The notes under the pieces are model-generated. The model saw nothing but the letters and a program-made list of their open reading frames with translations. It was not told where the DNA came from and searched no databases. From Minisyncoccota bacterium (GTDB lineage Bacteria; Patescibacteriota; Minisyncoccia; UBA6257; JAGOQP01): a DNA stretch of 64,000 bases. The DNA is taken from contig JBAYWE010000002.1 in NCBI GenBank assembly GCA_041674185.1, positions 2,233-66,232 on the forward strand. The letters run 5' to 3'. The position numbers were made by a program, and so were the translations under genes. How positions within the stretch are numbered: position 1 is the first letter of the stretch; every line of letters starts with the position of its first letter. Shown here piece after piece: positions 1-64,000 of this stretch.

Positions 1-384
1 GTGGAATATTCTCGACTGCTGCCACCCGTAGGTGTACGAGCCGTGTCTCAGTCTCGTCGTTGGGGATCAGCCTCTCAGCTCCCCTACCGGTCATAGCCTT
101 GGTGGTCCGTTACACCACCAACTAGCTGATCGGGCCTAGGCCACTCTCAAAGCGTCTTACGACTTTTCCCTCTCGGGAGTATGGAGTATTACCCAATCTT
201 TCGACTGGCTATGCTCCACTTCGAGGTATGTACCAAGGTGTTACTAACTCGTTCGCCACTAACCAAAAATCTTCATTGACTTGATGTAATCGCATCTCTG
301 TTAAAACTTGGTTCGTTCGACTTGCATGCCTTATCCACGCCGCCAGCGTTCATCCTGAGCTAGGATCAAACTCTCAATATAGAT
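1..384 (-). rRNA. rrs: 16S rRNA, 5' portion (gene continues beyond window start)
   Basis: The reverse complement of 350-384 is AGAGTTTGATCCTAGCTCAGGATG (the 16S 5' end). The reverse complement of 1-40 contains ACACCTACGGGTGGCAGCAG (the 338-357 region) and GCATGCAAGTCGAACG. Confidence 0.9.
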
Positions 385-788
385 GTATAGCTCCATGGTA
401 GGGAGCGAAGTGCGAATGACCACAATAATAAATTATAATAGTCAGTCGATCTTCGCTGAACCGGAATCTATACATTTTTTCGGGACAACCGAAAAAATTC
501 TTAAACTTTTTTACACTTCACTTAAATTTCTCAAACAGATGATTACGCTATTAACTTGTAGGGTTCAGGATTGCGTTCGTGTACCTTCCAGCCAGTGGAG
601 ATAAGTATATATAAAGTTATCACAAAGTCAAGAGGAAAAAGTAATGAGTAATGAATGGCTAGAAATTACAAAATAACCCCTCAATACCAATATAACGAAA
701 GTTGACCTAAGTCATATATCGTGGTATATTAAGGTCAGTAAAGATTGTGTAATCTTTTAACAAATCCAATAATAATTCGGAGCGAGAA

Positions 789-1247
789 ATGAAAATCACA
801 GTTAATCTTAACAACGGTCCAAATTCTTTTGAATTCCATGACTACAAAGAAAATCTTTCTATTTCTAACAGTACATATGCATTTAAGAAAGAAGAAGAAA
901 AAAAAATGTATAGTAAAATATCAGAAGTTGAATTCTTCTTAAAAAACCAAATCCCCACAGGGATTCTTCAAAAGATAGATGAGCATTATCACGAAGATAA
1001 TAAAGAGTTGCAAATGATAATATCTTTGTTTTATTTTTCCAACGAACCTCACCAGTGGTCCGCAGAAATTAAAATATGTGCACCTGAGGGATGTAATTAT
1101 TTCTCAAAAACTGGAAATAACGAAAATTACTCCTTGGAACCACATGATATACAAGAAGAGTTGGAAAAAATTTCCAAGGAATTTGAATTTTTCTGCGAAG
1201 ACAAACTTCTTGATGAACAGTTCGGATATTTCACAAAAAAGTTATAA
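789..1247 (+). CDS. hypothetical protein
   Basis: 152-aa ORF with GGAG 7 nt upstream. A rho-independent hairpin (GGCAGCaacacGCTGCC followed by a T-run) lies at ~1270-1292. Confidence 0.5.
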   Translation: MKITVNLNNGPNSFEFHDYKENLSISNSTYAFKKEEEKKMYSKISEVEFFLKNQIPTGILQKIDEHYHEDNKELQMIISLFYFSNEPHQWSAEIKICAPEGCNYFSKTGNNENYSLEPHDIQEELEKISKEFEFFCEDKLLDEQFGYFTKKL

Positions 1248-1416
1248 GGTAAAAATGAAGAAATAATTAGGCAGCAACACGCTGCCTTTTTTATTTTTCA
1301 TTCCTACTCACCCTTAATATCTACTGTTTACACCTTAATACTCACCAAAACTTGCAAAATAGACTCAAATGATGTAGTTTAATCGTACACAAATTTAGTA
1401 TCTATATCTCAATATT

Positions 1417-1692
1417 ATGAAGAAAAATATCCACCCAGAATATCACTCCCAAGCAAAAGTTTCTTGCTCATGCGGAAATGTGTTTTATGTTGGCTCAACC
1501 AAAAAAGAAATGGCAATTGAAATCTGTTATGCCTGCCACCCTTTCTTTACGGGTAACGAAAAACTCATTGATACCGCAGGACGCGTAGAGAAATTTAAAG
1601 CAAAAGTAGAGAAAGCAGCGAAAACGACAACGAAAAGCAAGGCGACTAAAAAAGCAGAAAAAAAAGAGAAAAAAGTAGCAAAAAAGAAATAG
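1417..1692 (+). CDS. rpmE: 50S ribosomal protein L31 with Lys-rich C-terminal extension
   Basis: MKKNIHPEY...CSCGN...CHPFFTG motif is typical of L31. The tail is K/A-rich. Confidence 0.85.
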
Positions 1693-1801
1693 CAAAAATT
1701 AGTAGAAAGTGATTAGTACCTAGCGTATAGTAGATTTTGATATACATCAAATCACTATCCCCCTACCAACTAATCACTTTTTTGTTTTAAAAAATAAAAC
1801 T

Positions 1802-2536
1802 ATGGAACAAAATGTAAACAAACTTATTATAGAGGTTCGTGCGGGTGCAGGAGGAGATGAAGCATCTATTTTTGCAGGAAATTTAGTGCATATGTATCAA
1901 CGCTATGCCATCAAAAAGGGGTGGCGCTTTACCGAACTTGATTCAAATCAAACAACACTTGATGGATACAAAAGCTTTATGGGACGCATCGAAGGGCAGG
2001 GAGTGTATACACTTCTCAAACAAGAATCAGGAGTGCATCGTGTACAAAGAATCCCCAAAACTGAAAAAGGAGGGCGTATTCATACCTCCACGGCATCAGT
2101 GGCAATTCTTCCAGTCGTTGATGAACGAGAAGTAGCTATTAATCCTTCAGATTTGGAAATCTCATTCTTCCGCGCTTCAGGACCCGGAGGACAAAACGTC
2201 AACAAAGTAGAAACAGCGGTACGCATTGTACACAAACCAACGGGCGTCGTCGTTGCGTCTCAAAGCGAGCGTTCACAAAACGCAAACAAAGAAAATGCCA
2301 TGGGTGTTTTACGTTCTCGTATTTTTGAAGCCATGCGTGAACAGCAAGTCGCTTCTATGAGCGCGCTGCGTAAAGAACAAATTGGATCCAACGAACGTTC
2401 AGAAAAAATCCGCACCTATAACTTTCCTGAAGATAGAATTACGGATCATCGATCAAACACAAAAGCGCATAATATTGAAAAAGTACTTGAGGGTGAACTT
2501 GATATCTTATTTGACAAAATGAACAAACAAAAATAG
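1802..2536 (+). CDS. prfA: peptide chain release factor 1-like, lacking N-terminal domain 1
   Basis: RAGAGGDEA, the PKT (PxT) tripeptide and the GGQ motif (SGPGGQNVNK) are present. An in-frame stop lies 27 codons upstream with no alternative start, so the protein is only 244 aa. Confidence 0.8.
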   Translation: MEQNVNKLIIEVRAGAGGDEASIFAGNLVHMYQRYAIKKGWRFTELDSNQTTLDGYKSFMGRIEGQGVYTLLKQESGVHRVQRIPKTEKGGRIHTSTASVAILPVVDEREVAINPSDLEISFFRASGPGGQNVNKVETAVRIVHKPTGVVVASQSERSQNANKENAMGVLRSRIFEAMREQQVASMSALRKEQIGSNERSEKIRTYNFPEDRITDHRSNTKAHNIEKVLEGELDILFDKMNKQK

Positions 2537-2552
2537 AAATAATATCCTTCAT

Positions 2553-2572
2553 AAAACCGCATACGCGGTTTT
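2553..2572 (+). terminator. rho-independent terminator after prfA
   Basis: AAAACCGCatacGCGGTTTT hairpin followed by a T-rich tract. Confidence 0.6.
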
Positions 2573-2847
2573 ATGATTGCGTGATGTTATGCATAAAGTC
2601 GTAAAATATTCTTATAAGATAGAATATTCTCACTATGAATAACTTTCCATATTTTTTCGCGATCGCGAAAAAATATGGAAACACATCAAAAGGAAAAAAA
2701 GACAAGAAAACAATATTCAAAATAAATTATATCCCTGCAAGAGATATACCCAAGATATAGAAATTGGATATTAACTTTAAACTAAAGACCTCGACATTTT
2801 TTCATTCGGAAAAAATCGGAGGTCCGACTAACCATCAGAATTAGAAC

Positions 2848-3999
2848 TTATACCTTACTCCCCCATCCCAATCTTATAATTTCTTGAGCTAAAACAAGTG
2901 CGGCATCAGGAGTTGCAAATGCATGCGCGGCCGTAGACATATGATGATATGAGGAAACATCGGTACTAATTTTTTTAAGCTGTGTGAGAAAAAGAACCGG
3001 CGTAAGATTATCTTCTTCAATAATAATACAAGCTCCTTTTTGTGAATATTCAAGTGCATCGTACCACTGGTGGTTATTTGCGGATTCTTTTAATGGAATA
3101 ACAATAGATGGTTTTGCGAATGTTGCAATTTCAAAAAGAAAACTTCCCGAGCGAGACACAATAATATCAGCAGCGATAAACGCGTCCTTAAGATTATCTC
3201 TAAAAAAATCTACCACTTTATATCGTTCTTGATAGGGATGTATTTGATTCTTAAATATAAGATTTAATTCTCGTGACACATCTGAGAAATTTTTCATACC
3301 TGTCTGATGTAACACTTGATAGTGAGGAACCAACTCCGTAGCCGTATCCAATAAGAACGTATTTAATCGCTGTGAACCCTGAGACCCCCCCATAACAAGG
3401 ATAAGAGGTACCTGTGGGTCAAATCCAAATATACGCTTTGCTTGTTCTTGAGTTACATCACTCGGTGTCAGAAGAAACGGACGGACAGGATTGCCCACCA
3501 GAGCTCCTTTATTTCCCTTCACAAACGTAAGTGCGCGTTCGAAGGCAACTCCGACACGAGATGCAAATGGAAAAGAAAGACGATTTGTAAGTCCCGGAAC
3601 AGCATCAGACTCATGAACTATGATCGGAATACGATATATCCACGCAGCAAGAATAACGGGAAGCGCCCCCGTCCCCCCTTTTGAAAACAGAACATCGGGC
3701 ATTATAAATAATAATTTCAATAACGCCTGGAGAAATGAAAACGGAAATTTTATTGCATCAAGTATATTCAGAAACGATGCGTATCGACGCAGCTTACTAC
3801 CCATAATATGACGAATGGTAATTTTCCGTTTCACAAATTCATCACTATACATACCTGGATCTCCAAAGTATGAATAAGAAACACGAACATCGGGATATCG
3901 ACGCATCCCCTTTGTAATTTCATCCGCAACAGCTAGAAGTGGATAAATATGTCCTCCTGTACCCCCTCCTGTATATGCGATTCTGATATGTTTTTGCAT
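2848..3999 (-). CDS. murG: UDP-N-acetylglucosamine--N-acetylmuramyl-(pentapeptide) pyrophosphoryl-undecaprenol GlcNAc transferase
   Basis: N-terminal GGTGGH motif. Size and dcw-cluster context fit MurG. Confidence 0.85.
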   Translation of the reverse strand: MQKHIRIAYTGGGTGGHIYPLLAVADEITKGMRRYPDVRVSYSYFGDPGMYSDEFVKRKITIRHIMGSKLRRYASFLNILDAIKFPFSFLQALLKLLFIMPDVLFSKGGTGALPVILAAWIYRIPIIVHESDAVPGLTNRLSFPFASRVGVAFERALTFVKGNKGALVGNPVRPFLLTPSDVTQEQAKRIFGFDPQVPLILVMGGSQGSQRLNTFLLDTATELVPHYQVLHQTGMKNFSDVSRELNLIFKNQIHPYQERYKVVDFFRDNLKDAFIAADIIVSRSGSFLFEIATFAKPSIVIPLKESANNHQWYDALEYSQKGACIIIEEDNLTPVLFLTQLKKISTDVSSYHHMSTAAHAFATPDAALVLAQEIIRLGWGSKV

Positions 4000-4047
4000 A
4001 AAAAATAAAAGTATTAAGAAATGAGTACTATATAATAAGAAATATAT

Positions 4048-5214
4048 TTAGACAGATTTCGAATGAGTAGTGTGTCTTGATATGTTAGCAATGATACCCA
4101 TCATCGTCAAAGAAACTGCAAGGGCTGTTCCTCCATAACTAATAAATGGAAGAGGGACTCCCGTAAAGGGCAGAATGCCCGAATTCGCAGCAATATGAAT
4201 AAATGTTTGAATCATGATGATTGAGGAAAATCCAAGTACGACTAATTTTGCAAAATCATCATGCATGTGAAGCATGATATCAGATGAACGCCAGAAAAAT
4301 ATAAGATAGAGTCCGATTACCACTAACGACCCAATAAAACCAAATTCTTCAGCTATAACAGAAAAAATAGAATCACCCATCGGTTCAGGAAGAACACTAT
4401 ATTTACTCGTTGATTTTCCAAACCCCACACCAGAGATCCCCCCCGTACCAATAGCTATACGTGACTGATCCACATGAAAAGAATCAGCAGAAGCACCCTG
4501 CAAGGAAAGAGATGGGGCGACCTGATCAGTAATTGCATTCAAAAAGGGAGCAACACGATGAAGACGATAGGGAGTAAAAATCGCCAAAAGTAATACAACA
4601 CTCAGAGCAAGACCCGCTGTCAGTGCAATATGTTTAAATGAGGCCCCGCTAAAGAAAAAAATAACCGCTCCTGCTCCAATAATAATGACAGCCATAGTAG
4701 TTGCGGGTTGAATAAAAATAAGCACACTCACCACACAGGATACAAACAAAAATAAACCATATGATGTCCACGATTGCTTTAATCGTTTCACCGAAATACT
4801 AGAGAAAAGAGATGCTAAATAAAGGATAAAAGTGATTTTGAGAAGCTCTGAGGGCTGAAAAGAGAAAGGACCTAAGTTTATCCATCGATAAGATCCTTTC
4901 GCAGCAAATCCAAAAGGAGTAAAAACTAATATCATTAAAATAATATTGAGAAGAAGCAGTAGAGGCGCAAATTTTTTCCATTTACGATAATACATAAAAT
5001 ACCCAAGACAGAAACCAATGAGTCCGGGAAGCAATCCTTTTAAAAACTGACTCGAAAGAAAAAAGAAACTATCATTATATTTAATCTTCGCAATATCAGA
5101 AGAAGCAGAAGCAAGAAATAAAAAACCAGCTAACACTAAAAATAAAATGACTCCGAGTAAGACATAATCAGCACGATGTCCAGCAAAAATAAATTTGTTC
5201 TTCAAAAATCTCAT
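4048..5214 (-). CDS. ftsW: SEDS-family cell division protein FtsW/RodA
   Basis: Polytopic membrane protein. C-terminal PFISYGGTA and related motifs match FtsW/RodA. Confidence 0.85.
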   Translation of the reverse strand: MRFLKNKFIFAGHRADYVLLGVILFLVLAGFLFLASASSDIAKIKYNDSFFFLSSQFLKGLLPGLIGFCLGYFMYYRKWKKFAPLLLLLNIILMILVFTPFGFAAKGSYRWINLGPFSFQPSELLKITFILYLASLFSSISVKRLKQSWTSYGLFLFVSCVVSVLIFIQPATTMAVIIIGAGAVIFFFSGASFKHIALTAGLALSVVLLLAIFTPYRLHRVAPFLNAITDQVAPSLSLQGASADSFHVDQSRIAIGTGGISGVGFGKSTSKYSVLPEPMGDSIFSVIAEEFGFIGSLVVIGLYLIFFWRSSDIMLHMHDDFAKLVVLGFSSIIMIQTFIHIAANSGILPFTGVPLPFISYGGTALAVSLTMMGIIANISRHTTHSKSV

Positions 5215-5238
5215 AGATAGATATCAAGACACATTATG

Positions 5239-6756
5239 TTATAAACGAGTATTTCTGAGAATCTGACCATACGCTGTTTGAGGACGTGCCGTAACAACTC
5301 CATCTTCCAAAACTCTCTGTCCATTTACCCACACCTGCAAAGGAACAAAATCATGAGACAATAAAACCATATCAGCATACGATCCTCCTTGCAGACGTCC
5401 CCGCTTTGAAAGTCCCATAACCCGAGCGGGAATACCCGTGAGTCGCGCAATTGCAGATTCAATAGAAAGAGACGCATGAGATGCTTTTTCTAAGAAGAGG
5501 GAGAATGTATGTTTCGCACGATCGGGATAAAATTTTGCAGATGTATCAATACTCGGACTATTACTTGCAATAAGAGCGCGATCAGACAAAAGAGCTGTAT
5601 CAATATACGACTGATTTAGATTTTCATAAAAAAGGAATCCGCGCGCATGCGTTGCTTGTAGTAATGAAATAACAGCTTGAGGAACAGTTACTTGTCTATT
5701 TTGTGCAAAATCATACACCGACATACCGTTCACAAACTCAATACCTGGCGCATGAACAATAGTAGCATGGCGTGCATCAATTTTAGGAAATGATTTAATT
5801 AATAAACGAACCACTGCTGGATCGTGGAGAGCATCTATGAGTTTACGACGATCCCATCCACGCATGTCATGCAACAAGAATGAATCAAGAGGAACAACAC
5901 TATATGAAAATGGATTTGTAGAAAAATGAACATCAGCAACCTTTCCTTTTTCACCAATAAAAGCAAGAGATTTTTCAAATTCAGATTCAAATCCAATAAA
6001 AGGACGTAAATGATTAATAAGTACACGAGCAGATACATCTTGTGCAAGACGAACAGCCTCTTGTACACTGGCAAGTAATCCAGCCTTTTCATCACGTACA
6101 TGGGTTGCATATAATCCTTTATAACGAGCGACTACCTCAACTAAGGCACGGAGTTCATGATACGTTGTTCCTTGATAGGGGTAATAACCAAGTCCTGTCG
6201 AAAATCCAAACGCTCCCTGTGCAAGAGAATCAGAGAGAATAGATCGAAACACGCGCAATTCATTCATCGTAAGAGCACGCCACACACGAGGATCTTTTAA
6301 TAAATCTTCTCGAATAACTTTATGCCCCACTAATGTTCCTATATTTACCCCAAATGAAAAAGATTGTGAAAATGAGTCGAGAAGTTCCTGCACCGTACGC
6401 CAATTACTGTTAATAGTGCTTGTCGGAGCCCAATCAGTAAAATGCTGTAAGGGACCATAGAGAGACGGTGCTAAAGAAAATCCACATTGTCCAATAAGAA
6501 TCGTAGTAACTCCCTGGGTAATAAAATTAGCGTGGAGCGGAGAAGAAAATAAAGTTAAATATCTATCCGATGAAGCATTAATATCAATGAATCCAGGACA
6601 AAGATATGCTTCGTTGCCATATATAATTTTATCCGCTTTATAGTTAGGGAAATTTCCTACCGCAATAATCATGGCATCACGAATTAATACATCGCCCTTA
6701 AAAGGAGGAATTCCTGTTCCATCAACAACTTGCACATTTTTAATCAACGTTGTCAT
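5239..6756 (-). CDS. amidohydrolase-family protein (D-aminoacylase-like)
   Basis: Resembles N-acyl-D-amino-acid deacylase / amidohydrolase_3 proteins. The likely start is MTTLIKN; the ORF extends to 6840. Confidence 0.6.
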   Translation of the reverse strand: MTTLIKNVQVVDGTGIPPFKGDVLIRDAMIIAVGNFPNYKADKIIYGNEAYLCPGFIDINASSDRYLTLFSSPLHANFITQGVTTILIGQCGFSLAPSLYGPLQHFTDWAPTSTINSNWRTVQELLDSFSQSFSFGVNIGTLVGHKVIREDLLKDPRVWRALTMNELRVFRSILSDSLAQGAFGFSTGLGYYPYQGTTYHELRALVEVVARYKGLYATHVRDEKAGLLASVQEAVRLAQDVSARVLINHLRPFIGFESEFEKSLAFIGEKGKVADVHFSTNPFSYSVVPLDSFLLHDMRGWDRRKLIDALHDPAVVRLLIKSFPKIDARHATIVHAPGIEFVNGMSVYDFAQNRQVTVPQAVISLLQATHARGFLFYENLNQSYIDTALLSDRALIASNSPSIDTSAKFYPDRAKHTFSLFLEKASHASLSIESAIARLTGIPARVMGLSKRGRLQGGSYADMVLLSHDFVPLQVWVNGQRVLEDGVVTARPQTAYGQILRNTRL

Positions 6757-6909
6757 AGTATATGTATTATAGTATACACTATTTGAGAAGGGTAATATAG
6801 AAAAGAAAACACGATACACCAATAGATAAGAGCTTATCAAAAAAGACCGTCTCTATTGTTCTTAATATGATGTATTTTATACTAAGGATAAAGAATATTC
6901 TAAATTCTT

Positions 6910-7956
6910 TTAGACAAACATACGTGAGAGAAAAAAGATAACCAAACCAAGTCCATTAGAGACCGCAGATATAATCCAAAATCGCATCGTCACCCGTGAC
7001 TCATGCCATCCCAATGCTTCAAAATGATGGTGAATCGGTGTAGACAAAAATATTTTTCGCTTAAAAACTTTTTTAGAGAACAACTGTACTATAACAGACA
7101 GTGATTCGAGTACCAGAATAGGAGCAAAAAACGGGAGGAGTAATGCGGTATTCGTAAGAAGAGCAATAATACCCATAGTAATTCCTAAAGCCATGGATCC
7201 CGTATCTCCCATGAAAAATCGTGCAGGATAAATATTAAACCACAAAAATGCAAGTAACGCCCCAACGATCATGGCAGTGAAAACAGCTAAATCAAATCTC
7301 CCCATAACAAAAGCGACTACAGTCAATGATGCAAATGAAAAGAGAGAGACGCCACCTAATAATCCATCGAGTCCATCAGTTTCATTCGCAGAAAAAGCAG
7401 AAGCAACGATAATAAAAAGAAAAATAGGAATATACCATCCATTTATTTGAAAGAATCCCGCGAATGGAATATATAACGTCGTCCATCCTAATTTGACAAA
7501 AAACCAATATGCCCCAATAAGTCCAATAATAAAATACACTGCTATTTTATGCTTCATAGATATTCCCCCGCCCTTGGGTCCAATACGCAAAATACCTAAA
7601 ATATCATCTAACAGTCCCAGGAGTGCGGCAATTAACATGGCGGCTATAGGAAGATATGTTTCTGCTCTATTGATAATATTAAAATATCCCCATGTATCTC
7701 CAAAAAAATAATTAATAAGGAAAAAAATAAGTGCGAGCGCAAGTACCGAAATCCAAATAATAATCCCTCCCATCGTAGGAGTCCCCTCTTTCCCTTTATG
7801 AAGACTTGAAAATATAGGAGCATCGACAGCAGATCGAATCTGTTTTCCAGCTTTATATTTAAAAAGTAACTTGGTTACCAATGGAGTAATGAGTAATGCA
7901 ATAACGAATGTGATACCCGTCAAAAGTAATAAACGAATCGCCTGAAATTGAAGCAT
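6910..7956 (-). CDS. mraY: phospho-N-acetylmuramoyl-pentapeptide transferase
   Basis: NETDGLDGL, FMGDTGS and HHHFE motifs. Confidence 0.9.
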   Translation of the reverse strand: MLQFQAIRLLLLTGITFVIALLITPLVTKLLFKYKAGKQIRSAVDAPIFSSLHKGKEGTPTMGGIIIWISVLALALIFFLINYFFGDTWGYFNIINRAETYLPIAAMLIAALLGLLDDILGILRIGPKGGGISMKHKIAVYFIIGLIGAYWFFVKLGWTTLYIPFAGFFQINGWYIPIFLFIIVASAFSANETDGLDGLLGGVSLFSFASLTVVAFVMGRFDLAVFTAMIVGALLAFLWFNIYPARFFMGDTGSMALGITMGIIALLTNTALLLPFFAPILVLESLSVIVQLFSKKVFKRKIFLSTPIHHHFEALGWHESRVTMRFWIISAVSNGLGLVIFFLSRMFV

Positions 7957-8033
7957 AAAAAAATAATTAAATAGTATATATATAATACCACGAGCTCATC
8001 TTTTTCTGCAATAACAAAAATAAAAAACAAAAC

Positions 8034-9047
8034 CTATTGTTTCATTTTTTGTGCACATAAAAGCAATCTACTTAAATCTGCAAAACGATCATCACTCCCC
8101 AAAACTTCAACCGCCCATACACTTGAATTTTCATGAAACAAGGCGACTAAATTTCCCCCCGACTCATTAATAAAACCCGTCTTCCCTCCAATAAAATTTT
8201 TTGTTCCGGCAAAATAATTAACATTCAATAAACGAATCGTACGTTGGCGAGTCTGATTCATAATCGGTACTATTTTTTCTCTCGTAATAGCAAGGAGGGT
8301 TGGTTGTGTTTGATATATATACGCAAGCAGAAGAGCTAAATCGGACACAGTAGATTGATTGAGATATGAAAGACCCGATGGTTCTGTAAAAATAGTTTGA
8401 CGCATACCTATCTCTTTTGCTTTCTCATTCATACGAGTAACAAAAGTATCAAATCCAAATGATTCTGCGAGTGCATACGTAGCATCATTACTCGAAACAA
8501 CCAAAGCGGCACGAATAAGATCTTGTACGGTATATGAGGCACCAACCTCAAGAGAGGCATACCCCTCCGCGAGAGCATGGGCATTTTCACTCACCGTAAT
8601 AACTGCCTCAGATTGCATAGACTCCATAGCAACAAGAGTAGTCATTAATTTACTCACCGAAGCAATAGGCCTACTCCCTGTTTCATTTTTTGAAACAATA
8701 ATTTTTCCATGGGTTATATCTTTTACCAGATACGCCGCTACCGATAACGAACAAGAAGAGGCTATAGATCCCACAGAAGGTTTTTCGACAACCGAAGTTT
8801 CTCCTTGAGGAGAGGGTTCTTGTAATGGAACATCAACGGGTAATTCCCGAAAAGAAGCAGTTTGAAATTTATTTTTTTGAGCTAATGACGGCACCGTATA
8901 GGTCCCCAAACGAGTAATTGATTCAGGAAGAGGAGGGGTGGATAAAACAGAACGCTCCTCTGCAACCAAGGCGTGTAACATAAGCGTCGAAAATAATATC
9001 GCAATAACAAGAATGAGAGCCTGGTATTTCATGAATAAGGAATACAA
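8034..9047 (-). CDS. D-alanyl-D-alanine carboxypeptidase (serine-type, PBP5/6 family)
   Basis: Signal peptide; SVSK (SxxK) active-site motif; size fits DacA-like low-MW PBPs. Confidence 0.75.
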   Translation of the reverse strand: MYSLFMKYQALILVIAILFSTLMLHALVAEERSVLSTPPLPESITRLGTYTVPSLAQKNKFQTASFRELPVDVPLQEPSPQGETSVVEKPSVGSIASSCSLSVAAYLVKDITHGKIIVSKNETGSRPIASVSKLMTTLVAMESMQSEAVITVSENAHALAEGYASLEVGASYTVQDLIRAALVVSSNDATYALAESFGFDTFVTRMNEKAKEIGMRQTIFTEPSGLSYLNQSTVSDLALLLAYIYQTQPTLLAITREKIVPIMNQTRQRTIRLLNVNYFAGTKNFIGGKTGFINESGGNLVALFHENSSVWAVEVLGSDDRFADLSRLLLCAQKMKQ

Positions 9048-9056
9048 AAATTATGA

Positions 9057-9692
9057 TTATATACAAGATGTATCAAGATGATCGTCTACTTTTTTTTCAG
9101 AATCAATCGTCACAGGAATAGATGCCGTCTCGTCTGATTCAAAAAAATTCTTCCGTGTTTCCTGATACTGTCCATACTGAGGTAAATCTTCAAGACGCGC
9201 AAGTCCAAGATGAGTGAGAAAATCAGTTGTGACTTCATACAAATACGTATTTCCCTTACTCGTACGTTCCACAAGTCCACGCACCAACAAATTACGCAAC
9301 ATAAAACTAGAATTAACTCCACGAATATAATCAATCTGCGCACGAGTAATAGGACCAAAATATGCCACCAACGATAACGTCTCCACCGCAGAAGGAGTAA
9401 GTTCTTCTTTTAAACTATCCTTTACAAATGATTCAAGAAACGGAGCGAATTGCGGTTTAGTAATAAGCATATAGGCATCCCCTTTTTCCAAGAGAAGTAA
9501 TCCCCTCTGTGAATCCATAAGTGTTTCTTGAAATGCACGAATAATTTCACTCACCTGCTCAGAAGAAACCTGTAATAATCGCATAATCATATCTCGCGAA
9601 ACAGGTTCTCCATATAAGAAAAGTATCGCTTCAAGAGCAGCTATGTGAGACGATGCCGACGATGTGGTTTGTGTATTGATTTCATTATCCAT
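9057..9692 (-). CDS. scpB: segregation and condensation protein B
   Basis: ScpB-like winged-helix sequence (IAALEAILFLYGEPVS...) adjacent to scpA. Confidence 0.8.
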   Translation of the reverse strand: MDNEINTQTTSSASSHIAALEAILFLYGEPVSRDMIMRLLQVSSEQVSEIIRAFQETLMDSQRGLLLLEKGDAYMLITKPQFAPFLESFVKDSLKEELTPSAVETLSLVAYFGPITRAQIDYIRGVNSSFMLRNLLVRGLVERTSKGNTYLYEVTTDFLTHLGLARLEDLPQYGQYQETRKNFFESDETASIPVTIDSEKKVDDHLDTSCI

Positions 9693-9718
9693 ATTATAAA
9701 TTCAAAAATAATTATTAT

Positions 9719-10450
9719 TTACTGCTCAGTAATTTTTTCCATACTAATCTCTCCAAATAATCCTTCTTGTTTTACCCGAATTGTTTGATCTCTCAATAAA
9801 TGCAATAACGCTAAAAATAAAACAATCAATTCTCCCTTTGGACTCGCCGAAGTTACCTGAGAAAAATGAGATATACCATGTGCAATCTTACTTGAAAGTT
9901 CACTAATTTTCTCTTCCAAGTTAATAAGTTGTTTCTCTATATGCTCAGTCTCAACTACAAGAGATCCAAGAGATTGTAATAAATTACCCAGAGCAGTTTC
10001 GAGATGAGACACCGCAAGAGTTGTGGGTGGATAAAAAATCGGAGGCAAGTCCTTCATAAATTCACGAGAGAAAGAAGGAGATGCGGTTTGCCACGATGTG
10101 CGCAAAAGTAAAAAGAGTGGTTTTAAAGCGCTATACATTTTGAGACGTCGCTCTAAATCAACGATATCTTCTTGTTCGTCTGGGGTAAAAGAAATATCGG
10201 GTAAAAGTTCTTTTGATTTAATTAAGACTAAGTGAGAAGCAACAATAAGAAAATCAGATAAAATACGAGGAGAAAGACCCTCCTCTTCTCCAGAAGACGG
10301 TATTTGATTCCGTAATATTTCTATATATGAGAGAAAATCGTTGGTAACTTCTGCTAAACTAATAGTCGTAATATCAAGCTTTTTTGCCTCAATAAGTTCT
10401 AATAGTTTTTCTAGAGGGCCAGAAAATTGCTGTGTTTGCACCTGATACAT
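9719..10450 (-). CDS. scpA: segregation and condensation protein A
   Basis: ScpA-like N-terminus (PLEKLLELIEAKKLDITTISLAEVTNDFL). Confidence 0.8.
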   Translation of the reverse strand: MYQVQTQQFSGPLEKLLELIEAKKLDITTISLAEVTNDFLSYIEILRNQIPSSGEEEGLSPRILSDFLIVASHLVLIKSKELLPDISFTPDEQEDIVDLERRLKMYSALKPLFLLLRTSWQTASPSFSREFMKDLPPIFYPPTTLAVSHLETALGNLLQSLGSLVVETEHIEKQLINLEEKISELSSKIAHGISHFSQVTSASPKGELIVLFLALLHLLRDQTIRVKQEGLFGEISMEKITEQ

Positions 10451-10602
10451 AGAAGTAGTATAGAGGAAAAAAGACGAAGGGTAAAGAAGAAAAAAGACGT
10501 AAATAGTAGGTAATAGAAAAAAGAAAGGTATTGGTAAAAATTTAAATATAAGATATAATCAAAAAATAAGGAGAGGCTTACAAGCCATAAACATCATTTT
10601 TT

Positions 10603-11721
10603 ATGTCCGCAATTTATCGCACGTATCGCCCCAAAAGAATAGAAGATATAGTAGGACAAGAGTCTATCACAACGATTCTACGCAACGCGTCTATACAAGA
10701 TAAATTTGCTCATGCATATTTATTCTATGGACCCCGAGGAACAGGAAAGACGAGCATGGCGCGTATTTTGGCGAAAATAATCAACTGTGAAAAACGCCAA
10801 ACTGATTTAGAATTTAGAAAACAAGGAGAACCGTGTGGAACATGCAGCGCATGTACACAAATAGAATCAGGAAACACACTCGACGTTATTGAAATCGACG
10901 CGGCCTCAAACCGCGGTATTGATGAAATTCGTAATTTAAAAGACAATATAAAAACCATGCCCACTCAATTTGGGCACAAAGTATTTATTATAGATGAAGT
11001 ACACATGCTCACCACACAAGCATTTAATGCCCTTTTGAAAACACTCGAAGAACCTCCTCAGCACGCTATCTTAATTCTTGCAACTACAGAATACGAAAAA
11101 GTTCCTGCAACCATTATCTCTCGAACGCAACGATTTCATTTTAGAAAACTGACTCTCAGTGAGATTATTTCTATGTTGAAAACTATTATCACAAAAGAAA
11201 AGATCACATGCGAACCATCAGCATTAGAAATGATAGCGTATCTCGCAGAAGGAAGTATGCGCGACGCACAATCATTACTTGATCAAATCATTGCCATGCA
11301 AGGATCATATATTACCACGGCCAATGTTGAATTATTACTAGGAAAAACAGATATTCTCAAAATTATAAGTTTATCGAACTCTCTTATTACAAAAGATGGA
11401 AAAAAAGCGCTCCAGTTATTACATGAAATCCATAATGACGGACATAATCTTCCGCAACTCAATAGGGATATAACTGAATATATTCGCCGTGCACTCGCCC
11501 TTCATTTAAACCCCGATTTAGAGAAATTATTTACTCGCGAATTAGCACAAACGGAACTTGCTTCATTACAAAAACATGCAGAACTCATTGAAACAGAATA
11601 TATTATAAAACTTCTCAAACTTCTCATAGAGGCGCAAACAAACATGAGATATAATTCTCTCCCCATTATTCCATTTGAAATTGCGCTGATTGAAGCAACA
11701 CAAAAAGAAACAAAAAAATAG
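10603..11721 (+). CDS. dnaX: DNA polymerase III subunit gamma/tau (short form)
   Basis: GPRGTGKTS Walker A; clamp-loader motifs DEVHML and SRTQRF. Confidence 0.9.
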   Translation: MSAIYRTYRPKRIEDIVGQESITTILRNASIQDKFAHAYLFYGPRGTGKTSMARILAKIINCEKRQTDLEFRKQGEPCGTCSACTQIESGNTLDVIEIDAASNRGIDEIRNLKDNIKTMPTQFGHKVFIIDEVHMLTTQAFNALLKTLEEPPQHAILILATTEYEKVPATIISRTQRFHFRKLTLSEIISMLKTIITKEKITCEPSALEMIAYLAEGSMRDAQSLLDQIIAMQGSYITTANVELLLGKTDILKIISLSNSLITKDGKKALQLLHEIHNDGHNLPQLNRDITEYIRRALALHLNPDLEKLFTRELAQTELASLQKHAELIETEYIIKLLKLLIEAQTNMRYNSLPIIPFEIALIEATQKETKK

Positions 11722-11765
11722 TTGAAAAAATACTATTTTTTTGATAGGGTTCAAACATATCATAT

Positions 11766-11839
11766 TCGGGGATCGTCTAATGGTAGGACAGTGGCCTTTG
11801 AAGCCATTAATTGGGGTTCGAATCCCTGTCCCCGAGCCA
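11766..11839 (+). tRNA. tRNA-Gln (anticodon TTG)
   Basis: Cloverleaf by hand-folding. Acceptor TCGGGGA pairs with TCCCCGA (U1:A72 as in bacterial tRNA-Gln). Anticodon loop is CTTTGAA, T-loop is TTCGAAT, and the 3' CCA is encoded. Confidence 0.85.
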
Positions 11840-13432
11840 GCGTGAACGAATAGATACGAGAGCTTCATTCTGTTCGCAATTTATAGGCAATTTATTTGGT
11901 TCTAACCTTAGATATTCCTCTTGAAGACGAGAGTAATTTTCTCTGATTGGAAAGAACCAAGGATGTGGAACTACACTTAAGATTCCATCGCGTATTTTAA
12001 TGTCATTACCGATTGTTAAAAGAAATTCTTTCCTTGGTTCTAACCTTTTTTTATTAAAAGAATCCATCAGATTTGACATGAAAATAAATGCATTTTTTAT
12101 AGTTTCAACATCCCTTCCTCCAACCTCTGAAGTATTTTTTAGAATGTCATTTAATCGCAATATTTTGCCCTCTATTTCGTTTTTTTCTTTCAAGTAGAAG
12201 GAATCATCAATTAAGCCCCGATACCTCATACGGGTCAATTCTTCGAGTTCCTTGTGCAATTTTATTTGGGTTTCCTCTTGTGTCATTTTAATCTTTTGGG
12301 ATTTTTCAGATGACTCTTTTTCAGTGTCCCCAATTGAGTCTAAAGCCCATGCATAAAATTGTGGGATTAAATCGTATTTTTTTAGTTCACTTGATATCAT
12401 CTGAATAAGACGATCTTCTCGAATTGCTTTTCTTTGAGAACAGATAACTTTATTTGTCTTACGCGTACAATGATAATAAGTATATTCCTTGATCGTTGAG
12501 TCACTCTTTATAATTTTGCGTTTTGTTTCTGCGGTGAACAAACATCCACATTCTCCACATCGAATTATTCCGGTAAAATCGAACGAGTGTTTTTGAGGAC
12601 GAGGTTTTCCTTTTCGTCCTAAAATTATTTGTACCTGATCATATTCTTTGAGGGTAATCATTGCCTCATGATTTCCTTGATAGTGTTTTCCAAAATATTC
12701 AATGTTTCCTGTATAGAAAATGCTCGTAAAAATTTTATATATACCACTACGAGATAATTCTTTATCACCTTGACGTTTACTTTTTCTTGTTCTAAATCCC
12801 CACTCTTTATTTACTATCGTTAATATTTGGGGTGGAGTGTAACAACCAGTAAGCATCATATCCCACATTTTGCGTATGAGAGGGAAACGGATAGGATCAG
12901 TTATAATAGTTTTGTCTTCCTTATTGTTGAGATAGCCGAGAGGAGCTACATTGGGAGCCCATCCTTTTGCTAACTTACTTTCAATTCCGCGTTTTACATT
13001 TTTTCTTAATTCAATGATATATTGATTTGCCATGCCACTTTCAACATTGAATAACAACACATTATCATCCGGCAAGTATTGCCGATCAATCGTTTGAATC
13101 GATTGAAGTATACCTGTTTGCAAAAGCCAGCTTATCTTACCACTATCAATTGGATTTCTTGATAATCGATTGAGCTGCCAACTGAGAATACCACCAGCTT
13201 CACCTGCTTCTATTCTTTTAATCATCTCATCAAATATGGGACGGTTATTTGGTTTCTTTGCTGATTTTGCCTCAGAAAATATTTCAATTACATCTAGATG
13301 TAATTCCTTTGATAGTTGGGTAAGTCTACTAATTTGATCATCTATTGACTGAACCTGACGATCTTCGTTTTCGGATGACTTACGGGCATAAAGGAAATAT
13401 TTGAGGTTTTTGGATGATTGTGTAGGAAACAT
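11807..13432 (-). CDS. large serine recombinase (integrase); 3' end overlaps tRNA-Gln
   Basis: N-terminal resolvase domain (YARKSS...SIDDQ, catalytic Ser) followed by a recombinase domain and a Cys-rich zinc-ribbon region. The C-terminal codons read through the tRNA 3' end. Confidence 0.85.
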   Translation of the reverse strand: MFPTQSSKNLKYFLYARKSSENEDRQVQSIDDQISRLTQLSKELHLDVIEIFSEAKSAKKPNNRPIFDEMIKRIEAGEAGGILSWQLNRLSRNPIDSGKISWLLQTGILQSIQTIDRQYLPDDNVLLFNVESGMANQYIIELRKNVKRGIESKLAKGWAPNVAPLGYLNNKEDKTIITDPIRFPLIRKMWDMMLTGCYTPPQILTIVNKEWGFRTRKSKRQGDKELSRSGIYKIFTSIFYTGNIEYFGKHYQGNHEAMITLKEYDQVQIILGRKGKPRPQKHSFDFTGIIRCGECGCLFTAETKRKIIKSDSTIKEYTYYHCTRKTNKVICSQRKAIREDRLIQMISSELKKYDLIPQFYAWALDSIGDTEKESSEKSQKIKMTQEETQIKLHKELEELTRMRYRGLIDDSFYLKEKNEIEGKILRLNDILKNTSEVGGRDVETIKNAFIFMSNLMDSFNKKRLEPRKEFLLTIGNDIKIRDGILSVVPHPWFFPIRENYSRLQEEYLRLEPNKLPINCEQNEALVSIRSRWLGDRDSNPN

Positions 13433-13472
13433 AATACGTCTGTTTACTTGGGTACAAATAATACCGTTTAAA

Positions 13473-13673
13473 CTATCGAGTGTGCAAGTCCCCACTTTTT
13501 TCTAGGGCATCTTTGAGAGCGCGAATTTTTTCTTTCGTAATCGGCTCATAGACTAACTCTACTAAGCGAATTACTTTAGATGCTTTCTCATACGCTTCGT
13601 TTTTATCTAGCTGTATTCCAAAATGTGTAAAATATAATTCTTGGAATTTTTTTATGTGTTCATCTGATATCAT
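13473..13673 (-). CDS. small hypothetical protein upstream of integrase (possible directionality factor)
   Basis: 66-aa ORF immediately 5' of the integrase on the same strand. No recognisable motif. Confidence 0.3.
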   Translation of the reverse strand: MISDEHIKKFQELYFTHFGIQLDKNEAYEKASKVIRLVELVYEPITKEKIRALKDALEKSGDLHTR

Positions 13674-13847
13674 GCAATCACCCTATATCTTAAGAGAGAA
13701 ATTAGTAGATACGAATATTCCACAATTTTGGGTAAAACACACTCTATAAAGATAATTTGAATGAATTTTACTTGCAGATGTAAATATTCTTACACTATAC
13801 GTAATAGATGAATGAGAATAGATATTTAGTTATTATTTAATAATAGT

Positions 13848-14681
13848 TCACTTAGATAATTGTACTATGGCTGCTTGTAATACTTGCCAACATATTTTTG
13901 CGGTATGTTCATCTGGATCGAAACTCGAGGCTAATTGCTGATATGGGTGTATATAATTTCTAAAGTCTCTGAGAGCATGGCTGAATTTTTTTACATCCTC
14001 ACCCAGAAAATTTAATTCTCTTGCAACATTGATAAAATCGCTCAGCGACCAATCCTGAAATTGCTTTACTTTCCCAGATTTATCTTTCGGGCTTGCAGAA
14101 GCAATGTTAAAATCTTTCGCGTTATTGCTTGCTATTCCAAGTAATATCCCTTCCATAGTACTTCCACAAAGAAAGATTACTGATAAGGATGCATTTATTT
14201 TTAAACACCTTTGGATCTCATCAATTCTCTGTTGAATTACTGTAAGCACCGTTCCATCCAGCTTCAACATGTTAACATCGAGACTCCTAAAATCTTTGCT
14301 TAAAAAATCATCTTCCCTAATTTCATTTGTTTGTGGTTGGGTGCCTTGAAGTTTATTCGATATCTGTTTCCCACGATCCATAATTTTTATAGAGAAGTCG
14401 ATCTCATTTAAATGACCAAGCAATATTTGGTTTTCGATATATTCGATAAGTTTTTGAATCGATTTCCCCACTAAAACATCACTCGCATTTTGCCAAAATC
14501 CTCTCATATAATTCGCCTTTGAACCCGAAGCATATTTATATTGTGGATTATAAATATCAATACCAACATCATCTCTAAAAAATTCTGACATTGTTCTATC
14601 TGAGAAATTTAGAACATATCCACTACCCATATTGAATAATTTTTCGAGCAATTGTTTTTCGTTTGTACTAAGATTTGCCAT
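13848..14681 (-). CDS. hypothetical protein with HEPN-like Rx4-6H motif (Abi-like)
   Basis: C-terminal RDFRNYIHP fits the HEPN R-X(4-6)-H signature. Sits in a defense-gene context. Confidence 0.4.
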   Translation of the reverse strand: MANLSTNEKQLLEKLFNMGSGYVLNFSDRTMSEFFRDDVGIDIYNPQYKYASGSKANYMRGFWQNASDVLVGKSIQKLIEYIENQILLGHLNEIDFSIKIMDRGKQISNKLQGTQPQTNEIREDDFLSKDFRSLDVNMLKLDGTVLTVIQQRIDEIQRCLKINASLSVIFLCGSTMEGILLGIASNNAKDFNIASASPKDKSGKVKQFQDWSLSDFINVARELNFLGEDVKKFSHALRDFRNYIHPYQQLASSFDPDEHTAKICWQVLQAAIVQLSK

Positions 14682-14790
14682 ATTACTTGTCCATAATGGT
14701 TATCAATTTTGAAAATTCTTAAGATTATAAAAACGTCTTATATGATTACATGTCTAAGATAAAATCGTCGTATGATTGACTATCAATTTA

Positions 14791-15627
14791 TTACTCTTCA
14801 TTATCTTCAGTTTCGCTTATTTCTTTCAGATCAGCAATTTTTATATGATGAGAATATACAGCTCCAACTGTAAGAGTATAAGAATGGTGTCGATGTAATT
14901 TTTTTTTACTTTCATGGTCGACGTAGAAATTAATCTTGTTTCCCTTAAAACGATCATCCAATATTTCACCAACAATTTCAATTTGGTCTTGGACATTCTC
15001 CCATGAAAACAATCGGATATTTAATTGATCATTTTCTTTCAGTGATGGATAATGAACATCGTTTCCAACAAACTTGCGTTTTGATACATGCCTGATTTTT
15101 TGATTAAGAATTTTCTTGCTTCTAATTTCTGATTTTCTTCCTACTCTTGAAAGTTTATCCGCAACTTTATTATACTTTTCTTTTTTGTAATGAATCTCAA
15201 CTCGGCCACCAACTTCTTTTGAAAGTTTCATTCTTGCTTTTTGTATACGACTAATCAAATCCTTGTCTTTAATTGGTTTTTCTTCAAAAGTTTTCCATTT
15301 ATTTTTTCGATAATTATCCACCCGATAGGGATTTAATAATCTTTCATCTGTCACACTCATCCTATCAGTATAGATCAGGACTCGTCCTGCTTTTCGTAAT
15401 ACACCTGGATTTTGCTTATTAAATACCAATAACTCATCAATCGCTTCTAGAATACTTATCATCTCAAGTCGTTGGATCCCTTGATGATCATTCCTATAAA
15501 ACTTTTGGATTGGGTCTTGTTGAATTGATTCTGGAAATTCGATAATAAAACCATTTCCACCAGTCTGGGCGGAATCGTAATTCATTGCACCATCACAATG
15601 CACAACAATAGCGCGAGGGTCATCCAT
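14791..15627 (-). CDS. RNase H-like domain protein with Lys-rich C-terminal region
   Basis: VHCDGA, EMISILEAI, IYTDR and NKVADKLS conserve the RNase HI D-E-D-D residue pattern. Confidence 0.55.
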   Translation of the reverse strand: MDDPRAIVVHCDGAMNYDSAQTGGNGFIIEFPESIQQDPIQKFYRNDHQGIQRLEMISILEAIDELLVFNKQNPGVLRKAGRVLIYTDRMSVTDERLLNPYRVDNYRKNKWKTFEEKPIKDKDLISRIQKARMKLSKEVGGRVEIHYKKEKYNKVADKLSRVGRKSEIRSKKILNQKIRHVSKRKFVGNDVHYPSLKENDQLNIRLFSWENVQDQIEIVGEILDDRFKGNKINFYVDHESKKKLHRHHSYTLTVGAVYSHHIKIADLKEISETEDNEE

Positions 15628-15707
15628 TGAATTTCATTTATTTTTATATATCGTTACTCTAAAACATCAAAACAATTGAATGCTCTGCAAAACATTGTAC
15701 CCGAGCT

Positions 15708-16214
15708 TTAAAATCCTGATGGTGGAATCAATGAATCATTATCAATAGCATTCTTTGATGAATTCCATTTCGCAACCTTGATATATCTGTTCTTATTGAA
15801 TTCCAAAATATCCAGTCTATTAAAATGAATGAGTAATTGTTTGAGAGGCTTAGATAATCCTTTGGGAGAGAGTAGAAATGCAAAATCAGGTTTTAATATC
15901 TTACAATACCCTAATAACTGGGATAGATTTATTAAGCTTAATTGTGTGTCCTTCACTTCAATGAATACTAATTTACACATTTCTTTTTCTATCATTACTC
16001 CTAAGAGATCAACTCGAATCTTATAGGTAGCATATTCAGGAAAGAATCTTGCATAATTATTCCGTTGTAAAAAATCGCTCAAATCTACTGAATGGACATC
16101 ATAAGTTTTAATTGAAGCTCGAGGATGTTTTGCTTCTAGATATGTTTGTAACCAAGTAAGCATACTTGGATAAAGTGATATTTCTTTTTTTGATTCGTAG
16201 TTATTCATATGCAC
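15708..16214 (-). CDS. putative restriction endonuclease small subunit (PD-(D/E)xK-like)
   Basis: A D...EVK motif (VDLLGVMIEKEMCKLVFIEVKD). Translationally coupled to the upstream ORF in the R-M operon. Confidence 0.4.
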   Translation of the reverse strand: MHMNNYESKKEISLYPSMLTWLQTYLEAKHPRASIKTYDVHSVDLSDFLQRNNYARFFPEYATYKIRVDLLGVMIEKEMCKLVFIEVKDTQLSLINLSQLLGYCKILKPDFAFLLSPKGLSKPLKQLLIHFNRLDILEFNKNRYIKVAKWNSSKNAIDNDSLIPPSGF

Positions 16215-17121
16215 GGATAGGATCAGTTTCTTCCAACCGATTAAGTAGTTCTGAATAATGATTAAAATGAAGATCTCTCAAAAAACCGGGTAACTTTTCC
16301 GAATGCTCTTCGGGATTTGACATTTTTTCTTTTATTCTAAGTCTTTTACTCTCAGCATTGTCTCCGAGTCCTAGTCTGTTCATAGATGCAAGATCAACTA
16401 GAACATCCTGTTTGTGCCTAAGGTATGACCCTATTGGTAAAAATTGGTTAGCAAACACTTTTACTTGATGTTCTTTTGCCCAGAAACCACTTGATTTTCT
16501 AAAATTCGGATCTCGAAAATTTGGATGACCAAAGTCAATGCTTTCTATTGGAATTTCCACACTTTGAAAAAGCTTGCATAAATCTAACACCAAATACCAA
16601 TTCCGATGATCTACCTCGAGATAGATTCTTTGTTGATCAATCTTACCAAATTGAGCATTTGAGGCACGAACATAACCAGTTACATCAAAGTAACCTCTTA
16701 TAAATTCTTTTTGTTTTTCCTGATCAGATTGAAAAATCACTTTTGGAATCCTAAAGGAATGATAATCACTGAAATCACCATTTAGTAAATAACTCAACAG
16801 TTGCCAAGTTAAATCAGTATTTCTCCAAACAATCACTAAACTAACCCCTCTATTATCCTCATCATTAATTTTATTAACATCAAGTCCAATCCTTTTGAGT
16901 CTTTCAACGATTCTATCCAAGCTATTAGATAGATAAATTTGAGTATTAAATCTTTTTGTAGGATCGATGGGGCTTACAGCTTCAAGATTTTTAAAAGGAA
17001 AGTCAATTACTAATTTTTGTAATTCAATTGACTTGATAATTGTTCCTCTTCCAATAATCAAACCAAGTAGATAAGCAGCATCCTCACTCAAAAAGGAAGA
17101 GAGTCTATTCGTTAGATCCAT
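16201..17121 (-). CDS. putative restriction endonuclease (large subunit)
   Basis: 306-aa ORF between the MTase and the small PD-(D/E)xK ORF, overlapping both. No clear motif; the call rests on position. Confidence 0.35.
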   Translation of the reverse strand: MDLTNRLSSFLSEDAAYLLGLIIGRGTIIKSIELQKLVIDFPFKNLEAVSPIDPTKRFNTQIYLSNSLDRIVERLKRIGLDVNKINDEDNRGVSLVIVWRNTDLTWQLLSYLLNGDFSDYHSFRIPKVIFQSDQEKQKEFIRGYFDVTGYVRASNAQFGKIDQQRIYLEVDHRNWYLVLDLCKLFQSVEIPIESIDFGHPNFRDPNFRKSSGFWAKEHQVKVFANQFLPIGSYLRHKQDVLVDLASMNRLGLGDNAESKRLRIKEKMSNPEEHSEKLPGFLRDLHFNHYSELLNRLEETDPIRAYE

Positions 17122-18958
17122 ATTTTTTAAAGATTAGAATGTATTCATGAACTTTGTTAATAATAAATTTATATGGGTAACCCAAAGGTTTACAATTGTT
17201 ATATTCTTTTTGCCTATCCCAAATAAGCAAATCTTCGAAAGAAAATCCAATTTCTTCCATCACTCTCACCACATCCATATGAAGAGGATATAATTTACTC
17301 CCTTTTCTAATATCCATCACATTGATCACACAATATCCACCAACGCGAATAGTAGTATATACCTCACTTAAAATAATTCTAAGTTCGTTAAGAAAAGCAT
17401 TATACTGTTCAATATTACCTATATCATTAGGGTCAGATGTATAATTTCTTCCGATTTTTAAATCTGCACTTCTTTTAGCATTTAGTATATTCCAGTAGGG
17501 TGGTGATGTGAGACATAAATCGATTGAGTTTGCTTCAATAAATTTTGAAATCTCACGAGAATCTTTTACAAAATATTTAATCTTCCCATTTTGTTTGTAT
17601 GTTGAGTATTCTTTCGAAAGTCGATCAAAGAATAAATTTTTAAATTCATCGCTAATATCTACTCCAAAAACATTCATGTTTTTTTTTAGACCAGCTATAA
17701 GGGTACTACCGCTCCCTGCAAAACAATCAAGAATATTTTTACCTGATCCGTTAGTAAGAATATCTATTATCTTTTCGGCTAATTGTATGGGAAAAATTGC
17801 AGGATGTTTTAATCCAGTTTCCTCTTGATTTTTTGTTACATTTCTCCAAATACTAAACGAATTTTGTAGCCAAGAGTTACCATCAAGTTTATTTGCTCTT
17901 TTCATTGCTGATTGAGTCTCGACGAAATGCAACCTCTCCTCAGTAATATTAGGATCATCTTCATCTTGGTTAATACTTTTATACCTCTTATGTGTCTTCT
18001 TGAATAAACTAACTTTTCCTTTTTTTGATAATATCTGTTCTATTTCGCCAATTGGAATGATTCCTTCATTATTATAACTCAGTAAGATATATTTTGCATT
18101 TACTTGCGTAATTAATTCATCTAATGCCTTGGATGCTCGTCCTTTGTAACAATATTCCGATAATTGATTTTTGTAATCACGAACGCCAGTTTTGCCAGTA
18201 ATAATTGGTTTTTTATCCTCGAACCATCCCTCAGCAATCAGTTCCAATAAAAAATAATTTGAAGCATATTGACGGCTATTATAAGGAGGATCAAGGTACA
18301 GAATATCAATGCTTTTCAATTCTTTGATAAGTTGATTAGCCTCAGACTTAAACGCCTTGTTTTTCCTTGAGCTATGGATTATTTCAGGTGCAGTAATTAT
18401 TAAAGGTTTTGTTGCTCTTTTATCCCAAGTTTTTAGATAGGCTCCATATGTTCCAGCAACATTAGAAACAAGATTAACAGCCTCAAGAAGTGATGTAATC
18501 AAATAGTAATATTCTAGTTCAGAGATCAGCTGATTTTGTTTCCATTCATGTATGATTTCTCTAACAGCATCTATCTTTTGACCATTCTCATTTGAAAAGT
18601 ATTTTCTTTTCCCATTTCCATCAGGACAATAATTATTATAAATAAATCCCTTCTTAATAGGAAGACTATTTAAATAGTTGATGACATAATTATTATCCAA
18701 ATCGGGAACTGCGAGATGTTTCCTTAACTTCAAGAATTTTGGTTCTTCATTTGTCTCTATATATGTTTTTGCGAGAGCAAATGAAAACTCAAGGAAATCA
18801 TTTGCGATGACCGTAAAACCTTGTCTCTTGAAATGTTTGGCAACCGTGGTAGTGCCACTAAATAAGTCAACAAACTTAGCTCCGTGATTCAATTCGGTTT
18901 TTTTTACACCGTTTTCAATTAAATCCAATAATTTTTCTTTACCGCCGTAATAACGCAT
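17105..18958 (-). CDS. fused double DNA methyltransferase (Dam-like D12 domain + gamma-class N6A/N4C domain)
   Basis: N-terminal half has RYYGGK, FVDLFSGTTT and DPPYN. C-terminal half has HPAIFP, FAGSGST and SPPYWN. Confidence 0.8.
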   Translation of the reverse strand: MRYYGGKEKLLDLIENGVKKTELNHGAKFVDLFSGTTTVAKHFKRQGFTVIANDFLEFSFALAKTYIETNEEPKFLKLRKHLAVPDLDNNYVINYLNSLPIKKGFIYNNYCPDGNGKRKYFSNENGQKIDAVREIIHEWKQNQLISELEYYYLITSLLEAVNLVSNVAGTYGAYLKTWDKRATKPLIITAPEIIHSSRKNKAFKSEANQLIKELKSIDILYLDPPYNSRQYASNYFLLELIAEGWFEDKKPIITGKTGVRDYKNQLSEYCYKGRASKALDELITQVNAKYILLSYNNEGIIPIGEIEQILSKKGKVSLFKKTHKRYKSINQDEDDPNITEERLHFVETQSAMKRANKLDGNSWLQNSFSIWRNVTKNQEETGLKHPAIFPIQLAEKIIDILTNGSGKNILDCFAGSGSTLIAGLKKNMNVFGVDISDEFKNLFFDRLSKEYSTYKQNGKIKYFVKDSREISKFIEANSIDLCLTSPPYWNILNAKRSADLKIGRNYTSDPNDIGNIEQYNAFLNELRIILSEVYTTIRVGGYCVINVMDIRKGSKLYPLHMDVVRVMEEIGFSFEDLLIWDRQKEYNNCKPLGYPYKFIINKVHEYILIFKKYGSNE

Positions 18959-18959
18959 A

Positions 18960-19166
18960 TTATGATTTTATCAATTCGTCTATACTTACATTGAGTGCTT
19001 TAGCAATTTTTGAAACTGTTTGAATGGTCGGATTCTGTACACAGCCAGATTCAATTTTTATTATAGTATTATACGCGACATTTGCTATCTTGGAAAGTTT
19101 ATCCTGCGAAAAGCCGCGTTTACTTCTCATTTTTTTTATATTTCGAGAAATGTCATTCATCAACAT
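18960..19166 (-). CDS. R-M controller (C) protein, XRE-family HTH
   Basis: 68-aa HTH (FSQDKLSKIANVAYNTIIKIESG) directly upstream of and co-oriented with the MTase. Confidence 0.75.
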   Translation of the reverse strand: MLMNDISRNIKKMRSKRGFSQDKLSKIANVAYNTIIKIESGCVQNPTIQTVSKIAKALNVSIDELIKS

Positions 19167-19271
19167 ACTTGTAAAAGATTACTATTATAAGTATACATTT
19201 ATTTTCATATAATTTCTATATTTATCATAGATAGATTAACCCTTATGAAAAAATGATAAATCCTTCCTGTA

Positions 19272-20519
19272 TTATTTGATTAGTAAGAATTTTTTTGTTT
19301 TGGTATAGTTATTCATTTGCAAGCTGTAAAAATAAACACCACTCGAAAGATTACTTCCATCAAATCGAACTACATACGTTCCCGGTTGTTTTATTTCATT
19401 CACGAGCACAACAACTTCGTTTCCCAATAAATCATATACACTAAGATGTACTACTTCAGTATGTGTTAGAGCGTAGGTAATATTCGTTACCGGATTAAAA
19501 GGATTAGGATAATTCTGAAACAGGTGAAACTCTGTCGGCTGAGAATATGAATCTTTGGCAACATCTGTAACGGTTTGATTTATTTTAAATACTGATCCGT
19601 TATCAACATAAAATATATCTCCGAAAGAATTCATTTGTATTTGCTTTACATACGCATGAGTGTTTACACCACTCAGTTCTCCAAGCAGATTCCATGTGGT
19701 TGTGCCATTAGTATTTTTATAAAGATAGCTTGAAGTATAATCACTTGTTTCTGCAAACAAATTTTCCTGCTGATCTTTAAAAATTTTTGTGGTAACAAAT
19801 GGAGTTTGAGTTATTGGGACAATACCTAAAGTAGTTCCATTATCCATAGTCGTTCTGATTTCGTTTGAAGTCGTAAAATAGATCAGTCCATTAGATCGTA
19901 TTGCGGTTGCATATACAGTCCCTGGTTCGCAATAACTCCATGATTCTCCGTCAGTAGATTTGTATAATCCTTGATACGTTCCAATGTAGATAGTTTTATT
20001 CGGATGGATAGCAATACCCAAACCAAGACTTTTACTAAACGAATTTTGTGAGGGAAGAGACTTCCATGTACTGCCATTATCTTTAGAAAGATAGAAGGTA
20101 TAGACACTGGAATATACCGCGTTATTATATGCAGAAATATGAAAGAGCAAATTCCCATTTGCATGTTCAAACATGCGATCAATCTCTACATCTTGAAATC
20201 CGACTAACTCCCAATTTCCTGTTTCGTTTTTACTTCGGTATAATCCATTATAAGATGCATCGACATATAGATCACCAGAATTCGTTTTATAGACCATTCC
20301 CGTTTGTTTATACGGGAAGCTCAGAGAAACCCAGGTTACGCCATTGTCAGGCGAATAATATAATCCATCACTTTCTGTCCCGACAAAAATTCTATTATCA
20401 GAAAGAATAGAAATAGTGCGGGCAGTACTAAACGGTGTCGTGATTTTTGTGCCGATTTTTTGAGACCACACAAAACTTGCAATCAATAAAAGAAAAATAA
20501 TAGTTACTGATTTTTTCAT
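19272..20519 (-). CDS. secreted BNR-repeat protein with T9SS (Por) C-terminal sorting domain
   Basis: Signal peptide; SxDxGxTW BNR repeats (SPDNGVTW, SKDNGSTW). C-terminal ~80 aa match the Por_Secre_tail consensus (YPNPFNP...VYDLLG...SGVYFY). Confidence 0.8.
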   Translation of the reverse strand: MKKSVTIIFLLLIASFVWSQKIGTKITTPFSTARTISILSDNRIFVGTESDGLYYSPDNGVTWVSLSFPYKQTGMVYKTNSGDLYVDASYNGLYRSKNETGNWELVGFQDVEIDRMFEHANGNLLFHISAYNNAVYSSVYTFYLSKDNGSTWKSLPSQNSFSKSLGLGIAIHPNKTIYIGTYQGLYKSTDGESWSYCEPGTVYATAIRSNGLIYFTTSNEIRTTMDNGTTLGIVPITQTPFVTTKIFKDQQENLFAETSDYTSSYLYKNTNGTTTWNLLGELSGVNTHAYVKQIQMNSFGDIFYVDNGSVFKINQTVTDVAKDSYSQPTEFHLFQNYPNPFNPVTNITYALTHTEVVHLSVYDLLGNEVVVLVNEIKQPGTYVVRFDGSNLSSGVYFYSLQMNNYTKTKKFLLIK

Positions 20520-20603
20520 AATTACCTCTTCATAATTTTATTCACCACTAGGTGAAAACCATGTAGGTGTGTTAGCCACACCCACACGCAGTTACGTTTA
20601 TTA

Positions 20604-21056
20604 CTATTTATGATTCTCAATTTTTTCATAGAGATAGTTTTCTAGATTCTGAACCTTCTCACTATTATCTTTCGATATATCGTGCCACTCGATTGACTTG
20701 GATGATGATTCAAGTGTTGCAAGTATGGTTATTGAGGTAGTGTTTTTGTTGGATGCATCAAATATGATGTTGTATTTGTATCGAGTTGTGAGTGCACCAC
20801 CAACCAAACCAACCTGTGTAGATCCCTGAATATAATCTGTTTGGATTTTTTTATTCGCTTTATCCTGAGTGGCTATGGTTATACGTTCAGCAAGCAACAC
20901 ATCCTGAACTGATTTCCATACCTCATCAAATGATTTCTCATATGTTTTTTTCGGTGTATATCCCTCAGTTGCGGAAGGGAGCGTTGCCGAACCAACAGTA
21001 AAACAAGAACACAACAAGACGCTCATGAGAGCGGAAGCTAACACTAATCGTTTCAT
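20604..21056 (-). CDS. lipoprotein, hypothetical
   Basis: Signal peptide with an LLCSC lipobox. Confidence 0.55.
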   Translation of the reverse strand: MKRLVLASALMSVLLCSCFTVGSATLPSATEGYTPKKTYEKSFDEVWKSVQDVLLAERITIATQDKANKKIQTDYIQGSTQVGLVGGALTTRYKYNIIFDASNKNTTSITILATLESSSKSIEWHDISKDNSEKVQNLENYLYEKIENHK

Positions 21057-21514
21057 AAAGACTCCTTTGTATTGAGCAATGCATAATCAAAGATGGGCCA
21101 CACATCTGGCATCGCTATTTGCAGACGTATAGCGTTCGTTATTTTCTTTCACACATAATTTTTAAAACAAAAAAAGGACGCAACTTTCATTACATCCTTC
21201 TTCGAGGCACTGGCATGCCTGTGCACAAAGACGTAAGAAAGCGCGTCCATCTCGGACGCACCTTACTTGCTTGTTCTTGTGCACGTTTAACTTGCCAGTT
21301 TTCGAAGAAGAACAACGCAGTAAATGCGTTAAAATATTATGTTAAAAAACTCTCTGAATTTCCTTGGATTAATTTTCGATTCACATTAAAAGTAACAAAT
21401 ATTTGAATAAGATATTAACAAAAATGTATCGCAATTGATTTTCACCACATGAGTTGCTCTTTCAAGCAAATTCTCATTCCTTTTTTTGCGATACAGGCAC
21501 TATAAAATTACATT

Positions 21515-21808
21515 ATGGAATATGACATATGTAAAAAAATTCCCAACCTCTTACGCAAATACCGTAAAGCTAACGGATATAAACAAAAAGATGTTGCGCG
21601 GATTTTAGGAATAAAAAGTTCGAGCAAAATTTCACGATGGGAGAAAGGAGAGTGCATTCCCAATCTGGTGAATGTTTTTAAAATATCCATTCTCTACCGT
21701 GTTATGGTCGATTCATTATTCATCGATCTGCTTCGTCAATTAAGAATTGATGTGAATAAGCAAGAACAAGAATATTCACACAAAAAGCAATTGACGATTC
21801 GGCGTTAA
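21515..21808 (+). CDS. XRE-family HTH transcriptional regulator
   Basis: KQKDVARILGIKSSSKISRWEKG helix-turn-helix. Confidence 0.7.
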   Translation: MEYDICKKIPNLLRKYRKANGYKQKDVARILGIKSSSKISRWEKGECIPNLVNVFKISILYRVMVDSLFIDLLRQLRIDVNKQEQEYSHKKQLTIRR

Positions 21809-21824
21809 TCGAAACAACTCCTCA

Positions 21825-22439
21825 ATGCACGATCTACGATCAATAAAATCAGGAGAGTGGTTTTGGATTGATAAATCTATTATTTGGAAACATGCCTCTA
21901 CAATTGGATTTTCTGCATTTGTAATCTATGCCTTTCTTGCAAGTATGGCAGATGAAAACCAAAGCTGTTATCCATCACAAAAATATATTGCTGATCATTT
22001 AGGGTGTTCACGAGCAACAGTCAATCGAGGAATACAAAAACTTGCTGATCATAAACTCATAACTATCGAAAAGAAAAATAAAATTCATCATCGTTATTAT
22101 CTTTTGCTCACTGAGCGTTTCACTGGTGATACACAGGTGTTGCATGGGTGCAACCAACCAGTATCAAAAGTTGACACTAACAAGACTAACAAACAAGAAA
22201 TAAATAACAACATAGTTGTTAGTGTGACAAAAGAGAACACCCTAGCAAACGAAATAGCAAATACGCTCAATAGTCATGAACACATAAAAATATATCAACA
22301 GTTGGTACATACCTATCCTGAAGCATTTTTAAGAAAGATACTAGCAGAAGTAAAACTAACCCCGCTCCATAAAATTAAGAAAAGTCGGCACGCATTATTT
22401 ATATATCTCATTCGTTATTATGCTCAATCACACACATAA
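21825..22439 (+). CDS. winged-helix DNA-binding protein (replication-initiator/regulator-like)
   Basis: LGCSRATVNRGIQKLADHKLI HTH with a hydrophobic N-terminus, as in phage/plasmid helix-turn-helix proteins. Confidence 0.45.
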   Translation: MHDLRSIKSGEWFWIDKSIIWKHASTIGFSAFVIYAFLASMADENQSCYPSQKYIADHLGCSRATVNRGIQKLADHKLITIEKKNKIHHRYYLLLTERFTGDTQVLHGCNQPVSKVDTNKTNKQEINNNIVVSVTKENTLANEIANTLNSHEHIKIYQQLVHTYPEAFLRKILAEVKLTPLHKIKKSRHALFIYLIRYYAQSHT

Positions 22440-22449
22440 TATTTTCTCG

Positions 22450-22935
22450 ATGGTATTAGGGACGCGATATATCGGAGTCGCAATCATGAAAGGATCAGAC
22501 CTACAAGATTGGTTTGTAAAATCCTTAAGTGGAAAATCAGTAAAAGAAAAAATCACATATCTCATAGATATTACAACAGATTATTTACAACGATTCAACA
22601 TTGACGCGTTCGCAATCAAAAAATTACATCCATCACGAAGTTCTCCAACGCTTAATAAACTCAGTGAATCGATAAAGTCAGTTGCCCGAAATGAACATCT
22701 TTCTATCATAGAATATCCGATCTCGACCATAGAACGATCACTCCTTATTGGTAAAACAAATAAAAAATTATTAATCGATGAAGTGCTGAGAATCTATCCA
22801 GTCATCTATCACGATTATGAACGAGAACAGAAAAATAAAAACAGATATCTCACGAGAATGTTTGAAGCAATTGCATTAGGAATCGTATGCAATCAAGCAC
22901 TTGATTCGAATAAAAGAGTCATCACCAATTCTTAA
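22450..22935 (+). CDS. RuvC-like Holliday-junction resolvase paralog (catalytically degenerate?)
   Basis: LGTRYIGVAIM and C-terminal FEAIALGI parallel the downstream RuvC. The first catalytic Asp is absent and a late Asp is replaced by Glu. Confidence 0.5.
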   Translation: MVLGTRYIGVAIMKGSDLQDWFVKSLSGKSVKEKITYLIDITTDYLQRFNIDAFAIKKLHPSRSSPTLNKLSESIKSVARNEHLSIIEYPISTIERSLLIGKTNKKLLIDEVLRIYPVIYHDYEREQKNKNRYLTRMFEAIALGIVCNQALDSNKRVITNS

Positions 22936-22947
22936 AAAATAATTACT

Positions 22948-23451
22948 ATGAAAAAGCAATCATTACAAAAAGTTCTCTCAATTGATCCGGGGACAAAACA
23001 TTTAGGGGTTGCGTTTTTTGAAGGGAAAAATCTTATCTATCATGGAGTAAAAATTATCAAGCATCTCAAATCTCCAGAAGAAACATTACAAGAAGGGAAG
23101 AAGCTTATTCTTCGATTAATTACTGATTATAAACCTGATGTGTTGGTTGTCGAAAAAACATTTTTCTCAAATAACAGAAACTCTGCTCTGCTCAATGTAT
23201 TCGCCGATGAAATACAATCCGTCGGAAAAAGAAAAGGATTGATCGTAAAATCTTTTGCCGCAAATACAGTTCGAAAACAAATTTGTGGAAATGGTTCTGC
23301 AAGTAAAGACGAAGTTGCAAAAGTAGTCGTCTCACTCTATCCCGAACTCAAACCCTATTTAACCTCTGATAGAAAATGGAAGGAAACATTCCATCGAAAT
23401 ATGTTTGATGCAGTCGCTTTAGGATTATTGATTGTAAATCAATCAGCATAA
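22948..23451 (+). CDS. RuvC-family crossover junction endodeoxyribonuclease
   Basis: SIDPGTKHLGVAF, VVEKTFF and DAVALGL match RuvC catalytic motifs. Confidence 0.7.
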   Translation: MKKQSLQKVLSIDPGTKHLGVAFFEGKNLIYHGVKIIKHLKSPEETLQEGKKLILRLITDYKPDVLVVEKTFFSNNRNSALLNVFADEIQSVGKRKGLIVKSFAANTVRKQICGNGSASKDEVAKVVVSLYPELKPYLTSDRKWKETFHRNMFDAVALGLLIVNQSA

Positions 23452-23453
23452 CT

Positions 23454-24248
23454 ATGATCCCCTACTTTGGTGGTAAATCATATTTGGCGGATTGGGTGAT
23501 TTCTCATTTCCCAGAGAACTATAAAAACTTATCCTATTGTGAAGTATTTGGAGGAGGAGGGTGGGTGCTCTATAAAAAAGAACCTAGTCGCATTGAAACA
23601 TATAATGATCTCAATAAAAATATTGTTAATCTGTTTCGAGTCATTCGAGATCGTTTTCCTGAATTTAATCATCGAGCGAATTGGTCGTTACACAGCAGAG
23701 AGTTATTTCAAGAAGCGAAAGCAAAATTACAAGATGATAAAACACTAAGTGATATTGAACGAGCAATTCATTACTCAATTCTACAAACACAATCATTCTC
23801 CGGAGATGGTCATTCATGGACATATCGTGTATCTCCCAGTCATGTGTTTTCTGGAAAATGGTTGCCTCTGTTGAAACGACTTGAGTTAATCAATATTCGA
23901 TTGAAGCGTGTGCAAATCGAATGTCTTGATTTTGAAAAAGTAATTCAAAAATATGATTCCAAAGACACACTCTTTTATCTTGATCCTCCATACTTCGGGA
24001 AAGAAAAATATTATCAGAAAGAAGAGGTCTATTTCGGAAATGAAGATCATATACGATTAGCAACTACGCTCCACAATATCAAAGGAAAATTTCTTCTCAG
24101 TTATTATGATCATCCCAAAATCAAAAAGCTATATCGTGGAAATCGTATTGTGCAAAAATGCATTCCTAAGTATGGATCTAAAAGTAAATTGGTAGAAGCG
24201 ATTGCTACAAAACCACGAGCGAAAGAAATACTTATTATGAATTACTAA
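23454..24248 (+). CDS. DNA adenine methyltransferase (Dam/D12 class, orphan)
   Basis: PYFGGKSYL, EVFGGGGWV and DPPY motifs. Confidence 0.8.
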   Translation: MIPYFGGKSYLADWVISHFPENYKNLSYCEVFGGGGWVLYKKEPSRIETYNDLNKNIVNLFRVIRDRFPEFNHRANWSLHSRELFQEAKAKLQDDKTLSDIERAIHYSILQTQSFSGDGHSWTYRVSPSHVFSGKWLPLLKRLELINIRLKRVQIECLDFEKVIQKYDSKDTLFYLDPPYFGKEKYYQKEEVYFGNEDHIRLATTLHNIKGKFLLSYYDHPKIKKLYRGNRIVQKCIPKYGSKSKLVEAIATKPRAKEILIMNY

Positions 24249-24392
24249 AACATATTCTGAATTGTATTTCGTGCAATGACGCTTTGGATAATTTATTGGT
24301 AAATACATATATTTAAGATATGCATGTATTGTTCTGGTTTTTGTTAGAATCTATTGGCTCTAGTAAGAAAAGAAGAAACTTAACGGGGGCGT

Positions 24393-25163
24393 ATGCGAAT
24401 TAAAATTTATGCCTGGTCTTGTGTAACATTCCTTTTGGTGATGACACCACTGCAATACATTGCACAACAGCATACGCTCGACACACTTCACTATGAACTT
24501 CCCGAAATATACAGTCATGATCAGATTGTAAAACATTTTGCATTCACGTTACGGTATAACGAAGCGCATGAACAATCTGATTGGGTTGCGTATCGATATA
24601 CTAAATCAATGACTAATAAGAAATATCCGCGCACGAATAAATTCCGCATCGACCCAATAGTAAAGACTGGATCAGCCACTCCGTCAGATTATAAAAATAC
24701 TAAGTATGATAAAGGGCATCTAGCACCATGCGATGATATGCGCTGGTCAAAGCAAGCGGAATTAGAATCGTTTCTCATGAGTAATATGAGTCCCCAATCA
24801 CATGCGTTTAATGCGGGTATTTGGAAACGACTCGAAGGAATGATACGGAAATATGCAATCGCATTAGATACCATTTATGTTGCAACGGGTCCCATACTTG
24901 AAAAAGGACTGCCATCAATTGGCAGTAATAAGGTTTCTGTTCCAAAATATTTTTATAAAGTAATACTTGTGTATCGTGAACATAGTAAAGGTGCAATTGG
25001 ATTTATTCTCCCTCATGCACAATCAAAGAAAGATCTATTATCATTTGCTGTCCCGGTTGATTCTGTTGAGAAACGAACGGGAATTAATTTTTTTGCTTCG
25101 TTGCCTGATAGTATTCAAAATAAATTGGAATCAACTTTTCAAAAAGATTTTTGGAGAAATTAA
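24393..25163 (+). CDS. secreted DNA/RNA non-specific endonuclease (Serratia nuclease/EndoG family)
   Basis: Signal peptide; DKGHLAP (the DRGH beta-beta-alpha-Me motif) and SNMSPQ. Confidence 0.8.
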   Translation: MRIKIYAWSCVTFLLVMTPLQYIAQQHTLDTLHYELPEIYSHDQIVKHFAFTLRYNEAHEQSDWVAYRYTKSMTNKKYPRTNKFRIDPIVKTGSATPSDYKNTKYDKGHLAPCDDMRWSKQAELESFLMSNMSPQSHAFNAGIWKRLEGMIRKYAIALDTIYVATGPILEKGLPSIGSNKVSVPKYFYKVILVYREHSKGAIGFILPHAQSKKDLLSFAVPVDSVEKRTGINFFASLPDSIQNKLESTFQKDFWRN

Positions 25164-25205
25164 TATCAGGTTAGGTATATATCATTAACAAATAATGAGG
25201 AAAGC

Positions 25206-25709
25206 ATGGCAGCAAAAGATAGTATTCCGTTTGCTCACTGGTCACATCTCAGTGAGGGCTTACAAGAATCTTCCATGAAGTTTTACCAAGCAACTGAAGA
25301 AGCAATTAAAAAGCGTCAGATACCAGATATCAAACTCTCACGCATTGATTATAGAGAAGGAGGATTATTCTCAGCGAAAAGAGAATATCTCCGAGTAAAA
25401 TGGAAATCATATATCTTTGATATTTGTGCCGCACCATTTGGAACTGGATTTTTTATATCATGGTGGCTAGGACAAAAACCATCCGCACTAATGGCGCTCG
25501 TCTATATGATTCCGTTCATTGGACCTTTAATGGTGCGTTCATTCAAACCGGAAACATATTATCAACTCGATACGACGCAGATGTTTCAAGAATCAATTCA
25601 TCTTGCCGTCTTAGAAGTATTAGATCAAACAACACAAGCAAGCGGACTTCGTTCTCTCTCCGAGATGGAACGAAAACCAATCATGCAAGATGTGTTAAAG
25701 AAATCGTGA
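25206..25709 (+). CDS. hypothetical protein
   Basis: 167-aa ORF with an internal hydrophobic segment. Confidence 0.4.
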   Translation: MAAKDSIPFAHWSHLSEGLQESSMKFYQATEEAIKKRQIPDIKLSRIDYREGGLFSAKREYLRVKWKSYIFDICAAPFGTGFFISWWLGQKPSALMALVYMIPFIGPLMVRSFKPETYYQLDTTQMFQESIHLAVLEVLDQTTQASGLRSLSEMERKPIMQDVLKKS

Positions 25710-25719
25710 GAGTTTCTGA

Positions 25720-28700
25720 ATGCAGTATGAATTGATTGAAGAATTAACAAAGCAATTTTACGAATGGGAACAACGGGGAAGAGGTTGGGATTTATGGAGC
25801 TTTCCCGTTGATCCTGAACCACCGTTTATTCCGTTCTATTATCACAGCGCAGAGAAAGTCGTGCAGATTGATGATGGACGAAAACCAACACTTCTCAGTT
25901 CATTTGCCGATACATTAAAACGTGTATTACTTCCAAGTGAATCTCAAGATGCTCATAAGAATCAAACAATTGAATATCGAAAAGAAATTTTACCACAACC
26001 ATTCACCCGCAGTGATGATATTCAGGAAATAAAAATTGTATTACCGCACGACTATAAGATGGATGCAGAATATCTTGAGCAGTGTATTCTTGGCATTACT
26101 CTTCATACATCTTTGATCAGTTTCGAAATAGTAGGATCGTATGAATCCATAACCATCCAGTTTGCTTGTTGTGCACATGACACAATACATCTTTCTCAAC
26201 AACTCAAAGCATACTTTCCTGAATACACACTCTCAGTATCTGAGAATTCATTTTATGATACATTTTTCCCAGATGAAAATGATGATGTTGCGGTAATCGA
26301 TTATGGATTGTCTGAAGAATTTATGAGACCAATTCGTGTGTATGATTCTTTTGACCCCGATCCTCTCACCGGAATAATTGGAGTATTAGATAATCTACAA
26401 GAAGGAGAAACTGCGCTCTTACAAATACTTTTTACTCCAGTAGAAGCTCCATGGTCTTCAAGTATCATGCGATCAGTTATGACCAGTTCAGGAGATTCTT
26501 TTTTTGCCGATGCCCCGGAAATGGTAAAACTTGCTCATGAAAAATGTAAGTCCCCTCTCTTTGCAGTTAACATGAGAGTATTAGGAAAAGGAATAAATCA
26601 ACATCGTTCATGGGAAATTGTTAAAGCTGTATCAAGTTGTTTGAGTTCATATACACTGCCGCAAAGCAATGAGTTAATTCCTCTCACAAATCAGGATTAT
26701 AATCCTATTGCGCACTATGAAGATGTTATCTTACGGCGAACGAGACGAAGTGGGATGATTCTCAATAGTGAAGAGTTGATATCACTCGCTCATTTTCCAT
26801 CTGCATCTATAGTTTCTAAAAAACTTCGAGGGCAAAATCAAAAAAGTATTCTCGCACCTAATACCTTAGCTGGACATGACTATATACTTGGTGAAAATAT
26901 TCATAGTGGAACGTCACATGAAGTATCACTGAGTCATGAGCAACGATTGCGACACATCCATATTATTGGAGCTACCGGCACCGGAAAATCGACTCTGTTA
27001 CGATCACTCATCACACAAGATATAGAACGTGGACTTGGCATAACGGTATTAGATCCTCATGGAGATTTAATAGAATCGATTCTTGAGCAGATACCAGAAG
27101 AGCGTTTTGAAGATGTGATTGTATTTGATCCTAGTGACGAAATGCATCCGATTGGATTTAACATTCTCGAAGCAAAAACTGAAGTTGAAAAAAATGTATT
27201 ATCATCTGATCTGGTTGAGATATTCAAAAGATTTTCTACCAGTTGGGGTGATCAAATGAGTGTGGTTTTAGGGAATGCTATTTCAGCATTTCTGGAAAAC
27301 TCACGTATTGGTTCATTGATGGATTTACGAAGATTCCTAATCGAGAAAGATTTTCGTGAGGAATTTTTGCGTGATGTTTCGGATGATCATGTCATCTACT
27401 TTTGGGAAAAAGAATATCCCCTCTTACGCGGATCGGCATTAAGCTCAATCCTCACACGACTTGATTTTTTCTTGCGCCCTAAGCTGATAAGAAATATTGT
27501 CTCTCAAACGAAAGGAATTGATCTTAAAGAAATTGTTGATCATAAAAAAATACTTTTAGTAAAACTTGCTCAAGGAATTATTGGTGATGAGAACGCCTAT
27601 CTGTTAGGATCATTGCTCGTATCAAAACTACACCAAGTCGTTATGCAACGGCAATTACAAAATAGCCATGAACGCACACCCTTTTATTTATACATAGATG
27701 AGTTTCAAAACTTTATTACGCCATCCATGAAAGCGATGTTATCCGGTGCAAGAAAATATCATATGGGACTAATCCTTGCGCATCAAGATTTACATCAGTT
27801 ATCGGAAACGGATACCGGGCTTGCTAATTCCATTATATCAAACGCAGGAACGCGCATTTGTTTTCGTGTCGGTGATTTTGATGCGCAGAAATTAGAAAGT
27901 GGATTTGCACATTTTGATTCAAACGATTTACAAAATCTGAGCATTGGTGAGGCAATCGTTCGTGTTGAGCGATCTGATTATGATTTTAATCTAAAAACAT
28001 TTTTACCAAGCTTGAAAAATACCGAAGAAGCGCACAGAACTAAGCAAGCAATCATCGATCTTTCCAGAAAAAAATATGGTGGAGTTCCTGCTGTAATTGA
28101 ACGAACAAAACAGGAACCACAAATATATTCCATACCGCAGACATCGATAAAGAAAGATGTCCCTAAAAAAGAACCTATTGAAATCCCGAAACGGAGTAAT
28201 GATACAATTCGAACTCAGAGCGAAGATCAAAAGAGCATCACCTATCATAGATATTTACAAACATTAATAAAACGATTAGCGGAACAGAGAGGATATAAAG
28301 CTGTTGTTGAAGAACAGACAATTGACAAACTTGGACGTGTTGATGTTGGACTTGAGCGAGATGATGAAAAAATCGCATGTGAAATTTCTGTAACCACAAA
28401 TGATGATCACGAGATAAAAAATATTGAAAAGTGTTTTCAATCAGGGTACCAGAAAGTATTATTCTGCTCACCAGAAAAGAAGCGTCTTGATTCAATAAGG
28501 AAATTGATAGTTGAAAAGTTAGAATCAGTATTATGTGAAAAGGTATTTTTCTTTTTGCCTGATGAATTGGTTTTGTTCTTTGAGAATGAAACTATAGGTA
28601 AGGTCAAACAGCAAAGTGAAAATATCGTGAAAGGATACAGAGTAAAGGTGGAATACAAAACTATTTCCGAAGCTCAAAAAAAAGAGAAACAGGAAGTAGT

Positions 28701-28749
28701 AAGTGGAGTTGTCGTTAATGCGCTGAGAAGATTGAAGGGAGAAAAATAA
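25720..28749 (+). CDS. large P-loop NTPase (DUF87/TraD-VirD4/HerA-like) with unknown N-terminal domain and C-terminal nuclease-like domain
   Basis: Walker A HIIGATGTGKST and a DPHGDL motif, with Walker B at LYIDEFQNF. Paralogous to the ORF at 38893-40227. The C-terminal GRVDVGLERDDEKIACEIS region is PD-(D/E)xK-like (weak). Confidence 0.6.
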   Translation: MQYELIEELTKQFYEWEQRGRGWDLWSFPVDPEPPFIPFYYHSAEKVVQIDDGRKPTLLSSFADTLKRVLLPSESQDAHKNQTIEYRKEILPQPFTRSDDIQEIKIVLPHDYKMDAEYLEQCILGITLHTSLISFEIVGSYESITIQFACCAHDTIHLSQQLKAYFPEYTLSVSENSFYDTFFPDENDDVAVIDYGLSEEFMRPIRVYDSFDPDPLTGIIGVLDNLQEGETALLQILFTPVEAPWSSSIMRSVMTSSGDSFFADAPEMVKLAHEKCKSPLFAVNMRVLGKGINQHRSWEIVKAVSSCLSSYTLPQSNELIPLTNQDYNPIAHYEDVILRRTRRSGMILNSEELISLAHFPSASIVSKKLRGQNQKSILAPNTLAGHDYILGENIHSGTSHEVSLSHEQRLRHIHIIGATGTGKSTLLRSLITQDIERGLGITVLDPHGDLIESILEQIPEERFEDVIVFDPSDEMHPIGFNILEAKTEVEKNVLSSDLVEIFKRFSTSWGDQMSVVLGNAISAFLENSRIGSLMDLRRFLIEKDFREEFLRDVSDDHVIYFWEKEYPLLRGSALSSILTRLDFFLRPKLIRNIVSQTKGIDLKEIVDHKKILLVKLAQGIIGDENAYLLGSLLVSKLHQVVMQRQLQNSHERTPFYLYIDEFQNFITPSMKAMLSGARKYHMGLILAHQDLHQLSETDTGLANSIISNAGTRICFRVGDFDAQKLESGFAHFDSNDLQNLSIGEAIVRVERSDYDFNLKTFLPSLKNTEEAHRTKQAIIDLSRKKYGGVPAVIERTKQEPQIYSIPQTSIKKDVPKKEPIEIPKRSNDTIRTQSEDQKSITYHRYLQTLIKRLAEQRGYKAVVEEQTIDKLGRVDVGLERDDEKIACEISVTTNDDHEIKNIEKCFQSGYQKVLFCSPEKKRLDSIRKLIVEKLESVLCEKVFFFLPDELVLFFENETIGKVKQQSENIVKGYRVKVEYKTISEAQKKEKQEVVSGVVVNALRRLKGEK

Positions 28750-28834
28750 AATATATTATTGTGTGGCTTTGCATCAGTAATTATGTATTTATTATAGACT
28801 AAACAATACAAAGTAATCAGGATTAATATGGTGA

Positions 28835-29407
28835 TTGAAGATGGCAAAAATTAAAAAAATAAAAAGAAATCAAATATTGATTAAGAACTATGGATTATTC
28901 TGGAAAAAAGATGATGTCTTTTGGGGAAAACAAAGAGCTACAGGTAGACTATTAGGAATACTTGCTGGAGCAAAAAGATCTGACACAGTTGATTTCAGAA
29001 ATCAGGTTGGAATTTATGTGCTCTATGCTGATTATAAGATTGTTTATATAGGTCAAGCAGGAAATGGAAATGCAAAACTTTTCGCTCGTTTAAAAAATCA
29101 TTCACGTGATGATCTTGCTGGTAGATGGAATCAATTTTCATGGTTTGGTTTAAACTGGGTTACAAAGCAGCATAAATTATCAAGTGATATAGCTCGTCTT
29201 TTCCCAAAAACGCTCTCCGTGCTCAATCATATAGAAGCAATATTAATTCATGCAAGTGAACCCCCTCTTAATCGGCAAGGGGGAAGATGGGGAAAGGAAG
29301 TTCAGAGATATCTTCAGTATAGAGATGCCGAATTACTTGGAAAATCAGAAACAGAACTGTTAAAAGAAATTCACAAGAAAATAAAAAATATTGGGACAGC
29401 ATCTTGA
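28835..29407 (+). CDS. GIY-YIG nuclease domain protein
   Basis: GIYVLYADYKIVYIGQAGN followed by R...H and N residues, a GIY-x10-YIG pattern. Its stop overlaps the next start (ATGA). Confidence 0.55.
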   Translation: MKMAKIKKIKRNQILIKNYGLFWKKDDVFWGKQRATGRLLGILAGAKRSDTVDFRNQVGIYVLYADYKIVYIGQAGNGNAKLFARLKNHSRDDLAGRWNQFSWFGLNWVTKQHKLSSDIARLFPKTLSVLNHIEAILIHASEPPLNRQGGRWGKEVQRYLQYRDAELLGKSETELLKEIHKKIKNIGTAS

Positions 29408-30330
29408 AAGAAATTATAATCGACATCGGCGACAGCACTAGAAATGAATTGAGATGGTTGGCGTTTTATCGTTCTCTAGAATCCAAATCTATCAAAAAAG
29501 GTAAGCAGGTAATTATTGATTTTGAAAACGTCACGTTTATTATACCTTTCTGTTTGCTTGGTCTGTTAGCATTTATTAAATCTACATTTGAGATCACTCA
29601 AAAAAAAGTTAAGCTAATAAATATTTCTTCAGATAAAACAATATACCAATACATGGAAAGGGTAGATTTTTTTAAGTACACAAAAAAATATTGTACCATT
29701 ATTGGTGATTATACTGATGTAAAATTGTGGGAACGAGATAATGAAGCTAAAAAGGTGCATGGAATTATTGAGGTAGAAAAAGATCCAAATAAGAGTGCTA
29801 AAAAAGTAGCACTAATCATTGATGACCTACAGAACAGATATAAACATATTCTTGATTTCTTTTCTACAAATCATAAAAACGCAAACATCTTCTTTACTAT
29901 ATTATCTGAGATTACTGCCAATATTCCCGATCATAGTAATTCAAATGGATACTTATTGATACAGAGATGGGAGAGTCAAGCTAAAGGAAAAATTTTCACT
30001 AGTCTTTCTATCATTGATACAGGTATTGGAATAAGAAGAAGTCTTCAAAAACAAATAAAGACTCGTAATAGGAAGCTTCCTAAAAATCTTGATGGTGATT
30101 CTGATTTTTTAAGATATGCTTTTAGTGAAGAAGGTACTCGAAGTGGAGCGGGACTACATAGTGTTGTCCGATCTCTTCACGAATGGAACGCAAACGATAC
30201 TGCCTTATTGGTTCTTTCTGGTAGTGGCATTATGTACAAACCCCAAGGATCTTGTGACATAACATTCATCGAAGAAGAACACTACTTTCAGGGTACCCAT
30301 GCAACAATTTGGTTTTATGGAGATATTTAA
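29404..30330 (+). CDS. STAS-like N-terminal domain fused to GHKL (histidine-kinase-like) ATPase
   Basis: N box EITANIPDH, D box IIDTGIGI and G2 box SGAGLH. The N-terminal IIDFENVTFIIPFCLL segment resembles STAS. Confidence 0.6.
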   Translation: MKEIIIDIGDSTRNELRWLAFYRSLESKSIKKGKQVIIDFENVTFIIPFCLLGLLAFIKSTFEITQKKVKLINISSDKTIYQYMERVDFFKYTKKYCTIIGDYTDVKLWERDNEAKKVHGIIEVEKDPNKSAKKVALIIDDLQNRYKHILDFFSTNHKNANIFFTILSEITANIPDHSNSNGYLLIQRWESQAKGKIFTSLSIIDTGIGIRRSLQKQIKTRNRKLPKNLDGDSDFLRYAFSEEGTRSGAGLHSVVRSLHEWNANDTALLVLSGSGIMYKPQGSCDITFIEEEHYFQGTHATIWFYGDI

Positions 30331-30371
30331 ACTTGACAATCATTTCTAGAATACCTACCTTTAAGTAGAAG

Positions 30372-30974
30372 ATGCTTAAGGGTATGTTAAAAAGACAAAA
30401 CAAAATAGAGATTTATCAGGTAGCCCAAAAAGCGGGATGGAAAACTCCAAACACTTTAATTTGGAGAGAGCCCGCACAAAAAATGAGACCTGAATTTGTA
30501 AAGCGATTATATAAAGAAAACGAGACAGTGTGCGAATTAGATTTTTCAGGAATTGAGACGGCAGATGGTTCTTTTATTGATGAGTTTCTTGTGACTGAAT
30601 TAAAAAGCATGGACGCTGGTAAGGTAAGTAAAAAAGCAATTTATCTTTCCAATCTGAATGATGTTGTTTTATACAACGTCGAATTAGTCTTTACAAAAAA
30701 GCGTCCAGCTGGAGAAAAATTTTATATGATGTTTCGTAAAGCAGATGGAACTTGGGAACTGTTTTCAGAAGGAATTGAAGCATCATTAAAAGAAACATTA
30801 GAGTATATAATGATAAAAAAAGAACTAACCTCTAACGATGTTTCTAAGAAATTTAACATCAGTGTTCCGGCTGCTTCGGTAAGATTGAAAAACTTATTTG
30901 ATATGAGAATCGTAGACAGGAAAGACGAAACAACATCGACAGGAAAGGAATTTGTGTATGAATCTCTCTTTTGA
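30372..30974 (+). CDS. STAS-like (DUF4325-type) domain fused to C-terminal winged HTH
   Basis: LDFSGIETADGSFIDEFL resembles the anti-sigma-antagonist STAS core. The C-terminal region is HTH-like. Confidence 0.5.
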   Translation: MLKGMLKRQNKIEIYQVAQKAGWKTPNTLIWREPAQKMRPEFVKRLYKENETVCELDFSGIETADGSFIDEFLVTELKSMDAGKVSKKAIYLSNLNDVVLYNVELVFTKKRPAGEKFYMMFRKADGTWELFSEGIEASLKETLEYIMIKKELTSNDVSKKFNISVPAASVRLKNLFDMRIVDRKDETTSTGKEFVYESLF

Positions 30975-31099
30975 TTTTTTTTGCCCTACTCTTAAGTATA
31001 ATTTGCTTAAGAGGTATTGGAAAATTTTTTACATAGCAGTTAAGCAAAAATAGCTTATAGGTAATTCACTTAATAATCATAAAAGAAAGGAGAAATCCG

Positions 31100-31627
31100 A
31101 TGAACGATTCAAATGAAGTAAACAAAAATCAAAATGAACAGAAAACTCATCCTGATCATTTGAAAAAAGAAATTGATGAGCTTGAACAAAAAGCTGAGAA
31201 GCTCGAAGAGGTAGCAGACCAATTTGAGAATGATGCTGAAAAACTTCATGAAGAAGCACACAAACTTGAAGAGAAGGCAGAGCAGCTTGAGAAAAAAGCA
31301 CATCAACTGGAAAAGGAAGCTGATAAACTTGAAGATAGAGCAGAAGAGCTCGAAGAAAAAGTTGAGCAGCTAGAGCATGAAGAAGAGCATAAGGAATTTA
31401 CTATTTCTGTGAATGGGAGAATGAAAACCGTTCAGGGTAAAACAATTTCGTATGATCAAATTGTTTTTCTTGCCTCTGGAAACCCAAATCCTGATCCAAA
31501 TATTATTTATACCATTAATTACAGTAAGGGTCCCAAACAAAATCCTAAGGGCTCAATGTCACAAGGCGATATTGTTAAACTAAAAGAAGGAATGATATTC
31601 AATGCTACCCCAAGTAATAAGTCTTAG
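31100..31627 (+). CDS. coiled-coil + multiubiquitin (Mub) beta-grasp domain protein
   Basis: N-terminal EKxEELE heptad-rich segment. The C-terminal ~80 aa (FTISVNGRMKTV...IVKLKEGMIFNATP) match the bacterial multiubiquitin domain pattern. Overlaps the downstream E1 gene. Confidence 0.6.
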   Translation: MNDSNEVNKNQNEQKTHPDHLKKEIDELEQKAEKLEEVADQFENDAEKLHEEAHKLEEKAEQLEKKAHQLEKEADKLEDRAEELEEKVEQLEHEEEHKEFTISVNGRMKTVQGKTISYDQIVFLASGNPNPDPNIIYTINYSKGPKQNPKGSMSQGDIVKLKEGMIFNATPSNKS

Positions 31628-32777
31628 TCCCGACCTTAAACAATTGTGGGATGAAGGTTTTGAATTAGAGGTCAAACATGGCTATCTATTAGTGCACAAT
31701 GTCCCCTATGTTACTTCCTCAAAACAAATTAAAAGTGGAACCCTCGTGTCAACACTTGATCTTGCGGGCGAAGTAACCAATAACCCTCAAACACACGTAA
31801 TCTATTTTATTGGAGAATACCCATGTCAAAAGGATGGTTCGCCCATCCTTGCGATTCAGCATCAAAACGGAGATCAGAATCTCGGGAACAAAATTGTCGT
31901 GAATTATTCGTTCTCGAATAAACCGGCGAATGGGTATCCAAACTATTATGAAAAAATAAAACGCTACTTCGAAATTATTTCGAACCACGCAAAATCACTT
32001 AATCCTGATGTTGAAGTAAAAAAATATGAGGTTCATCTTACTGAAGATGAGGAATCTGTATTTCATTACTCAGACACAAATTCGAGTAGAGCAAAGATTA
32101 ATGCGCTACAAGAAAAACTGGAATCACAAAAAATCGTTATTGTCGGTTTAGGAGGAACCGGATCGTATATTTTAGATTTGGTTGCAAAAACTCCTGTTAA
32201 AGAAATACATCTGTTTGACGGTGATGAATTTCTACAACATAATGCATTCCGTTCTCCTGGTGCACCATCACTCGAAAAACTTCGAGAGCGAAAAAAGAAA
32301 GTAGATTATTTTGCTGAGGTATACTCAAGGATGCACAAGGGAATCATTCCCCATGCAGAATTTATCAGCAGTGAAAACATCAATCAATTACTTGACAGTC
32401 ATTTTGTATTTCTTGCAATCGATGGTAGTCAGATAAAAAAGGAATTGATTGAATTTTGCATGAACAACAAAATTCCTTTTGTTGATGTGGGAATGGGTTT
32501 ACAGCTTGCAGATAATGAACTGGTAGGCATTGTGCGAGTCACCACAGGGCTACTCTCTAAAACAGATCATCTTGAAAAAAGAATTTCTTTTTCGGATGAA
32601 TCTGAAAACGCTTATGCAAGCAATATTCAAATAGCGGATTTGAATTCATTAAATGCGGCGTTGGCAGTCATCAAATGGAAAAAGATATTTTCTTACTATC
32701 AAGATTTAGGAAAGGAATGCAATAGTAACTATGCGATAAACACAGGAGAATTATTCAATGAAGACTTTGTCGTATGA
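31602..32777 (+). CDS. E2-like (UBC-fold) domain fused to E1-like ThiF/MoeB adenylyltransferase
   Basis: IVIVGLGGTGSYILD Rossmann motif of ThiF/E1. The N-terminal region has H-x9-C spacing (HVIYFIGEYPC) like UBC catalytic sites. Confidence 0.65.
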   Translation: MLPQVISLSPDLKQLWDEGFELEVKHGYLLVHNVPYVTSSKQIKSGTLVSTLDLAGEVTNNPQTHVIYFIGEYPCQKDGSPILAIQHQNGDQNLGNKIVVNYSFSNKPANGYPNYYEKIKRYFEIISNHAKSLNPDVEVKKYEVHLTEDEESVFHYSDTNSSRAKINALQEKLESQKIVIVGLGGTGSYILDLVAKTPVKEIHLFDGDEFLQHNAFRSPGAPSLEKLRERKKKVDYFAEVYSRMHKGIIPHAEFISSENINQLLDSHFVFLAIDGSQIKKELIEFCMNNKIPFVDVGMGLQLADNELVGIVRVTTGLLSKTDHLEKRISFSDESENAYASNIQIADLNSLNAALAVIKWKKIFSYYQDLGKECNSNYAINTGELFNEDFVV

Positions 32778-33120
32778 GTTTGTGGAATATATTCCAGACC
32801 AAATTGAAGAGGGTAAACTGTATGTTTCAATTCCTAATTGTGTGGCGATTCATAAATGTTGCTGTGGATGCCATACCGAAGTAGTTACTCCTCTATCCCC
32901 TGATGATTGGAGATTAATTTTTGATGGAGAATCTATTTCGTTATATCCCTCAATTGGTAATTGGCAATTTGCCTGTAAGTCCCACTACTGGATTAAGAAT
33001 AATACAGTTGAATGGGCTAAATCATGGGATGATACAATGGCTGAGAAGAATAGTAGTAAAAAATCTAATAAAAAAATGTTCTCGAAATTTTTAAAACATT
33101 TTTCTAAAAGAAAAAAATAA
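32758..33120 (+). CDS. DUF6527-like Cys/His-rich small protein
   Basis: CCCGCH...C...H cluster. This family recurs next to ThiF/multiubiquitin genes. Overlaps the E1 gene's 3' end. Confidence 0.5.
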   Translation: MKTLSYEFVEYIPDQIEEGKLYVSIPNCVAIHKCCCGCHTEVVTPLSPDDWRLIFDGESISLYPSIGNWQFACKSHYWIKNNTVEWAKSWDDTMAEKNSSKKSNKKMFSKFLKHFSKRKK

Positions 33121-33191
33121 AACAAACGTTCTTCACAATTAATTTAATTCATTTTACTAATCGGTTATACCATGATGAACAGTATAACCGA

Positions 33192-35147
33192 TTAAATATC
33201 ATCAGTTTTTGTAGAACTTGATTGTGGCTTGTTAGATAAATCACGTAGAGTCTTTCGCCAGAAAAACACTTGATCCTTCTTAACTCTTAAATACTTCGTA
33301 GAATTCTTTTCTATTCGACCCAAAGTTGATGGATCCACTCCTAATTTCAATGCCATTTCTTTCTGGCTTAAGCCACGAATCTTTCTATAAGAGATCAGTT
33401 TTTCACCCAGTGTCTTATTAGGAAAAACTTCTGGAGTATATCCTAAAAACTCTATGATTTTGGGTATGTACTTAACCGTAGGATTACTCAGATTCTTTTC
33501 CCAGTTATAGATACTGGTTTCTTCGACACCTATAATACAGGCAACATCCTTCTGAAATAGATTTTGCTCTAGTCTCCGTTTTCTTATATGTTCCCCTAAG
33601 GATTGTGGATTTTTAGGAATATTTGATGGTTTTTGAGCTGTTAGTACCAACTTGCAGATTGGCAACGCAGGTATGAAGTTGTGTTGCCTTTCTGTCATCA
33701 ATTTCTCCCCAGCGGAAGCATACTGAAGCTGTATAGAAACCTCATTTTGTCCAATATTGATTCTTTCTGTAATAGTCTCAATAATCTTACGTTTTTCATC
33801 AGAATTAAATGTTTCCCACCGATTATATAGATCCTTCGCTTCGCGAAGTATTTCATCACTAGAAAGAAACTGAATCTTGAGAAAGTCTATTTCAGCTTGT
33901 AACTCCGGAATCTGATTCTCCATTTGAGAGTACTGCTCATCAAGCGGTTTGTAGTAGGTACCAAATCCATCTTTGGGTAACTCCCCTGCCATATGGAGTT
34001 GTACCAATTTGTCCATATCAGATTTTATCTTGGATTGTTTTTTAAGCAGGGTGGAGAGTAGTTCTTCTTTCTCTCTAATAGATTGATCGGCGGTGTTGAG
34101 GTACTGCACCATCTCAGTTGGAGAAAGTAAAAAACTTTTTAGTTGTTCATGGAAAATTGATTCCAGATCAGACGTTCCAATTTTGTTATGACATTTCTGA
34201 CAAGTGTATTTGGGTGAGTTGGATGGAACATACATCTTCGTATCACATTCACAAAATACAAACCCGGTAAATAGATGGACTGCTTTTTTAGCTGGCTTAT
34301 GATTACTTTTTTGTTGCTCATCTAAAATCGCGTTGCATTGATTCCATATATCCTCAGAAACGATTGGTTCTATTTCTATAAATACCCAATCTGAGGGGGG
34401 CTTTAATTCCCATTTTTTATTTTCTCCTAAGCTCTTGGTATAGTTTGCACGCCTTACTCCTTTTGCACTTGGGTCTTGCAGTAAACGAGTTACGGTCGTA
34501 TCACTGAACTTAGAACCATTGCGTGTTCGATACCCTGATTCATTCAGAATACGGGCAACAGTTTTTTTACGTTGATGTTCAATGAATAATTCATAGAGCA
34601 GTTTTCTGATCGGAGCTTCTTTAAGATCGGGAATTAATTTTTTATCAAGCCACTGATATCCAAAGGGTGCTTGGCCTCCTAACGGCTTTCCCATTTTTGC
34701 TCGAACTGGAACTGATGCAGCAACTCGTTCAGCAATTTCTTCCCGTTCCCACTGAGCCATCGCCGCAATCATCGTATAAAATAATCTTCCCGCCGGAGTT
34801 GAGGTATCAATCGATTCTTGTAGAGAAATAAGATCGGCATTGTACTTTCTAAATATCTCTGCAAATTCTAAAAGTTCTTTTGTGTTTCTTGCTAAGCGAG
34901 CAAGTTTAGAAAATATAATTCCTGTAATTTTTCCTGACTTGATATCTGAAAGCATCCGTTGGGTTTCGGGATGTTCCATGACTGACTTACCACTAACGGC
35001 TTCAAGCTTATATACTTCTTTTATATCCCACTCTTTTGATTCTGCATAATAACGAGCGCGTCTCTCATGGTGTTCGGGGCTTTCTCCTTTAACCTGATCT
35101 TCAGTTGAAACACGAATCCAAATACCTATTGATTTATTTTCACCCAT
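33192..35147 (-). CDS. large serine recombinase with C-terminal tandem XRE-type HTH domains
   Basis: N-terminal IGIWIRVSTEDQ resolvase catalytic domain, then recombinase/zinc-ribbon domains. The C-terminal ~130 aa carry two XRE HTHs (LGEHIRKRRLEQNLFQKDVA and LGEKLISYRKIRGLSQKEMA). Confidence 0.85.
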   Translation of the reverse strand: MGENKSIGIWIRVSTEDQVKGESPEHHERRARYYAESKEWDIKEVYKLEAVSGKSVMEHPETQRMLSDIKSGKITGIIFSKLARLARNTKELLEFAEIFRKYNADLISLQESIDTSTPAGRLFYTMIAAMAQWEREEIAERVAASVPVRAKMGKPLGGQAPFGYQWLDKKLIPDLKEAPIRKLLYELFIEHQRKKTVARILNESGYRTRNGSKFSDTTVTRLLQDPSAKGVRRANYTKSLGENKKWELKPPSDWVFIEIEPIVSEDIWNQCNAILDEQQKSNHKPAKKAVHLFTGFVFCECDTKMYVPSNSPKYTCQKCHNKIGTSDLESIFHEQLKSFLLSPTEMVQYLNTADQSIREKEELLSTLLKKQSKIKSDMDKLVQLHMAGELPKDGFGTYYKPLDEQYSQMENQIPELQAEIDFLKIQFLSSDEILREAKDLYNRWETFNSDEKRKIIETITERINIGQNEVSIQLQYASAGEKLMTERQHNFIPALPICKLVLTAQKPSNIPKNPQSLGEHIRKRRLEQNLFQKDVACIIGVEETSIYNWEKNLSNPTVKYIPKIIEFLGYTPEVFPNKTLGEKLISYRKIRGLSQKEMALKLGVDPSTLGRIEKNSTKYLRVKKDQVFFWRKTLRDLSNKPQSSSTKTDDI

Positions 35148-35250
35148 TTCATTTCCTCATAATTCATTGCAACAAAAAATCTCGTTACATAATCAAGTTA
35201 TTATTTTTTTGTAAAACAAAAAAGGAGATGTTTAGCATCCCCCTTTTTCT

Positions 35251-35478
35251 TTACGCATTGCCGACACGCTTAAAAGATGAATTTGCTTTTTCTTTATAAT
35301 GAGAAGAGGAAACAAGATTAATCTCATGGAGAGAGTAATCAGATGGAATTTTATTCTCCATTTCTGAAATAGTTTTATGTAGCAATTGATTCACCAGTCG
35401 TGTCATCGGTATGCGTTTTTGTTTTGCGATTGGATAGAGTTTGGTAATCAACTCCTCCGAAATTTTTGGACTATACAT
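35251..35478 (-). CDS. small DNA-binding protein (RHH/antitoxin-like)
   Basis: 75 aa. KISEELITKLYPIAKQKRIPMTRLVNQLL resembles ribbon-helix-helix regulators. Confidence 0.35.
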   Translation of the reverse strand: MYSPKISEELITKLYPIAKQKRIPMTRLVNQLLHKTISEMENKIPSDYSLHEINLVSSSHYKEKANSSFKRVGNA

Positions 35479-35552
35479 AATGATGGTCCCTTATTCTGTT
35501 ATCAAAGAACTATCTAAAGCTTACGAGAGATAAAAAAATAAATAAGAAGTGA

Positions 35553-36605
35553 TTATTTGTCTAAGTCAGCAAAAACGTGTGAATATTTTTCCCAGATGTT
35601 TCTACTAATATGCCATGCATGTGCATGCTTTGCATATCCATACCATGAAGCACGTGATGTTTGTATTTTCTGAGCAGTAATTTTTTTCTTTAGTAGTTGT
35701 ATTACATATTTCTTAATACGCCGTTTGCATCGTTTGATCGTCGAGGTGCGTAATCGGATATAATGAGGAAAGAGTATATATCCCAAAAAGGGAACACCCG
35801 TCGTGATAGGTGATATAAATACTTTATGGGGATGTATCGTTAAAAGTAAGCGTTCTGTTAAAAATGTCTGCATGGCATCGCGTATATCATGTAATCTTTG
35901 TTTGTCCTCAGAGCAAATTACAATATCATCCATATAGCGGATATAGTACCGACAATACAATCGTTCTTTCGCATAGTGATCAAGTTCATTGAGGTAGATA
36001 TTAGCAAATAATTGACTGGTCAGATTGCCAATAGGTATACCCTTTTTTCTTCCCCCTTTGTTTGAATCATAACTACTATCAATAATGAGTCTCAGAAGAT
36101 TGCGTATATCCACATCATCAATTACGCGAATTAACAGTGCATATAAAATTTCATGATCAATACTTTGAAAATATTTAGAAATATCTAGTTTAAGAAAATA
36201 CGCCCTGCGCGTATATCCATGACTCACCCCATACATAAATTTTTTCAATCGTCGAATAGCACGGTGTGTTCCTTTTTGTTTTCTACACACATACGAATCA
36301 TAAATGAATCGCTTTTCAAAGAGAGGTTCAATATGTGCACACACCACATGATGCACAATACGATCACTAAAGGGAGCGGCACGAATTAATCGTTTCTTAG
36401 AATCACACACGATAAATTCTCGATACGTGCCGTGATAATATGTTTTGGTAGAAAGCGCATGTAATAAGTATCCCAAATTATATTCAAGACATTGTTCAAA
36501 TCTCACTACACAGCGTTTCTGTCGTCGCAATTTTCGCGCACGACAATACGCATAATAGAGTTCAGAAAAGGAACAAAGCGATTGATACATATCATAGATA
36601 TCCAC
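35553..36605 (-). CDS. diversity-generating retroelement reverse transcriptase
   Basis: RT motifs include YMDD (RYMDDIVI). The DGR-specific IGxxxSQ signature (IPIGNLTSQLFANIYL) replaces the group II intron QGxxSP. The 350-aa size is typical of DGR RTs. Confidence 0.9.
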   Translation of the reverse strand: MDIYDMYQSLCSFSELYYAYCRARKLRRQKRCVVRFEQCLEYNLGYLLHALSTKTYYHGTYREFIVCDSKKRLIRAAPFSDRIVHHVVCAHIEPLFEKRFIYDSYVCRKQKGTHRAIRRLKKFMYGVSHGYTRRAYFLKLDISKYFQSIDHEILYALLIRVIDDVDIRNLLRLIIDSSYDSNKGGRKKGIPIGNLTSQLFANIYLNELDHYAKERLYCRYYIRYMDDIVICSEDKQRLHDIRDAMQTFLTERLLLTIHPHKVFISPITTGVPFLGYILFPHYIRLRTSTIKRCKRRIKKYVIQLLKKKITAQKIQTSRASWYGYAKHAHAWHISRNIWEKYSHVFADLDK

Positions 36606-36775
36606 GGGCGCATGGCTTTCCTCGTACAGAGAATTCTATACGAGGAAATCTTATAGCAAACATGTTGCGATAAGTATATGCGCATATATTCCCTTGCGGG
36701 ACAGAACAAAGCCAGTAGTCATCATGACACAGTTGTATATTCCGTAGAATATATATTCGGGCCACTTATAAAAAT

Positions 36776-36900
36776 AATGATGTATACCGAGCGCACCGGA
36801 ATCCAATGTTGTTGTTCGTATTGCCTGGGGTATTGTTCAGATTGAGTGTCTCTACACCAGCGTTCGTGTCATTGTTCCAATTCCCACCACGAAGGAAGCC
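36776..36900 (-). repeat. DGR template repeat (TR)
   Basis: 125-bp near-copy of 37381-37505. About 22 of the mismatches fall where TR has A on the coding (minus) strand, i.e. T on the plus strand. Confidence 0.9.
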
Positions 36901-36973
36901 CGCCTTCATTCCGGTTTTAAATGCGGCATTATCCTGCTTCTGATAATAGATAATTCATACGATCAGAAGCATA

Positions 36974-37309
36974 TTATAAAAATCGTTTGGTAAGTCCTTG
37001 CCAGATACGTCCAAGTTCATTTAGTTTTTCCGCACTTACACCATACTGTCGTATAGAAATAAAACGTAAATCTTTTGCGAGGCGCATATATAATTGCAAC
37101 GTATCAAAATGTAAGCTGATAGATGCGATGCATTCTTTTTTTGTTTTTGATATTTGAAATCGCATCATGGTTTGTAATAACGCGAGGCATTCCGATTCAA
37201 TATGTTGTCCTAATACAAATCGCTGGTTTTTAGGAAACTTGCCGACGAGCGGAAATACCCACACAAAGTATGCATACGCTTTTTGAAACAACAATAAATC
37301 TTCAATCAT
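36974..37309 (-). CDS. avd: DGR accessory variability determinant (Avd, four-helix-bundle protein)
   Basis: 111 aa. FQKAYAYFVWVFPLVGKFPKNQRFVLGQ resembles Avd / 23S-IVS four-helix-bundle proteins. Lies between the target gene and the TR. Confidence 0.8.
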   Translation of the reverse strand: MIEDLLLFQKAYAYFVWVFPLVGKFPKNQRFVLGQHIESECLALLQTMMRFQISKTKKECIASISLHFDTLQLYMRLAKDLRFISIRQYGVSAEKLNELGRIWQGLTKRFL

Positions 37310-37380
37310 ATGATGATCGTAAAAAATGCGGGGATAGATTTTTAGATAGCTAGATTGCTACGGTTCATTTCGCTATGCGA

Positions 37381-37505
37381 AATGATGACTACCGAGCGCA
37401 CCGGAACCCAACGGCGTTGCCCGTACTGCCAGGGGCACCGTACAGAAGGAGTGTCTCTACACCAGCGTGCGTGCCATCGCCCCAACCCCCACCACGAAGG
37501 AAGCC
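37381..37505 (-). repeat. DGR variable repeat (VR) at 3' end of target gene
   Basis: Matches TR except at TR-adenine positions. Encodes the C-terminal ...VYGFLRGGGWGDGTHAGVETLLLYGAPGSTGNAVGFRCAR segment. Confidence 0.9.
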
Positions 37506-38804
37506 GTACACAGTGGCATTGCTTGATCCATCAGAATAGATACGACCGATTCCTTGAGTAGCACTCCATGCGCTATTATAGGGACCAGCAGTTTGTTGAG
37601 TCATAGTTCCCCATGTGGTAATAGCAGTAAATTCTCTCCAGTTAAAACCAGGAGTGGAACCCGTAGGTTGATTCGTTCCTGTAATAGTGTCATTCGTCCA
37701 CTCCCACACATTTCCTGCTATGTCCCATAACACACTGCCATTAGAAAGCGTGTGAGTGCGGAGATGGGTGAAATCGGTATAACCGGTGCCGTATTGAGAA
37801 GAACCATCCTGAGCAGCAGATGAGTTTGAGTTGCCTCTTCCTAGGTAATTGGTACCCACAACTCCGCCATACCAGTTGATGGGTTGTTGTTGTATGTTCC
37901 AAGCGATAGTTTGCCATTCTGCATTGGTAATGAGATGTGCGCCAATAGATGCGCAATATGTTGCGGCTGTAGTTTGAGAAATGTTTGCAATCGGATAGCC
38001 AGCAGACGTAGAGGCAGGGGTAAGCGGAGAAACACAGGGAGTCGTATTATTTGCGTAGGTGTTATATCCCGTGTTGGGTGTAGTTAGAGGCGTATTACCA
38101 GAAACACACTTGGCTTCGTATTGCATGACATAGAAATCTGAGGTACCAAAGGTTGTATTACCAGGAACTTTAGCCCAACCAGAGGGAAAGACACCTTGTG
38201 CTAACGTAAGATCAGTACCAGCTTCAAAGGCAGTAGCACTAGTACCTCCATCCGCTTGTGCTCTCGGTATGTATTTAACTGATTCTGCAACAGCAGTTAC
38301 TTCATAGGTTTGAGCTGAGGGATTGGGAACATACGTATAATATAATCCCGTGGATGAGGAGTTGGTCGGATCAATAGGAAGTTTGGAAAGATTTTGAATT
38401 CCCGAAGCAGTGAAGTCTATGGGAATCCACCCAGTCCCATTGGTGAGAGTGGATGATGCAGTAGGAACACATTTATATCCATATCCCGAAGGGAGTGCGG
38501 GAAGTCCCCAACTTGCACAGGTAGCAGAGGTATCAGGCAATGAAACATACACCGTTGAAGCAGTACCTAAAGAAACCTGAGGATTTTGGGTGAGTAATAA
38601 CTGTATAGTTTTATGCATAGATGCCACATCGGTCATACGAGTAGAATCTCTTCCTTGTCTGAGAAGTTCGGTAGGATTGAGAACAATGACTACTGCGGCA
38701 GTTAAAATAGCTAAGATACCAATGACGATAAGAAGCTCAATAAGTGTAAATGCTTTCTTCAAAGGAGAAGGCTTAAAACAAAAGCCGGTGCGTTTAGTAT
38801 TCAT
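37389..38804 (-). CDS. DGR target protein: type IV pilin-like N-terminus + C-type lectin/FGE-like C-terminal domain bearing VR
   Basis: N-terminal KAFTLIELLIVIGILAILTA is a prepilin-type methylation motif. C-terminal GNVWEWT...GFRCAR is CLec/FGE-like. Confidence 0.85.
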   Translation of the reverse strand: MNTKRTGFCFKPSPLKKAFTLIELLIVIGILAILTAAVVIVLNPTELLRQGRDSTRMTDVASMHKTIQLLLTQNPQVSLGTASTVYVSLPDTSATCASWGLPALPSGYGYKCVPTASSTLTNGTGWIPIDFTASGIQNLSKLPIDPTNSSSTGLYYTYVPNPSAQTYEVTAVAESVKYIPRAQADGGTSATAFEAGTDLTLAQGVFPSGWAKVPGNTTFGTSDFYVMQYEAKCVSGNTPLTTPNTGYNTYANNTTPCVSPLTPASTSAGYPIANISQTTAATYCASIGAHLITNAEWQTIAWNIQQQPINWYGGVVGTNYLGRGNSNSSAAQDGSSQYGTGYTDFTHLRTHTLSNGSVLWDIAGNVWEWTNDTITGTNQPTGSTPGFNWREFTAITTWGTMTQQTAGPYNSAWSATQGIGRIYSDGSSNATVYGFLRGGGWGDGTHAGVETLLLYGAPGSTGNAVGFRCAR

Positions 38805-38892
38805 AATGACAACTTGGTATCAGTATACACCTTTTTGAAAATCAGTAAAAGTGGATAAATGCACTCTCAAAGTCTCGCTCGATTTCTCACGA

Positions 38893-40227
38893 TTAGCAGA
38901 AAAGTTTTCTTTGGTGAGAATCGCTTTTAGCGGTGTGAATATTTTTTGTTTGAATTTCTGTCTCAATCTGTTTTAGGTGTTTCGCATATTGCATTCGAGA
39001 ATGATCAACAATTTCATCTTTACACGAATTGAGAATATGGGGCAACGGAAGTGTAACTCCACTAAAGGGGACAGATGTAATTCCATCAATCATGAGCTTG
39101 ATACAAATGTTGTAATTAGGAAGATTGATTAGATCATTGATGTTAAACGTAGGTTCAAATTCTTTCTCTAAGAAGTGTGCATCATCAACCCCAACTCGAA
39201 AAGAAATCATTGTGCCTACATTTCCAAATACCGCATCTCGTATTTGATCGGGAAGTTGTTTTACATATTGATGTGCTAAGACTAAATTGAGTCCATACTT
39301 TCGTGCTTCGGAAAGAATATTTGCAAAGGAGAGTGTCATAAAATTATGAAACTCATCAACATAAAAATAAAACGGTTTTCTCTGATCTTCTGAAACATTC
39401 GCTCGACTCATCGCTGCTAAAAATATCATCGTCGTTATCATCGATCCTAAGAGTGAGCTAGTATCTTCACCAACTTTTCCTTTTGATAAATTCACAATGA
39501 GAATTTTTCCCTGATCCATAATCTCCCGAAATCGGAAACTATTTTTTACCTGTCCTACAATATTTCGTAAGGGAAGATTGGTGAGAAACTGACTCATCTT
39601 ATTGAGTATCGGCGCTATTGCTTCAGCACGAAAGTGAGGTGAATATTTATCAAATTCATTTGTCCAAAAGGTGCGTATTTGATCTTGTGTGCAAAATGAT
39701 AACACATGCTTTCTAAACTCAGCATTGGTTAAGAGTGTGGGAACATCGAGTAACGTTCCGTGTGGATATTCTAATAAAGTATAAAAAGAATAACGTAAAA
39801 TATGTTCAAGTCGTGGGCCCCAAAATTCTGAATATATTTTTTTGAAAACAGAAATCAATCCAGACACCACGAGATAATGAGAGCCAAGAGAAACATGAGC
39901 GAGTGGATTAAACGCAATCGGATATTCACTATCACTTGGATTAAAATAAATTACATCATTGATTCTTTCTTTGGGTATATGTGATAACAACGTTTCTGCT
40001 AAATCTCCATGCGGATCAATGATTGCTAGACCATTACCTTGATTGATATCTGCAATTGCCATTTGAGCGAGTAAACTTGATTTACCTGTTCCGGTTTTTC
40101 CCACGATATACATATGACCGCGTCGATTCTTTTCTTTGATGCCAAACTTCTTCCTGATATCTCGCCAATTAGTTAAGGCAATGGGTGTGATTGATTGTGC
40201 TTCGTGTTGTGTGTGTTCCATATGCAT
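38893..40227 (-). CDS. P-loop NTPase (DUF87/TraD-VirD4/HerA-like), short paralog
   Basis: Walker A YIVGKTGTGKSS and a DPHGDL motif, with Walker B at FYFYVDEFHNF. Shares these motifs with 25720-28749. Confidence 0.65.
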   Translation of the reverse strand: MHMEHTQHEAQSITPIALTNWRDIRKKFGIKEKNRRGHMYIVGKTGTGKSSLLAQMAIADINQGNGLAIIDPHGDLAETLLSHIPKERINDVIYFNPSDSEYPIAFNPLAHVSLGSHYLVVSGLISVFKKIYSEFWGPRLEHILRYSFYTLLEYPHGTLLDVPTLLTNAEFRKHVLSFCTQDQIRTFWTNEFDKYSPHFRAEAIAPILNKMSQFLTNLPLRNIVGQVKNSFRFREIMDQGKILIVNLSKGKVGEDTSSLLGSMITTMIFLAAMSRANVSEDQRKPFYFYVDEFHNFMTLSFANILSEARKYGLNLVLAHQYVKQLPDQIRDAVFGNVGTMISFRVGVDDAHFLEKEFEPTFNINDLINLPNYNICIKLMIDGITSVPFSGVTLPLPHILNSCKDEIVDHSRMQYAKHLKQIETEIQTKNIHTAKSDSHQRKLFC

Positions 40228-40361
40228 CGATCATAGAGAAACAATATCGGTGAGTTAAGCAGTGTAGTTTTGTTTATATCAGCATAGTTTCCCCTCTTAT
40301 GCCGATCTGATTTTTGCATGAAGATGAACATAGCTCATCACAATTAAAAAAGGAGGCATAG

Positions 40362-40715
40362 ATGCAACAAGCAAAATCAATTGAAGTGTATACCCCAAAT
40401 GGCATTCTGCTTTTTAGAGCAGTGCTCACAGACATTGCGATATCTCTTGGTTCAAAAGATGAATCGCATATCCAACATTCGTCAAAGCCCGAAGGAAGGG
40501 GCAATGGCAGATCCAACGGAGAAGCAGTCACTGATCCACAGAAGCGGCTGCTCTTCCGGCTTATCGCCACAAACTATCAGCTTGCGGGAGATCAGGTTGT
40601 AGAAAAGTTCAAAGAACTCTTTGGCGTAAAAACGATCAAAGAAGTTTCCAAATTTGACGCAAGTAAAATGATTGAACGCTTACTCGAAGAAGAACGGGAG
40701 AGTGCGCATGATTAA
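40362..40715 (+). CDS. hypothetical protein
   Basis: 117-aa ORF with no motif. Confidence 0.35.
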   Translation: MQQAKSIEVYTPNGILLFRAVLTDIAISLGSKDESHIQHSSKPEGRGNGRSNGEAVTDPQKRLLFRLIATNYQLAGDQVVEKFKELFGVKTIKEVSKFDASKMIERLLEEERESAHD

Positions 40716-41511
40716 TCATTTATCGGCAAGTCAAATTAATCTCTATCTCCAATGTGGATTGAAGTATCGATATCAGTACATCGATCTGTTGCCAAAACCA
40801 TTTCGTCCATCGGCGTTGGTATTTGGCAGTGCGCTTCATTCTACACTGGAATGGTTTCACTCACAGCGGATGCAAGGGAAGTCCATAACTCTTGAAAAAC
40901 TCTACCAGATATTCGATGCAGATTGGTATAGCCAATGTGTCGAAGCAACGATTCATTTCAAAGAAGGTGAGAAAGAAATGAATCTGTTAAATCTGGGAAG
41001 AGAAATGCTCACCATCTTTTTTCAAGAACAACATCCAAATGTAAAAGGGTGTGAAATACCTTTTACCGTTCCCTTGCGATCCCCCATTGGTGGACCTGAT
41101 TTAGAGATTGCACTCGAAGGTTACTTCGATCTGATAGAGGAAGATGGAACTATTGTGGAATACAAAACATCAGCTACCACATTAAGCTCAAGTGATATTG
41201 ATGCGCGTCTTCAATTAACAGCTTACAGTTATGCATATCAACTCCTCTATCGCAAAGCACCCAAAGGAATCCGGGTTGTGGATTTTGTGAAAGGGAAGAA
41301 ACCCAAAATGGTTGTTATAGAAACGAAGCGTGATCACAATGATCATCTGGGATTTCTGCATACCGCACACGAAGTGTTGAAAGGAATCAAAGCAAATATC
41401 TTTGTTCCGAGACAAAGCTTCATGTGCAAAGAATGTGAGTATGCAGATATATGTCCCTTAATGAAAAACAAATCATCTGTTCCCAAAGCAGAATCTCTCT
41501 ACGCAGCATAA
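40672..41511 (+). CDS. PD-(D/E)xK exonuclease, Cas4/RecB-like with C-terminal Cys cluster
   Basis: SASQINLYLQCGLKY, GYFDLIEEDGTIVEYKTS and QLTAYSYA motifs; CKECEYADIC Cys cluster. The start may be at MINHLS (40708). Confidence 0.7.
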   Translation: MNAYSKKNGRVRMINHLSASQINLYLQCGLKYRYQYIDLLPKPFRPSALVFGSALHSTLEWFHSQRMQGKSITLEKLYQIFDADWYSQCVEATIHFKEGEKEMNLLNLGREMLTIFFQEQHPNVKGCEIPFTVPLRSPIGGPDLEIALEGYFDLIEEDGTIVEYKTSATTLSSSDIDARLQLTAYSYAYQLLYRKAPKGIRVVDFVKGKKPKMVVIETKRDHNDHLGFLHTAHEVLKGIKANIFVPRQSFMCKECEYADICPLMKNKSSVPKAESLYAA

Positions 41512-41583
41512 ATAGCTTCACTAAACACATGCCCTGTTTTACACAGGGCATTCATTTAACAAAATTGATAAGGAGAATAAATC

Positions 41584-42540
41584 ATGAGTCATAATATTAA
41601 TATCGTAAATGGAGTTGCCTCAATGATGTATGTAGGAGAAACTCCCTGGCATAATCTAGGAACAAAACTCGATACACCAGCTACCGCACACGAAGCAATC
41701 ACCTCAGCGCATCTGAATTTTCAAGTTGAGAAAATGCCGTTGCGTATTGCGTTGCATAACGTGCCGGTACCAGATCATTTTGCAACAGTGAGAACAGACA
41801 CGATGCAAGTACTAGGAGTTGTTGGTTCGCGATACACGCCAATACAAAATAAAGATGCATTCACGACGTTTGATTCTTTGGTTGGTGAAGGAAGTGCAAT
41901 TTATCATACAGCCGGAGCGTTGGGAAAAGGAGAACGGATTTGGATACTCGCTAAATTACCTGAGTATATCAAAGTAAATAAGCATGATATTGTCGAACCG
42001 TTTTTATTACTCACTAATACACACGATGGCTCAGGTGCAGTAACCGTAAAGCTCACGCCGATTCGTGTTGTGTGTGAAAATACATTATCGGTTGCGTTAC
42101 ACGGAACGGAACAAGAAGTGCATATTCGGCACACCACACAAGCTGAAGAGAAATTGAAACAAGCGCATGAGATTTTGGGATTGAGTAATAAACTCTTTGA
42201 AATCTTGGGACAATACTATGTTGGTATGAGTCAGAAGATGATCAATGCTACTATGTTCTCTCAATACCTCAATGAAATATTTCCTGAACCAATTTTTACC
42301 ATGCAGAAAACTCGTGTGAAAGATATTCATGAAAAAATCATTGAACTGAGTGAAGTAGGAGTTGGGGCAGAATTAACAAGAGGAACATTATGGGGCGCGT
42401 ATAATGCGGTGACTGAATATGTAGATCACTTTCGACTATCCACTAAGAATAATTCAACACGATTAAAATCTATGTGGTATGGATCGGGAGATGCACTTAA
42501 GAAAAAAGCTTTTACGAGTGCTGTTGCAATGTTGAATTAG
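41584..42540 (+). CDS. DUF932-family phage/plasmid-related protein
   Basis: N-terminal MMYVGETPWHNLG is characteristic of the DUF932/TIGR03299 family. Confidence 0.6.
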   Translation: MSHNINIVNGVASMMYVGETPWHNLGTKLDTPATAHEAITSAHLNFQVEKMPLRIALHNVPVPDHFATVRTDTMQVLGVVGSRYTPIQNKDAFTTFDSLVGEGSAIYHTAGALGKGERIWILAKLPEYIKVNKHDIVEPFLLLTNTHDGSGAVTVKLTPIRVVCENTLSVALHGTEQEVHIRHTTQAEEKLKQAHEILGLSNKLFEILGQYYVGMSQKMINATMFSQYLNEIFPEPIFTMQKTRVKDIHEKIIELSEVGVGAELTRGTLWGAYNAVTEYVDHFRLSTKNNSTRLKSMWYGSGDALKKKAFTSAVAMLN

Positions 42541-42575
42541 AATTTCGCGGAGAGTTATGAACTCTCCGTTTTTAA
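42453..42575 (+). repeat. ~123-bp direct repeat, copy 1 (3' end of DUF932 gene plus its terminator hairpin)
   Basis: Near-identical to 43454-43578. Includes the GCGGAGAGTtatgaACTCTCCG hairpin. Confidence 0.8.
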
Positions 42576-42631
42576 TAGTTATTTGACTATCAAGTTGGAT
42601 AGTGTGATAATTTATGTAATTAAATAAAAAT

Positions 42632-43468
42632 ATGGATACCGGTTTATTAAATATTCTTCAACTTGCTATGGCGCTACTTAGCATGGTTTCAAATAATACA
42701 AATATTTCTGATACGATGCGACAACAAGCAATTCAGATGGCAAATAATGCAATTCAGATGGCTAGATTATCAGAAAAACAAGATGTAACGAAGAGCAAGC
42801 AAGAAATTCCTTTATCACAAGAAAAAACAGCCAAAGAAAACGTCAAATTTACTTTCAATTGGAGCCCCAATAAATATCCCTCAAATTCCATTGGATACAT
42901 TGAGCTGACAAATACTGGAAATAGTTCAGCTATATATATAATCGATAATATCCCAAATACTGGTTCCTTATTATGGAATCCAGATAATCCTGAGAGTGGA
43001 TTTCCGTTACCAACTGGAACGTATGTAGCTAAAATTGTTATGAGTGGTAAAAGCGATATAATTGGAGAATGGCCTACGACATTTATACACTCATCTAAAC
43101 ATACAGAACAACCCATAATAATTTGTAACGATTTAAAAAATGGTAAAAAGTGGCAATCAGGAGAACCTCAGACGATATGGTGGTCAACTAATGATATTCC
43201 TAGTGGTGCTTCTGGATATATTCAACTTGATAAACAAAATACAAATGGAAGAGATTATCTTATCAGAATCACTAATTCTGGAAGTTATACATTCTCCAAA
43301 AATGAAATTGCTATAGGAAGCTATACAGCAAGGATCGTAATTGGAAATATTGGAGTTATTGCCGGATTACTGGAAGTTACTAAACCAGTTCCTTCTTCTG
43401 GAAATAATTATAATGCAGAAAACAGCGTCCCAATAGTAACTCGTTTAAGGATAATTCCACGAGATTAA
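42632..43468 (+). CDS. hypothetical protein (possible surface/adhesin-like) within repeat-flanked insert
   Basis: 278 aa with a hydrophobic N-terminus and an Asn/Ser/Thr/Gly-rich body. Confidence 0.4.
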   Translation: MDTGLLNILQLAMALLSMVSNNTNISDTMRQQAIQMANNAIQMARLSEKQDVTKSKQEIPLSQEKTAKENVKFTFNWSPNKYPSNSIGYIELTNTGNSSAIYIIDNIPNTGSLLWNPDNPESGFPLPTGTYVAKIVMSGKSDIIGEWPTTFIHSSKHTEQPIIICNDLKNGKKWQSGEPQTIWWSTNDIPSGASGYIQLDKQNTNGRDYLIRITNSGSYTFSKNEIAIGSYTARIVIGNIGVIAGLLEVTKPVPSSGNNYNAENSVPIVTRLRIIPRD

Positions 43469-43578
43469 AATCTATGTGGTATGGATCGGGAGATGCACTT
43501 AAGAAAAAAGCTTTTACAAGTGCTGTTGCTATATTGAATTAGAATTTCGCGGAGAGTTATACACTCTCCGTTTATATT
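43454..43578 (+). repeat. ~123-bp direct repeat, copy 2
   Basis: Duplicate of the DUF932 3' end and terminator, with a few substitutions. Confidence 0.8.
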
Positions 43579-43645
43579 TTCCATTGAATATATTTATAAT
43601 CTGAGTAAATTATAAGTAATGAACTTGATATGTGAGTAGGTTATT

Positions 43646-44731
43646 ATGAAACAAAATTTATTTGAAATACTTGGCATCGCTTCAATCGAAAGAATTCACT
43701 CTCAAATGATGTGTTGGTTATTTTCAGACTCACCACTTACACCTATTGAAAAATCACAGTTGTTGCAAATCATCAATCCAAAGGCAAAAATATATTCAAC
43801 TTTCCAATGTCTATCGGAATATAAAAATATTGACATAATAATTCGAGCAGATTCAGATGTGTATGTAATTGAAAATAAAATTAAATCCAGTGAACATGAC
43901 AATCAGTTGAGTAAGTATCTAGCCACTATCCAAAGCGATTCATCATCCTTCTTTCAAAACACTAACAGATATTTCGCATATCTAACTCTTGTACAAGAAA
44001 AAACCAAAGCGGTGAATGAATCATGGGTTAACATTACATATCAACAAATATTTTCTAACCTAAAGAATTATAAAAGAAAAAAACCTTCTTCATTTGATGA
44101 ATTTGTATTGAATGAATACATACACACTGTAGAACGATTAGTTGTTTGTGTTGAAGACTTTATCTCCAACCATTCTCAATACGCAAACGTATTTGAAGAT
44201 GGATGGAAAACAAAGGCACAAAAATTAGAAAACTTAGAACGCTGCTCTGACAAACAGAAATATATCGCACAAAATCAGCTTGAGACAATATTACAAAGAA
44301 GTTTTCTAGGTGTTATTGCTGATAGCATGGTATTAGATAAAGATAAACCGGAAATTGACGAAACACATGGTACTGCACTATTGCAAATCATGTATTCATT
44401 TCACGAATTGACCAAGTTGAATAAATATAATATCGGAATACAATACCAGGGAGATTCAATAAAGCTGAACATTGCCTCAAAGAATTATAAAAATTCTACT
44501 ATAAAAGATATTTCAAAAAGGTTGACTGAGTGTGTTCAGATAATTGCTCGACAAAATAAATATAGAATTAATAAGGGAAAGACAAGAGAATACATATCCA
44601 TTTCCAAACAATTAGATAAAGAGATATGGGAAATGAATCTAGATGAAATAATTGCAGTCTATCAAAGGGAATATGAGCATTTTAAAAAACTCGCGAAGGA
44701 AATCATTAGGAATGGTATTTTCCCAAAATGA
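43646..44731 (+). CDS. PD-(D/E)xK nuclease superfamily protein (PDDEXK_4-like)
   Basis: N-terminal NLFEILGIASIERIHSQMMCWLF and IDIIIRADSDVYVIENKIK (D...ExK) resemble the PF14281-type nuclease family. Confidence 0.5.
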   Translation: MKQNLFEILGIASIERIHSQMMCWLFSDSPLTPIEKSQLLQIINPKAKIYSTFQCLSEYKNIDIIIRADSDVYVIENKIKSSEHDNQLSKYLATIQSDSSSFFQNTNRYFAYLTLVQEKTKAVNESWVNITYQQIFSNLKNYKRKKPSSFDEFVLNEYIHTVERLVVCVEDFISNHSQYANVFEDGWKTKAQKLENLERCSDKQKYIAQNQLETILQRSFLGVIADSMVLDKDKPEIDETHGTALLQIMYSFHELTKLNKYNIGIQYQGDSIKLNIASKNYKNSTIKDISKRLTECVQIIARQNKYRINKGKTREYISISKQLDKEIWEMNLDEIIAVYQREYEHFKKLAKEIIRNGIFPK

Positions 44732-44769
44732 TTTTTATTGTAAAATGATCTTATTAATAAAATAAACAT

Positions 44770-45072
44770 ATGTCACTTATTAAATGTTCTGAGTGTAATA
44801 GTGAAATCTCAGAAAATGCTTCATCATGTCCTCACTGTGGAAATCCCATACAAAAAGAGAGAGTTTTCGTTTCAACAGAGAAGGAAAATCCAGTCGAAAT
44901 AGAATTGACAAGTAAAAGATGGAAGAGAGTTATCCTCTTCGCATGGATCGTTATTATTTTTTCTTTATTCCTTTGTAGTATTGCTAGAGTCAGCGAATGG
45001 CTAGGATTAACAATTTTGGGTGTTTTTATTTTGATTATTGGTAAGATTGGTGCTTGGTATAGTAACCGATAA
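44770..45072 (+). CDS. zinc-ribbon membrane protein
   Basis: CSECNSEI...CPHCGN zinc ribbon followed by two TM helices. Confidence 0.45.
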   Translation: MSLIKCSECNSEISENASSCPHCGNPIQKERVFVSTEKENPVEIELTSKRWKRVILFAWIVIIFSLFLCSIARVSEWLGLTILGVFILIIGKIGAWYSNR

Positions 45073-45278
45073 ATATACAAGAAGGATTAAAACAACATCT
45101 CTTTTTTAGAAAAACTTATTGTAGTAAATTAACTTGTGTGGGATTTAGATCAAGACCATGAATGTCCTTCCCATCAGATAGGTTTACTGAGATTTGGTTT
45201 CCAACATTGTCCACATCAATGTTACTAAACAATTTAGTATTCTGCTTATTTCTATGATCCTCAGTGGGATCGCTTAAC

Positions 45279-47003
45279 TTATGCTTCGATAATTTTCTTT
45301 ACAAACTCTACTATTTTCAAATAGTTTACTGACTCTGTACATTTATTTGTATTTTGTTCAAGGTTAACGTACATCTCAATATCTGCATTTACTCCTTTTG
45401 CGACACCAATGCTTTGTTCTAGGTCTGGATCTAACCTAAGAAAATCTATAATCGTTCCATCAGTCTTCATTTTCTCGATTATCTCGTTTAAGTATTTGTG
45501 TGAAATACCATTTGAACAAGCATCGTTATCTCCATCATGAATACACCAAACCTTAATACCGAATTTTGCAAGTAACTTCGCAAATTTATAAAAATGATAT
45601 TTACCAACAGTATCAACAATAGTGATTTTAGCCGTGTGACTCTCATTATAAAAAGTCCCCTTAGGGTTATTGAAGAGAAAAGAGAAAAAGGCTTTTTCTG
45701 TAGGACCCTCAACGAGGATGACTTTCTGAGAAAGAAAGGCATTAGCTCTAGTTGGATCAATCCAAAGGAGATATCTAAGATGGTCTGTTTTTGAGATTGT
45801 TCCAGATTCAATTTCCAAATCGTCTTTAGATAATTTTGGGTTTCGACACTCATTCTTTGCCAAAGCCATTAACTTTCCATTCTCTAGGCAGATATCTTCA
45901 ACATCTTTCTCGGTAACAATCGCAACCTTAGAAATAGTATCGTCCGCATAAACTCTTTTTATTTGAGAGAAATCTTCGACGTTGTTGAGAAAATATGGTG
46001 AGTGTGATGTTATGATCACCTGAGAATCTGCTGTCACAGAAATTTCTTCCAATTTGTTTCTAAAATAAGTTTGATGATTAGGATGTAGGAATAGTTCAGG
46101 TTCTTCAATTATATAAAAAGTGCAATCATTTTTTGCTGTCTTTTTTGAAGATTTTTGATCTTCCTTATTAAGTTCAGCAAGATTAGATATCAATGAAAAC
46201 ATCATAGAGCGTTGAAATCCATCACCTTGTGAACTCAAGGGTAATTTATCATCGGTTCCATCTATACTTGTATGTGGACGAAAACAAGATTTTATTAGAT
46301 CGTCTGCATCAGGAGGAACCAGATCAAAACCTATTTTGACCTTACCGTAATCCAACATCTTATTGGATATATCGGTTTTAAGTTTTTGAATAGCGCTACC
46401 TTCTCCTTCACTAATAAAAATCGAAAGGCCTGTAATAGAATCTATCACTTTGCTGTAGTATTGATTTTTCTCGTCCTCAATTTTTATTCTTGTGATTATA
46501 TTTTTTGTTACAAGTTGATTCAGTGATGAATTGGCGGTAAATTTTAATTCCTCACTAAGCGGCCTAACTGAAGGTATGTAAATAACATCACCAAAACTAG
46601 GTTTGGCCACTGTCTTCCAACCGAGTAATTTAGTGTCTTTTATTGTATCTTCAGTATTTCCTGTATAGCCGAAATACTCGCACGCTACAGCTTTTTCAAG
46701 CACCTTACTTTTACTTATTGTAGCCCTTACTCTAAATTTTTTGTCAACAAGATATTCAGCAGGATGACTGAATTCCTCATCTTCTTTTACCTCGAATTCA
46801 ACCTCAACATACGGATCATCTTTAACAGAGCTATTTAGATCCTTTGATGAAATTTTTTCTTTCCCAAAAAACCATAAGAAAGCAAATAATATATTACTCT
46901 TACCAGAATTATTCTCCCCAACAAAAACCGTATAGTCTGGCGTAGTTATTGTCGTATCTACATGAGATTTAATTCCGTGAATTTTAATTTCTCTTATTTT
47001 CAT
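45279..47003 (-). CDS. OLD-family ATP-dependent endonuclease (ABC-type ATPase + Toprim)
   Basis: N-terminal IREIKIHGIKSH...FVGENNSGKSNIL matches the OLD/GajA-type ATPase start. C-terminal ILVEGPTEKAFF is the Toprim signature. Confidence 0.7.
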   Translation of the reverse strand: MKIREIKIHGIKSHVDTTITTPDYTVFVGENNSGKSNILFAFLWFFGKEKISSKDLNSSVKDDPYVEVEFEVKEDEEFSHPAEYLVDKKFRVRATISKSKVLEKAVACEYFGYTGNTEDTIKDTKLLGWKTVAKPSFGDVIYIPSVRPLSEELKFTANSSLNQLVTKNIITRIKIEDEKNQYYSKVIDSITGLSIFISEGEGSAIQKLKTDISNKMLDYGKVKIGFDLVPPDADDLIKSCFRPHTSIDGTDDKLPLSSQGDGFQRSMMFSLISNLAELNKEDQKSSKKTAKNDCTFYIIEEPELFLHPNHQTYFRNKLEEISVTADSQVIITSHSPYFLNNVEDFSQIKRVYADDTISKVAIVTEKDVEDICLENGKLMALAKNECRNPKLSKDDLEIESGTISKTDHLRYLLWIDPTRANAFLSQKVILVEGPTEKAFFSFLFNNPKGTFYNESHTAKITIVDTVGKYHFYKFAKLLAKFGIKVWCIHDGDNDACSNGISHKYLNEIIEKMKTDGTIIDFLRLDPDLEQSIGVAKGVNADIEMYVNLEQNTNKCTESVNYLKIVEFVKKIIEA

Positions 47004-47131
47004 AATTTTTGAAACACAAAGAGATGTTCGTGTATTATCAATAAAAAATTAGTCTCTTTTGATATCGATTATATAACAATATAATAATATTATATATTAT
47101 ACGACAACTTAGATGTCTAGGCAATTAAATT

Positions 47132-47383
47132 TTATTCAATAGTAGCCGAAGTATTATCAGGAACCCTTAGAATATAGGAGAACAATATTTCTGCTGGAAC
47201 TTCATATAATGAAGAGAGTCGTAATGCATGCTCTAAACAAGGATAGGCGTGTTGTTTCTCCCATCGAGAAATCATCGTATTATTTTTTAGATGTAGATGA
47301 GCTGCAACCTGGAGTTGGCTGAGTTGTTTTGCAATACGTGCTGCTCGCAATGGTGTATCAATGATTTGATCGTAGTAAGACAT
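47132..47383 (-). CDS. XRE-family HTH regulator
   Basis: QLSQLQVAAHLHLKNNTMISRWEKQ HTH. Confidence 0.6.
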   Translation of the reverse strand: MSYYDQIIDTPLRAARIAKQLSQLQVAAHLHLKNNTMISRWEKQHAYPCLEHALRLSSLYEVPAEILFSYILRVPDNTSATIE

Positions 47384-47634
47384 AGATTTGTTTTTGTATT
47401 ATGGTGAATAAAGATAAGTATGATAAAATAATGATGTTAATCTAAGAGATGTGTCTTTGCTTTTTTAAGCACATACACACATCCATTATGGTGAATAGTA
47501 AACTAGCCATAATCTGATGGATTAATCGGAATATGAATATGTTTACCAAGAAGTGATGCTTCTGTAATAGAGTTGTCAACATCATCCACGATGGTGAGCA
47601 GAAAAAAATTTATTCAAAAAAGTAAAATAAATTT

Positions 47635-48057
47635 ATGAAAATTCTATTCCTTTGCAGAGGAAATGTAGGAAGGAGCCAAATGGCTGAAGCTTTATTCAGA
47701 AAAATGACTGATAATAGACACGAAGTAATCTCTGCGGGTATTAAATTAAGCGGGGCAGAACAACCAATTGAAGAATTGGGTTCGATTATAGACAATCTAA
47801 ACATAGTCATGAAAGAAGAAGGATTGGATATTTCTAAAAATATCCGCAAACAAGTTACTCAAGAAATGATTAATGACGCAGAAAAGATTATTCTAACAGT
47901 AGATGAACGAGATTTAATCCCCGACAATCTTAGAAATAACCAAAAAGTTGTTATATGGAATGTTGTAGACCCCAAAAATCAATCTCTTGAATTCACACGT
48001 CAAATAAAAGATCAAATAAAAGATCTTATTGAAAATTTTCTTAAAAGCTTGTTATAA
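47635..48057 (+). CDS. low-molecular-weight protein-tyrosine phosphatase / arsenate reductase family
   Basis: The P-loop sequence LCRGNVGRSQMAE fits the CX5R active-site motif. Confidence 0.75.
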   Translation: MKILFLCRGNVGRSQMAEALFRKMTDNRHEVISAGIKLSGAEQPIEELGSIIDNLNIVMKEEGLDISKNIRKQVTQEMINDAEKIILTVDERDLIPDNLRNNQKVVIWNVVDPKNQSLEFTRQIKDQIKDLIENFLKSLL

Positions 48058-48440
48058 ACATAAGTTTCTATATAACCAAATAACTACCAGCAGTTCCAAC
48101 TCGAGATAAGAAACACACACAAACACGTCTCTATGACGTTTTTGTTTTTTATTTGTAAAGAGGTGAAACAAATCTTGACATGGTTCGTTATAGTATATAT
48201 AAGAAAAATATGCACAGACATCATCATCACGTAAATATGAGCAATATTCAAAAACCACAAGTATGCGGTCTTTTCGCCGTTACCACTTATGGAACACAAA
48301 CGCTTATATTTAGTCGTGATACGCATAATTTTTAGAATCTATTTTTTTCAAATTAAGAAAATCTCGACTGAATAAAAGTCGAGATTTTTTGTTCAGTATT
48401 CGTTCTTTACAATTTCATAACAAACATAAGGAGAAAAGAA

Positions 48441-49634
48441 ATGAATCAGAAAGATATGAATCGTAATGTGTCTCTCTATAAGTGGTATGTTTTATTTAAT
48501 GAACCACTATTCTGGGGACCCGTTCTTATCATCTCGCTACAAAAATTAGGGCACATGACGCTTTCGGATATCTATTTTATGGAATCCGCAGTTGTTATTA
48601 TTTGTGTCTTGTTAGATATTCCCTCAGGAACACTCGCAGATATTATCGGAAAAAGAACAATGCTCATTTTCGGACGCATGCTATTATTTATAAGCATATG
48701 TTTATTTGCCTGTATGTCATCTCCCCTCCTTGCATGGACAGCAAACATAGCCTGGGCAATTGGATATTCATTTCAATCAGGAGCGGACGTCTCACTTCTA
48801 TATAGTAGCCTTAAAAATGGAGGACATCACACACAATTCAAAAAAGTGGAAGGACGTGCGGTGGGATCACGATTCTTACTCATGGCATGCTGCGCACTGA
48901 TAGTGAGCGCGTTGGTAACCATACACCCAAGACTCCCTCTCATCTTCTCTATTATTCCTATGGGAATACCTCTTATTATTTCTTTTCGATTCAAAGAGTC
49001 GACTCAAACAAAGAAATATAGCGCCTCAGAGCAAATACGTATTCTCAAGGCAGGAGTATTATGTGCGCTCAGAAATAAATACATACGATGGATTATCGGA
49101 TTTTCTGCATTCATCGCGGGAACATCAAAAATATGGTTTTTTACCTATAACCCATATTTCGAAAGAGTTGGTATTCACATTGCATATTATGGATTTATAT
49201 TTTTTCTCATCAATATTGTTGCGTGGGTATCAAGCCGCTATGCACATCAAATGGCAAACTTCACTACAGAACGGAATTCTATTCTATGGATGACTGCCTG
49301 TATCGCAATACCTATTCTACTTATGGGATTATTTCCTTTTTGGCCACTCGCATATCTCATATTATTTCAAAATTTAGTACGCGGATTTATGAGTCCCTTC
49401 TTAGGAGATTTTATTAATAAACACATTGACACAGAAGAAATACGAGCGACCGTACTTTCAGTAAGATCATCAACCACAAACACCGTCTCTATTTTTGCCC
49501 TTGCGTGGTTTGGATTTATGACAAGTCAATTTAGTTTATTATCTTCGCTCAGTATTCTCGGTATAATTGCCCTCGGTGTAGGAGCGCTGAGCATACAACG
49601 ATATCAAAAATTATTTCTCACACCAGGGAAATAA
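48441..49634 (+). CDS. MFS transporter
   Basis: ~12 predicted TM helices; MFS-like GKR-type loop (DIIGKRTM). Confidence 0.65.
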   Translation: MNQKDMNRNVSLYKWYVLFNEPLFWGPVLIISLQKLGHMTLSDIYFMESAVVIICVLLDIPSGTLADIIGKRTMLIFGRMLLFISICLFACMSSPLLAWTANIAWAIGYSFQSGADVSLLYSSLKNGGHHTQFKKVEGRAVGSRFLLMACCALIVSALVTIHPRLPLIFSIIPMGIPLIISFRFKESTQTKKYSASEQIRILKAGVLCALRNKYIRWIIGFSAFIAGTSKIWFFTYNPYFERVGIHIAYYGFIFFLINIVAWVSSRYAHQMANFTTERNSILWMTACIAIPILLMGLFPFWPLAYLILFQNLVRGFMSPFLGDFINKHIDTEEIRATVLSVRSSTTNTVSIFALAWFGFMTSQFSLLSSLSILGIIALGVGALSIQRYQKLFLTPGK

Positions 49635-49688
49635 GAAAAAAATCACCCTGATACACATCAAGGTGATTTTTATAAAAAGTATATACCC

Positions 49689-50027
49689 CTATTCACCAGA
49701 TGAAGAGGTGGTATTTAAAGTTGATTCCTGCGTAGGAACTACAAAACGATCCATTCCCCCACAACGCCCATCTTCAGAATAAATACTGGAACGATTTTGC
49801 ATGAAACGGCCATATCCATACTGATCATCATGTCCTCCTTGTCTAAACAAAAATGACATTTTACCAAACCAAACCCCCGCAAAAAAAACAAATGCAAAAA
49901 TCAACAAAGTTAAAATAATACGAACTAAGATATAATTTCCACAACACCCACTTTTTCCCATAGGTCTTTGTTGACACATAAAACAGACACATCCCTCAGG
50001 ACATCCTCCTTTTTTTATTTCTTCCAT
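49689..50027 (-). CDS. Cys-rich small membrane protein, hypothetical
   Basis: N-terminal CPEGCVCFMCQQ...CCG cluster followed by a TM helix. Confidence 0.4.
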   Translation of the reverse strand: MEEIKKGGCPEGCVCFMCQQRPMGKSGCCGNYILVRIILTLLIFAFVFFAGVWFGKMSFLFRQGGHDDQYGYGRFMQNRSSIYSEDGRCGGMDRFVVPTQESTLNTTSSSGE

Positions 50028-50173
50028 AAAATATATGTTCTTATTCTATTAATAATAAAATGACCGTTCTGTATAGTATAGCATACACACCACATGAAAC
50101 CATAACAGCTATATACTATAAACTAATTATAAGCCCTTGCGAAATAACGGAATATAAGGCAGTATAAGGCGAC

Positions 50174-51646
50174 ATGGCACAAGACGAAACAATTCTTCGA
50201 TTTAATGAAGTAACCTTTGAATTTGGACATAAGAAACCTATTTTACGAGAAGCGAGTTTTTCTATACGCCGAGGAAGCAAAATGACCCTCATGGGACAAA
50301 ATGGCGCAGGAAAAAGTACTATATTTAAACTCATTACTGGCACACTCAAACCAGAATCAGGTAGTATTACCACCATCCCCGGAATTACCATCGCGACATC
50401 GCGACAAGTCATTCCTCGCGAACAAATGAATTGGACCGTAAAAGAATTTTTTGAGAGTGTATTCCCTAAAAAAATATATGATATAGATCCACAAATAGAC
50501 ACGGTATTAGATGTGGTCCACCTTTCTACATCGCACGATAAAATACTCAATACATTTTCAGGAGGGCAACAGGCACGACTCCTCCTTGCACAAGCACTTA
50601 TTCAAAATCCAGATATTTTATTATTAGATGAGCCCACAAATAACCTCGATAAAGCAGGTATTGCGCATCTGAAAAAGTTTCTCGTTGAATATTCTAAAAC
50701 CTGTATTGTTATTTCTCATGACGCAGATTTCTTAAATGCATTCACACACGGCGTGTTTTATTTGGAAGCATTTTCACACATTATAGAACAATACACCGGA
50801 AACTATTTTAAGGTAGTCGCAGATATCCAAGCACGCCGAGAACGTGAACGTATGAAAAATGCGCGCCTAGAAAAAGACATTGAACATCGAAAAGAAAAAG
50901 CAAACTTCTTTGGGCAAAAAGGAGGACATTTGCGTGATGTGGCGCGTAAAATGAGAGAAAAAATTGAAGAACTAGAAGAAGACACCGTGGAAGTACGCCG
51001 AGAAGATAAAACAATTAGAAAATTCTCCATCCCTTGTCAAGAACACACCGGAGGCGTTCTTCTATCTCTTTCATCGGTTTCTATTATGCATCCGTATGAA
51101 CAAATTCCCGTTACTAAGAAAGTACATATAGAACTACGCAAGAAAGAACGCCTCTTACTTACGGGACCCAATGGAATAGGAAAAACAACACTTCTCCAAA
51201 CACTCGCCACTGGGCATGCACAGGGAGAAACAGTTGCGAAAGGAGTTCATATTGGATATTATCGTCAAGATTTTTCCGCACTTGATTTTGAAGAAACAAC
51301 ATACGAAGCGCTCCGGAAAGCAATGAAAGTAGGTGGTGAAGAAGAGCTTCGCTCATACGCCGCGGGATTTCTATTGGATAGTGAAATATTAAAGACAAAA
51401 ATAGGGTCTCTATCTGAAGGACAAAAAGGACTTGTGGCATTTGCTAAAATAGCCCTCGAACACCCAGGACTATTAATACTCGATGAACCCACGAATCATA
51501 TAAACTTCCGTCATCTCCCCATTATTGCAGAAGCCTTAAATGCATATGAAGGAGCTATGATTCTCGTAAGTCACTTCCCTGAATTTGTAAAAGAAATAAA
51601 AATTACCCACGAATTAAACCTAGGAGAACTCGTAGAAAAAGATTAA
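50174..51646 (+). CDS. ABC-F family ATPase (two tandem ABC domains, no TMD)
   Basis: GQNGAGKST with LSGGQQARL in the first domain; GPNGIGKTT with LSEGQKGL in the second. Confidence 0.85.
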   Translation: MAQDETILRFNEVTFEFGHKKPILREASFSIRRGSKMTLMGQNGAGKSTIFKLITGTLKPESGSITTIPGITIATSRQVIPREQMNWTVKEFFESVFPKKIYDIDPQIDTVLDVVHLSTSHDKILNTFSGGQQARLLLAQALIQNPDILLLDEPTNNLDKAGIAHLKKFLVEYSKTCIVISHDADFLNAFTHGVFYLEAFSHIIEQYTGNYFKVVADIQARRERERMKNARLEKDIEHRKEKANFFGQKGGHLRDVARKMREKIEELEEDTVEVRREDKTIRKFSIPCQEHTGGVLLSLSSVSIMHPYEQIPVTKKVHIELRKKERLLLTGPNGIGKTTLLQTLATGHAQGETVAKGVHIGYYRQDFSALDFEETTYEALRKAMKVGGEEELRSYAAGFLLDSEILKTKIGSLSEGQKGLVAFAKIALEHPGLLILDEPTNHINFRHLPIIAEALNAYEGAMILVSHFPEFVKEIKITHELNLGELVEKD

Positions 51647-51927
51647 ATAATTTCGTCTATTTTTTGAGCAAGCGCTCTATCTTTATCTGTTACCATTTCT
51701 GCGTCATGCGTAGTGAGAGTAACACGAACGTGTTTGTAATCATACAATAATATATCGGGATGATGTTGTATTTCTTCCGCAAGAACTCCTATTTTATTTA
51801 CAAAAACAAGAGCATCGTGAAATGAAGTAAATATGAATTCCCGATAGATGGTATTTTCTTTCTCTTTCCACATATATATTATATCTGTAGAAATCCAAGC
51901 GCGTGATATACCAGTATCGCGGGCCAT
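51643..51927 (-). CDS. phhB: pterin-4a-carbinolamine dehydratase
   Basis: EEIQHHPD...VRVTLTTHDAEMVTDKDRALAQKID matches the PCD/DCoH core. The ORF extends to 52044; the start at MARDTG is inferred. Confidence 0.7.
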   Translation of the reverse strand: MARDTGISRAWISTDIIYMWKEKENTIYREFIFTSFHDALVFVNKIGVLAEEIQHHPDILLYDYKHVRVTLTTHDAEMVTDKDRALAQKIDEII

Positions 51928-52168
51928 ACCAAAGCCTTTAAAATACCAAGAGCTCCCGCCCAAAAAAACGTATCTGCTTGTTGCACAAAATAAATAGCAG
52001 CACCAATAAACGCGACGCCATATATACAACTCGGAGTAGCACACGTATTTCCAGAATATTTTTTACGACAACTTGATTCAGGTGAAATTTTTTGTTCTTC
52101 AGTATTCATATACAGATAGAATAACACACAAAGAAAGAATACACGAATGGGGTTATAAAAGAATATCT

Positions 52169-52654
52169 TTAATTTCTCATCCGCCGAAACTCATCTTGGG
52201 GCATATCCTGTTGTATATAGGGCTTCATAAGTCCTCGTATAGGACCCCGACGAGCAAGGAAAGTCATTAATCCCAAGGTATCAATTATAAATCCCCCTAT
52301 AATAATCGCGACAATAAATCCCCCCGCAATGAGTTTAAAATTTTTCTTAAAAGAAAAATCGTACATACGCAATAACCAAATCCCCAAAACAAAACTTCCC
52401 AGAATAAGTATGGGAGCCCACCAAGGAAAAAGTTCCATCATTCGATCAAATCTATATCCTCCCATAGGACGATGGGTGCGTATAGAAAATCGTATAAATC
52501 CAACTAAGAAGACAGAGAGAACTACCGATCCCACAAGTCCGACAAAGGTACTTATGGATCCGACAACAAAATATATTTTTGAACGCATTTTTATTTTATT
52601 ATGCGAAATTTTCTCCATAACCACAGCGGAAATATTTTTTAATTCTTCTGACAT
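52169..52654 (-). CDS. membrane protein, putative anti-sigma factor
   Basis: Multi-TM protein immediately downstream of, and overlapping, the ECF sigma gene. Confidence 0.4.
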   Translation of the reverse strand: MSEELKNISAVVMEKISHNKIKMRSKIYFVVGSISTFVGLVGSVVLSVFLVGFIRFSIRTHRPMGGYRFDRMMELFPWWAPILILGSFVLGIWLLRMYDFSFKKNFKLIAGGFIVAIIIGGFIIDTLGLMTFLARRGPIRGLMKPYIQQDMPQDEFRRMRN

Positions 52655-53187
52655 ATTTTTTTTATTATTTTCTTCGCCCGACGTATACGAGTTGCAACTG
52701 TTCCCATGGGAATTCTTAAAATAGTACTAATTTCTTCATATGATTTATCATCTAAATAATACAGACTCAGGGGTTCAGAATAAAGAAGAGGAAGAGCACT
52801 GAGACATGTTTCCACCTGTGCCTGAATCTCTTTTTGTTCAAATTCTTCTTCAAGACTGTAATCGTCCTTCATATCAAAATCATCTATAAGAGGTATCTCT
52901 TTCTTATATTTTTTAACGACATTCATCGCTTCATTATGAACAATACGATACAGCCAACTTGAAAACTTCTTTTGAACATCAAATCCATGCAAATGAATAT
53001 AGGCATTTATAAAAGCATCTTGTACAATGTGCTGTGCGCCCCCCTCATCATGAACAAGATGATTTGCATATCTCAAAAGTTTGTCAGTATAGCGATCCAT
53101 AAGAACTGCAAAAAGTTCTCGATCATCTGAGCGAACTCTTTCTACAATTTCTTCATCAGTTAATACCGTACTATCGCTCATATACAA
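52639..53187 (-). CDS. ECF-type RNA polymerase sigma-70 family factor
   Basis: Region 2 (HIVQDAFINAYIHL) and region 4 (YEEISTILRIPMGTVATRIRRA) sigma-70 motifs. Confidence 0.8.
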   Translation of the reverse strand: MYMSDSTVLTDEEIVERVRSDDRELFAVLMDRYTDKLLRYANHLVHDEGGAQHIVQDAFINAYIHLHGFDVQKKFSSWLYRIVHNEAMNVVKKYKKEIPLIDDFDMKDDYSLEEEFEQKEIQAQVETCLSALPLLYSEPLSLYYLDDKSYEEISTILRIPMGTVATRIRRAKKIIKKICQKN

Positions 53188-53261
53188 TACTTTAAAAAAT
53201 ATGCGTGTATCCTACTCAATTCTAAATATACTGATTTGAATTGAGTAGGATACATAAATTA

Positions 53262-53635
53262 TTAACGGTTAAAACCTCTTCCCGTACCACCCATTCTCCC
53301 GAGTCCATTTTGTGTGCCAAGTCCAAGCTCTTGACGAATTTTCTGAGCTTCCACTGTTTTACCCTGTACCGCTAAATTACGAGCTTCTACAAATTTTGCA
53401 AAATTAGCTTGAGTAATAACCTGACTTGCTCTTCCTTTATTTTGCATAAGATTTTTCCACGCGGTGTAATCTTTATTCTCAAACGCCTGGGTCATTGCCG
53501 TATGACGTTCTACTGAATAATTTGGACCAACGCGTGTGGGATCTCCTTGATACGCGAGTGCAGTACCTGTTGAAATTGCAATAATCCCAACCATAAACAC
53601 CAACACTCCAAATCCTAATATGTTTTTTTTCATAA
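53262..53635 (-). CDS. secreted hypothetical protein
   Basis: Signal peptide MKKNILGFGVLVFMVG. The ORF extends to 53714. Confidence 0.45.
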
Positions 53636-53735
53636 CATTTTTTTGAATTAATATTATACGATAGAGAGCTAAAGTGACGTATATTTCAGCCCATCTACCT
53701 CTTATACAATCCAAAACTACTATTTCTTTCCTTTT

Positions 53736-54548
53736 TTATATATTTCTTTGTCTTTTAATTTCAGAGATGATAATTGACGTAGCAACAGCAACGTTTAATG
53801 AACTTGCGGACCCTTGTATGGGAATTGCAACCATTTCATCAGCTAATGCTTTATATCCAACGCTTAGTCCTAGTTTCTCATTGCCAACAAGTAAAATAGT
53901 AGGTTTATTGAAATCATGCGCATACACCGTATGACTTCCATGCTCATCAGTACCCACAATTTGTAAATGAGGAAATTTTTCTTTTAAATTCTTAATCCAT
54001 ACTTCAACTTCTGTTTGAGAAGGAATACGAACAATGGGCAGTAAGAATAATGAACCCGTCGTTGCGCTAATTGTTTCTGGATCGTATACATCAACCGCAT
54101 GCCCCGTAATAATGAGGCCGTCCACTCCAAACGCATCACACGATCGAATAAGAGTTCCTAAATTTCCTGGACTTGAAGGTCTATCAAAAACAACAACTAA
54201 TAAAGTATTATGTATTTTTATTTTATGTAAATCATCTTCGGGTATTTTAGCTACCATAAGTATTTCTGAAGTCTCTTCTTTATTGCTTAATTTTGCCAAA
54301 AGCTCTTTTGAAAGATCGTAGCACACCTCAGCTTTTGCATGTTCAATAATATGCTTCGCCCATGGAGAAAGTCCCCCATCTGATGAAAAAAGTACCGCCT
54401 GTATCTTCCACTTATAGGCAATGGCGTTATTGACATTTCGTACTCCCTCAAAAATAAACCCTTCTTTATTTCTTTTTTCTCTATTTGTTTTCAATGCATG
54501 AAATATCTGAAATTGAGCATTTTCTTTTGTGATCTTTAGAATTTTCAT
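53736..54548 (-). CDS. TrmH/SpoU-family RNA 2'-O-methyltransferase
   Basis: NLGTLIRSCDAFGV, LLVGNEKLGLS and IPIQGSASSLNVAVA motifs. Confidence 0.8.
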   Translation of the reverse strand: MKILKITKENAQFQIFHALKTNREKRNKEGFIFEGVRNVNNAIAYKWKIQAVLFSSDGGLSPWAKHIIEHAKAEVCYDLSKELLAKLSNKEETSEILMVAKIPEDDLHKIKIHNTLLVVVFDRPSSPGNLGTLIRSCDAFGVDGLIITGHAVDVYDPETISATTGSLFLLPIVRIPSQTEVEVWIKNLKEKFPHLQIVGTDEHGSHTVYAHDFNKPTILLVGNEKLGLSVGYKALADEMVAIPIQGSASSLNVAVATSIIISEIKRQRNI

Positions 54549-54880
54549 ATTTTTATCTTTTCTACTTTTTTACTAAACGATCCATGAATCATACGAAACG
54601 AAGGACGTTTTTCCTTTTCATATAAAAAAGGAATTCCCATAATCTCTTTGCATTTTGTACAGGTCAAAGGGGATATTTTTTCAAGTGGATAATTTCTTAA
54701 TTGAGTTAATTCCTCGGGAGCAGATATTCTATCGAGATACATTCGTTTTAACGATCCGATGCCATCTTTTTGATACAAGGCAACAAAAGTTCCACACTGC
54801 GAACAAGATATGTTCAAAAATTTTGAAGATCCTCCCCGAACCCTTCTGTAATTATCTTTTTTAAATTCTAACTTTTTCAT
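54545..54880 (-). CDS. zinc-finger hypothetical protein
   Basis: CSQCG...CTKC Cys pairs. Confidence 0.4.
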   Translation of the reverse strand: MKKLEFKKDNYRRVRGGSSKFLNISCSQCGTFVALYQKDGIGSLKRMYLDRISAPEELTQLRNYPLEKISPLTCTKCKEIMGIPFLYEKEKRPSFRMIHGSFSKKVEKIKI

Positions 54881-54952
54881 AGATTTTAGATCATCTAATT
54901 AAAAGTTCTTTTTGCGGACTGTGTCCGCCGTAGCTCGCTTCGGCGAGCGAAG

Positions 54953-55037
54953 GCGGAGAGGGGGAGATTCGAACTCCCGATACCTTTCGATATACTCGCT
55001 TTCCAAGCGAGCGCACTAGACCACTATGCGACCCCTC
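54953..55037 (-). tRNA. tRNA-Ser (anticodon GGA), type II with long variable arm
   Basis: Reverse complement reads GGAGGGG...CTCGCTTGGAAAGCGAG...GGGAGTTCGAATCTCCC...CCTCTCC. Two tandem hairpins (GCGGACtgtGTCCGC and GCTCGCttcgGCGAGC) follow the 3' end. Confidence 0.8.
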
Positions 55038-55120
55038 CAAATTATATATAAAATCTATCATTATTTTAGATAAATACAATCCCCTTTCTTAATGTAAAGA
55101 AAGTGATAAAATAGAGGTAT

Positions 55121-55345
55121 ATGAAAAAACTTATACAAGCAGAGTTTATTCTTCTTCTGGTCGGTACATTATTTGCATGGACTAATTTCGCCATCGAATT
55201 TATTGATTGGATAAACGGACGAGCCTGTAGCACAGGATGTGCAGTAGGACTCGTCAATCCATTCCTCACCCCCTGTTTCTATGGAGCACTCATGTTTCTC
55301 ACTACATTTATTATAAGTGCTATATTATATACAAAAAATAAATAA
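55121..55345 (+). CDS. small membrane protein, hypothetical
   Basis: Two TM helices; Cys-containing loop. Confidence 0.35.
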   Translation: MKKLIQAEFILLLVGTLFAWTNFAIEFIDWINGRACSTGCAVGLVNPFLTPCFYGALMFLTTFIISAILYTKNK

Positions 55346-55348
55346 CAT

Positions 55349-55711
55349 ATGGACTACATACCCACACTTACTTTTTTCATCGTCGGTATATTATTTGCGA
55401 TTATTTCACTCCCCTTAATATATAGAAAGATTCCTGTAAATATCGTATACGGATTTCGCATATCAAAATATGTTTTTATAGACAAAGATATTTGGTACAC
55501 AGTAAATGAATTAGGAGGAAAATACTTTTTTGGTATAGGTATTATATTGCTCCTCCTCTCTTTTGTTTCTATGTATGCGAGTCCCGAATTGCTATATCAA
55601 ATACTCATTCCTTTTGAAATAGCATTTATTATCACTGGTGTCTTTTATACATGGTATAAGACACTTATATGCACCTATAGTCTTGCTCGTAAAAAAGGAC
55701 ACAAAAAATAA
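55349..55711 (+). CDS. small membrane protein, hypothetical
   Basis: Three TM helices. Confidence 0.35.
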   Translation: MDYIPTLTFFIVGILFAIISLPLIYRKIPVNIVYGFRISKYVFIDKDIWYTVNELGGKYFFGIGIILLLLSFVSMYASPELLYQILIPFEIAFIITGVFYTWYKTLICTYSLARKKGHKK

Positions 55712-55819
55712 TTAAAATCCCCCTAGGGGGATTTTAATTATTTAATTTCAAATTTCTAATAAATTTTATTTCTTAAATTTAGATACTAGATGTTTTCTGT
55801 CTACCGATAGGCAGAAAAA

Positions 55820-56923
55820 TTAGACACTTCTCACATGGTCCGCTCCCACCGCTTCGGTAACAGAATGAAATCCATCCTTTTTTAAAAGTTTCACTAACCC
55901 TTTATTTATACGCTTAATCAAGAAAGGTCCTTCAAATATCATTCCCGTCATTAACTCAACAAGCGATGCTCCCGCACGAATCTTTTCATAAGCATCTTTG
56001 GCACTAAAAATTCCCCCCACACCAATAATAGGATACGCCCCACCCGTAAGAACATAAATACTTCGAATCATTTCGGTGGAGAGTTTTTGCATAGGTTTTC
56101 CAGATATCCCCCCTTTATACTGCTCAATATCAGCTAATTGAGTATGGGATAACAAATTCCTATTCCGAGTAAGATTAGAGACAATAAATCCAGTTACACA
56201 CGAATAGTTTTTTACGAGAGCAACAATAGCACGAACCATATCATTCGAAATATCAGGTTTTAGTTTTAAAAAAATAGGTTTCTGCGACTTCTCTGCCTGG
56301 AGAGCATCTAATAATTTTTTGAGTAATCCCATGTCTTCACAAAAAAGAATACCATCACCCGAATTCGGACAACTGATATTAATATTAATCAAATCAGCAA
56401 CGTGCTGTAATAACCGAAATGAAGCAATATAATCTGCAATAGAATCATCTCCTTTAATTTTTGCATCATTTGTTTTTGCAATATTAACCACCACAGGACA
56501 GGTGCGATGTTGTTTTTGAATATAGGGGGTCAACACAGTTGCCCCTTTATTCTTAAGTCCATAATTTACAATAAGAGATTCATCTTTTTTAAGACGAACA
56601 CTCCACGGATGTGGATTTCCCGCATACGCGTATCGAGTAATAGAACCAACCTCAGTAAATCCAAATCCTATACAGGGTATAGTCTGAATGAGCTGAGCAT
56701 CTTTATCAAACCCCCCCGCAAGTCCAATAGGATTTTTAAACGAAATACCACATACGTGAGTTTCTAAAGACGGATGGGTATATGAAAAAAGAAAGGTGAG
56801 TAAGCCTCGTGAAACACCCCAGGCCCCCAACCACGAACCAAATTGAACGGTGGTAAGATGTAACCAATCAGGAGAAAATAAAAATAAAATAGGTCTAATA
56901 ATTCGTTTATACAACATAGACAA
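55820..56923 (-). CDS. pyrD: dihydroorotate dehydrogenase (class 2, quinone-type)
   Basis: GLAGGFDKDAQ, NISCPN and GGIFSAKDAYEKIRAGASLVE motifs. The N-terminal extension is typical of class 2 enzymes. Confidence 0.85.
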   Translation of the reverse strand: MSMLYKRIIRPILFLFSPDWLHLTTVQFGSWLGAWGVSRGLLTFLFSYTHPSLETHVCGISFKNPIGLAGGFDKDAQLIQTIPCIGFGFTEVGSITRYAYAGNPHPWSVRLKKDESLIVNYGLKNKGATVLTPYIQKQHRTCPVVVNIAKTNDAKIKGDDSIADYIASFRLLQHVADLININISCPNSGDGILFCEDMGLLKKLLDALQAEKSQKPIFLKLKPDISNDMVRAIVALVKNYSCVTGFIVSNLTRNRNLLSHTQLADIEQYKGGISGKPMQKLSTEMIRSIYVLTGGAYPIIGVGGIFSAKDAYEKIRAGASLVELMTGMIFEGPFLIKRINKGLVKLLKKDGFHSVTEAVGADHVRSV

Positions 56924-56936
56924 GAAGCTATAAAAA

Positions 56937-57707
56937 TTATTCTTTTCTCATCGGGGCCTTTTTGACGATCTCTAATATTTCATCTTCATCATCAGTAATA
57001 GTGAATAAATTCATATCTTCCTTATTGATGGTCTGATGTGTTTTATACATCAGATTTTCTAGAAAATGTTTGAGTGGTGTCCAAAAATCAGTTCCCACAA
57101 GAATCATGGGTACTTGAGGAATTTTTCTTGTTTGTACGAGAGTAAGAATCTCAAAAAACTCATCCATCGTACCAAACCCACCCGGAAAATAAATGTACGC
57201 CTCAGCAGAAAAAGTGAGTGAAACTTTGCGCGTAAAGAAATATTGAAAATCAACATGTTCTTGAACATACGGATTCATAACTTGCTCCTTTGGTAATACA
57301 ATATTAAATCCAATAGAACTCCCATCAACATCAAATGCCCCCCTATTAGCCGCCTCCATAATACCTGGTCCCCCGCCACTCACCACAGCAAATCCTCGCT
57401 GAGCCAAAAGAGATGCAATACGTCGTGCTTGTATATAATAGGGATTATCTTCTTTAAATCGAGCTGATCCAAAAAAAGTAACTGATTTAGGGTATGAACC
57501 AATAAACTCCAATCCCTCTAACAACTCTTTATTAATAACGGAAACTTTCTGATGTACAAGATCTGTCATGTCTTTTTGAGACATAGGACAAACATTTAAA
57601 TGAACCGACGGAATATTAACACGTTTTCGATTAGTATGTGACATATAGGAATAGTATATCATAAAGCAGAAATCCTGGGGAGATATGTCTTGCGTCCTTT
57701 CTTCCAA
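56937..57707 (-). CDS. LOG-family (TIGR00730) protein
   Basis: VTFFGSAR, VVSGGGPGIMEAANRGA and GGFGTMDEFFE motifs. The likely true start is the internal MSQKDM (~57584). Confidence 0.75.
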   Translation of the reverse strand: MEERTQDISPQDFCFMIYYSYMSHTNRKRVNIPSVHLNVCPMSQKDMTDLVHQKVSVINKELLEGLEFIGSYPKSVTFFGSARFKEDNPYYIQARRIASLLAQRGFAVVSGGGPGIMEAANRGAFDVDGSSIGFNIVLPKEQVMNPYVQEHVDFQYFFTRKVSLTFSAEAYIYFPGGFGTMDEFFEILTLVQTRKIPQVPMILVGTDFWTPLKHFLENLMYKTHQTINKEDMNLFTITDDEDEILEIVKKAPMRKE

Positions 57708-57745
57708 TACGATACACTACAAACCATTATTACTAATTCATACGT

Positions 57746-57958
57746 ATGAAAACAAAGCAAGAGATATTGCAAGATTACTTAGATGATGCGCAAGAAACAC
57801 TTATTAAAATAGATATTACCTATACCTATTTACAAAATAAATATGCTGAAGATAATAACAAACATATTTTAGAAGAACTTGCAAAATTAGAGGCAAATAA
57901 GAAAGAAACAGAAAGTTGGTCTACATACATAACAGAGCAAATTTCAAAAGAAAAATAA
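57746..57958 (+). CDS. hypothetical small protein
   Basis: 70-aa ORF followed by a strong terminator (CCCGGataaaCCGGG plus T-run, 57968-57990). Confidence 0.4.
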   Translation: MKTKQEILQDYLDDAQETLIKIDITYTYLQNKYAEDNNKHILEELAKLEANKKETESWSTYITEQISKEK

Positions 57959-58010
57959 AAAAATAAAAACCCGGATAAACCGGGCTTTTTATAAAAACAA
58001 AAATTCTAAA

Positions 58011-58649
58011 CTAAACATATACTCGTTTTGCCATACCCAAGGAAACTCTACTGGGGTGGATCCCTGTATCAGCAAGACGTATAACATGGTCGCCCCCTCC
58101 CACAAGAACAGTGTTCTTATAGACAGAATTACATCGAACCATGTGATTACGATTGAGAAATTTATCAAAAAGATTCTTATGAACCGCTTCAGGGATTATC
58201 TGTAATCCCATAAAAGGCACAAATGAATCTTCTTCCAGATCCTGTTTTTGTTCTAAAGGTTTTTTACCGAGTGAAACGCCACTCGGCTTTGCAATATAAA
58301 CGCCCTCTTCAACACAAAATCCTACCTGAAGAAATTTATTAAAATCAAAATCATTGGAGGTAAGATCATTTTTAAAGGATACCCCTAATTTTTCCCAGAA
58401 AAGCCCATTAATCTGAACACTTCCCACCTTGTTCAAGCCAATGAGAACCATCTCTTCACTTGAGCGTTTAACGTTTTTTAAACTCTCTGTAGAAGGAATG
58501 GTGCTTAGAAAATTATCAGGAATAGAAATCTCCGCTTGTAGGAATAGAAGCTCCCATGTGTGCGGACCAATAATTCCCTCTTTAAACTCAAGTTGAGCTT
58601 TCTTCTTGAGTTGTAGAACTTTCTGAGTACAATTTTTTCCTTTGTTCAT
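58011..58649 (-). CDS. hypothetical protein
   Basis: 212-aa ORF with no confident motif. Confidence 0.4.
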   Translation of the reverse strand: MNKGKNCTQKVLQLKKKAQLEFKEGIIGPHTWELLFLQAEISIPDNFLSTIPSTESLKNVKRSSEEMVLIGLNKVGSVQINGLFWEKLGVSFKNDLTSNDFDFNKFLQVGFCVEEGVYIAKPSGVSLGKKPLEQKQDLEEDSFVPFMGLQIIPEAVHKNLFDKFLNRNHMVRCNSVYKNTVLVGGGDHVIRLADTGIHPSRVSLGMAKRVYV

Positions 58650-58771
58650 ATACTGACTCCCACTTTAAAAAATGAATAGAATTATAGAGTACAACAGACC
58701 ACGCCTTGTGGCCAGATAATAAATATATCACAAAATAAAAAAATGTCCATAGAACCGTATGAACATTTTTA

Positions 58772-59536
58772 TTATCTATCATCATCTGCAAAAAACTCAT
58801 ATCCTCCAATAAGCACGGGAGTTGAAACAAAATACCAAATAATAACATCATCAATAGGAAATACGTGGCCACACAACATAATGGGAAATACATATTCTCC
58901 TGGCCACCACCAACTTCCCACAACGAGAGAAACGACCTCATATATAAAAAATATAATCGCAAAAAATAAAGTGGGAATAAGTGTTTTTTTAATAAGGTGC
59001 GGACGATGACTAAAAATAAGCACCGCAGGAATAAATAAAACAATAACTGCAAGAATCATATACTGCAGTGAAACGGTGGTGGGATCATAAAAATAAAGTG
59101 AAAAAACCACTCCTGCAAAAACAACATATAACCCTACAAGAAACTTAAAATATTTTGATATGTGTCGTTGTTGATGATCTTTGTCTATAAAATATTCATA
59201 GAATGAAAGGGCCCAAAAAAAGTTCAGGAACGCGAATAACATATTCTCAAATGGAACCAATCCAAAAAGTCGAGGAAATACCGACTGTACATCCCATGCA
59301 TTTGCTAAACGAGCTGCAAGCTCAACGGGAGGAGCAAAAATAAGCGCAGATATAAGAGAGAAAATAAATACTCGCATACGAGCATGGCGCAACCACATGA
59401 AATTAACAACGGAAGGCACCAGAAGCACAAGACAAATTGAAAAAATATAAGAAGGACTCACCATTAAAACAACCGTACAGGCACACAACACATAGACAAA
59501 CAAAAATAACATCCGGTAGATATGATAACGAGACAT
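58772..59536 (-). CDS. polytopic membrane protein, hypothetical
   Basis: About 8 TM helices. The ORF extends to 59653, overlapping the next gene; an internal start is assumed. Confidence 0.4.
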   Translation of the reverse strand: MSRYHIYRMLFLFVYVLCACTVVLMVSPSYIFSICLVLLVPSVVNFMWLRHARMRVFIFSLISALIFAPPVELAARLANAWDVQSVFPRLFGLVPFENMLFAFLNFFWALSFYEYFIDKDHQQRHISKYFKFLVGLYVVFAGVVFSLYFYDPTTVSLQYMILAVIVLFIPAVLIFSHRPHLIKKTLIPTLFFAIIFFIYEVVSLVVGSWWWPGEYVFPIMLCGHVFPIDDVIIWYFVSTPVLIGGYEFFADDDR

Positions 59537-59540
59537 AAGA

Positions 59541-59948
59541 TTATTTTCTTTTACGCTTTTTGAGATGTATCTGTTTAGAGCTTTGTGTAATAGCAAAAAC
59601 CATGAGAACCATAATATATATAGAGGTGACATCAGGAGAAATAGTAAAAGCACTTCCCATCCAGAAAGAAGCTATCGCAAGTCCCATAAATAAAGCACTC
59701 CACACTGCAACAAATAATTCACCCGGATGACGCCCCCCATCATTTCGCTCAAACCACCTATTAAATTCCTTCGTTCCCACAAAAATACTCAGTAAAGAAC
59801 CGTAAATAACAGAAAAGGGAGTCACTAAATAATGATACTGATCGTTCCCAAAAAAATCCAATAATACCACAAGAATAGAGGCAAATGTCCAGATATTGGT
59901 GATATACCGCCAAAAATTTTCAAAAAAATAATCTCTCCTAGATTTCAT
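59541..59948 (-). CDS. membrane protein, hypothetical
   Basis: Four TM helices. Confidence 0.4.
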   Translation of the reverse strand: MKSRRDYFFENFWRYITNIWTFASILVVLLDFFGNDQYHYLVTPFSVIYGSLLSIFVGTKEFNRWFERNDGGRHPGELFVAVWSALFMGLAIASFWMGSAFTISPDVTSIYIMVLMVFAITQSSKQIHLKKRKRK

Positions 59949-60044
59949 CTCAGAATATCAACAGCGGTTTTTATCACCGATGTCATACTATATTAATAAT
60001 AAAAATTATATAAATATCGTACCACAAAGTACAAAAAAACAAAA

Positions 60045-60469
60045 CCGGCACGCATATAAGCCGGATTCTGTTCACTATATCGGTATATAATATAGATCGA
60101 TAACAATTTATCTGGGCCATCAATTACTCTCAGGCTCAAGCGACTCATCCAACCCCACCTTTAGAGTATAGAAATTTCTATTTTCTAAAGGTGGAGCTGG
60201 ATACGGTCTTGCACTCATGTAAGGATTTTGCCGTTTCACCTCTTATATTACTATAAGAGCTCATCCTCCTCCACATAAAGCTTCGGAGGATGTTGTATTG
60301 CTTTCGTAATACAACGTCTCTGTTCGCACCTCTAAGCTTACACTCGATGGGAATTACCCACTACACATACCTCGTGCATAGCACGAGATTGAGTGTCCGG
60401 ACTTTCCTCCCAACACCACTTTTAAACTCAATAAATTATAAAGTTAAAAAGTGATGTTGGGCTGTTATC
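60045..60469 (-). ncRNA. rnpB: RNase P RNA (bacterial type)
   Basis: Reverse complement contains GGAGGAAAGTCCGGACAC (P4 5' strand) and ACAGAATCCGGCTTAT (P4 3' strand). P1 pairs GGCACGCA with TGCGTGCC at the two ends. A P3 hairpin is CCAACACCACTTTT paired with AAAAGTGATGTTGG. Confidence 0.8.
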
Positions 60470-60532
60470 CTGCGTGCCAATATTAAAATATAATAAAATA
60501 AAGATTGTGTCAAATAACCTTATATACAAAGA

Positions 60533-61012
60533 TTATGCACTTTTAGAAAGAGGGTGTATTATTGTTCTATTTTCATCCTCATACGCAATGAAAAGAGCAA
60601 TTTGTATTGAACGTACACGAGAAATCTCTTGTATTTCAAATGGAATTTGTTTTCCTTTTTCAACCGCATGAGTATACAGCGTCGTAAGGGCATCTATAAA
60701 CTGTGTATGAGCTTCCTCCTGACGATCTAATAACCCTCGCATACCCTCGACAGATCCATCCTTAACGTCTGCTAATTCTTGGAGAAGAAGTACCTCTCCT
60801 GCATATATATGACTCCGCGTAATGAGTGTATCAACGTCTTGCATGAGCAGCTCATCTCCCTCTGTTAATAAAGAGAGCGCACGCATGGAAAAGATTTCTC
60901 CAAACTCAGCCTGATATTTTTCAAGAACAGCAGAATCCAACTGTATATGATATTCATTTTGATGCATCGTGTCATGTTCAAATTTTCCTTCAAAAGAATG
61001 GTGTGTATGCAT
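60533..61012 (-). CDS. hypothetical protein
   Basis: 159-aa ORF with a His-rich N-terminus. Confidence 0.4.
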   Translation of the reverse strand: MHTHHSFEGKFEHDTMHQNEYHIQLDSAVLEKYQAEFGEIFSMRALSLLTEGDELLMQDVDTLITRSHIYAGEVLLLQELADVKDGSVEGMRGLLDRQEEAHTQFIDALTTLYTHAVEKGKQIPFEIQEISRVRSIQIALFIAYEDENRTIIHPLSKSA

Positions 61013-61024
61013 ATAGAATAATAA

Positions 61025-61468
61025 TTAAAATAGAGATCTTTTTTGATGTTCATCAAGGGCTTCGTTTACCATTCGATCCGCAACACCATTCTGTTCTCGA
61101 GGAATATGTATAAACAAAACTTCCTTAAATTCCTGTTTTAGATTCCAAATAGAAACAAAATAAGAAAACAATTCTGGTTCTTTTAATTTAAATATTCCTG
61201 ATAATTGATTCACCACTAATTGACTATCTGAACGTATTTCAATACAAGTCTGTTGAGCAATATGAGATCCTAATAAACTCTTTGCCTTTTTTAAAGCAAA
61301 AACAATCGCTTGATATTCTGCGGTATTATTGGTTCCTTCTCCAATATATTCCCCATATCGTTTATCGCGGTCAGGAATAAAAACACCAATAGCACTCGGA
61401 CCAGGATTTCCCCGAGATCCTCCATCAGTATAGATAATAAAATGAGTCTGCGTAGACATATATAACAT
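61025..61468 (-). CDS. rnhA: ribonuclease HI
   Basis: IYTDGGSRGNPGPSA, TNNTAEYQA and NGVADRMVNEA conserve the RNase H D-E-D-D motifs. Confidence 0.85.
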   Translation of the reverse strand: MLYMSTQTHFIIYTDGGSRGNPGPSAIGVFIPDRDKRYGEYIGEGTNNTAEYQAIVFALKKAKSLLGSHIAQQTCIEIRSDSQLVVNQLSGIFKLKEPELFSYFVSIWNLKQEFKEVLFIHIPREQNGVADRMVNEALDEHQKRSLF

Positions 61469-61471
61469 GTA

Positions 61472-62335
61472 TTATACACTTTTTTTTGATTCTTTCATCC
61501 TCCGCCATGGAAATGGTTTACAAGAAGGAACTAGAAAACCAGCGGCAGCCGCATGTCCTCCCCCTCCATACCTCTGAGCTAATTTTGACACATCATAGGT
61601 ACCATTTGATCGTAATGATACATGAAATACATCCCCTTCTTGAGACCAAACGACAGAAAAGGGAGGATATTTTTTGTACAATGCATGAGCCACCTCAGAA
61701 CGAATAGCTTCCGTTGCTTCATTAACCGCGTATACAATACGTCCAGCAAATCGTATAGGATATGCGTTTTGAATAGATTGTTGAATGAGTGTTTTTCTAT
61801 ATCGTTCTATAATCTCTCCTTGTGCAATAATTTTTTTTCTCTGTTGTGGCTGTTCTAAGGCACGAGAAAATATGTCCCACTTTTTTAAATAAAATCCACC
61901 CAAAACAAGCATATTACGAACACGATCCGTGTGTGGAATTTTAAAATTCCATAAATCACCATCTTCAACATAGCGCACTAACCAAGGAACTCTTATATGA
62001 GGAAAGAAATGTTTCCATGTTAAGAAAGCACCAGAATGAGCTACATCAAACATATATTCATCAGCAAAATGTACATCGTTTTCACTACTTATGTGATGAT
62101 CAAGTATGACAACTCGACACCCCCTCTTCTGTAAGAAAGTTATATCACTTACTAATAAACTGTTATCAAGAACGTATATATCAGTATCTCGTACCGTACG
62201 CAAGTCACGCGGAAACTGACGCGGAGGAATCGCATAATAAGAAGCTTTCGCACCAAATTTTTTCCATGCGACCCAAAAAGCACAAAATCCATCCAAGCAA
62301 TCATTATGATACAAAACAATAATTTTTCTTTTCAT
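61472..62335 (-). CDS. DHH/DHHA1-family phosphoesterase (NrnA-like)
   Basis: DHH motif VVILDHHIS and DHHA1 motif GGGGHAAAAG. Confidence 0.75.
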   Translation of the reverse strand: MKRKIIVLYHNDCLDGFCAFWVAWKKFGAKASYYAIPPRQFPRDLRTVRDTDIYVLDNSLLVSDITFLQKRGCRVVILDHHISSENDVHFADEYMFDVAHSGAFLTWKHFFPHIRVPWLVRYVEDGDLWNFKIPHTDRVRNMLVLGGFYLKKWDIFSRALEQPQQRKKIIAQGEIIERYRKTLIQQSIQNAYPIRFAGRIVYAVNEATEAIRSEVAHALYKKYPPFSVVWSQEGDVFHVSLRSNGTYDVSKLAQRYGGGGHAAAAGFLVPSCKPFPWRRMKESKKSV

Positions 62336-62338
62336 ATA

Positions 62339-63481
62339 TTAACGCAAAGTTTCTAACGCGGGCATTTTTTTACCACTCATATAGGTAAGAAGGGCTCCCC
62401 CTCCTGTAGATAAAAATACGTTTTGAGGAATCTGTTTTGATTCCTTACAAATAAATGAAACCGTTTCTCCTCCGCCGATGATAACAGCAACTCGCGAGTT
62501 GCTTTTTGCTCTTTTTTCTATAGCGCGCCATATAGCGCGAGATCCTTTTTGGAACTGAGGAACATCAGTTAATCCCAGAGGACCATTCCATACAATCGTA
62601 TACGCACGAGATATTTCTTGACCATACCATCGCGCTGTTCGTGGGCCGATATCAAATATAGAGTTGTTTTTTATTTCTGTATCCCGAGGAACTTGGATCT
62701 TAGACTGTAACACAAATTTTTTAACTGTTGAAACGGCATCATGAACAGACGATCCAATATTATATCCGCACCACAAAAGAAATGTATTTGCCACCCCTCC
62801 TCCCGTAAGAATCGTATCAGCGTGTGAGACAAACCAATTTAATAATCCAATTTTATCAGACACCTTTACCCCTCCTACAAGCGCCACAAAGGGACGCTGA
62901 GGAGTTTTTAATACACGATTAAGAGCAACTAATTCTGCTTCAAGCGCAGGACCCACATATGAAGGAATAGATGCCGTAATAGCGCACATAGATGCGTGTG
63001 CTCTGTGCGAATTCGCAAATGCATCATTCACATATATATCTCCTAGTTGAGCCAATTTCTTTGCAAAGATTTTATTATTTTTCTGTTCTCCTTTATAAAA
63101 ACGAAGATTTTCACACAAAAATATATTTTTGTCTGACTGGGTAATAATATTTTTTCCGTTCACAATATCAGGAATAAAAACAACTCCTTCTTTTAGTTCT
63201 TTTTCTATGATTTTTACAAACGGTTTTAGTGAAAATTTTTTATTCTCCTCATTTGAAATTAGAAACTTGAAATTAGAAATTATTCTCTCGGATGCTGGTC
63301 TTCCTCTGTGAGTTAATATAACCACCCGAGATCCACGCGTACGAATAAAACGAATTGTTTCTATGGCACGTTTCACGCGTAGTGAATATTTAATATCATC
63401 ATCGTGTACATCAAAATCAACGCGTAATAATATCGTTTTTCCTTTTACTTCTGATTTTTTTAGTTGAGTGAAAAATTTCAT
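62339..63481 (-). CDS. pgk: phosphoglycerate kinase
   Basis: LLRVDFDVH N-terminus, and ALVGGVKVSDKIGLL and STGGGALL motifs. Confidence 0.85.
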   Translation of the reverse strand: MKFFTQLKKSEVKGKTILLRVDFDVHDDDIKYSLRVKRAIETIRFIRTRGSRVVILTHRGRPASERIISNFKFLISNEENKKFSLKPFVKIIEKELKEGVVFIPDIVNGKNIITQSDKNIFLCENLRFYKGEQKNNKIFAKKLAQLGDIYVNDAFANSHRAHASMCAITASIPSYVGPALEAELVALNRVLKTPQRPFVALVGGVKVSDKIGLLNWFVSHADTILTGGGVANTFLLWCGYNIGSSVHDAVSTVKKFVLQSKIQVPRDTEIKNNSIFDIGPRTARWYGQEISRAYTIVWNGPLGLTDVPQFQKGSRAIWRAIEKRAKSNSRVAVIIGGGETVSFICKESKQIPQNVFLSTGGGALLTYMSGKKMPALETLR

Positions 63482-63681
63482 AGATAATTTATTATGAGCG
63501 GGTAACGGGAATCCTTTTCACCCGTCGCTTCGCCGTGCTTACGCACATGCTTCGCTCCTCCTTTAAAGCCTGGGTTTCTCAAAAAGTGAAGCAGTTCACT
63601 TTTTTCGAATACCCTTCGATTCCCTAGCATTGGATTTTATAAATAAATTATTATCACGCAGGGTAATTATAATTTATTATG

Positions 63682-63752
63682 AGCGGGTAACGGGAATCGA
63701 ACCCGTGTCTAAACCTTGGGAAGGTCTCATTCTGCCACTAAACCATACCCGC
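63682..63752 (-). tRNA. tRNA-Gly (anticodon CCC)
   Basis: Reverse complement is GCGGGTATGGTTTAGTGGCAGAATGAGACCTTCCCAAGGTTTAGACACGGGTTCGATTCCCGTTACCCGC. It is closely similar to bacterial tRNA-Gly(CCC). Confidence 0.8.
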
Positions 63753-64000
63753 ATATCATGCGGTACATAGTACAGAGAAACAGTAAAAAACTCAACAAAA
63801 AAATGATCATTATTATGAATATCTTATTTTGTTGCGTTATATAACACTAGGATTTCTGACGCAGAAAGTGCACGATTATAAACACGAACATCGTCAATAA
63901 GACCATTTAGAACACTGTTATAATAATTACTTTTACCAATCCATAAATTATAACCCGTATTTGTAACATTATATGCGGTGCTCGTAATTAATGTTCTTGA

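Follow-up and report, generated by a model that had tools for sequence, protein, structure and literature searches.

A probable integrative element at a tRNA-Gln gene of a Patescibacteria genome, with a serine recombinase gene that spans its own predicted attachment site

Targeting of tRNA genes is a hallmark of tyrosine integrases. In the tRNA islands formed by these enzymes (Islander type, in the style of P4, AICE or tycheposons), the element is inserted at the tRNA 3' end and rebuilds the end of the gene, the integrase gene lies beside the tRNA-proximal junction and the site is a variable hotspot, with an identity of 25-76 bp (PMC8092301). The insertion sites of characterised serine integrases are protein-coding or intergenic, with a core length of 5-8 bp (e.g. 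PMC8092301). A minority of tycheposons, 27 of 937, carry a large serine recombinase (LSR). Recombinases with the att site in their own gene have been described as exclusive to archaea (PMC8371274). These are the 'suicidal' integrases of SSV1, pTN3 and pT26-2, tyrosine enzymes of the Phage_integr_3 type that target tRNA genes and are split by integration into inactive N and C halves, int and att forming one compact module. In mycobacteriophage integration-dependent immunity (BPs, Brujita and M. abscessus prophages; PMC8092301) it is a repressor gene that spans attP; a tyrosine integrase changes its C-terminus, and the form of the protein is coupled to the integration state. No description of elements combining a serine recombinase and a tRNA gene in CPR bacteria was found in the full-text literature searched, a scope to which most subscription journals do not belong.

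A window of 64,000 nucleotides from a Minisyncoccota bacterium (the whole stretch of DNA analysed here) contains an LSR gene that overlaps a tRNA-Gln gene. The features of this left junction, and the block that starts there, are the following:

11766..11839, + strand: tRNA-Gln(UUG), intact (ARAGORN; Rfam RF00005)
11807..13432, - strand: LSR, 541 aa plus stop (Pfam, PDB profile, homologues)
11834..11837: attL common core GAGC, identical 4 bp at attR with unrelated flanks
11834-11835: predicted crossover dinucleotide GA, tRNA positions 71-72 (attP dyad-symmetry centre)
11836..47597: inserted DNA, 35,762 bp in length, an integrative element that may be an accreted array (Pfam, PADLOC; absent in the congeneric genomes L171/L172)

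The tRNA-Gln gene was scored with 62 bits by RF00005, against a gathering score of 29 in Rfam. The final ten codons of the LSR gene (WLGDRDSNPN) and its TAA stop (11807-11809) are the reverse complement of tRNA positions 11807-11839; such an overlap had been claimed for the last codons in an earlier, sequence-only reading of this DNA. Residues 533-541 and the stop are read from the tRNA antisense strand, and the Trp532 codon TGG complements CCA. That reading had also recognised an attL-type junction with the LSR at the tRNA-Gln 3' end, with which both the junction anatomy and the register found in the family agree, and had seen no long repeat of the tRNA end on the far side. A second copy of the tRNA 3' end was indeed absent from the window at up to 3 mismatches, the common core being 4 bp. 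In relatives, native tRNA-Gln genes terminate in ...AGC, and the A-rich trailer that comes next lacks CCA; on the model proposed here the last four bases of the window gene (the G73 discriminator and CCA, 11836-11839) would be derived from the element and not supplied by the host. The region 11,836-47,597 is very probably an integrative element, possibly an accreted array, put into the 3' end of tRNA-Gln(UUG) by the LSR at its left edge, as suggested by the junction anatomy, the remnant at the far end, congeneric genomes that lack the block, the match between the joined ends and the gene order of native-tail relatives, and the register of TGG on CCA.

The LSR ORF extends over 11807-13495 (- strand), and its true start is the ATG at 13432, which gives 541 aa. 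The protein is identical to an NCBI 'recombinase family protein' of Candidatus Paceibacterota and contains the Pfam domains Resolvase (PF00239, E 1.8e-17), Recombinase (PF07508, 26.1 bits for a cut-off of 21.1) and Zn_ribbon_recom (PF13408, 42.5 bits). Residues R17, S19 and S20 (motif YARKSS) do not vary among 30 family members, and W532 is invariant in the family. The alignment to phage integrases proposed in the sequence-only reading has been carried out: the family profile matched, among PDB sequences, the C-terminal domain of the A118 integrase (4kis, positions 210-460, E 3.6e-11) and the catalytic domains of TP901-1 (3bvp) and 3g13, with 22-28% identity to phage serine integrases. As in the serine integrases of A118/LI, TP901-1, phiC31 and Bxb1, the resolvase catalytic, recombinase and zinc-ribbon domains are followed by a long helical segment, and the predicted att sites are short, with a common core of 4-8 bp and what may be an imperfect dyad symmetry. 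Unlike the phage enzymes, to which identity does not exceed the above range, this family has attP within the integrase ORF and Patescibacteria as hosts; it adds a conserved region of about 70 aa and a tail of about 30 aa past the part aligned with A118, and, in contrast to characterised serine integrases, it targets tRNA gene 3' ends. The locus shares with the tyrosine-integrase islands the insertion at a tRNA 3' end with rebuilding of the gene end, the position of the integrase gene and the variable hotspot, but the recombinase is a serine enzyme, no Phage_integrase domain was found by Pfam at the junction, and only the discriminator and CCA are replaced. Identity is about 4 bp, instead of 25-76 bp, so that the far end bears no displaced tRNA fragment.

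The opposite end of the block is marked by remnants of the recombinase coding sequence:

47503..47598, - strand: attR P arm, remnant of the native LSR C-terminal tail, LTIVDDVDNSITEASLLGKHIHIPINPSDYG plus stop, 31 codons (47598-47506) with the frame intact (tblastn, translation)
47596..47599: attR common core GAGC; the host trailer AGAAAAAAATTTATTC comes next, and the LMWPc gene after it
45119..45214, - strand: inner relic, left by a second native tail (VDNVGNQISVNLSDGKDIHGLDLNPTQVNLLQ plus stop), without core and first codons (BLAST)

The attR remnant was detected with the tail of homologue P0003 (tblastn E 1.9e-5 within the window, about 48% identity). Joining it to attL yields ..SIRSRW-LTIVDDV.., which fits the native tail of the family, RWLTIVDDVR, and this remnant, which encodes the native C-terminus of the integrase itself, pins the right boundary at 47,596-47,599. 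The inner relic at 45.2 kb and the P0003 tail are 72% identical along 32 aa (E 2e-15), and neither GAGC nor TGG was found at its proximal end. It is closer to the tails of the nearest LSR homologues than the 47.6-kb remnant, which argues for a history other than one clean insertion; with this relic and a second LSR inside, the block is probably composite. The relic can also be read as the 3' end of an LSR pseudogene that includes the P' arm, BLAST support covering only the tail part. A weak third P-arm-like copy was observed at 47480-47502.

A total of 3182 LSR homologues was obtained at E<=1e-10. One scan with the family profile recovered more than 500 loci, and the survey was carried out on a set of 80 metagenome loci. 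An antisense tRNA overlapped the LSR 3' end in 45 of these 80 (Asn 24, Gln 9, His 3, Ser 3, Glu 2, Trp 2, Pro 1 and Lys 1), and in 44 of the 45 TGG lay exactly on CCA, the terminal A of the tRNA pairing with the first base of the invariant Trp codon. A homologous LSR also overlaps tRNA-Gln downstream of dnaX in two other CPR genomes (L039 and L026); because these are alike and the register is so exact, the overlap is not attributable to chance. Among the best 120 of the 3182 homologues, 71 had a tRNA-type tail (69 recognised by pattern, together with P0010 and P0053, which break off after DSN), 36 had a stop at most 5 aa after the Trp and 12 had a native tail. An HMM of the native tail detected remnants in 10 further loci. 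They lie upstream of the integrated LSR at a distance of 7-11 kb, a size range biased by the 10-kb flank limit, and start one to three codons past the Trp position. The attL/attR identity at the junction was 4-8 nt in 10 other elements and 4 bp in the window, the attR tails across the family keep their reading frame with synonymous variation, and the native trailers at attR sites were other than CCA in 10 of 11. Judged from these loci, the LSR/tRNA arrangement belongs to the family as a whole and is not special to the window locus, and a very large Patescibacteria family probably combines tRNA targeting with an att site in its own gene. Two tail remnants in series were observed in L147. No relative was found in IMG/VR with the window LSR alone, and the family profile retrieved there 2 distant contigs, versus the more than 500 metagenome loci.

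Comparison of these forms indicates that attP is inside the integrase ORF: native-tail ORFs cross the site, integrated forms enter the tRNA and the remnants are left at attR. The P' arm would consist of the last conserved LSR codons (..S-V/I-R-x-R-W) and the P arm of the first codons of the native tail of about 30 aa (L-x-I-V-D/N-D/N-V-R-T-I-I..Y-I-Y-I-P-D-L..). Crossover is placed within the 4-8 bp that attP and the tRNA acceptor end have in common, presumably as a 2-bp staggered exchange two bases past the Trp codon (TC, or GA on the tRNA strand, nt 71-72). Integration would leave the tRNA intact, since the ..C-TGG codons of the element would provide discriminator and CCA and displace the native non-CCA trailer, and would strip the LSR of its native tail, left at attR, the ORF then entering the tRNA antisense strand up to a stop (here WLGDRDSNPN and stop). 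Excision by attL x attR would return its native tail to the LSR and its trailer to the tRNA. The sites reconstructed for the window are the following:

attP: ..GTTGTCAACATCATCCACGATGGTGAGCCAGCGTGAACGAATAGATACG.. (60-mer GTTGTCAACATCATCCACGATGGTGAGCCAGCGTGAACGAATAGATACGAGAGC)
attB: ..GGTTCGAATCCCTGTCCCCGAGCAGAAAAAAATTTATTC.. (60-mer GGGGTTCGAATCCCTGTCCCCGAGCAGAAAAAAATTTATTCAAAAAAG)

The dyad centre was located between the second and third nt after TGG in 9 of 13 native attP sites, and in the reconstructed attP of the window the symmetry at the expected centre was second-best, with 10 of 22 positions. The reconstructed attB, ..CCCCGAG followed by CAGAAAAAAATTT, is similar to the trailers of native tRNA-Gln genes in relatives (..AGC, A-rich, without CCA), and the short core agrees with the lengths reported for serine integrases. 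Both sites can be read from the sequence, given the Trp codon and the neighbouring tRNA, and the family offers a large panel of candidate integrase/site pairs, predicted to be orthogonal, also for CPR bacteria, a group with few genetic tools. The native-tail remnant would also serve as a simple delimiter for islands without direct repeats.

The comparison with related genomes proposed in the sequence-only reading was favourable to the insertion. In L171/L172, the closest relatives, whose DnaX is 91% identical, dnaX and tRNA-Gln are followed by the MFS/ABC-F genes within 2.45 kb and the block is absent; positions 5-5882 of L171 correspond to 5861-11709 of the window and 8330-12862 to 48164-52111, with 76-81% nucleotide identity. 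The flank at 48.2 kb is therefore reached there in 2.45 kb and the gene order next to tRNA-Gln is not that of the window. The tRNA-Gln sequence of L171/L172 is rather different and other small genes occupy the place of LMWPc, which suggests that the whole dnaX-to-MFS interval was replaced and not simply filled. The closest species-representative genome, L005 (DnaX 60%), was uninformative as a flank comparison, with a 100-N gap directly after tRNA-Gln. No isogenic empty site came to light, and the predicted attB had 0 exact matches in JGI metagenomes. Exact-protein look-ups for DnaX, LSR, LMWPc and a 278-aa ORF led to one sample only (Logan SRR6484325), with no alternative junction contigs. Contigs of this sample tile the window; their breaks inside or beside tRNAs were considered as an empty-site allele and rejected, the positions fitting a tRNA core shared with another organism. 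No circular or attP-form contig of the window element was present in the databases searched, and no terminal repeats were found in any native-tail contig or other locus examined. Native-tail contigs come from the samples ERR3515871/2 and ERZ27237563. The gene order of L085/L086 (LSR, native tail, cargo, Zn-ribbon gene on the - strand, cargo and DUF932 on the - strand) equals that obtained by joining attL and attR of the window.

The cargo classes assigned by Pfam and PADLOC (R-M, nucleases, DGR, Ubl system and ATPases) bear out the accessory content claimed in the sequence-only reading, but its limit at about 47.4 kb is now moved to 47,597. The main genes of the block are listed below:

17105-18958: R-M methylase (Pfam/PADLOC)
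23454-24248: Dam (Pfam/PADLOC)
31100-33120: Ubl/E1 operon (Pfam/PADLOC)
33.2-35.1 kb: second LSR, unrelated to the junction LSR
35553-38804: DGR (Pfam/PADLOC)
38893..42540: element backbone common to native-tail relatives
38893-40227, - strand: VirD4/TrwB-like ATPase, 80% identity to L087
40672-41511, + strand: PD-(D/E)XK nuclease, 64% identity to L087
41584-42540, + strand: DUF932, 74% identity to L087 and 98% to L085/L086
43646-44731: PDC-S26-like (Pfam/PADLOC)
45279-47003: OLD nuclease (Pfam/PADLOC)

The backbone trio is arranged in L087 as in the window. The VirD4-like gene at 38.9 kb was considered as a host core gene, since about 22 CPR genomes have homologues of 40-46% identity on the upstream side of dnaX, and this was discarded by its 80% identity to the L087 copy, which lies beside a native-tail LSR with conserved neighbours. 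Two VirD4/TrwB-like ATPases are present, one of them conserved with the element backbone, and a Pfam search of ORFs of at least 90 aa revealed neither a relaxase nor a T4SS pore component. The locus illustrates how defence cargo (R-M, OLD, Ubl/E1 and DGR) may move in streamlined CPR genomes.

That the block is a tandem accreted array, and not one element, is less likely than not. An older element would have inserted first, leaving the 47.6-kb attR with the HTH and OLD genes (45.3-47.6 kb); the element of the present LSR would then have entered beside the tRNA, its own attR being the 45.2-kb relic, and a later deletion would have removed the older LSR and the inner core, the outer sites now mobilising the composite. 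Tandem arrays are known for the Ccr-type serine recombinases of SCC elements. The 45.2-kb relic is more similar than the 47.6-kb tail to that of P0003, the closest native-tail homologue, and adjoins the Zn-ribbon gene, the place expected for a native tail in an element without the OLD/HTH segment; the serial remnants of L147 and the weak copy at 47480-47502 point in the same direction. However, serine integrases normally do not target attL or attR (PMC3783163), an inner relic without a recognisable core demands an extra deletion, and the VirD4/PDDEXK/DUF932 backbone and the LSR-proximal genes are common to single contiguous relatives. It is rather unlikely that the island is a fixed, immobile remnant, with LSR and att junctions as fossils kept by drift or for the benefit of the cargo, and the element may still be mobile. 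The LSR ORF is full length with all family-invariant residues, the 31-codon attR tail is in frame, both cores are identical, and the purifying selection seen in attR tails throughout the family points to regular cycling; these data stand against the finding of the sequence in one sample only, without alternative junction contigs, empty site (JGI scan) or circle, and against a block size far above the 7-11 kb of complete elements elsewhere (the flank-limited range given above).

A prophage with a phage-type serine integrase is very improbable. Neither capsid, portal, tail nor lysis genes were found by Pfam, or by PHROGs on ten unannotated or backbone ORFs, and the sole terminase-like signal was a P-loop match inside a VirD4-like ATPase, although the LSR is distantly similar to phage serine integrases (22-28% identity), DUF932 and a 1009-aa ATPase match PHROG families of unknown function and two IMG/VR contigs carry distant relatives. 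The IMG/VR scan with the single LSR was empty, and those 2 contigs compare with more than 500 metagenome loci. A coincidental read-through of the ORF into the tRNA, with the LSR being a resolvase or invertase that acts elsewhere, can be practically dismissed: the ten tRNA-encoded residues have no known function, but TGG coincides exactly with CCA in 44 of 45 independent loci that represent at least 8 tRNA types, tail remnants lie at the opposite ends of elements and relatives lack the block.

For the integrative element proposed here, comparison with the archaeal suicidal integrases (PMC8371274) shows the same placement of attP in the integrase coding sequence, the tRNA target, the alteration of the integrase product by integration and the compact int and att module, but the enzyme is a serine recombinase that loses only its last 30 residues or so, all Pfam domains and the conserved region as far as W532 staying on one ORF ('tail-swapping'). 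With mycobacteriophage immunity (PMC8092301) it has in common the attP in a coding sequence and a C-terminus changed by integration; there the affected protein is a repressor, while here it is the serine integrase itself. These features raise the idea of a C-terminal swap controlling directionality. A built-in switch, in which the tailed form from the excised circle would be integration-competent and the integrated form excision-prone or silenced, is quite doubtful at present; it would draw on the conserved tail (..VRTII..YIYIPDL..) and on the transcription of the integrated LSR head-on against the tRNA. If true, the integration state would be encoded in the recombinase C-terminus, without a classical recombination directionality factor; bacteria would then have, with a serine recombinase, an equivalent of the 'all-in-one' suicidal module of archaea, and thousands of enzymes would be available with attP and attB legible in their own gene and the tRNA beside it. 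An AlphaFold2 model of the native-tail homologue P0109 (11 sequences) had a mean pLDDT of 62, with 38-58 in the tail, too weak to place tail docking. A further protein may be involved in this switch:

13473..13673, - strand: conserved 66-aa ORF, directly upstream of the LSR (tblastn)

This ORF gave no Pfam or PHROG match. It was detected by tblastn in 48 of 86 LSR loci and is a candidate component of the integration module, as a regulator or directionality factor.

Three tRNAs were called in the window with ARAGORN. One of them, tRNA-Gln(UUG) (Rfam 62 bits), starts 45 nt downstream of dnaX, and this left flank is core chromosome because scpA, scpB and cell-wall genes lie upstream of dnaX. The gene of a large serine recombinase (LSR) overlaps the 3' end of the tRNA from the opposite strand.

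10603-11721, dnaX
11766-11839, plus strand, tRNA-Gln(UUG)
13495 (GTG) or 13432 (ATG) to TAA 11809-11807, minus strand, LSR open reading frame

The ATG at 13432 is the more likely LSR start. From it, the protein has 541 aa and matches at 100% an NCBI entry named 'recombinase family protein [Candidatus Paceibacterota bacterium]' from a 66.9-kb contig. Resolvase, Recombinase and Zn_ribbon_recom domains were found, and these domain tests place the junction enzyme among the large serine recombinases. In the alignment to known integrases proposed in the sequence-only reading, the family profile matched the C-terminal domain of A118 integrase (4kis) and the catalytic domain of TP901-1. Read on the opposite strand, the final ten codons (TGG CTC GGG GAC AGG GAT TCG AAC CCC AAT, WLGDRDSNPN) and the stop correspond base for base to the tRNA, from the variable-loop edge through the T-arm and acceptor 3' strand to the discriminator and CCA, so the origin of the last codons in the tRNA-Gln 3' end had been described correctly.

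In the unintegrated state the LSR gene would encode a different, native tail after an invariant Trp, and integration would leave the native-tail coding sequence at the opposite end of the element, on the LSR strand. A tblastn search with native tails gave two minus-strand matches in the window.

47598-47518, continuing to a stop at 47505-47503, minus strand, outer tail remnant (LTIVDDVDNSITEASLLGKHIHIPINP; E 1.9e-5)
45214-45119, minus strand, inner tail relic (VDNVGNQISVNLSDGKDIHGLDLNPTQVNLLQ*; E 2e-15)
11834-11837 and 47596-47599, plus strand, common core GAGC

The outer remnant site reads ..TTTTTTT CTG CTC ACC ATC GTG GAT GAT.. on the minus strand and the tRNA junction reads ..CGT TCA CGC TGG CTC GGG GAC.. 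on the LSR strand, with only G CTC (GAGC on the plus strand) in common. As anticipated for a serine integrase, no long repeat of the tRNA end is present at the far side, where the shared sequence is this 4-bp GAGC. Fusing the left junction, on its LSR side, to the right junction, on its tail side, gave ..S-I-R-S-R-W-L-T-I-V-D-D-V.., the exact native motif of the family. The reciprocal halves, GGTTCGAATCCCTGTCCCCGAG followed by CAGAAAAAAATTTATTC, gave a tRNA-Gln gene that lacks an encoded CCA and is followed by an A-rich trailer, the start codon of the flanking LMWPc gene being 35 nt further on; the tRNA-Gln genes of six comparison loci (L005, L017, L020, L045, L171 and L174) likewise have no encoded CCA and an A-rich trailer. 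The cargo had been thought to extend to about 47.4 kb; the accessory block was confirmed, and its far end is placed by the tail remnant and the core at 47.60 kb. It is very probable that the LSR integrated a block with ends at 11.83 and 47.60 kb, and the proposed insertion at tRNA-Gln is supported by the junction, the far-end remnant, the relatives without the block and the joined order in other relatives.

DnaX homologues at 91% identity (P0121) were found on contigs L171 (ENA), L172 and L173 (NCBI MAGs). In blastn, L171 matched the window at 5-5882 (window 5861-11709, 76-81% identity), 8330-9835 (48164-49670) and 10464-12862 (49742-52111). The interval between the matching flanks is 2.45 kb in L171 versus 36.5 kb in the window, and contains a tRNA-Gln(UUG) without CCA and three small ORFs. 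The suggested comparison with relatives lacking the insert showed the matching flanks close together without the block. L171 is not an isogenic empty site: it lacks LMWPc, and every stem of its tRNA-Gln is different. In L174 (DnaX 79%), about 5 kb of other genes separate tRNA-Gln from the MFS gene. The window's gene order beside tRNA-Gln was not found without a recombinase in these relatives, the 2.45 kb of L171 and the ~5 kb of L174 holding different genes, and the site is a variable hotspot since its content differs among L171, L174 and the window. The predicted attB had no exact match in JGI metagenomes. When L171 5882-8330 was compared with window 11709-11839 plus 47600-48164, the tRNA-Gln(UUG) differed in every stem despite flanks at 76-81%. 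In the closest relatives an ORF of 231 aa separates the tRNA from dnaX, and the tRNA body of the window is almost identical to the one in L005, which is more distantly related. Lineages appear to have exchanged the entire stretch from dnaX to MFS together with its tRNA.

The dnaX to tRNA-Gln order is kept in many Patescibacteria (DnaX scan of species-representative genomes), and in L039 (Buchananbacteria) and L026 a 28-32% identical LSR converges on the tRNA-Gln 3' end, overlapping it in the same frame. At E<=1e-10, 3182 LSR homologues were retrieved in a protein search. Identity is 57-70% for the best 120, which have source names that are almost all Patescibacteria and carry a common C-terminal motif, ..TEALASVR-x-R/H-W, diverging after the W. 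Within these 120, the tail L/R-x-x-DSN(P/L/Q/R), which is the tRNA T-arm read antisense, was found in 71 (69 by pattern plus P0010 and P0053, cut off after DSN), termination within five residues in 36, and a mutually conserved native tail in 12 (e.g. P0003, RW-LTIVDDVRNQISLNLSEGQDIHVPGLNPTQFNLLQ). A scan with the family alignment yielded 80 metagenome loci, and ARAGORN called a tRNA antisense to the LSR 3' end in 45 of them (Asn 24, Gln 9, His 3, Ser 3, Glu 2, Trp 2, Pro 1, Lys 1); in 44 of the 45 the terminal A of the tRNA lies opposite, and pairs with, base 1 of the invariant Trp codon. Another 15 loci have a tRNA-like tail without a tRNA call, and native or other tails occur in 23 of the 86 scored loci (the 80 plus L085-L090). 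Judged from these comparisons, the LSR/tRNA overlap is not a coincidence. At L157, L162 and L122 the Trp codon is followed by neither a tRNA-type nor a native tail (e.g. WLPSPEIIIP.., WLPEAYITRTIPK*); L157 and L122 have a proper tail remnant upstream despite the odd C-terminus, and the L157 junction sequence GGGCTGGGGAGCCA resembles an isolated tRNA acceptor end. These loci may represent secondary or degraded target sites.

With a native-tail HMM, remnants were located 7-11 kb upstream of integrated LSRs, on the LSR strand and starting 1-3 codons past the W position, at L096, L117, L122, L133, L136, L147 (two remnants), L149, L151, L154 and L157. In each of these loci attL and attR are identical over 4-8 nt directly after the TGG position. 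At that position attR reads CTG, TAG, ATG, GTG or TTG, and TGG only once, so the native trailers are non-CCA in 10/11. The native attP consensus (13 sequences) is ..TCTGTTCGTGCACGn TGG CTCCGCATCGTGAACGAnGTTAGAAC.., and because in 9/13 the dyad symmetry is best when centred between nt 2 and nt 3 after TGG, the dinucleotide at that centre is proposed as the crossover. In the window this would be TC (GA on the tRNA strand), at tRNA nt 71-72 (11834-11835 and 47596-47597), an assignment held with moderate confidence. Tails at attP or stranded at attR keep the frame open for 26-34 codons, and synonymous variation occurs in the tail motif ..VRTII..YIYIPDLR.., which argues for selection on the tail peptide and for elements cycling regularly between two states.

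The joined configuration was found in L085 and L086, whose native-tail LSR is 68% identical to that of the window. They share with the window a BamC-like protein (88%), Por_Secre_tail (72%), a 66-aa ORF (62%), a Zn-ribbon protein (69%) and DUF932 (98% over 180 aa), in the order BamC-like, Por, cargo, 66-aa ORF, LSR with tail, cargo, Zn-ribbon (minus strand), cargo, DUF932 (minus strand); the same order results when the 11.8-kb end of the window is joined to the 47.6-kb end. L087, with another native-tail LSR, shares a VirD4-like ATPase (80%), a PD-(D/E)XK nuclease (64%), DUF932 (74%), Dam (63%) and E1/BubE genes, and the 38.9-42.5 kb segment is element backbone because its VirD4-like, PD-(D/E)XK and DUF932 genes are carried by L087. 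The 38.9-kb VirD4-like gene was also considered as the chromosomal gene upstream of dnaX and rejected, its identity to the copy of ~22 CPR genomes being only 40-46% versus 80% to L087. No terminal repeats were found in any compared locus, native-tail contigs included.

Compared with the outer remnant, the inner relic at 45.2 kb is more similar to the tails found in the closest LSR homologues (72% identity to the P0003 tail). It is in frame, without core and first codons, and adjoins the 3' end of the OLD nuclease gene; matching cores are found today only in the outer pair, 11,834-7 and 47,596-9. Tandem accretion followed by deletion explains this relic best. A weak third P-arm/core-like copy (47480-47502, 23 nt, 78% identity) lies just inside the outer attR, and together with the inner relic it suggests repeated integrations or accretion at tRNA-Gln. 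L147 has two tail remnants in series (2496-2582 and 3576-3656, 1.08 kb apart); sequence like the last LSR codons (GTGAATAAAACAGAAATCGAG..) precedes the outer one, which therefore resembles the leftover 3' end of an LSR gene whose attP had not recombined.

In contrast to characterised large serine recombinases, this family targets tRNA 3' ends, has attP within its own ORF and carries a C-terminal extension. Its site choice is like that of tyrosine-integrase tRNA islands, which differ in their long repeats. The att site inside the integrase gene is shared with the 'suicidal' SSV-type integrases, described in a 2021 review as exclusive to archaea (PMC8371274), whereas the window LSR retains all its domains. 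A comparable link between a protein C-terminus and the integration state is known from mycobacteriophage integration-dependent immunity (PMC8092301). No description of the family or of the tRNA arrangement was found in the full-text literature searched, of incomplete coverage; the nearest mention is of an LSR in 27/937 tycheposon-like elements.

All the accessory cargo listed in the sequence-only reading (R-M, nucleases, DGR, Ubl system and ATPases) is present in the block.

25720-28749 and 38893-40227, two VirD4/TrwB-like ATPases
31100-33120, Multi_ubiq / DUF6791-ThiF (E1-like) / DUF6527 (BubE) operon
33192-35147, minus strand, second LSR (651 aa)
35553-38804, minus strand, DGR, inside the island
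35553-36605, DGR reverse transcriptase
36776-36900, DGR template repeat (TR, 125 nt)
36974-37309, DGR bAvd
37381-37505, DGR variable repeat (VR, 82% identity to TR)

Other cargo and backbone genes encode a fused D12/N4-N6 type II methylase, an RNase H-like protein, a DUF4145 protein, HTH regulators (one HTH_36 with a weak DnaD_N match), a RuvC-like protein, Dam, a non-specific endonuclease, GIY-YIG, PD-(D/E)XK nucleases, DUF932, a PDC-S26-like protein and an OLD nuclease. No phage structural genes were detected among the ORFs searched with Pfam, or with PHROGs for ten unannotated or backbone ORFs, and the LSR family is hardly represented in IMG/VR. The block is read as an integrative element of non-viral type, or an accreted array, with many defence genes, and its transfer may, speculatively, depend on a VirD4/FtsK-like ATPase. 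VirD4/TrwB-like ATPases occur in two contexts, chromosomal upstream of dnaX (~22 Patescibacteria genomes, loci L006-L084) and element-borne; upstream of dnaX the window chromosome has scpAB without a VirD4-like gene. The Ubl operon is 46-56% identical to L087 13323-15206, in an element of the same family, and since both elements have it, this ubiquitin-like conjugation system travels on these CPR elements. The second LSR has Resolvase, Recombinase and two C-terminal HTH_3 domains, no Zn_ribbon_recom match, and only 26% identity over 188 aa to the junction LSR; it may mark a nested element or be an invertase/transposase. The 3' end of the gene for a 471-aa target contains the VR; this target combines a pilin-type N_methyl signal with an FGE-sulfatase (C-type lectin-like) domain, and GC reaches a local peak of 0.43 at the DGR. 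In the source-sample Logan assembly, breaks at ~42490 and ~43490 flank a 278-aa ORF (42632-43468) with no family match, a hint of strain-level variation or a repeat around it; the other breaks are at tRNA-Gln and tRNA-Ser.

Follow-up and report, generated by a model that had tools for sequence, protein, structure and literature searches.

The nearest described relatives in kind of the protein analyzed here are the type A cargo proteins of type IX secretion systems (T9SS) in Bacteroidota and Ignavibacteriota, which end in a C-terminal sorting domain (CTD; TIGR04183 or PF18962), and especially the propellers annotated as "photosystem II stability/assembly factor-like" (Ycf48/BNR/sortilin-Vps10) that are abundant in Ignavibacteria. 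Asp-box (SxDxGxTW) repeats on a beta-propeller are also a feature of sialidases (GH33 BNR enzymes). With respect to possible vehicles, integrative or mobilizable elements with large serine recombinases bear at one edge a recombinase that combines Resolvase, Recombinase, and Zn-ribbon domains, insert next to tRNA genes, encode a regulator and a replication-like module, and carry variable cargo, for example, restriction-modification and defense genes. The AICEs of actinomycetes move DNA with a single FtsK-like ATPase. Plasmids and phages also encode lipoproteins for surface or entry exclusion or for receptor masking, such as TraT of F, Llp of T5, and Cor of phi80. To our knowledge, most lineages of CPR bacteria (Patescibacteria) have no known host, and little is known about the mobile elements that reach CPR bacteria or about the origin of those elements.

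In this report, we describe a gene whose protein is ordinary in kind but whose host context is unusual: unlike FCB cargo genes, it resides in the chromosome of an ultra-small CPR bacterium, which is expected to have neither a T9SS nor an outer membrane. The target gene (19272..20519, minus strand) lies in a 64-kb stretch of DNA (hereafter, the window), starts with ATG, has exactly the boundaries given by an earlier sequence-only reading, and encodes 415 amino acids. The NCBI record of the identical protein is MFA7201465.1, [quoted passage not shown]. As in FCB type A cargo, a Sec signal peptide followed by Gln precedes an Asp-box propeller and a CTD of about 80 aa. The putative signal peptide (aa 1-19, nt 20463-20519, minus strand) is predicted from the sequence, the AlphaFold2 (AF2) model, and the alignment of homologues; the N-terminus, MKKSVTIIFLLLIASFVWS followed by QK, is basic and hydrophobic, with a helix at aa 2-15 in the model. 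Gln20, directly after this peptide, is invariant in 18 homologues, which is consistent with the "Q-rule" of Bacteroidetes (PMC5837995).

The CTD (aa 337-412, nt 19284-19511, minus strand), which follows a linker, scores 45.1 bits (E 1.3e-11) with the Pfam profile PF18962 (Por_Secre_tail) and 43.3 bits with the NCBIfam profile TIGR04183 ("T9SS type A sorting domain"), above the curated cut-offs of 27 and 23 bits, in agreement with the earlier assignment of the last ~80 residues as a T9SS sorting signal. The domain is intact, retains all family-invariant residues, and has the motifs of FCB type A cargo (NYPNPFNP...SGVYFY). In the AF2 model (mean pLDDT 81.4), an all-beta propeller is joined to a C-terminal beta-sandwich of Ig-like form, whose seven strands span residues 332-413 with a block pLDDT of ~78-92. 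No other protein in the 64-kb window matches the CTD profile.

The single Asp-box (BNR) propeller (aa ~20-322, nt 19554-20462, minus strand) is supported by motifs, the AF2 model, and fold matches. Its Asp-boxes comprise two canonical copies found by motif scan (SPDNGVTW at 56 and SKDNGSTW at 145) and about four degenerate copies, two from the same scan (STDGESW at 188 and TMDNGTTL at 224) and two identified by eye (SKNETGNW at 96 and NTNGTTTW at 270). The sequence-only reading had called this region sialidase-type BNR. The Asp-boxes and the propeller uphold the BNR part of that description, but a sialidase identity is ruled out by motif, family, and fold evidence. Neither FRIP nor [FY]R[IV]P was found in the motif scan, no sialidase, GH33, or BNR_2 family in Pfam or NCBIfam matches at E <= 0.01, and no sialidase occurs among the top 50 structural matches. 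The top PDB match is instead the T9SS surface protein PorZ (5m11), which has propellers and a CTD, a fold likeness shared with FCB type A cargo; other best matches are propellers of Bacteroides hybrid two-component sensors and GH74. The propeller is of the Ycf48/sortilin-like type, not a sialidase. Most relatives have two propellers (~700 aa), in contrast to the one propeller of the target.

Among about 6,500 homologues of the target protein, nearly all that have names are from FCB bacteria; with the query excluded, 12 of 13 named homologues belong to Ignavibacteria, Bacteroidota, or Kryptonia. The closest named homologue is 66% identical at the amino acid level and is encoded on a 2.55-Mb Ignavibacteriales contig. 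The two closest copies, on contigs without a host label, are 85% (L002) and 72% (L003) identical. No close match of the glycerate kinase encoded in the L003 flank carries an organism name, its cluster records add none, and the gene contexts of its relatives are not diagnostic; none of the 120 best DnaX matches is on the 770-kb JGI contig from which L002 comes. All 10 close homologues with readable context reside in the same mobile-element family. Unlike CTD cargo in general, this 10-member subfamily is found only on one family of elements.

The target gene is the last component of a conserved cassette that consists, in order, of a putative structured leader RNA, the gene for a small BamC-like lipoprotein, and the gene for the propeller-CTD protein. 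Directly upstream of the target, the gene at 20604..21056 (minus strand) encodes a putative lipoprotein of 150 aa with the N-terminus MKRLVLASALMSVLLCSC. Its lipobox-like LLCSC is atypical in a motif scan, and its BamC-like domain is weak: PF06804 scores 25.9 bits against a cut-off of 25 over a stretch of only 73 residues, and the NCBIfam BamC model scores 21 bits, far below its cut-off of 371. The lipoprotein is co-conserved with the target gene (97% identity in L002, 88% in L003, and 78% in L004), and a Bacteroidetes locus (L010) has an analogous lipoprotein gene ahead of its CTD gene.

A conserved structured noncoding block (21158..21352, minus strand) lies upstream of, and in the same orientation as, the lipoprotein gene. 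It is made up of a short hairpin, a long hairpin of ~110 nt in which G.U pairs are abundant, and a hairpin that resembles a terminator and has a U-run. Matches to this block were found in nine loci by using nhmmer. The predicted fold has a minimum free energy of -76 kcal/mol (z = -9.3), and compensatory changes occur at seven of 52 pairs among nine sequences. The block has no match to an Rfam family, whether the gathering threshold or E <= 5 is applied. We regard it as a candidate RNA of the cassette, either a leader or a small RNA. The cassette occupies a cargo slot between the integrase end of the element and its HTH_3 regulator. No decay was seen in any part of it, including the leader RNA, which fits a recent arrival and also continued use.

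The identity of the host can be established from other parts of the same contig. A 5' fragment of a 16S gene is present at the start of the window, and contains the string ACACCTACGGGTGGCAGCAG that had been reported there. An RNase P gene is also on this contig. All named homologues of DnaX are from CPR bacteria (Pacebacteria, Parcubacteria, Wolfebacteria, Harrisonbacteria, or Patescibacteria), and the gene order dnaX, tRNA-Gln, MFS is retained in CPR relatives. Given the 16S fragment, the DnaX homologues, and flanks that are syntenic with CPR contigs, the host is, on sequence grounds, a CPR bacterium (Candidatus Paceibacterota), and the Paceibacterota label of the NCBI protein record agrees. 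The earlier view that the core genes around the island are not those of Bacteroidota is thus borne out, and the host lies outside the FCB group.

Three CPR contigs (L005, L006, and L008) align to positions 369-11709, and their alignment resumes at 48164; in these contigs, the two points are only ~2.5 kb apart. Comparison with this empty site shows that the island is a true insertion, as judged from the alignments. The inserted DNA, absent from related CPR contigs, is ~36 kb long (11840..48163, right boundary approximate). At its left edge is the gene for a large serine recombinase (11807..13495, minus strand) with matches to PF00239 (Resolvase), PF07508 (Recombinase), and PF13408 (Zn_ribbon_recom). 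These observations substantiate the proposal that the target gene is in a mobile region. The 3' end of the recombinase gene abuts tRNA-Gln(UUG) (11766..11839, plus strand), which, at the left junction, lies on the side of the chromosome. The possibility that this tRNA is borne by the element is ruled out because homology with the L003 element ends at the tRNA 3' end (11837). The sequence of the tRNA is oddly divergent from the tRNA-Gln of close relatives. No direct repeats of at least 10-11 nt were found between the junction regions; such att repeats are not expected, because the crossover core of serine recombinases is very short.

The source contig is a MEGAHIT (k141) metagenome assembly, and an assembly or binning artefact could in principle have joined the cassette or island of an Ignavibacteria or Bacteroidota genome to CPR DNA via a shared repeat. 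Such inter-element repeats are conceivable, given that the RuvC-like protein of the window is 92% identical to that of L002. Moreover, related elements and further variants of the cassette are found in assemblies whose ENA accession numbers are nearby (ERZ27236928 and ERZ27237183), a hint, though not proof, of a common study. However, CPR flanks are present on both sides and are collinear with three independent CPR contigs, so that an artefact involving the whole island would need two chimeric joins, and the 16S fragment and RNase P gene are on the same contig. In addition, the exact protein occurs on contigs that fall in three size blocks and come from several sources (ENA, NCBI, JGI, and Logan), mostly with the same neighbors, and the left junction is precisely where the serine recombinase gene meets the tRNA gene, as a real integration would predict. 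We therefore regard an artefact as very unlikely.

The insertion probably consists of two tandem elements, as judged from gene content. Element A (~11.84-33.1 kb) includes the target gene. Element B (~33.2-47.5 kb) has its own serine recombinase (33192-35147) and also contains a DGR, a second VirD4-like ATPase, DUF932, and nucleases of the PD-(D/E)XK and OLD types. The element A recombinase is 67% identical to its counterpart beside this cassette in L003. A conserved backbone block (21515..23451, plus strand) points away from the cassette in divergent orientation. It encodes an HTH_3 regulator (21515-21808), a DnaD-like HTH_36 protein (21825-22439), a divergent paralogue of RuvC (22420-22935), and a resolvase that is RuvC-like (22948-23451), with 72-82% nucleotide identity to L002 and L004. 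Also conserved in the element family is a pair of genes (25206..28749, plus strand) for a 167-aa protein and a 1009-aa ATPase of the TrwB/VirD4/FtsK-HerA type, a candidate DNA-transfer motor.

In its edge recombinase, tRNA-adjacent insertion, regulator with replication-like module, and variable cargo, the element resembles the large-serine-recombinase elements noted earlier, and its single TrwB/FtsK-HerA-type ATPase recalls the AICEs, with no VirB4-type mating-pore genes detected. Coupling-protein or FtsK-HerA-like ATPases are encoded in the island at 25720-28749 and 38893-40227. Among the island open reading frames scanned, a set that leaves aside several small ones, no VirB4 or relaxase family was found; the complete mating-pair-formation T4SS with relaxase that defines an ICE is thus missing from those scanned. 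A prophage reading was dropped, given that PHROGs gave no capsid or tail matches and that the RuvC-like backbone gene has no relatives in 50,697 phage records. In plasmid records, the matches of this gene are only to cellular ruvC (29% identity), and IMG/VR contains one match. The backbone differs from known elements in having no close match in the phage or plasmid collections and only one in IMG/VR. Mobility is predicted from gene content. A term search found no paper that joins Patescibacteria, integrative elements, and serine recombinases.

Relatives of the backbone (21515..23451) were found at 16 loci among GTDB species genomes. They span at least seven phylum-level lineages, CPR included (at least six others), a range that also sets this element apart from those known. 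The CTD profile matches the cargo region in all four copies with an FCB label (one Ignavibacteriales and three Bacteroidota), and in none of the 12 copies from genomes without one. Nine of these 12 are from Nitrospira, Scalindua, Anammoxibacter, Thermodesulfobacteriota, Syntrophobacteraceae, or Desulfarculales, and three are from genomes labeled only "bacterium". Five loci from related CPR genomes also gave no match. Thus, CTD cargo is shown to be restricted to FCB copies, apart from the CPR copy described here, and the content of the cargo slot changes with the host envelope.

Similarity to FCB copies extends beyond the target gene. A module of ~4 kb (lipoprotein, leader RNA, HTH_3, HTH_36, and two RuvC-like genes) is common to the window and the Ignavibacteriales contig, and therefore the element itself was the vehicle, transferred as a whole. 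Nucleotide identity over cassette and backbone is 72-76% on that contig and 82-91% on the JGI contig J055_10000001. The RuvC-like protein of the window is 80% identical to its Ignavibacteriales counterpart, 76% to that of Bacteroidetes, and 51-68% to other copies. Together, the CPR backbone of the contig, the FCB homologues, the shared module, and the Gln after the signal peptide support the earlier suggestion of horizontal acquisition from an FCB-lineage donor. The contrast in GC content and codon usage with the core genes that might have accompanied it was not found: GC and GC3 are alike in cassette, island, and core (GC3 0.27-0.30 everywhere), so composition gives no independent support for a foreign origin.

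Given these results, the target is quite probably T9SS-CTD cargo that an element carried from an Ignavibacteria- or Bacteroidota-like donor into a CPR chromosome, where its CTD is vestigial; we infer that transfer ran from FCB to CPR. The cassette would have evolved in T9SS-bearing FCB bacteria (Ignavibacteriales or Bacteroidota). In such hosts, Sec would take the propeller-CTD protein through the inner membrane, after which SprA/PorV would move it over the outer membrane by means of its CTD; the protein would end up exposed on the cell surface, where the lipoprotein would be its outer-membrane partner. In the window, a copy of the element has integrated beside tRNA-Gln in the Candidatus Paceibacterota chromosome. 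In the CPR host, the protein would still be exported by Sec and then released or held on the wall with its CTD uncleaved, the CTD being inherited baggage rather than a working sorting signal. With low confidence, we propose by analogy that the native role of the cassette is surface exclusion, receptor masking, or adhesion for the element: as with TraT, Llp, and Cor, accessory genes beside the regulator of a mobile element encode a small lipoprotein and a surface protein, although the cassette proteins have no sequence similarity to those proteins and the likeness is one of analogy only.

The CTD would instead be a working signal if the CPR host had a T9SS or functional analogue and an outer-membrane-like layer, with the target as a genuine substrate. 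The only features of the window that point this way are the intact CTD and the adjoining BamC-like lipoprotein. Both genes are inside the island and are common to the Ignavibacteriales element, and no further CTD protein is present in the window or in the five related CPR loci. Moreover, neither T9SS machinery (SprA/Sov, PorK/L/M/N, PorU/V) nor outer-membrane genes were found in the 64-kb window, and a full-text literature search found no report of a T9SS in Patescibacteria. A T9SS in the host is unlikely, because it has been proposed that Patescibacteria have no outer membrane, and the T4SS native to them is monoderm in type (PMC12102498); with 64 kb of the genome covered, the absence of T9SS and outer-membrane genes from the whole genome is assumed. 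The reading of the target as a genuine substrate in such a host is extremely improbable.

The target might also function in the CPR cell independently of a T9SS, as a Sec-secreted adhesin or as a glycan-binding or glycan-hydrolyzing propeller with the CTD as an Ig-like stalk; alternatively, the CTD might dock on the T9SS attachment machinery (PorV/PorU) or the surface of an Ignavibacteria or Bacteroidota cell that serves the CPR bacterium as its host. The intact reading frame, lipoprotein, and leader RNA accord with such a function, as do dN/dS values for the propeller of 0.08-0.11 against three orthologues (~0.1 against L002, at a dS of 0.37), which indicate purifying selection. As L002 comes from a host without a label, this selection is not assignable to the branch of CPR bacteria, and a recent transfer equally predicts an intact cassette. 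The FCB hosts of the closest element relatives, the cassette variants in the two ENA assemblies, and the reported co-abundance of CPR bacteria with Ignavibacteria (PMC7906910) also favor a function of this kind. However, the island is missing from closely related CPR contigs, so it is not a lineage-wide trait. Overall, a T9SS-independent function is unlikely, and cargo with a vestigial CTD remains the reading we prefer. If the hosts of L002 and L003 are CPR bacteria, the cassette has long been kept in CPR and may have a function there.

More speculatively, the island could record a physical partnership in which a Paceibacterota episymbiont lives on an Ignavibacteriales or Bacteroidota host and exchanges a promiscuous element with it, the propeller-CTD protein and lipoprotein being used for envelope mimicry that engages the type IX attachment machinery or surface of the host. 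In a broader version of this idea, the element would be an undescribed cross-phylum vehicle reaching CPR, with a cargo slot of envelope-matched surface proteins under a conserved leader RNA. We consider this proposal distinctly unlikely.

The element family that spans many phyla is apparently uncharacterized and may be new, as may the conserved structured RNA upstream of T9SS-cargo genes. For annotation, the locus is a caution that a sorting domain alone does not imply a secretion system. For CPR biology, it offers a testable lead on the pairing of hosts and symbionts. An element anchored on both sides in a CPR chromosome, on a contig with a 16S fragment, is evidence of gene flow that we infer to have run from FCB to CPR, because Ignavibacteriales and Bacteroidota hold the closest labeled relatives of the element, whose cargo would be sensible only in a T9SS-bearing diderm.

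The open reading frame at 19272..20519 (minus strand), which was confirmed in the sequence, encodes a protein of 415 amino acids, the last ~80 of which had been read as a type IX secretion system (T9SS) sorting domain. Profile searches bear out this assignment: the last 76 residues score 45.1 bits with Pfam PF18962 and 43.3 bits with NCBIfam TIGR04183, above the curated cut-offs of 27 and 23, respectively. The protein retains every residue that never varies when 18 homologues are aligned; in this C-terminal domain (CTD), these residues include NYPNPFNP, the Gly and Glu of VYDLLGNEV, and the Ser and Tyr of SGVYFY. A typical Sec signal peptide forms its N terminus, and the Gln that comes next is invariant in the 18 homologues and matches the "Q-rule" of Bacteroidetes signal-peptidase-I substrates (PMC5837995).

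The segments are separated by a single beta-propeller, in which two Asp-boxes are canonical and about four more are degenerate. An AlphaFold2 model built on the 18-sequence alignment (mean pLDDT 81.4) shows a propeller that is all beta, and a C-terminal sandwich of seven strands. The closest structure in the PDB is PorZ, a T9SS surface component that also consists of propellers and a CTD; propellers of Bacteroides hybrid two-component sensors and GH74 enzymes follow. The sequence-only reading had described sialidase-type BNR repeats. The Asp-box propeller stands, but the sialidase identity was overstated, because the FRIP motif is absent and no sialidase family in Pfam or NCBIfam matches the protein. 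The propeller is instead of the Ycf48/sortilin/F510_1955-like type; its score with NF045728 is 57.7 bits, under the cut-off of that profile, and homologues carry precomputed PF02012, PF15902 and PF14870 annotations. The protein is ordinary for its family, which is very common.

An identical protein in NCBI (MFA7201465.1) is assigned to a "Candidatus Paceibacterota bacterium" metagenome-assembled genome (MAG). NCBI taxonomy now places Candidatus Paceibacterota in the phylum Minisyncoccota, kingdom Bacillati, and Ignavibacteriales in the FCB group, Pseudomonadati. As an independent test of the host, we searched for homologues of DnaX (10603..11721), the product of the gene that abuts the island carrying the CTD gene. 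Among the best 120 matches, every named match with a lineage label was to Pacebacteria, Paceibacterota, Parcubacteria, Wolfebacteria, Harrisonbacteria or Patescibacteria (CPR); two further matches were labelled just "bacterium". Other core genes in the window encode MurG, FtsW, MraY, a penicillin-binding protein, ScpA/B, a release factor, PGK, DHODH, SpoU, sigma-70 and ABC-F proteins, and no outer-membrane- or T9SS-related gene was found among the remaining core genes of the window. The window also encodes RNase P RNA and three tRNAs, and a bacterial 16S rRNA fragment (5' 369 positions) stands at its start. At the site of the common 341F primer, this fragment (window 1-40, minus strand) reads ACACCTACGGGTGGCAGCAG, where the normal sequence is ACTCCTACGGGAGGCAGCAG; with this mismatch, standard amplicon surveys would amplify the lineage poorly.

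The position of the gene in a mobile region was established by an empty-site comparison with three contigs of related CPR bacteria, L005, L006 (GCA_027422955.1) and L008, whose DnaX proteins are 79-91% identical to that of the window. These contigs are collinear with the window over 369-11709 and again from 48164 (MFS transporter, ABC-F), and this collinearity, together with the DnaX labels, agrees with the earlier view that the core genes around the island are unlike those of Bacteroidota. Between the points equivalent to 11709 and 48164, the relatives have just ~2.5 kb, in which a tRNA-Gln is encoded. The CPR backbone of the window has thus received an insertion of ~36 kb (~11.84-48.16 kb). 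That the whole island is an assembly artefact is unlikely, because a chimeric join would have been required twice. Two large serine recombinases, at 11807..13495 and 33192..35147, are present, and the island looks like two related elements in tandem, A (~11.84-33.1 kb) and B.

At the insertion site, the tRNA-Gln(UUG) (11766-11839) is ~67% identical (50/75 positions) to its counterparts in the relatives (L005 6633-6704, L006 11858-11929 and L008 7682-7753). The relatives with this ~67% identical tRNA have a 91% identical DnaX, and the tRNA differences fall in all stems. In the window, the tRNA is separated from dnaX by 45 nt, versus ~750 nt in the relatives with 91% identical DnaX.

Close relatives of the protein number just ten among 5.8 billion proteins (38-100% identity); the remaining homologues are at most 34% identical over comparable length, and most are double-propeller proteins of ~700 amino acids. 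With the query excluded, 12 of the 13 named matches are from Ignavibacteria, Bacteroidota or Kryptonia. The genes for close relatives share a recurring context. Immediately upstream of the propeller-CTD gene is a gene for a small lipoprotein, whose BamC-like domain is weak. A conserved intergenic stretch separates this gene from a divergent operon that comprises HTH_3, HTH_36, a RuvC paralogue and a RuvC-like gene. Identity to the window at the nucleotide level is 91% (cassette) and 82% (backbone) in the 770-kb JGI contig J055_10000001 (L002), 77-82% in a Logan contig (L003), whose serine recombinase is 67% identical to that of the window, and 72-76% in a 2.55-Mb contig of the Ignavibacteriales MAG GCA_026390795.1 (L004). 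Since identity extends over both cassette and backbone, the gene was not acquired by itself: cassette and element core move as a unit, and both are present in a genome that is unambiguously FCB (L004).

More divergent cassette variants (39-55% amino acid identity) occur in the ENA assemblies ERZ27236928 (L031 and L033) and ERZ27237183 (L032). Accession numbers of these assemblies, of that of L005, which lacks the island (ERZ27237554), and of that of L036, a relative of the L003 flank (ERZ27227667), are near ERZ27247358 of the window, and all may derive from one study or ecosystem. If they derive from one ecosystem, donor and recipient could be sought together there.

A scan with the RuvC-like protein (22948-23451; RuvC fold) of one genome per GTDB species yielded 16 loci, among which this protein is 51-76% identical. 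Their labels are Bacteroidota (3 loci), Nitrospira, Scalinduaceae/Scalindua/Anammoxibacter (4), Thermodesulfobacteriota (2), Syntrophobacteraceae, Desulfarculales and three "bacterium"-only genomes; one locus is a 3-kb contig binned as Saccharibacteria. The order HTH_3, HTH_36, RuvC paralogue, RuvC is kept in most loci, and many also have a 167-aa protein, a big (~1000-aa) ATPase and a serine recombinase. The adjoining paralogue (22420-22935; 171 aa, no Pfam match) is 25-31% identical to the RuvC-like protein, and the pair is kept throughout the family. The backbone was not found in phage and plasmid collections. The family appears to be uncharacterised and to have a very broad host range that includes anammox Planctomycetota.

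The segment upstream of HTH_3 varies between copies. In the Ignavibacteriales copy and in all three Bacteroidota-labelled copies, the proteins encoded in this slot have a T9SS CTD, and in one of these copies (L010) a lipoprotein gene again precedes the CTD gene. One Scalinduaceae copy has genes for a lipoprotein and for a secreted protein that lacks a CTD, and other copies have unrelated genes. When the CTD profile was run over six-frame translations of all comparison loci, it matched neither the copies from genomes labelled outside the FCB group nor the five CPR-relative loci; in the window, the propeller protein is the sole match. Cargo thus matches the host envelope everywhere but in the CPR copy of the window. 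The RuvC-like protein of the window shares 80% identity with the Ignavibacteriales copy, 76% with the Bacteroidetes copy and 51-68% with the rest, and this closeness to FCB copies suggests that the element as a whole came from an FCB donor. The proposal of horizontal acquisition from such a donor is accordingly strengthened by the RuvC-like protein and by the cassette and backbone shared with an Ignavibacteriales genome, and the vehicle is supported to be an integrative element of the serine-recombinase type, relatives of which occur in FCB genomes.

Element A also encodes DNA methyltransferases, an RNase H-like protein, a non-specific endonuclease, a ThiF/DUF6791 protein and a 1009-aa TrwB/FtsK-HerA-type ATPase. 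The island genes searched yielded no match to a capsid, tail, VirB4 or relaxase family, and for this reason we rejected a prophage or a full ICE and regard element A as an integrative, possibly mobilisable, element. Defence or restriction cargo of the island includes a 617-aa D12 + N6_N4 methyltransferase fusion beside a 306-aa protein (16201-18958), a Dam-like methylase (23454-24248), the DUF6791-ThiF protein (31602-32777) and an OLD-family ATPase/TOPRIM nuclease (45279-47003). Qat, Bil, TIR and SIR2 genes replace this cargo in related copies (L002, L004 and L031).

Element B (~33192-47500) encodes a serine recombinase, a 444-aa VirD4-like ATPase, PD-(D/E)XK nucleases, DUF932 and the OLD-family nuclease. 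It holds a textbook diversity-generating retroelement (DGR; 35553-38804, minus strand), with a reverse transcriptase (35553..36605), a template repeat (36776-36900) and a variable repeat (37381-37505). The repeats mismatch at template adenines only, and the variable repeat lies at the 3' end of the gene encoding a 471-aa pilin-like protein, which has an N-methylation motif of pilin type and an FGE-sulfatase/C-type-lectin-fold domain. Genes of element B are 72-87% identical to those of a 272-kb Trout Bog hypolimnion contig (L028, 1-8000), where a conserved RNA and other small genes fill the slot of the DGR and a T9SS-CTD gene lies nearby.

This RNA corresponds to a ~190-nt non-coding block at 21158..21352 (minus strand, as the cassette), upstream of the lipoprotein (20604..21056) and T9SS-CTD genes, that is more conserved than the flanking protein genes. 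It is predicted to fold (-76 kcal/mol, z = -9.3) into a short hairpin, a G.U-rich long hairpin and a hairpin that resembles a terminator and has a U-run. Nine loci contain the block (the window, L002 9169-9365, L003 2187-2386, L004 9107-9304, L010 7302-7472 and L026-L029), with compensatory changes at seven pairs, and in L029 it is directly upstream of a gene for a 1263-aa T9SS-CTD protein. It has no Rfam match. It is a candidate for a new leader or small RNA tied to T9SS cargo genes.

The propeller has dN/dS of 0.08-0.11 against three sequenced orthologues, which indicates purifying selection in the past, and no decay is seen in the window copy. The CTD-coding end (19272-19473) is mosaic relative to L002: dS is 2.4 (saturated) versus 0.37 for the propeller, and amino acid identity is 57% versus 93%. 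An orphan CTD remnant in L003 (8325-8514), downstream of a helicase gene, has 75% nucleotide identity to the window CTD and is nearer to it than is the CTD of the L003 cassette. These alignments suggest segment exchange among T9SS-CTD genes, which would be expected in T9SS-bearing hosts. Composition, proposed earlier as a check, did not distinguish a foreign origin: GC and GC3 are alike in island and core, with local GC up to 0.43-0.46 at the DGR region.

In an FCB host, the protein would be exported by Sec, its CTD would be recognised by the T9SS translocon for subsequent surface display, and its partner in the outer membrane would be the lipoprotein. This export route follows established knowledge of type-A CTD proteins. 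The cassette adjoins the element regulator and its content matches the envelope, so its native role might, by analogy and with low confidence, be surface exclusion, receptor masking or adhesion. Patescibacteria have been proposed to lack an outer membrane and to have a type IV secretion system of monoderm type (PMC12102498); the CPR host should therefore have no outer membrane, and no description of a Patescibacteria T9SS turned up in a full-text literature search. For these reasons, the protein in the CPR host is most likely exported by Sec while its CTD goes unused, as a passenger of an element that arrived recently. Continued function there is the less likely reading.

Co-abundance of CPR bacteria with Ignavibacteria has been noted before (PMC7906910), which makes host-symbiont exchange between them a reasonable, if unproven, hypothesis. 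The interest of the protein lies in its host context, as evidence for gene flow from FCB to CPR bacteria, and further in the element family and the RNA that accompany it.

What the first reader, a model, noticed from the sequence alone, without database searches (positions are those of the whole stretch)
28835..30974. Candidate novel three-gene conflict module: GIY-YIG nuclease + STAS-GHKL ATPase + STAS-wHTH
Three tightly coupled co-oriented ORFs sit in an accessory region. Gene 1 has a GIY-x10-YIG nuclease core. Gene 2 fuses an N-terminal STAS-like segment to a GHKL ATPase with N, D and G2 boxes (EITANIPDH, IIDTGIGI, SGAGLH); this domain class includes the anti-sigma kinases SpoIIAB/RsbW. Gene 3 fuses a second STAS-like domain (LDFSGIETADGSFIDEFL) to a C-terminal winged HTH. 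A GHKL kinase paired with a STAS antagonist is the logic of Bacillus partner-switching (RsbW/RsbV, SpoIIAB/SpoIIAA). Here that logic is wired to a nuclease and a DNA-binding output instead of a sigma factor, and is embedded in a defense/mobile island. I do not recognise this combination as a named antiphage system. It may be a nuclease effector licensed by a phospho-switch.
Basis: partly seen in the sequence, partly recalled or inferred. Interest (0 to 1): 0.85.

Follow-up and report, generated by a model that had tools for sequence, protein, structure and literature searches.

The report
CapK–CapS regulator of a Bub operon
Two of the three genes are a divergent copy of the recently published CapK kinase / CapS repressor pair, which switches on a neighbouring immune operon after DNA damage; the third gene, a small nuclease, is an unrelated insertion, so this is not a new three-gene system.

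Summary

**Genes 2 and 3.** Gene 2 (29404-30330) is a STAS + SpoIIAB-like GHKL kinase. Gene 3 (30372-30974) is a STAS-wHTH protein. Together they match CapK/CapS (Chambers et al., EMBO J 2026). In that system an ssDNA-activated kinase phosphorylates a conserved STAS serine of the repressor and de-represses the adjacent immune operon.
- Gene 3 hits the CapS crystal structures (9Z72, E=1.2e-11) and keeps the phospho-serine as Ser67.
- Gene 2 keeps the N-box Asn and the G1 and G2 boxes. A profile of its superfamily hits E. roggenkampii CapK at 94 bits.
- The palindrome TTAAG-N9-CTTAA occurs exactly twice in 64 kb: at the capK-capS junction and between capS and the next operon. Both sites are conserved in homologous loci.
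- That next operon (31100-33120) is a Type II Bub operon (bubA, bubBD, bubE), the commonest published CapKS partner.

**Gene 1 (GIY-YIG).** It is missing from an 83%-identical locus as a clean ~575-bp indel, and from all other capKS homologues. Its large family sits alone in unrelated contexts.

**Verdict.** A new, divergent, HTH-less Bacteroidota member of a known kind. Interest is low to moderate.

The parts
28835..29407 (+). g1: stand-alone GIY-YIG family nuclease gene. A lineage-specific insertion upstream of capK, not a conserved part of the module. Its stop overlaps the capK TTG start.
   Evidence: - Pfam GIY_YIG_2 scores 22.8 bits.
- GIY/YIG, R85, H89, E134/E142 and N146 are invariant in the family alignment.
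- The family has more than 571 homologues of about 175 aa from diverse phyla. They sit in unrelated contexts: after MutS, beside GmrSD_N twice, and among housekeeping genes.
- It is absent from L001, the 83%-identical relative, as a clean ~575-bp indel, and absent from L005, L007 and L009.
29404..30330 (+). [quoted passage not shown] It lacks the N-terminal HTH of published CapK.
   Evidence: - BLASTP against E. roggenkampii CapK gives 28% identity over 112 aa and aligns N173 with the catalytic N218.
- hhalign gives 89.5% probability.
- An HMM built from 135 superfamily representatives hits CapK residues 130-362 at 93.7 bits.
- Y83, R86, E169, N173, D205, G207, G209, G250 and L251 are invariant with CapK.
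- A capS-like gene always follows it.
30361..30379 (.). Putative CapS operator 1: TTAAGTAGAAGATGCTTAA. This is TTAAG-N9-CTTAA, with TTAA half-sites 11 bp apart. It spans the capS start codon at the capK-capS junction.
   Evidence: - It is one of only two exact matches in the 64-kb window, against 0.22 expected.
- It sits at the same position in L001-L010, including loci only 50-56% identical.
- It corresponds to ChIP peak 1 of the published CapS, which has a TTAA half-site.
- Caveat: the right half-site overlaps capS codons 2-3.
30372..30974 (+). capS-like gene: an N-terminal STAS domain with the predicted phospho-acceptor Ser67, plus a C-terminal wHTH repressor domain.
   Evidence: - phmmer against the PDB puts V. 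cholerae CapS 9Z72/9Z73 (E=1.2e-11) and E. roggenkampii CapS 9Z71 (E=2.7e-4) as the top two hits.
- A clade-only profile gives 7.2e-14 and 7.5e-8.
- Ser67 (DGSF) aligns with S54/S58 (DSSF) and is invariant.
- K173 corresponds to K151. N145 is replaced by A167.
30992..31010 (.). Putative CapS operator 2a: TTAAGTATAATTTGCTTAA, inside the perfect 8-bp inverted repeat CTCTTAAG...CTTAAGAG. It lies in the capS-bubA intergenic region, about 90 bp upstream of bubA.
   Evidence: - It is the second of the two exact matches in the window.
- It is wholly non-coding.
- A positional homologue is present in L001-L004 and L010 (exact), in L009 (exact, with a non-Bub downstream operon), and in L005 and L007 (1 mismatch).
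- It corresponds to the published 'wide palindrome' TTAA-N10-TTAA at promoter 2.
31040..31058 (.). Possible extra operator 2b: TTAAGCAAAAATAGCTTAT, one mismatch from the palindrome.
   Evidence: It was found by fuzzy matching. It closely resembles the L005/L007 downstream site TTAAGCTAATATAGCTTAT and is also present in L001. This is weaker evidence than for sites 1 and 2a.
31100..31627 (+). bubA: a ubiquitin-like protein (coiled-coil N-terminus plus a Multi_ubiq beta-grasp). First gene of the regulated Type II Bub operon.
   Evidence: Pfam Multi_ubiq, 3.7e-16. Synteny is conserved in L001-L007.
31602..32777 (+). bubBD: an E2-E1 fusion (DUF6791 plus a ThiF adenylation domain).
   Evidence: Pfam DUF6791 at 2.6e-58 and ThiF at 1.1e-17. 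NCBIfam PRK06153.1-4 at 2.7e-172. Synteny, definition.
32758..33120 (+). bubE: DUF6527 serine protease, the last gene of the Bub operon.
   Evidence: Pfam DUF6527/BubE at 1.6e-24. Synteny, definition.

Best explanation
Genes 2 and 3 are a CapK-CapS 'controller of adjacent pathway' pair that regulates the downstream Type II Bub operon (bubA, bubBD, bubE; 31100-33120).

**Proposed mechanism.** All steps are inferred from homology to the experimentally studied E. roggenkampii and V. cholerae proteins.
1. At rest, CapS dimers bind the TTAAG-N9-CTTAA palindromes through their wHTH domains. One palindrome spans the capS start (30361-30379). The other lies upstream of bubA (30992-31010, with perhaps a third site at 31040-31058). 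Binding represses capS itself and the Bub operon.
2. DNA damage or phage infection produces single-stranded DNA. This binds CapK between its STAS and GHKL domains and activates the kinase.
3. CapK phosphorylates CapS on Ser67, at the start of STAS helix alpha-2.
4. Phosphorylation breaks the CapS dimer and releases the DNA, so capS and the Bub ubiquitin-like conjugation genes are expressed.

**Shown here:** the domain folds, homology to CapS and CapK, conservation of Ser67 and the kinase boxes, the conserved operators, and the conserved capK-capS-(immune operon) synteny.

**Not shown here:** kinase activity, ssDNA sensing and repression.

**Gene 1** is a separate, widely distributed stand-alone GIY-YIG nuclease gene. 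It was inserted just upstream of capK in this lineage. It is probably co-transcribed with capK but is not a component of the switch.
For: **CapS (gene 3).**
- The two best PDB hits are the CapS crystal structures 9Z72/73 (E=1.2e-11) and 9Z71 (E=2.7e-4). Their identity as CapS is confirmed.
- A clade-only profile gives 7.2e-14 and 7.5e-8, and the next hit is a generic wHTH at 4.9e-4.
- Ser67 aligns with the phosphorylated S54/S58 and is invariant.

**CapK (gene 2).**
- N173 aligns with the catalytic N218.
- A superfamily HMM hits E. roggenkampii CapK at 93.7 bits over residues 130-362.

**Operators.**
- TTAAG-N9-CTTAA occurs exactly twice in 64 kb against 0.22 expected. The two sites fall at the positions of the published ChIP peaks and use the same TTAA half-site.
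- Both sites are conserved in loci only 50-56% identical, including one with a different downstream operon.

**Context.**
- Type II Bub follows the pair here and in L001-L007.
- HsdRMS lies directly upstream in L005 and L007.
- A DUF6602 gene plus a DncV-like NTase operon lies downstream in L009.
- This matches the published statistics for 443 capKS pairs: 231 are followed by Bub, 75 by CBASS, and 88 are preceded by an R-M system.

**g1 as a passenger:**
Against: - g2 is only distantly related to the experimentally studied CapK: 28% identity over the GHKL core, with hhalign covering only 56 columns.
- g2 lacks the N-terminal HTH that is part of the published CapK architecture.
- The published ssDNA-contacting W68 has no securely aligned counterpart. 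W18 is invariant in this clade but lies 6 positions away in the MAFFT alignment.
- CapS N145, called 'absolutely conserved' in the paper, is Ala167 here, and the GG wing motif is G-K.
- The half-site spacing is 11 bp, against 10 bp and 1 bp in E. roggenkampii.
- The right half of operator 1 lies inside capS codons 2-3, so part of its conservation may reflect coding constraint.
- The AlphaFold model of g3 was too poor to use (pLDDT 50.7). The g2 model is only moderate (pLDDT 72.8).
- No promoter could be assigned.
- Bub operons themselves have no demonstrated anti-phage phenotype.
Confidence: 0.85

Rival explanations
1. The trio is a real three-gene toxin-type system, as the reader proposed and by analogy with the published VapKSC. 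The GIY-YIG nuclease would be the effector, held inactive by the STAS protein g3 and released when the kinase g2 phosphorylates g3.
For: - g1 and g2 overlap by 4 nt and are co-oriented, so they are probably co-transcribed.
- A precedent exists: CapK-like and CapS-like proteins control a VapC nuclease in vapKSC.
- g1 has an intact GIY-YIG catalytic core.
Against: - g1 is absent from all other g2-g3 loci, including an 83%-identical one where the difference is a clean indel.
- None of four diverse g1 homologues examined lies next to a kinase or STAS gene.
- g3 has the full CapS wHTH and conserved operators, not VapS's short inhibitory C-terminal helix.
- The gene order differs from K-S-C.
Confidence: 0.04
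2. g2-g3 act as a self-contained two-gene defence or toxin-antitoxin-like unit. Their target would be something other than the adjacent operon, for example global transcription. On this view the adjacency to Bub is only defence-island clustering.
For: - In L009 the pair occurs without Bub.
- g2 matches a phage protein family of unknown function, phrog_3364, at 2.3e-19.
- No experiment here links the pair to Bub.
Against: - In L009 the pair is still followed by the same palindrome and then by another immune-type operon (DUF6602, a DncV-like NTase). That is the modular behaviour published for CapKS.
- The operator always lies between capS and the next co-oriented operon.
- Neither protein has a toxin-like domain.
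Confidence: 0.07
3. A conventional housekeeping partner-switching module of the RsbW/RsbV or SpoIIAB/SpoIIAA type, controlling an alternative sigma factor.
For: The best structural matches of the g2 model are SpoIIAB and RsbW, together with anti-sigma antagonist STAS proteins.
Against: - No sigma-factor or PP2C phosphatase domain was found in the neighbouring ORFs scanned.
- The kinase carries its own STAS domain and the substrate carries a wHTH.
- The genes sit in a mobile island with a serine recombinase and a replication initiator.
- The family is extremely rare: 9 close homologues in 5.8 billion proteins, and one species among 185,579 genomes. It is not housekeeping.
Confidence: 0.02

Closest known systems
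CapK + CapS (Chambers, Rani, Min, Villa & Corbett, EMBO J 2026; PMC13373217; CapS structures PDB 9Z71, 9Z72 and 9Z73)
   Same: - The kinase has a STAS domain and a SpoIIAB-like GHKL domain, with the N-box Asn conserved.
- It is immediately followed by a STAS-wHTH protein that carries the conserved phospho-acceptor Ser and shows direct sequence homology to the solved CapS structures.
- TTAA-based palindromes lie at the capK-capS junction and between capS and the downstream operon.
- The downstream operon is a Bub operon, and homologous loci have an R-M system upstream.
   Different: - The kinase lacks the N-terminal HTH. The paper found that domain dispensable.
- Identity to the studied CapK is only about 28%, in the GHKL core.
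- CapS N145 is replaced by Ala, and the GG wing motif is changed.
- Both operators use one spacing (TTAA-N11-TTAA) rather than a narrow (N1) plus a wide (N10) site, and operator 1 overlaps the capS start codon.
- The host is a Bacteroidota-like MAG. No name beginning Bacteroid-, Flavobacter-, Chitinophag-, Sphingobacter- or Cytophag- appears in the published list of 443 capKS loci, and the quarter of that list read is mostly Proteobacteria.
- An extra GIY-YIG gene is inserted upstream.
VapKSC (same paper): VapK kinase, VapS STAS antitoxin, VapC PIN nuclease
   Same: - The kinase is STAS-GHKL without an HTH, like g2.
- A nuclease gene sits in the same gene cluster.
- A conserved Ser/Thr on the STAS partner is the switch.
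   Different: - The nuclease here is GIY-YIG rather than PIN. It lies upstream rather than downstream and is not conserved with the pair.
- g3 has a full wHTH DNA-binding domain and operators, in place of VapS's short C-terminal inhibitory helix.
Bacillus partner-switching pairs SpoIIAB/SpoIIAA and RsbW/RsbV
   Same: The kinase fold, the STAS substrate fold, and the position of the phosphorylated serine at the start of STAS helix alpha-2.
   Different: - There is no sigma factor and no PP2C phosphatase.
- The kinase has its own STAS domain.
- The output is a wHTH repressor fused to the substrate.
- The setting is a mobile immune island.
Type II Bub (6E.2 / DUF6527) operon (Ye, Gong, Chambers & Corbett; bioRxiv 10.1101/2024.11.21.623953)
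   Same: The downstream genes 31100-33120 have the defining set: BubA Ubl, BubBD E2-E1 fusion and BubE DUF6527.
   Different: BubA has a long coiled-coil N-terminal region here. No functional test was made.

Membership tests
CapK | STAS domain followed by a SpoIIAB/RsbW-like GHKL kinase domain | tested here: met
   [not shown]
CapK | Sequence homology to the experimentally characterised CapK (E. roggenkampii) | tested here: met
   BLASTP gives 28% identity over 112 aa, E=2e-6. hhalign gives 89.5% probability. An HMM of 135 representatives of the g2 superfamily hits CapK residues 130-362 at 93.7 bits. The relationship is distant, at superfamily level.
CapK | Conserved catalytic N-box Asn (N218), plus the G1 and G2 boxes | tested here: met
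   N173 aligns with N218. E169, D205, G207, G209, G250 and L251 are invariant across g2 relatives and CapK.
CapK | N-terminal HTH domain (published architecture HTH-STAS-GHKL) | tested here: not met
   g2 and all its close homologues start at the STAS domain. CapK residues 1-55 have no counterpart. Only 80 bp or less of upstream space exists in homologous loci. The paper reports that deleting the HTH has no phenotype.
CapK | Aromatic ssDNA-stacking residue (CapK W68, VapK F54) | tested here: inconclusive
   W18 is invariant in the clade and is Phe in the nearest outgroups. In the MAFFT alignment it is 6 positions away from W68. No complex model could be made.
CapK | Kinase activated by single-stranded DNA | not testable with these tools
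   This needs biochemistry, or an AlphaFold 3 protein-ssDNA model.
CapK/CapS pair | capK immediately followed by capS | tested here: met
   True in the window, in L001-L009 and for the outgroup P0131.
CapS | STAS-wHTH protein homologous to the solved CapS structures | tested here: met
   With g3 alone, 9Z72 gives E=1.2e-11 and 9Z71 gives E=2.7e-4. With a clade-only profile the values are 7.2e-14 and 7.5e-8. The PDB identities are confirmed.
CapS | Absolutely conserved phospho-acceptor Ser on STAS helix alpha-2 (S54 or S58) | tested here: met
   Ser67 in DGSF aligns with DSSF (E. roggenkampii) and D-A-[S58A]-F (V. cholerae). It is invariant in all 10 clade members.
CapS | Conserved DNA-contact residues N145, K151 and G169-G170 | tested here: not met
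   K151 corresponds to K173 and is conserved. N145 corresponds to A167, which is nearly invariant (at least 90% Ala) among close homologues, with Asn retained in P0287. GG corresponds to G191-K192. The set is only partly retained, which suggests an altered DNA-reading surface.
CapS | Palindromic TTAA-half-site operators at the capK-capS junction and between capS and the downstream operon | tested here: met
   TTAAG-N9-CTTAA occurs exactly twice in 64 kb (0.22 expected), at those two positions. It is conserved in homologous loci. The spacing differs from the published sites. Binding itself was not tested.
CapK/CapS pair | Located directly upstream of an immune-type operon (Bub, CBASS and others), often downstream of an R-M system | tested here: met
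   Type II Bub lies downstream here and in L001-L007. HsdRMS lies upstream in L005 and L007. A DUF6602 gene plus a DncV-like NTase operon lies downstream in L009.
VapKSC | PIN-domain VapC toxin in a conserved K-S-C operon, with VapS being a STAS domain plus a short C-terminal helix | tested here: not met
   There is no PIN domain. g1 is GIY-YIG, lies upstream and is not syntenic. g3 carries a wHTH.
Sigma-factor partner switching (SpoIIAB/AA, RsbW/V) | Cognate sigma factor and PP2C phosphatase in the module | tested here: not met
   No sigma-factor or PP2C domains were found among the flanking ORFs scanned.
Type II Bub operon | BubA Ubl, BubBD E2-E1 fusion and BubE DUF6527 | tested here: met
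   Multi_ubiq at 3.7e-16; DUF6791 at 2.6e-58 with ThiF at 1.1e-17; DUF6527 at 1.6e-24. Catalytic Ser/Tyr residues were not checked.

The most novel reading that the evidence does not exclude
The GIY-YIG gene inserted with its stop overlapping the capK start may be functionally coupled to the switch rather than being a passenger. One possibility is that the nuclease attacks invading DNA, and the resulting ssDNA or repair intermediates activate CapK. This would parallel the published but untested idea that upstream R-M systems feed CapKS. It would give a nuclease -> ssDNA -> kinase -> repressor -> Bub relay, assembled by a single gene insertion. A lesser novelty is that this clade is an HTH-less CapK paired with a CapS that has a changed DNA-reading surface (N145 to Ala) and a single-spacing operator.
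Probability: 0.08. Interest if true: 0.5.

Novelty: new member of a known kind. Interest (0 to 1): 0.25.

Why it matters
**Scope of the finding.**
- It extends the newly described CapK/CapS DNA-damage switch to a Bacteroidota-like lineage.
- It extends it to a minimal, HTH-less kinase, with operators of a different geometry.
- It adds an independent, sequence-only confirmation that CapKS travels with Bub operons and R-M systems.

**Use for annotation.** STAS-GHKL plus STAS-wHTH pairs that Pfam and PADLOC miss can be recognised by three features:
- the DGSF/DSSF serine;
- the YxxR...N-box signature;
- flanking TTAA palindromes.

**Limit.** It does not reveal a new kind of defence system.

Tried and rejected
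- **PADLOC.** There was no hit for g2 or g3, and only weak PDC-S14 and UzuA hits for g1. This is uninformative because the 2023 library predates CapKS.
- **NCBIfam.** Nothing relevant for g1-g3.
- **PDB sequence search with g2.** Neither g2 alone nor its profile gave a meaningful hit. No CapK structure has been deposited.
- **AlphaFold2 model of g3.** With a 10-sequence alignment it gave pLDDT 50.7, with the STAS half below 50. I ran no fold search on it and used sequence matches to 9Z71 and 9Z72 instead.
- **PDB search with profile A3.** The score of this search is inflated because A3 contains the E. roggenkampii CapS sequence itself. I replaced it with the clade-only profile A6.
- **Promoter and terminator scan.** The sigma-70 and terminator scan of 28600-33300 gave no more hits than in shuffled sequence, so no promoter is claimed. 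A Bacteroidota-type TAnnTTTG element is not cleanly present in the operator spacers.
- **Rfam.** Nothing found across 28-38 kb.
- **Genome-collection scan with the g2 profile.** Only one species matched, a Bacteroidetes MAG with the same island as L002. Wider sampling had to come from metagenome contigs.
- **VapKSC-like nuclease control and sigma-factor partner switching.** Both were considered and rejected. See the rival explanations.
Full report
**1. The observation**

The three co-oriented ORFs are at exactly the stated coordinates:
- g1, 28835-29407, 190 aa
- g2, 29404-30330, 308 aa
- g3, 30372-30974, 200 aa

g1 and g2 overlap by 4 nt, and g2 and g3 are 41 nt apart.

The quoted motifs are present:
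- g2 has EITANIPDH with N173, IIDTGIGI and SGAGLH.
- g3 has LDFSGIETADGSFIDEFL with Ser67.
- g1 has GIY-x9-YIG, not x10.

Pfam supports each domain call only marginally. GIY_YIG_2 scores 22.8 bits, just above threshold. HATPase_c (18.4), DUF4325 (16.7 and 17.2) and HTH_5 (20) are all below threshold. PADLOC and NCBIfam give nothing useful for g2 or g3.

**2. What is conserved**

g2 is very rare. There are 9 close homologues among 5.8 billion proteins, and one species among 185,579 genomes, a Bacteroidetes MAG.

Their contigs show the following:
- g2 is always immediately followed by a g3 homologue.
- g1 is never present.
- In L001-L004 (83% identity) the same island has only 80 bp between the upstream 1008-aa ATPase gene and g2.
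- A DNA alignment shows a clean ~575-bp indel. Its right edge lies 18 nt before the g2 start.
- In L005 and L007 (50-56% identity) the pair follows a type I R-M system (HsdR, HsdM, HsdS).
- In L009 the pair follows a DEAD helicase.
- In the window and in L001-L007, the pair is followed by Multi_ubiq + DUF6791-ThiF + DUF6527.
- In L009 it is followed instead by a DUF6602 gene and a DncV-like nucleotidyltransferase operon.

**3. Gene 1**

g1 belongs to a large, strongly conserved family. It has more than 571 hits of about 175 aa, from Planctomycetota, Gammaproteobacteria and other phyla. The GIY-YIG core is intact.

I examined four diverse members. Each is a solitary gene: one after mutS, two beside GmrSD_N genes, and one among housekeeping genes. 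None lies next to a kinase or STAS gene.

The family's C-terminus normally ends about 6-10 codons earlier. In the window the frame runs on into sequence that L001 also has upstream of g2. This is consistent with an insertion.

So g1 is an inserted passenger. It is probably co-transcribed with g2, but it is not a conserved partner.

**4. Identification of g2-g3**

A literature search on the Bub/DUF6527 operon led to Chambers et al., EMBO J 2026. The paper describes two proteins:
- CapK has an HTH-STAS-GHKL architecture. Single-stranded DNA activates the kinase.
- CapS is a STAS-wHTH repressor. CapK phosphorylates it on a conserved serine, which dissociates the repressor dimer and de-represses capS and the downstream immune operon.

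Of the 443 capKS pairs in that paper, 231 precede Bub operons, 75 precede CBASS, and 88 follow an R-M system.

I tested membership directly.

*CapS.*
- g3's two best PDB hits are the CapS crystal structures: 9Z72/73 at E=1.2e-11 and 9Z71 at E=2.7e-4. Their identity as CapS is confirmed.
- A profile made only from this clade gives 7.2e-14 and 7.5e-8.
- Ser67 aligns with the phospho-acceptor S54/S58 and is invariant.

*CapK.*
- I took the CapK sequence from the paper's source data.
- BLASTP aligns the GHKL core at 28% identity, with N173 matching the catalytic N218.
- hhalign gives 89.5% probability.
- An exhaustive profile search found 451 cluster representatives of STAS-GHKL proteins.
- An HMM of 135 of them hits CapK residues 130-362 at 93.7 bits.

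**5. Operators**

Published CapS binds TTAA-half-site palindromes in two places: between capK and capS, and between capS and the downstream operon.

In the window, TTAAG-N9-CTTAA occurs exactly twice in 64 kb, against 0.22 expected:
- 30361-30379, spanning the capS start codon.
- 30992-31010, inside a perfect CTCTTAAG/CTTAAGAG inverted repeat about 90 bp upstream of bubA.

The same two positions carry the motif in the homologous loci, including L009 where the downstream operon differs. L005 and L007 have one mismatch at the second site. In the roughly 180 kb of loci fetched by that point, the exact motif matched only at the capK-capS junction and just downstream of capS. A third, one-mismatch site lies at 31040-31058.

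One caveat applies. The right half of site 1 is also capS codons 2-3.

**6. The downstream operon**

Genes 31100-33120 form a Type II Bub operon: BubA Ubl, BubBD E2-E1 fusion and BubE DUF6527 serine protease. This operon conjugates its Ubl through oxyester intermediates. No anti-phage phenotype has yet been shown for it.

**7. Differences from published CapKS**

- g2 lacks the N-terminal HTH. The paper found that domain dispensable. VapK, the CapK-like kinase of the vapKSC toxin system, also lacks it.
- The nearest outgroup, P0131, is likewise an HTH-less kinase followed by a CapS-like protein.
- CapS N145 is Ala167 here, and the wing GG motif is G-K.
- Operator spacing is 11 bp at both sites.
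- The ssDNA-stacking W68 has no secure counterpart. W18 is the candidate.
- No Bacteroidota-type genus name tested appears in the published capKS list, and the part of it read is mostly Proteobacteria.

**8. Mechanism and verdict**

The most likely mechanism (confidence about 0.85) is the published CapKS logic applied to this locus:
1. CapS dimers sit on the two operators and repress capS and bubA-bubBD-bubE.
2. ssDNA from damage or infection activates CapK.
3. CapK phosphorylates Ser67.
4. CapS leaves the DNA and Bub is expressed.

The folds, the homology, the key residues, the operators and the synteny are shown here. The biochemistry is inferred.

The claims of novelty, the three-gene unit and the nuclease output are not supported.

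Overall this is a new, divergent member of a known kind.

**9. Context**

The pair lies in an integrative element. Its genes are:
- a replication-initiator-like gene;
- RuvC-like genes;
- a D12 methyltransferase;
- an Endonuclease_NS gene;
- a 1009-aa TrwB/HerA-like ATPase (phrog_5156);
- a large serine recombinase.

A diversity-generating retroelement lies next to it.

Noticed in passing
window 35553-38804, minus strand: A complete diversity-generating retroelement. It has a reverse transcriptase (35553-36605), a template repeat (36776-36900), a bAvd accessory gene (36974-37309), and a target gene (37389-38804). The target has a pilin-like N_methyl N-terminus and an FGE-sulfatase/C-type-lectin C-terminus that carries the variable repeat (37381-37505). 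Of 23 TR-to-VR differences, 22 are at template adenines.
   Followed up: partly
window 21825-35147: The capKS-Bub genes sit in an integrative-element-like island. It carries a replication-initiator/DnaD-like gene (21825-22439), two RuvC-like genes, a D12 adenine methyltransferase (23454-24248), an Endonuclease_NS gene (24393-25163) and a 1009-aa TrwB/HerA-like ATPase (25720-28749). The ATPase hits PADLOC mad8 at 4.8e-21 and phrog_5156 at 5e-63. A large serine recombinase with C-terminal HTH_3 domains (33192-35147, minus strand) closes the island. The relative L001 has the recombinase at the other end, plus an extra type II R-M system and a DDE transposase.
   Followed up: partly
window 28835-29407; loci L013 and L016: The g1 GIY-YIG family (~175 aa, with an invariant GLFW...W N-terminal motif) is widespread across phyla and has no assigned function. 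In two of four contexts examined it sits directly beside a GmrSD_N (DUF262, type IV restriction-like) gene. This hints at a defence-related role or at mobile behaviour of its own.
   Followed up: partly
window 11766-13495: A second serine recombinase gene (11807-13495, minus strand) overlaps the 3' end of a tRNA-Gln gene (11766-11839). It is followed by a low-GC block (~12-20 kb, GC 0.31-0.34) that contains a fused D12/N6_N4 methyltransferase (17105-18958). This is probably another integrated element.
   Followed up: no
window 38893-42540: A second, shorter TrwB/HerA-like ATPase (38893-40227, minus strand) lies here, followed by a PD-(D/E)XK nuclease (40672-41511) and a DUF932 gene (41584-42540). 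These are further mobile-element or defence-type genes to the right of the DGR.
   Followed up: no
window 29404-30330: g2 matches a phage protein family of unknown function, phrog_3364, at 2.3e-19 over nearly its full length. CapK-like STAS-GHKL kinases therefore also occur in phage or prophage genomes.
   Followed up: no
window 28835-29407: NCBI names the identical g1 protein as coming from a 'Candidatus Paceibacterota bacterium' MAG. Other evidence points to Bacteroidota instead: the window encodes a T9SS Por_Secre_tail protein (19272-20519), and the closest genome hit is a Bacteroidetes MAG. The MAG may be mis-binned or mis-classified.
   Followed up: no
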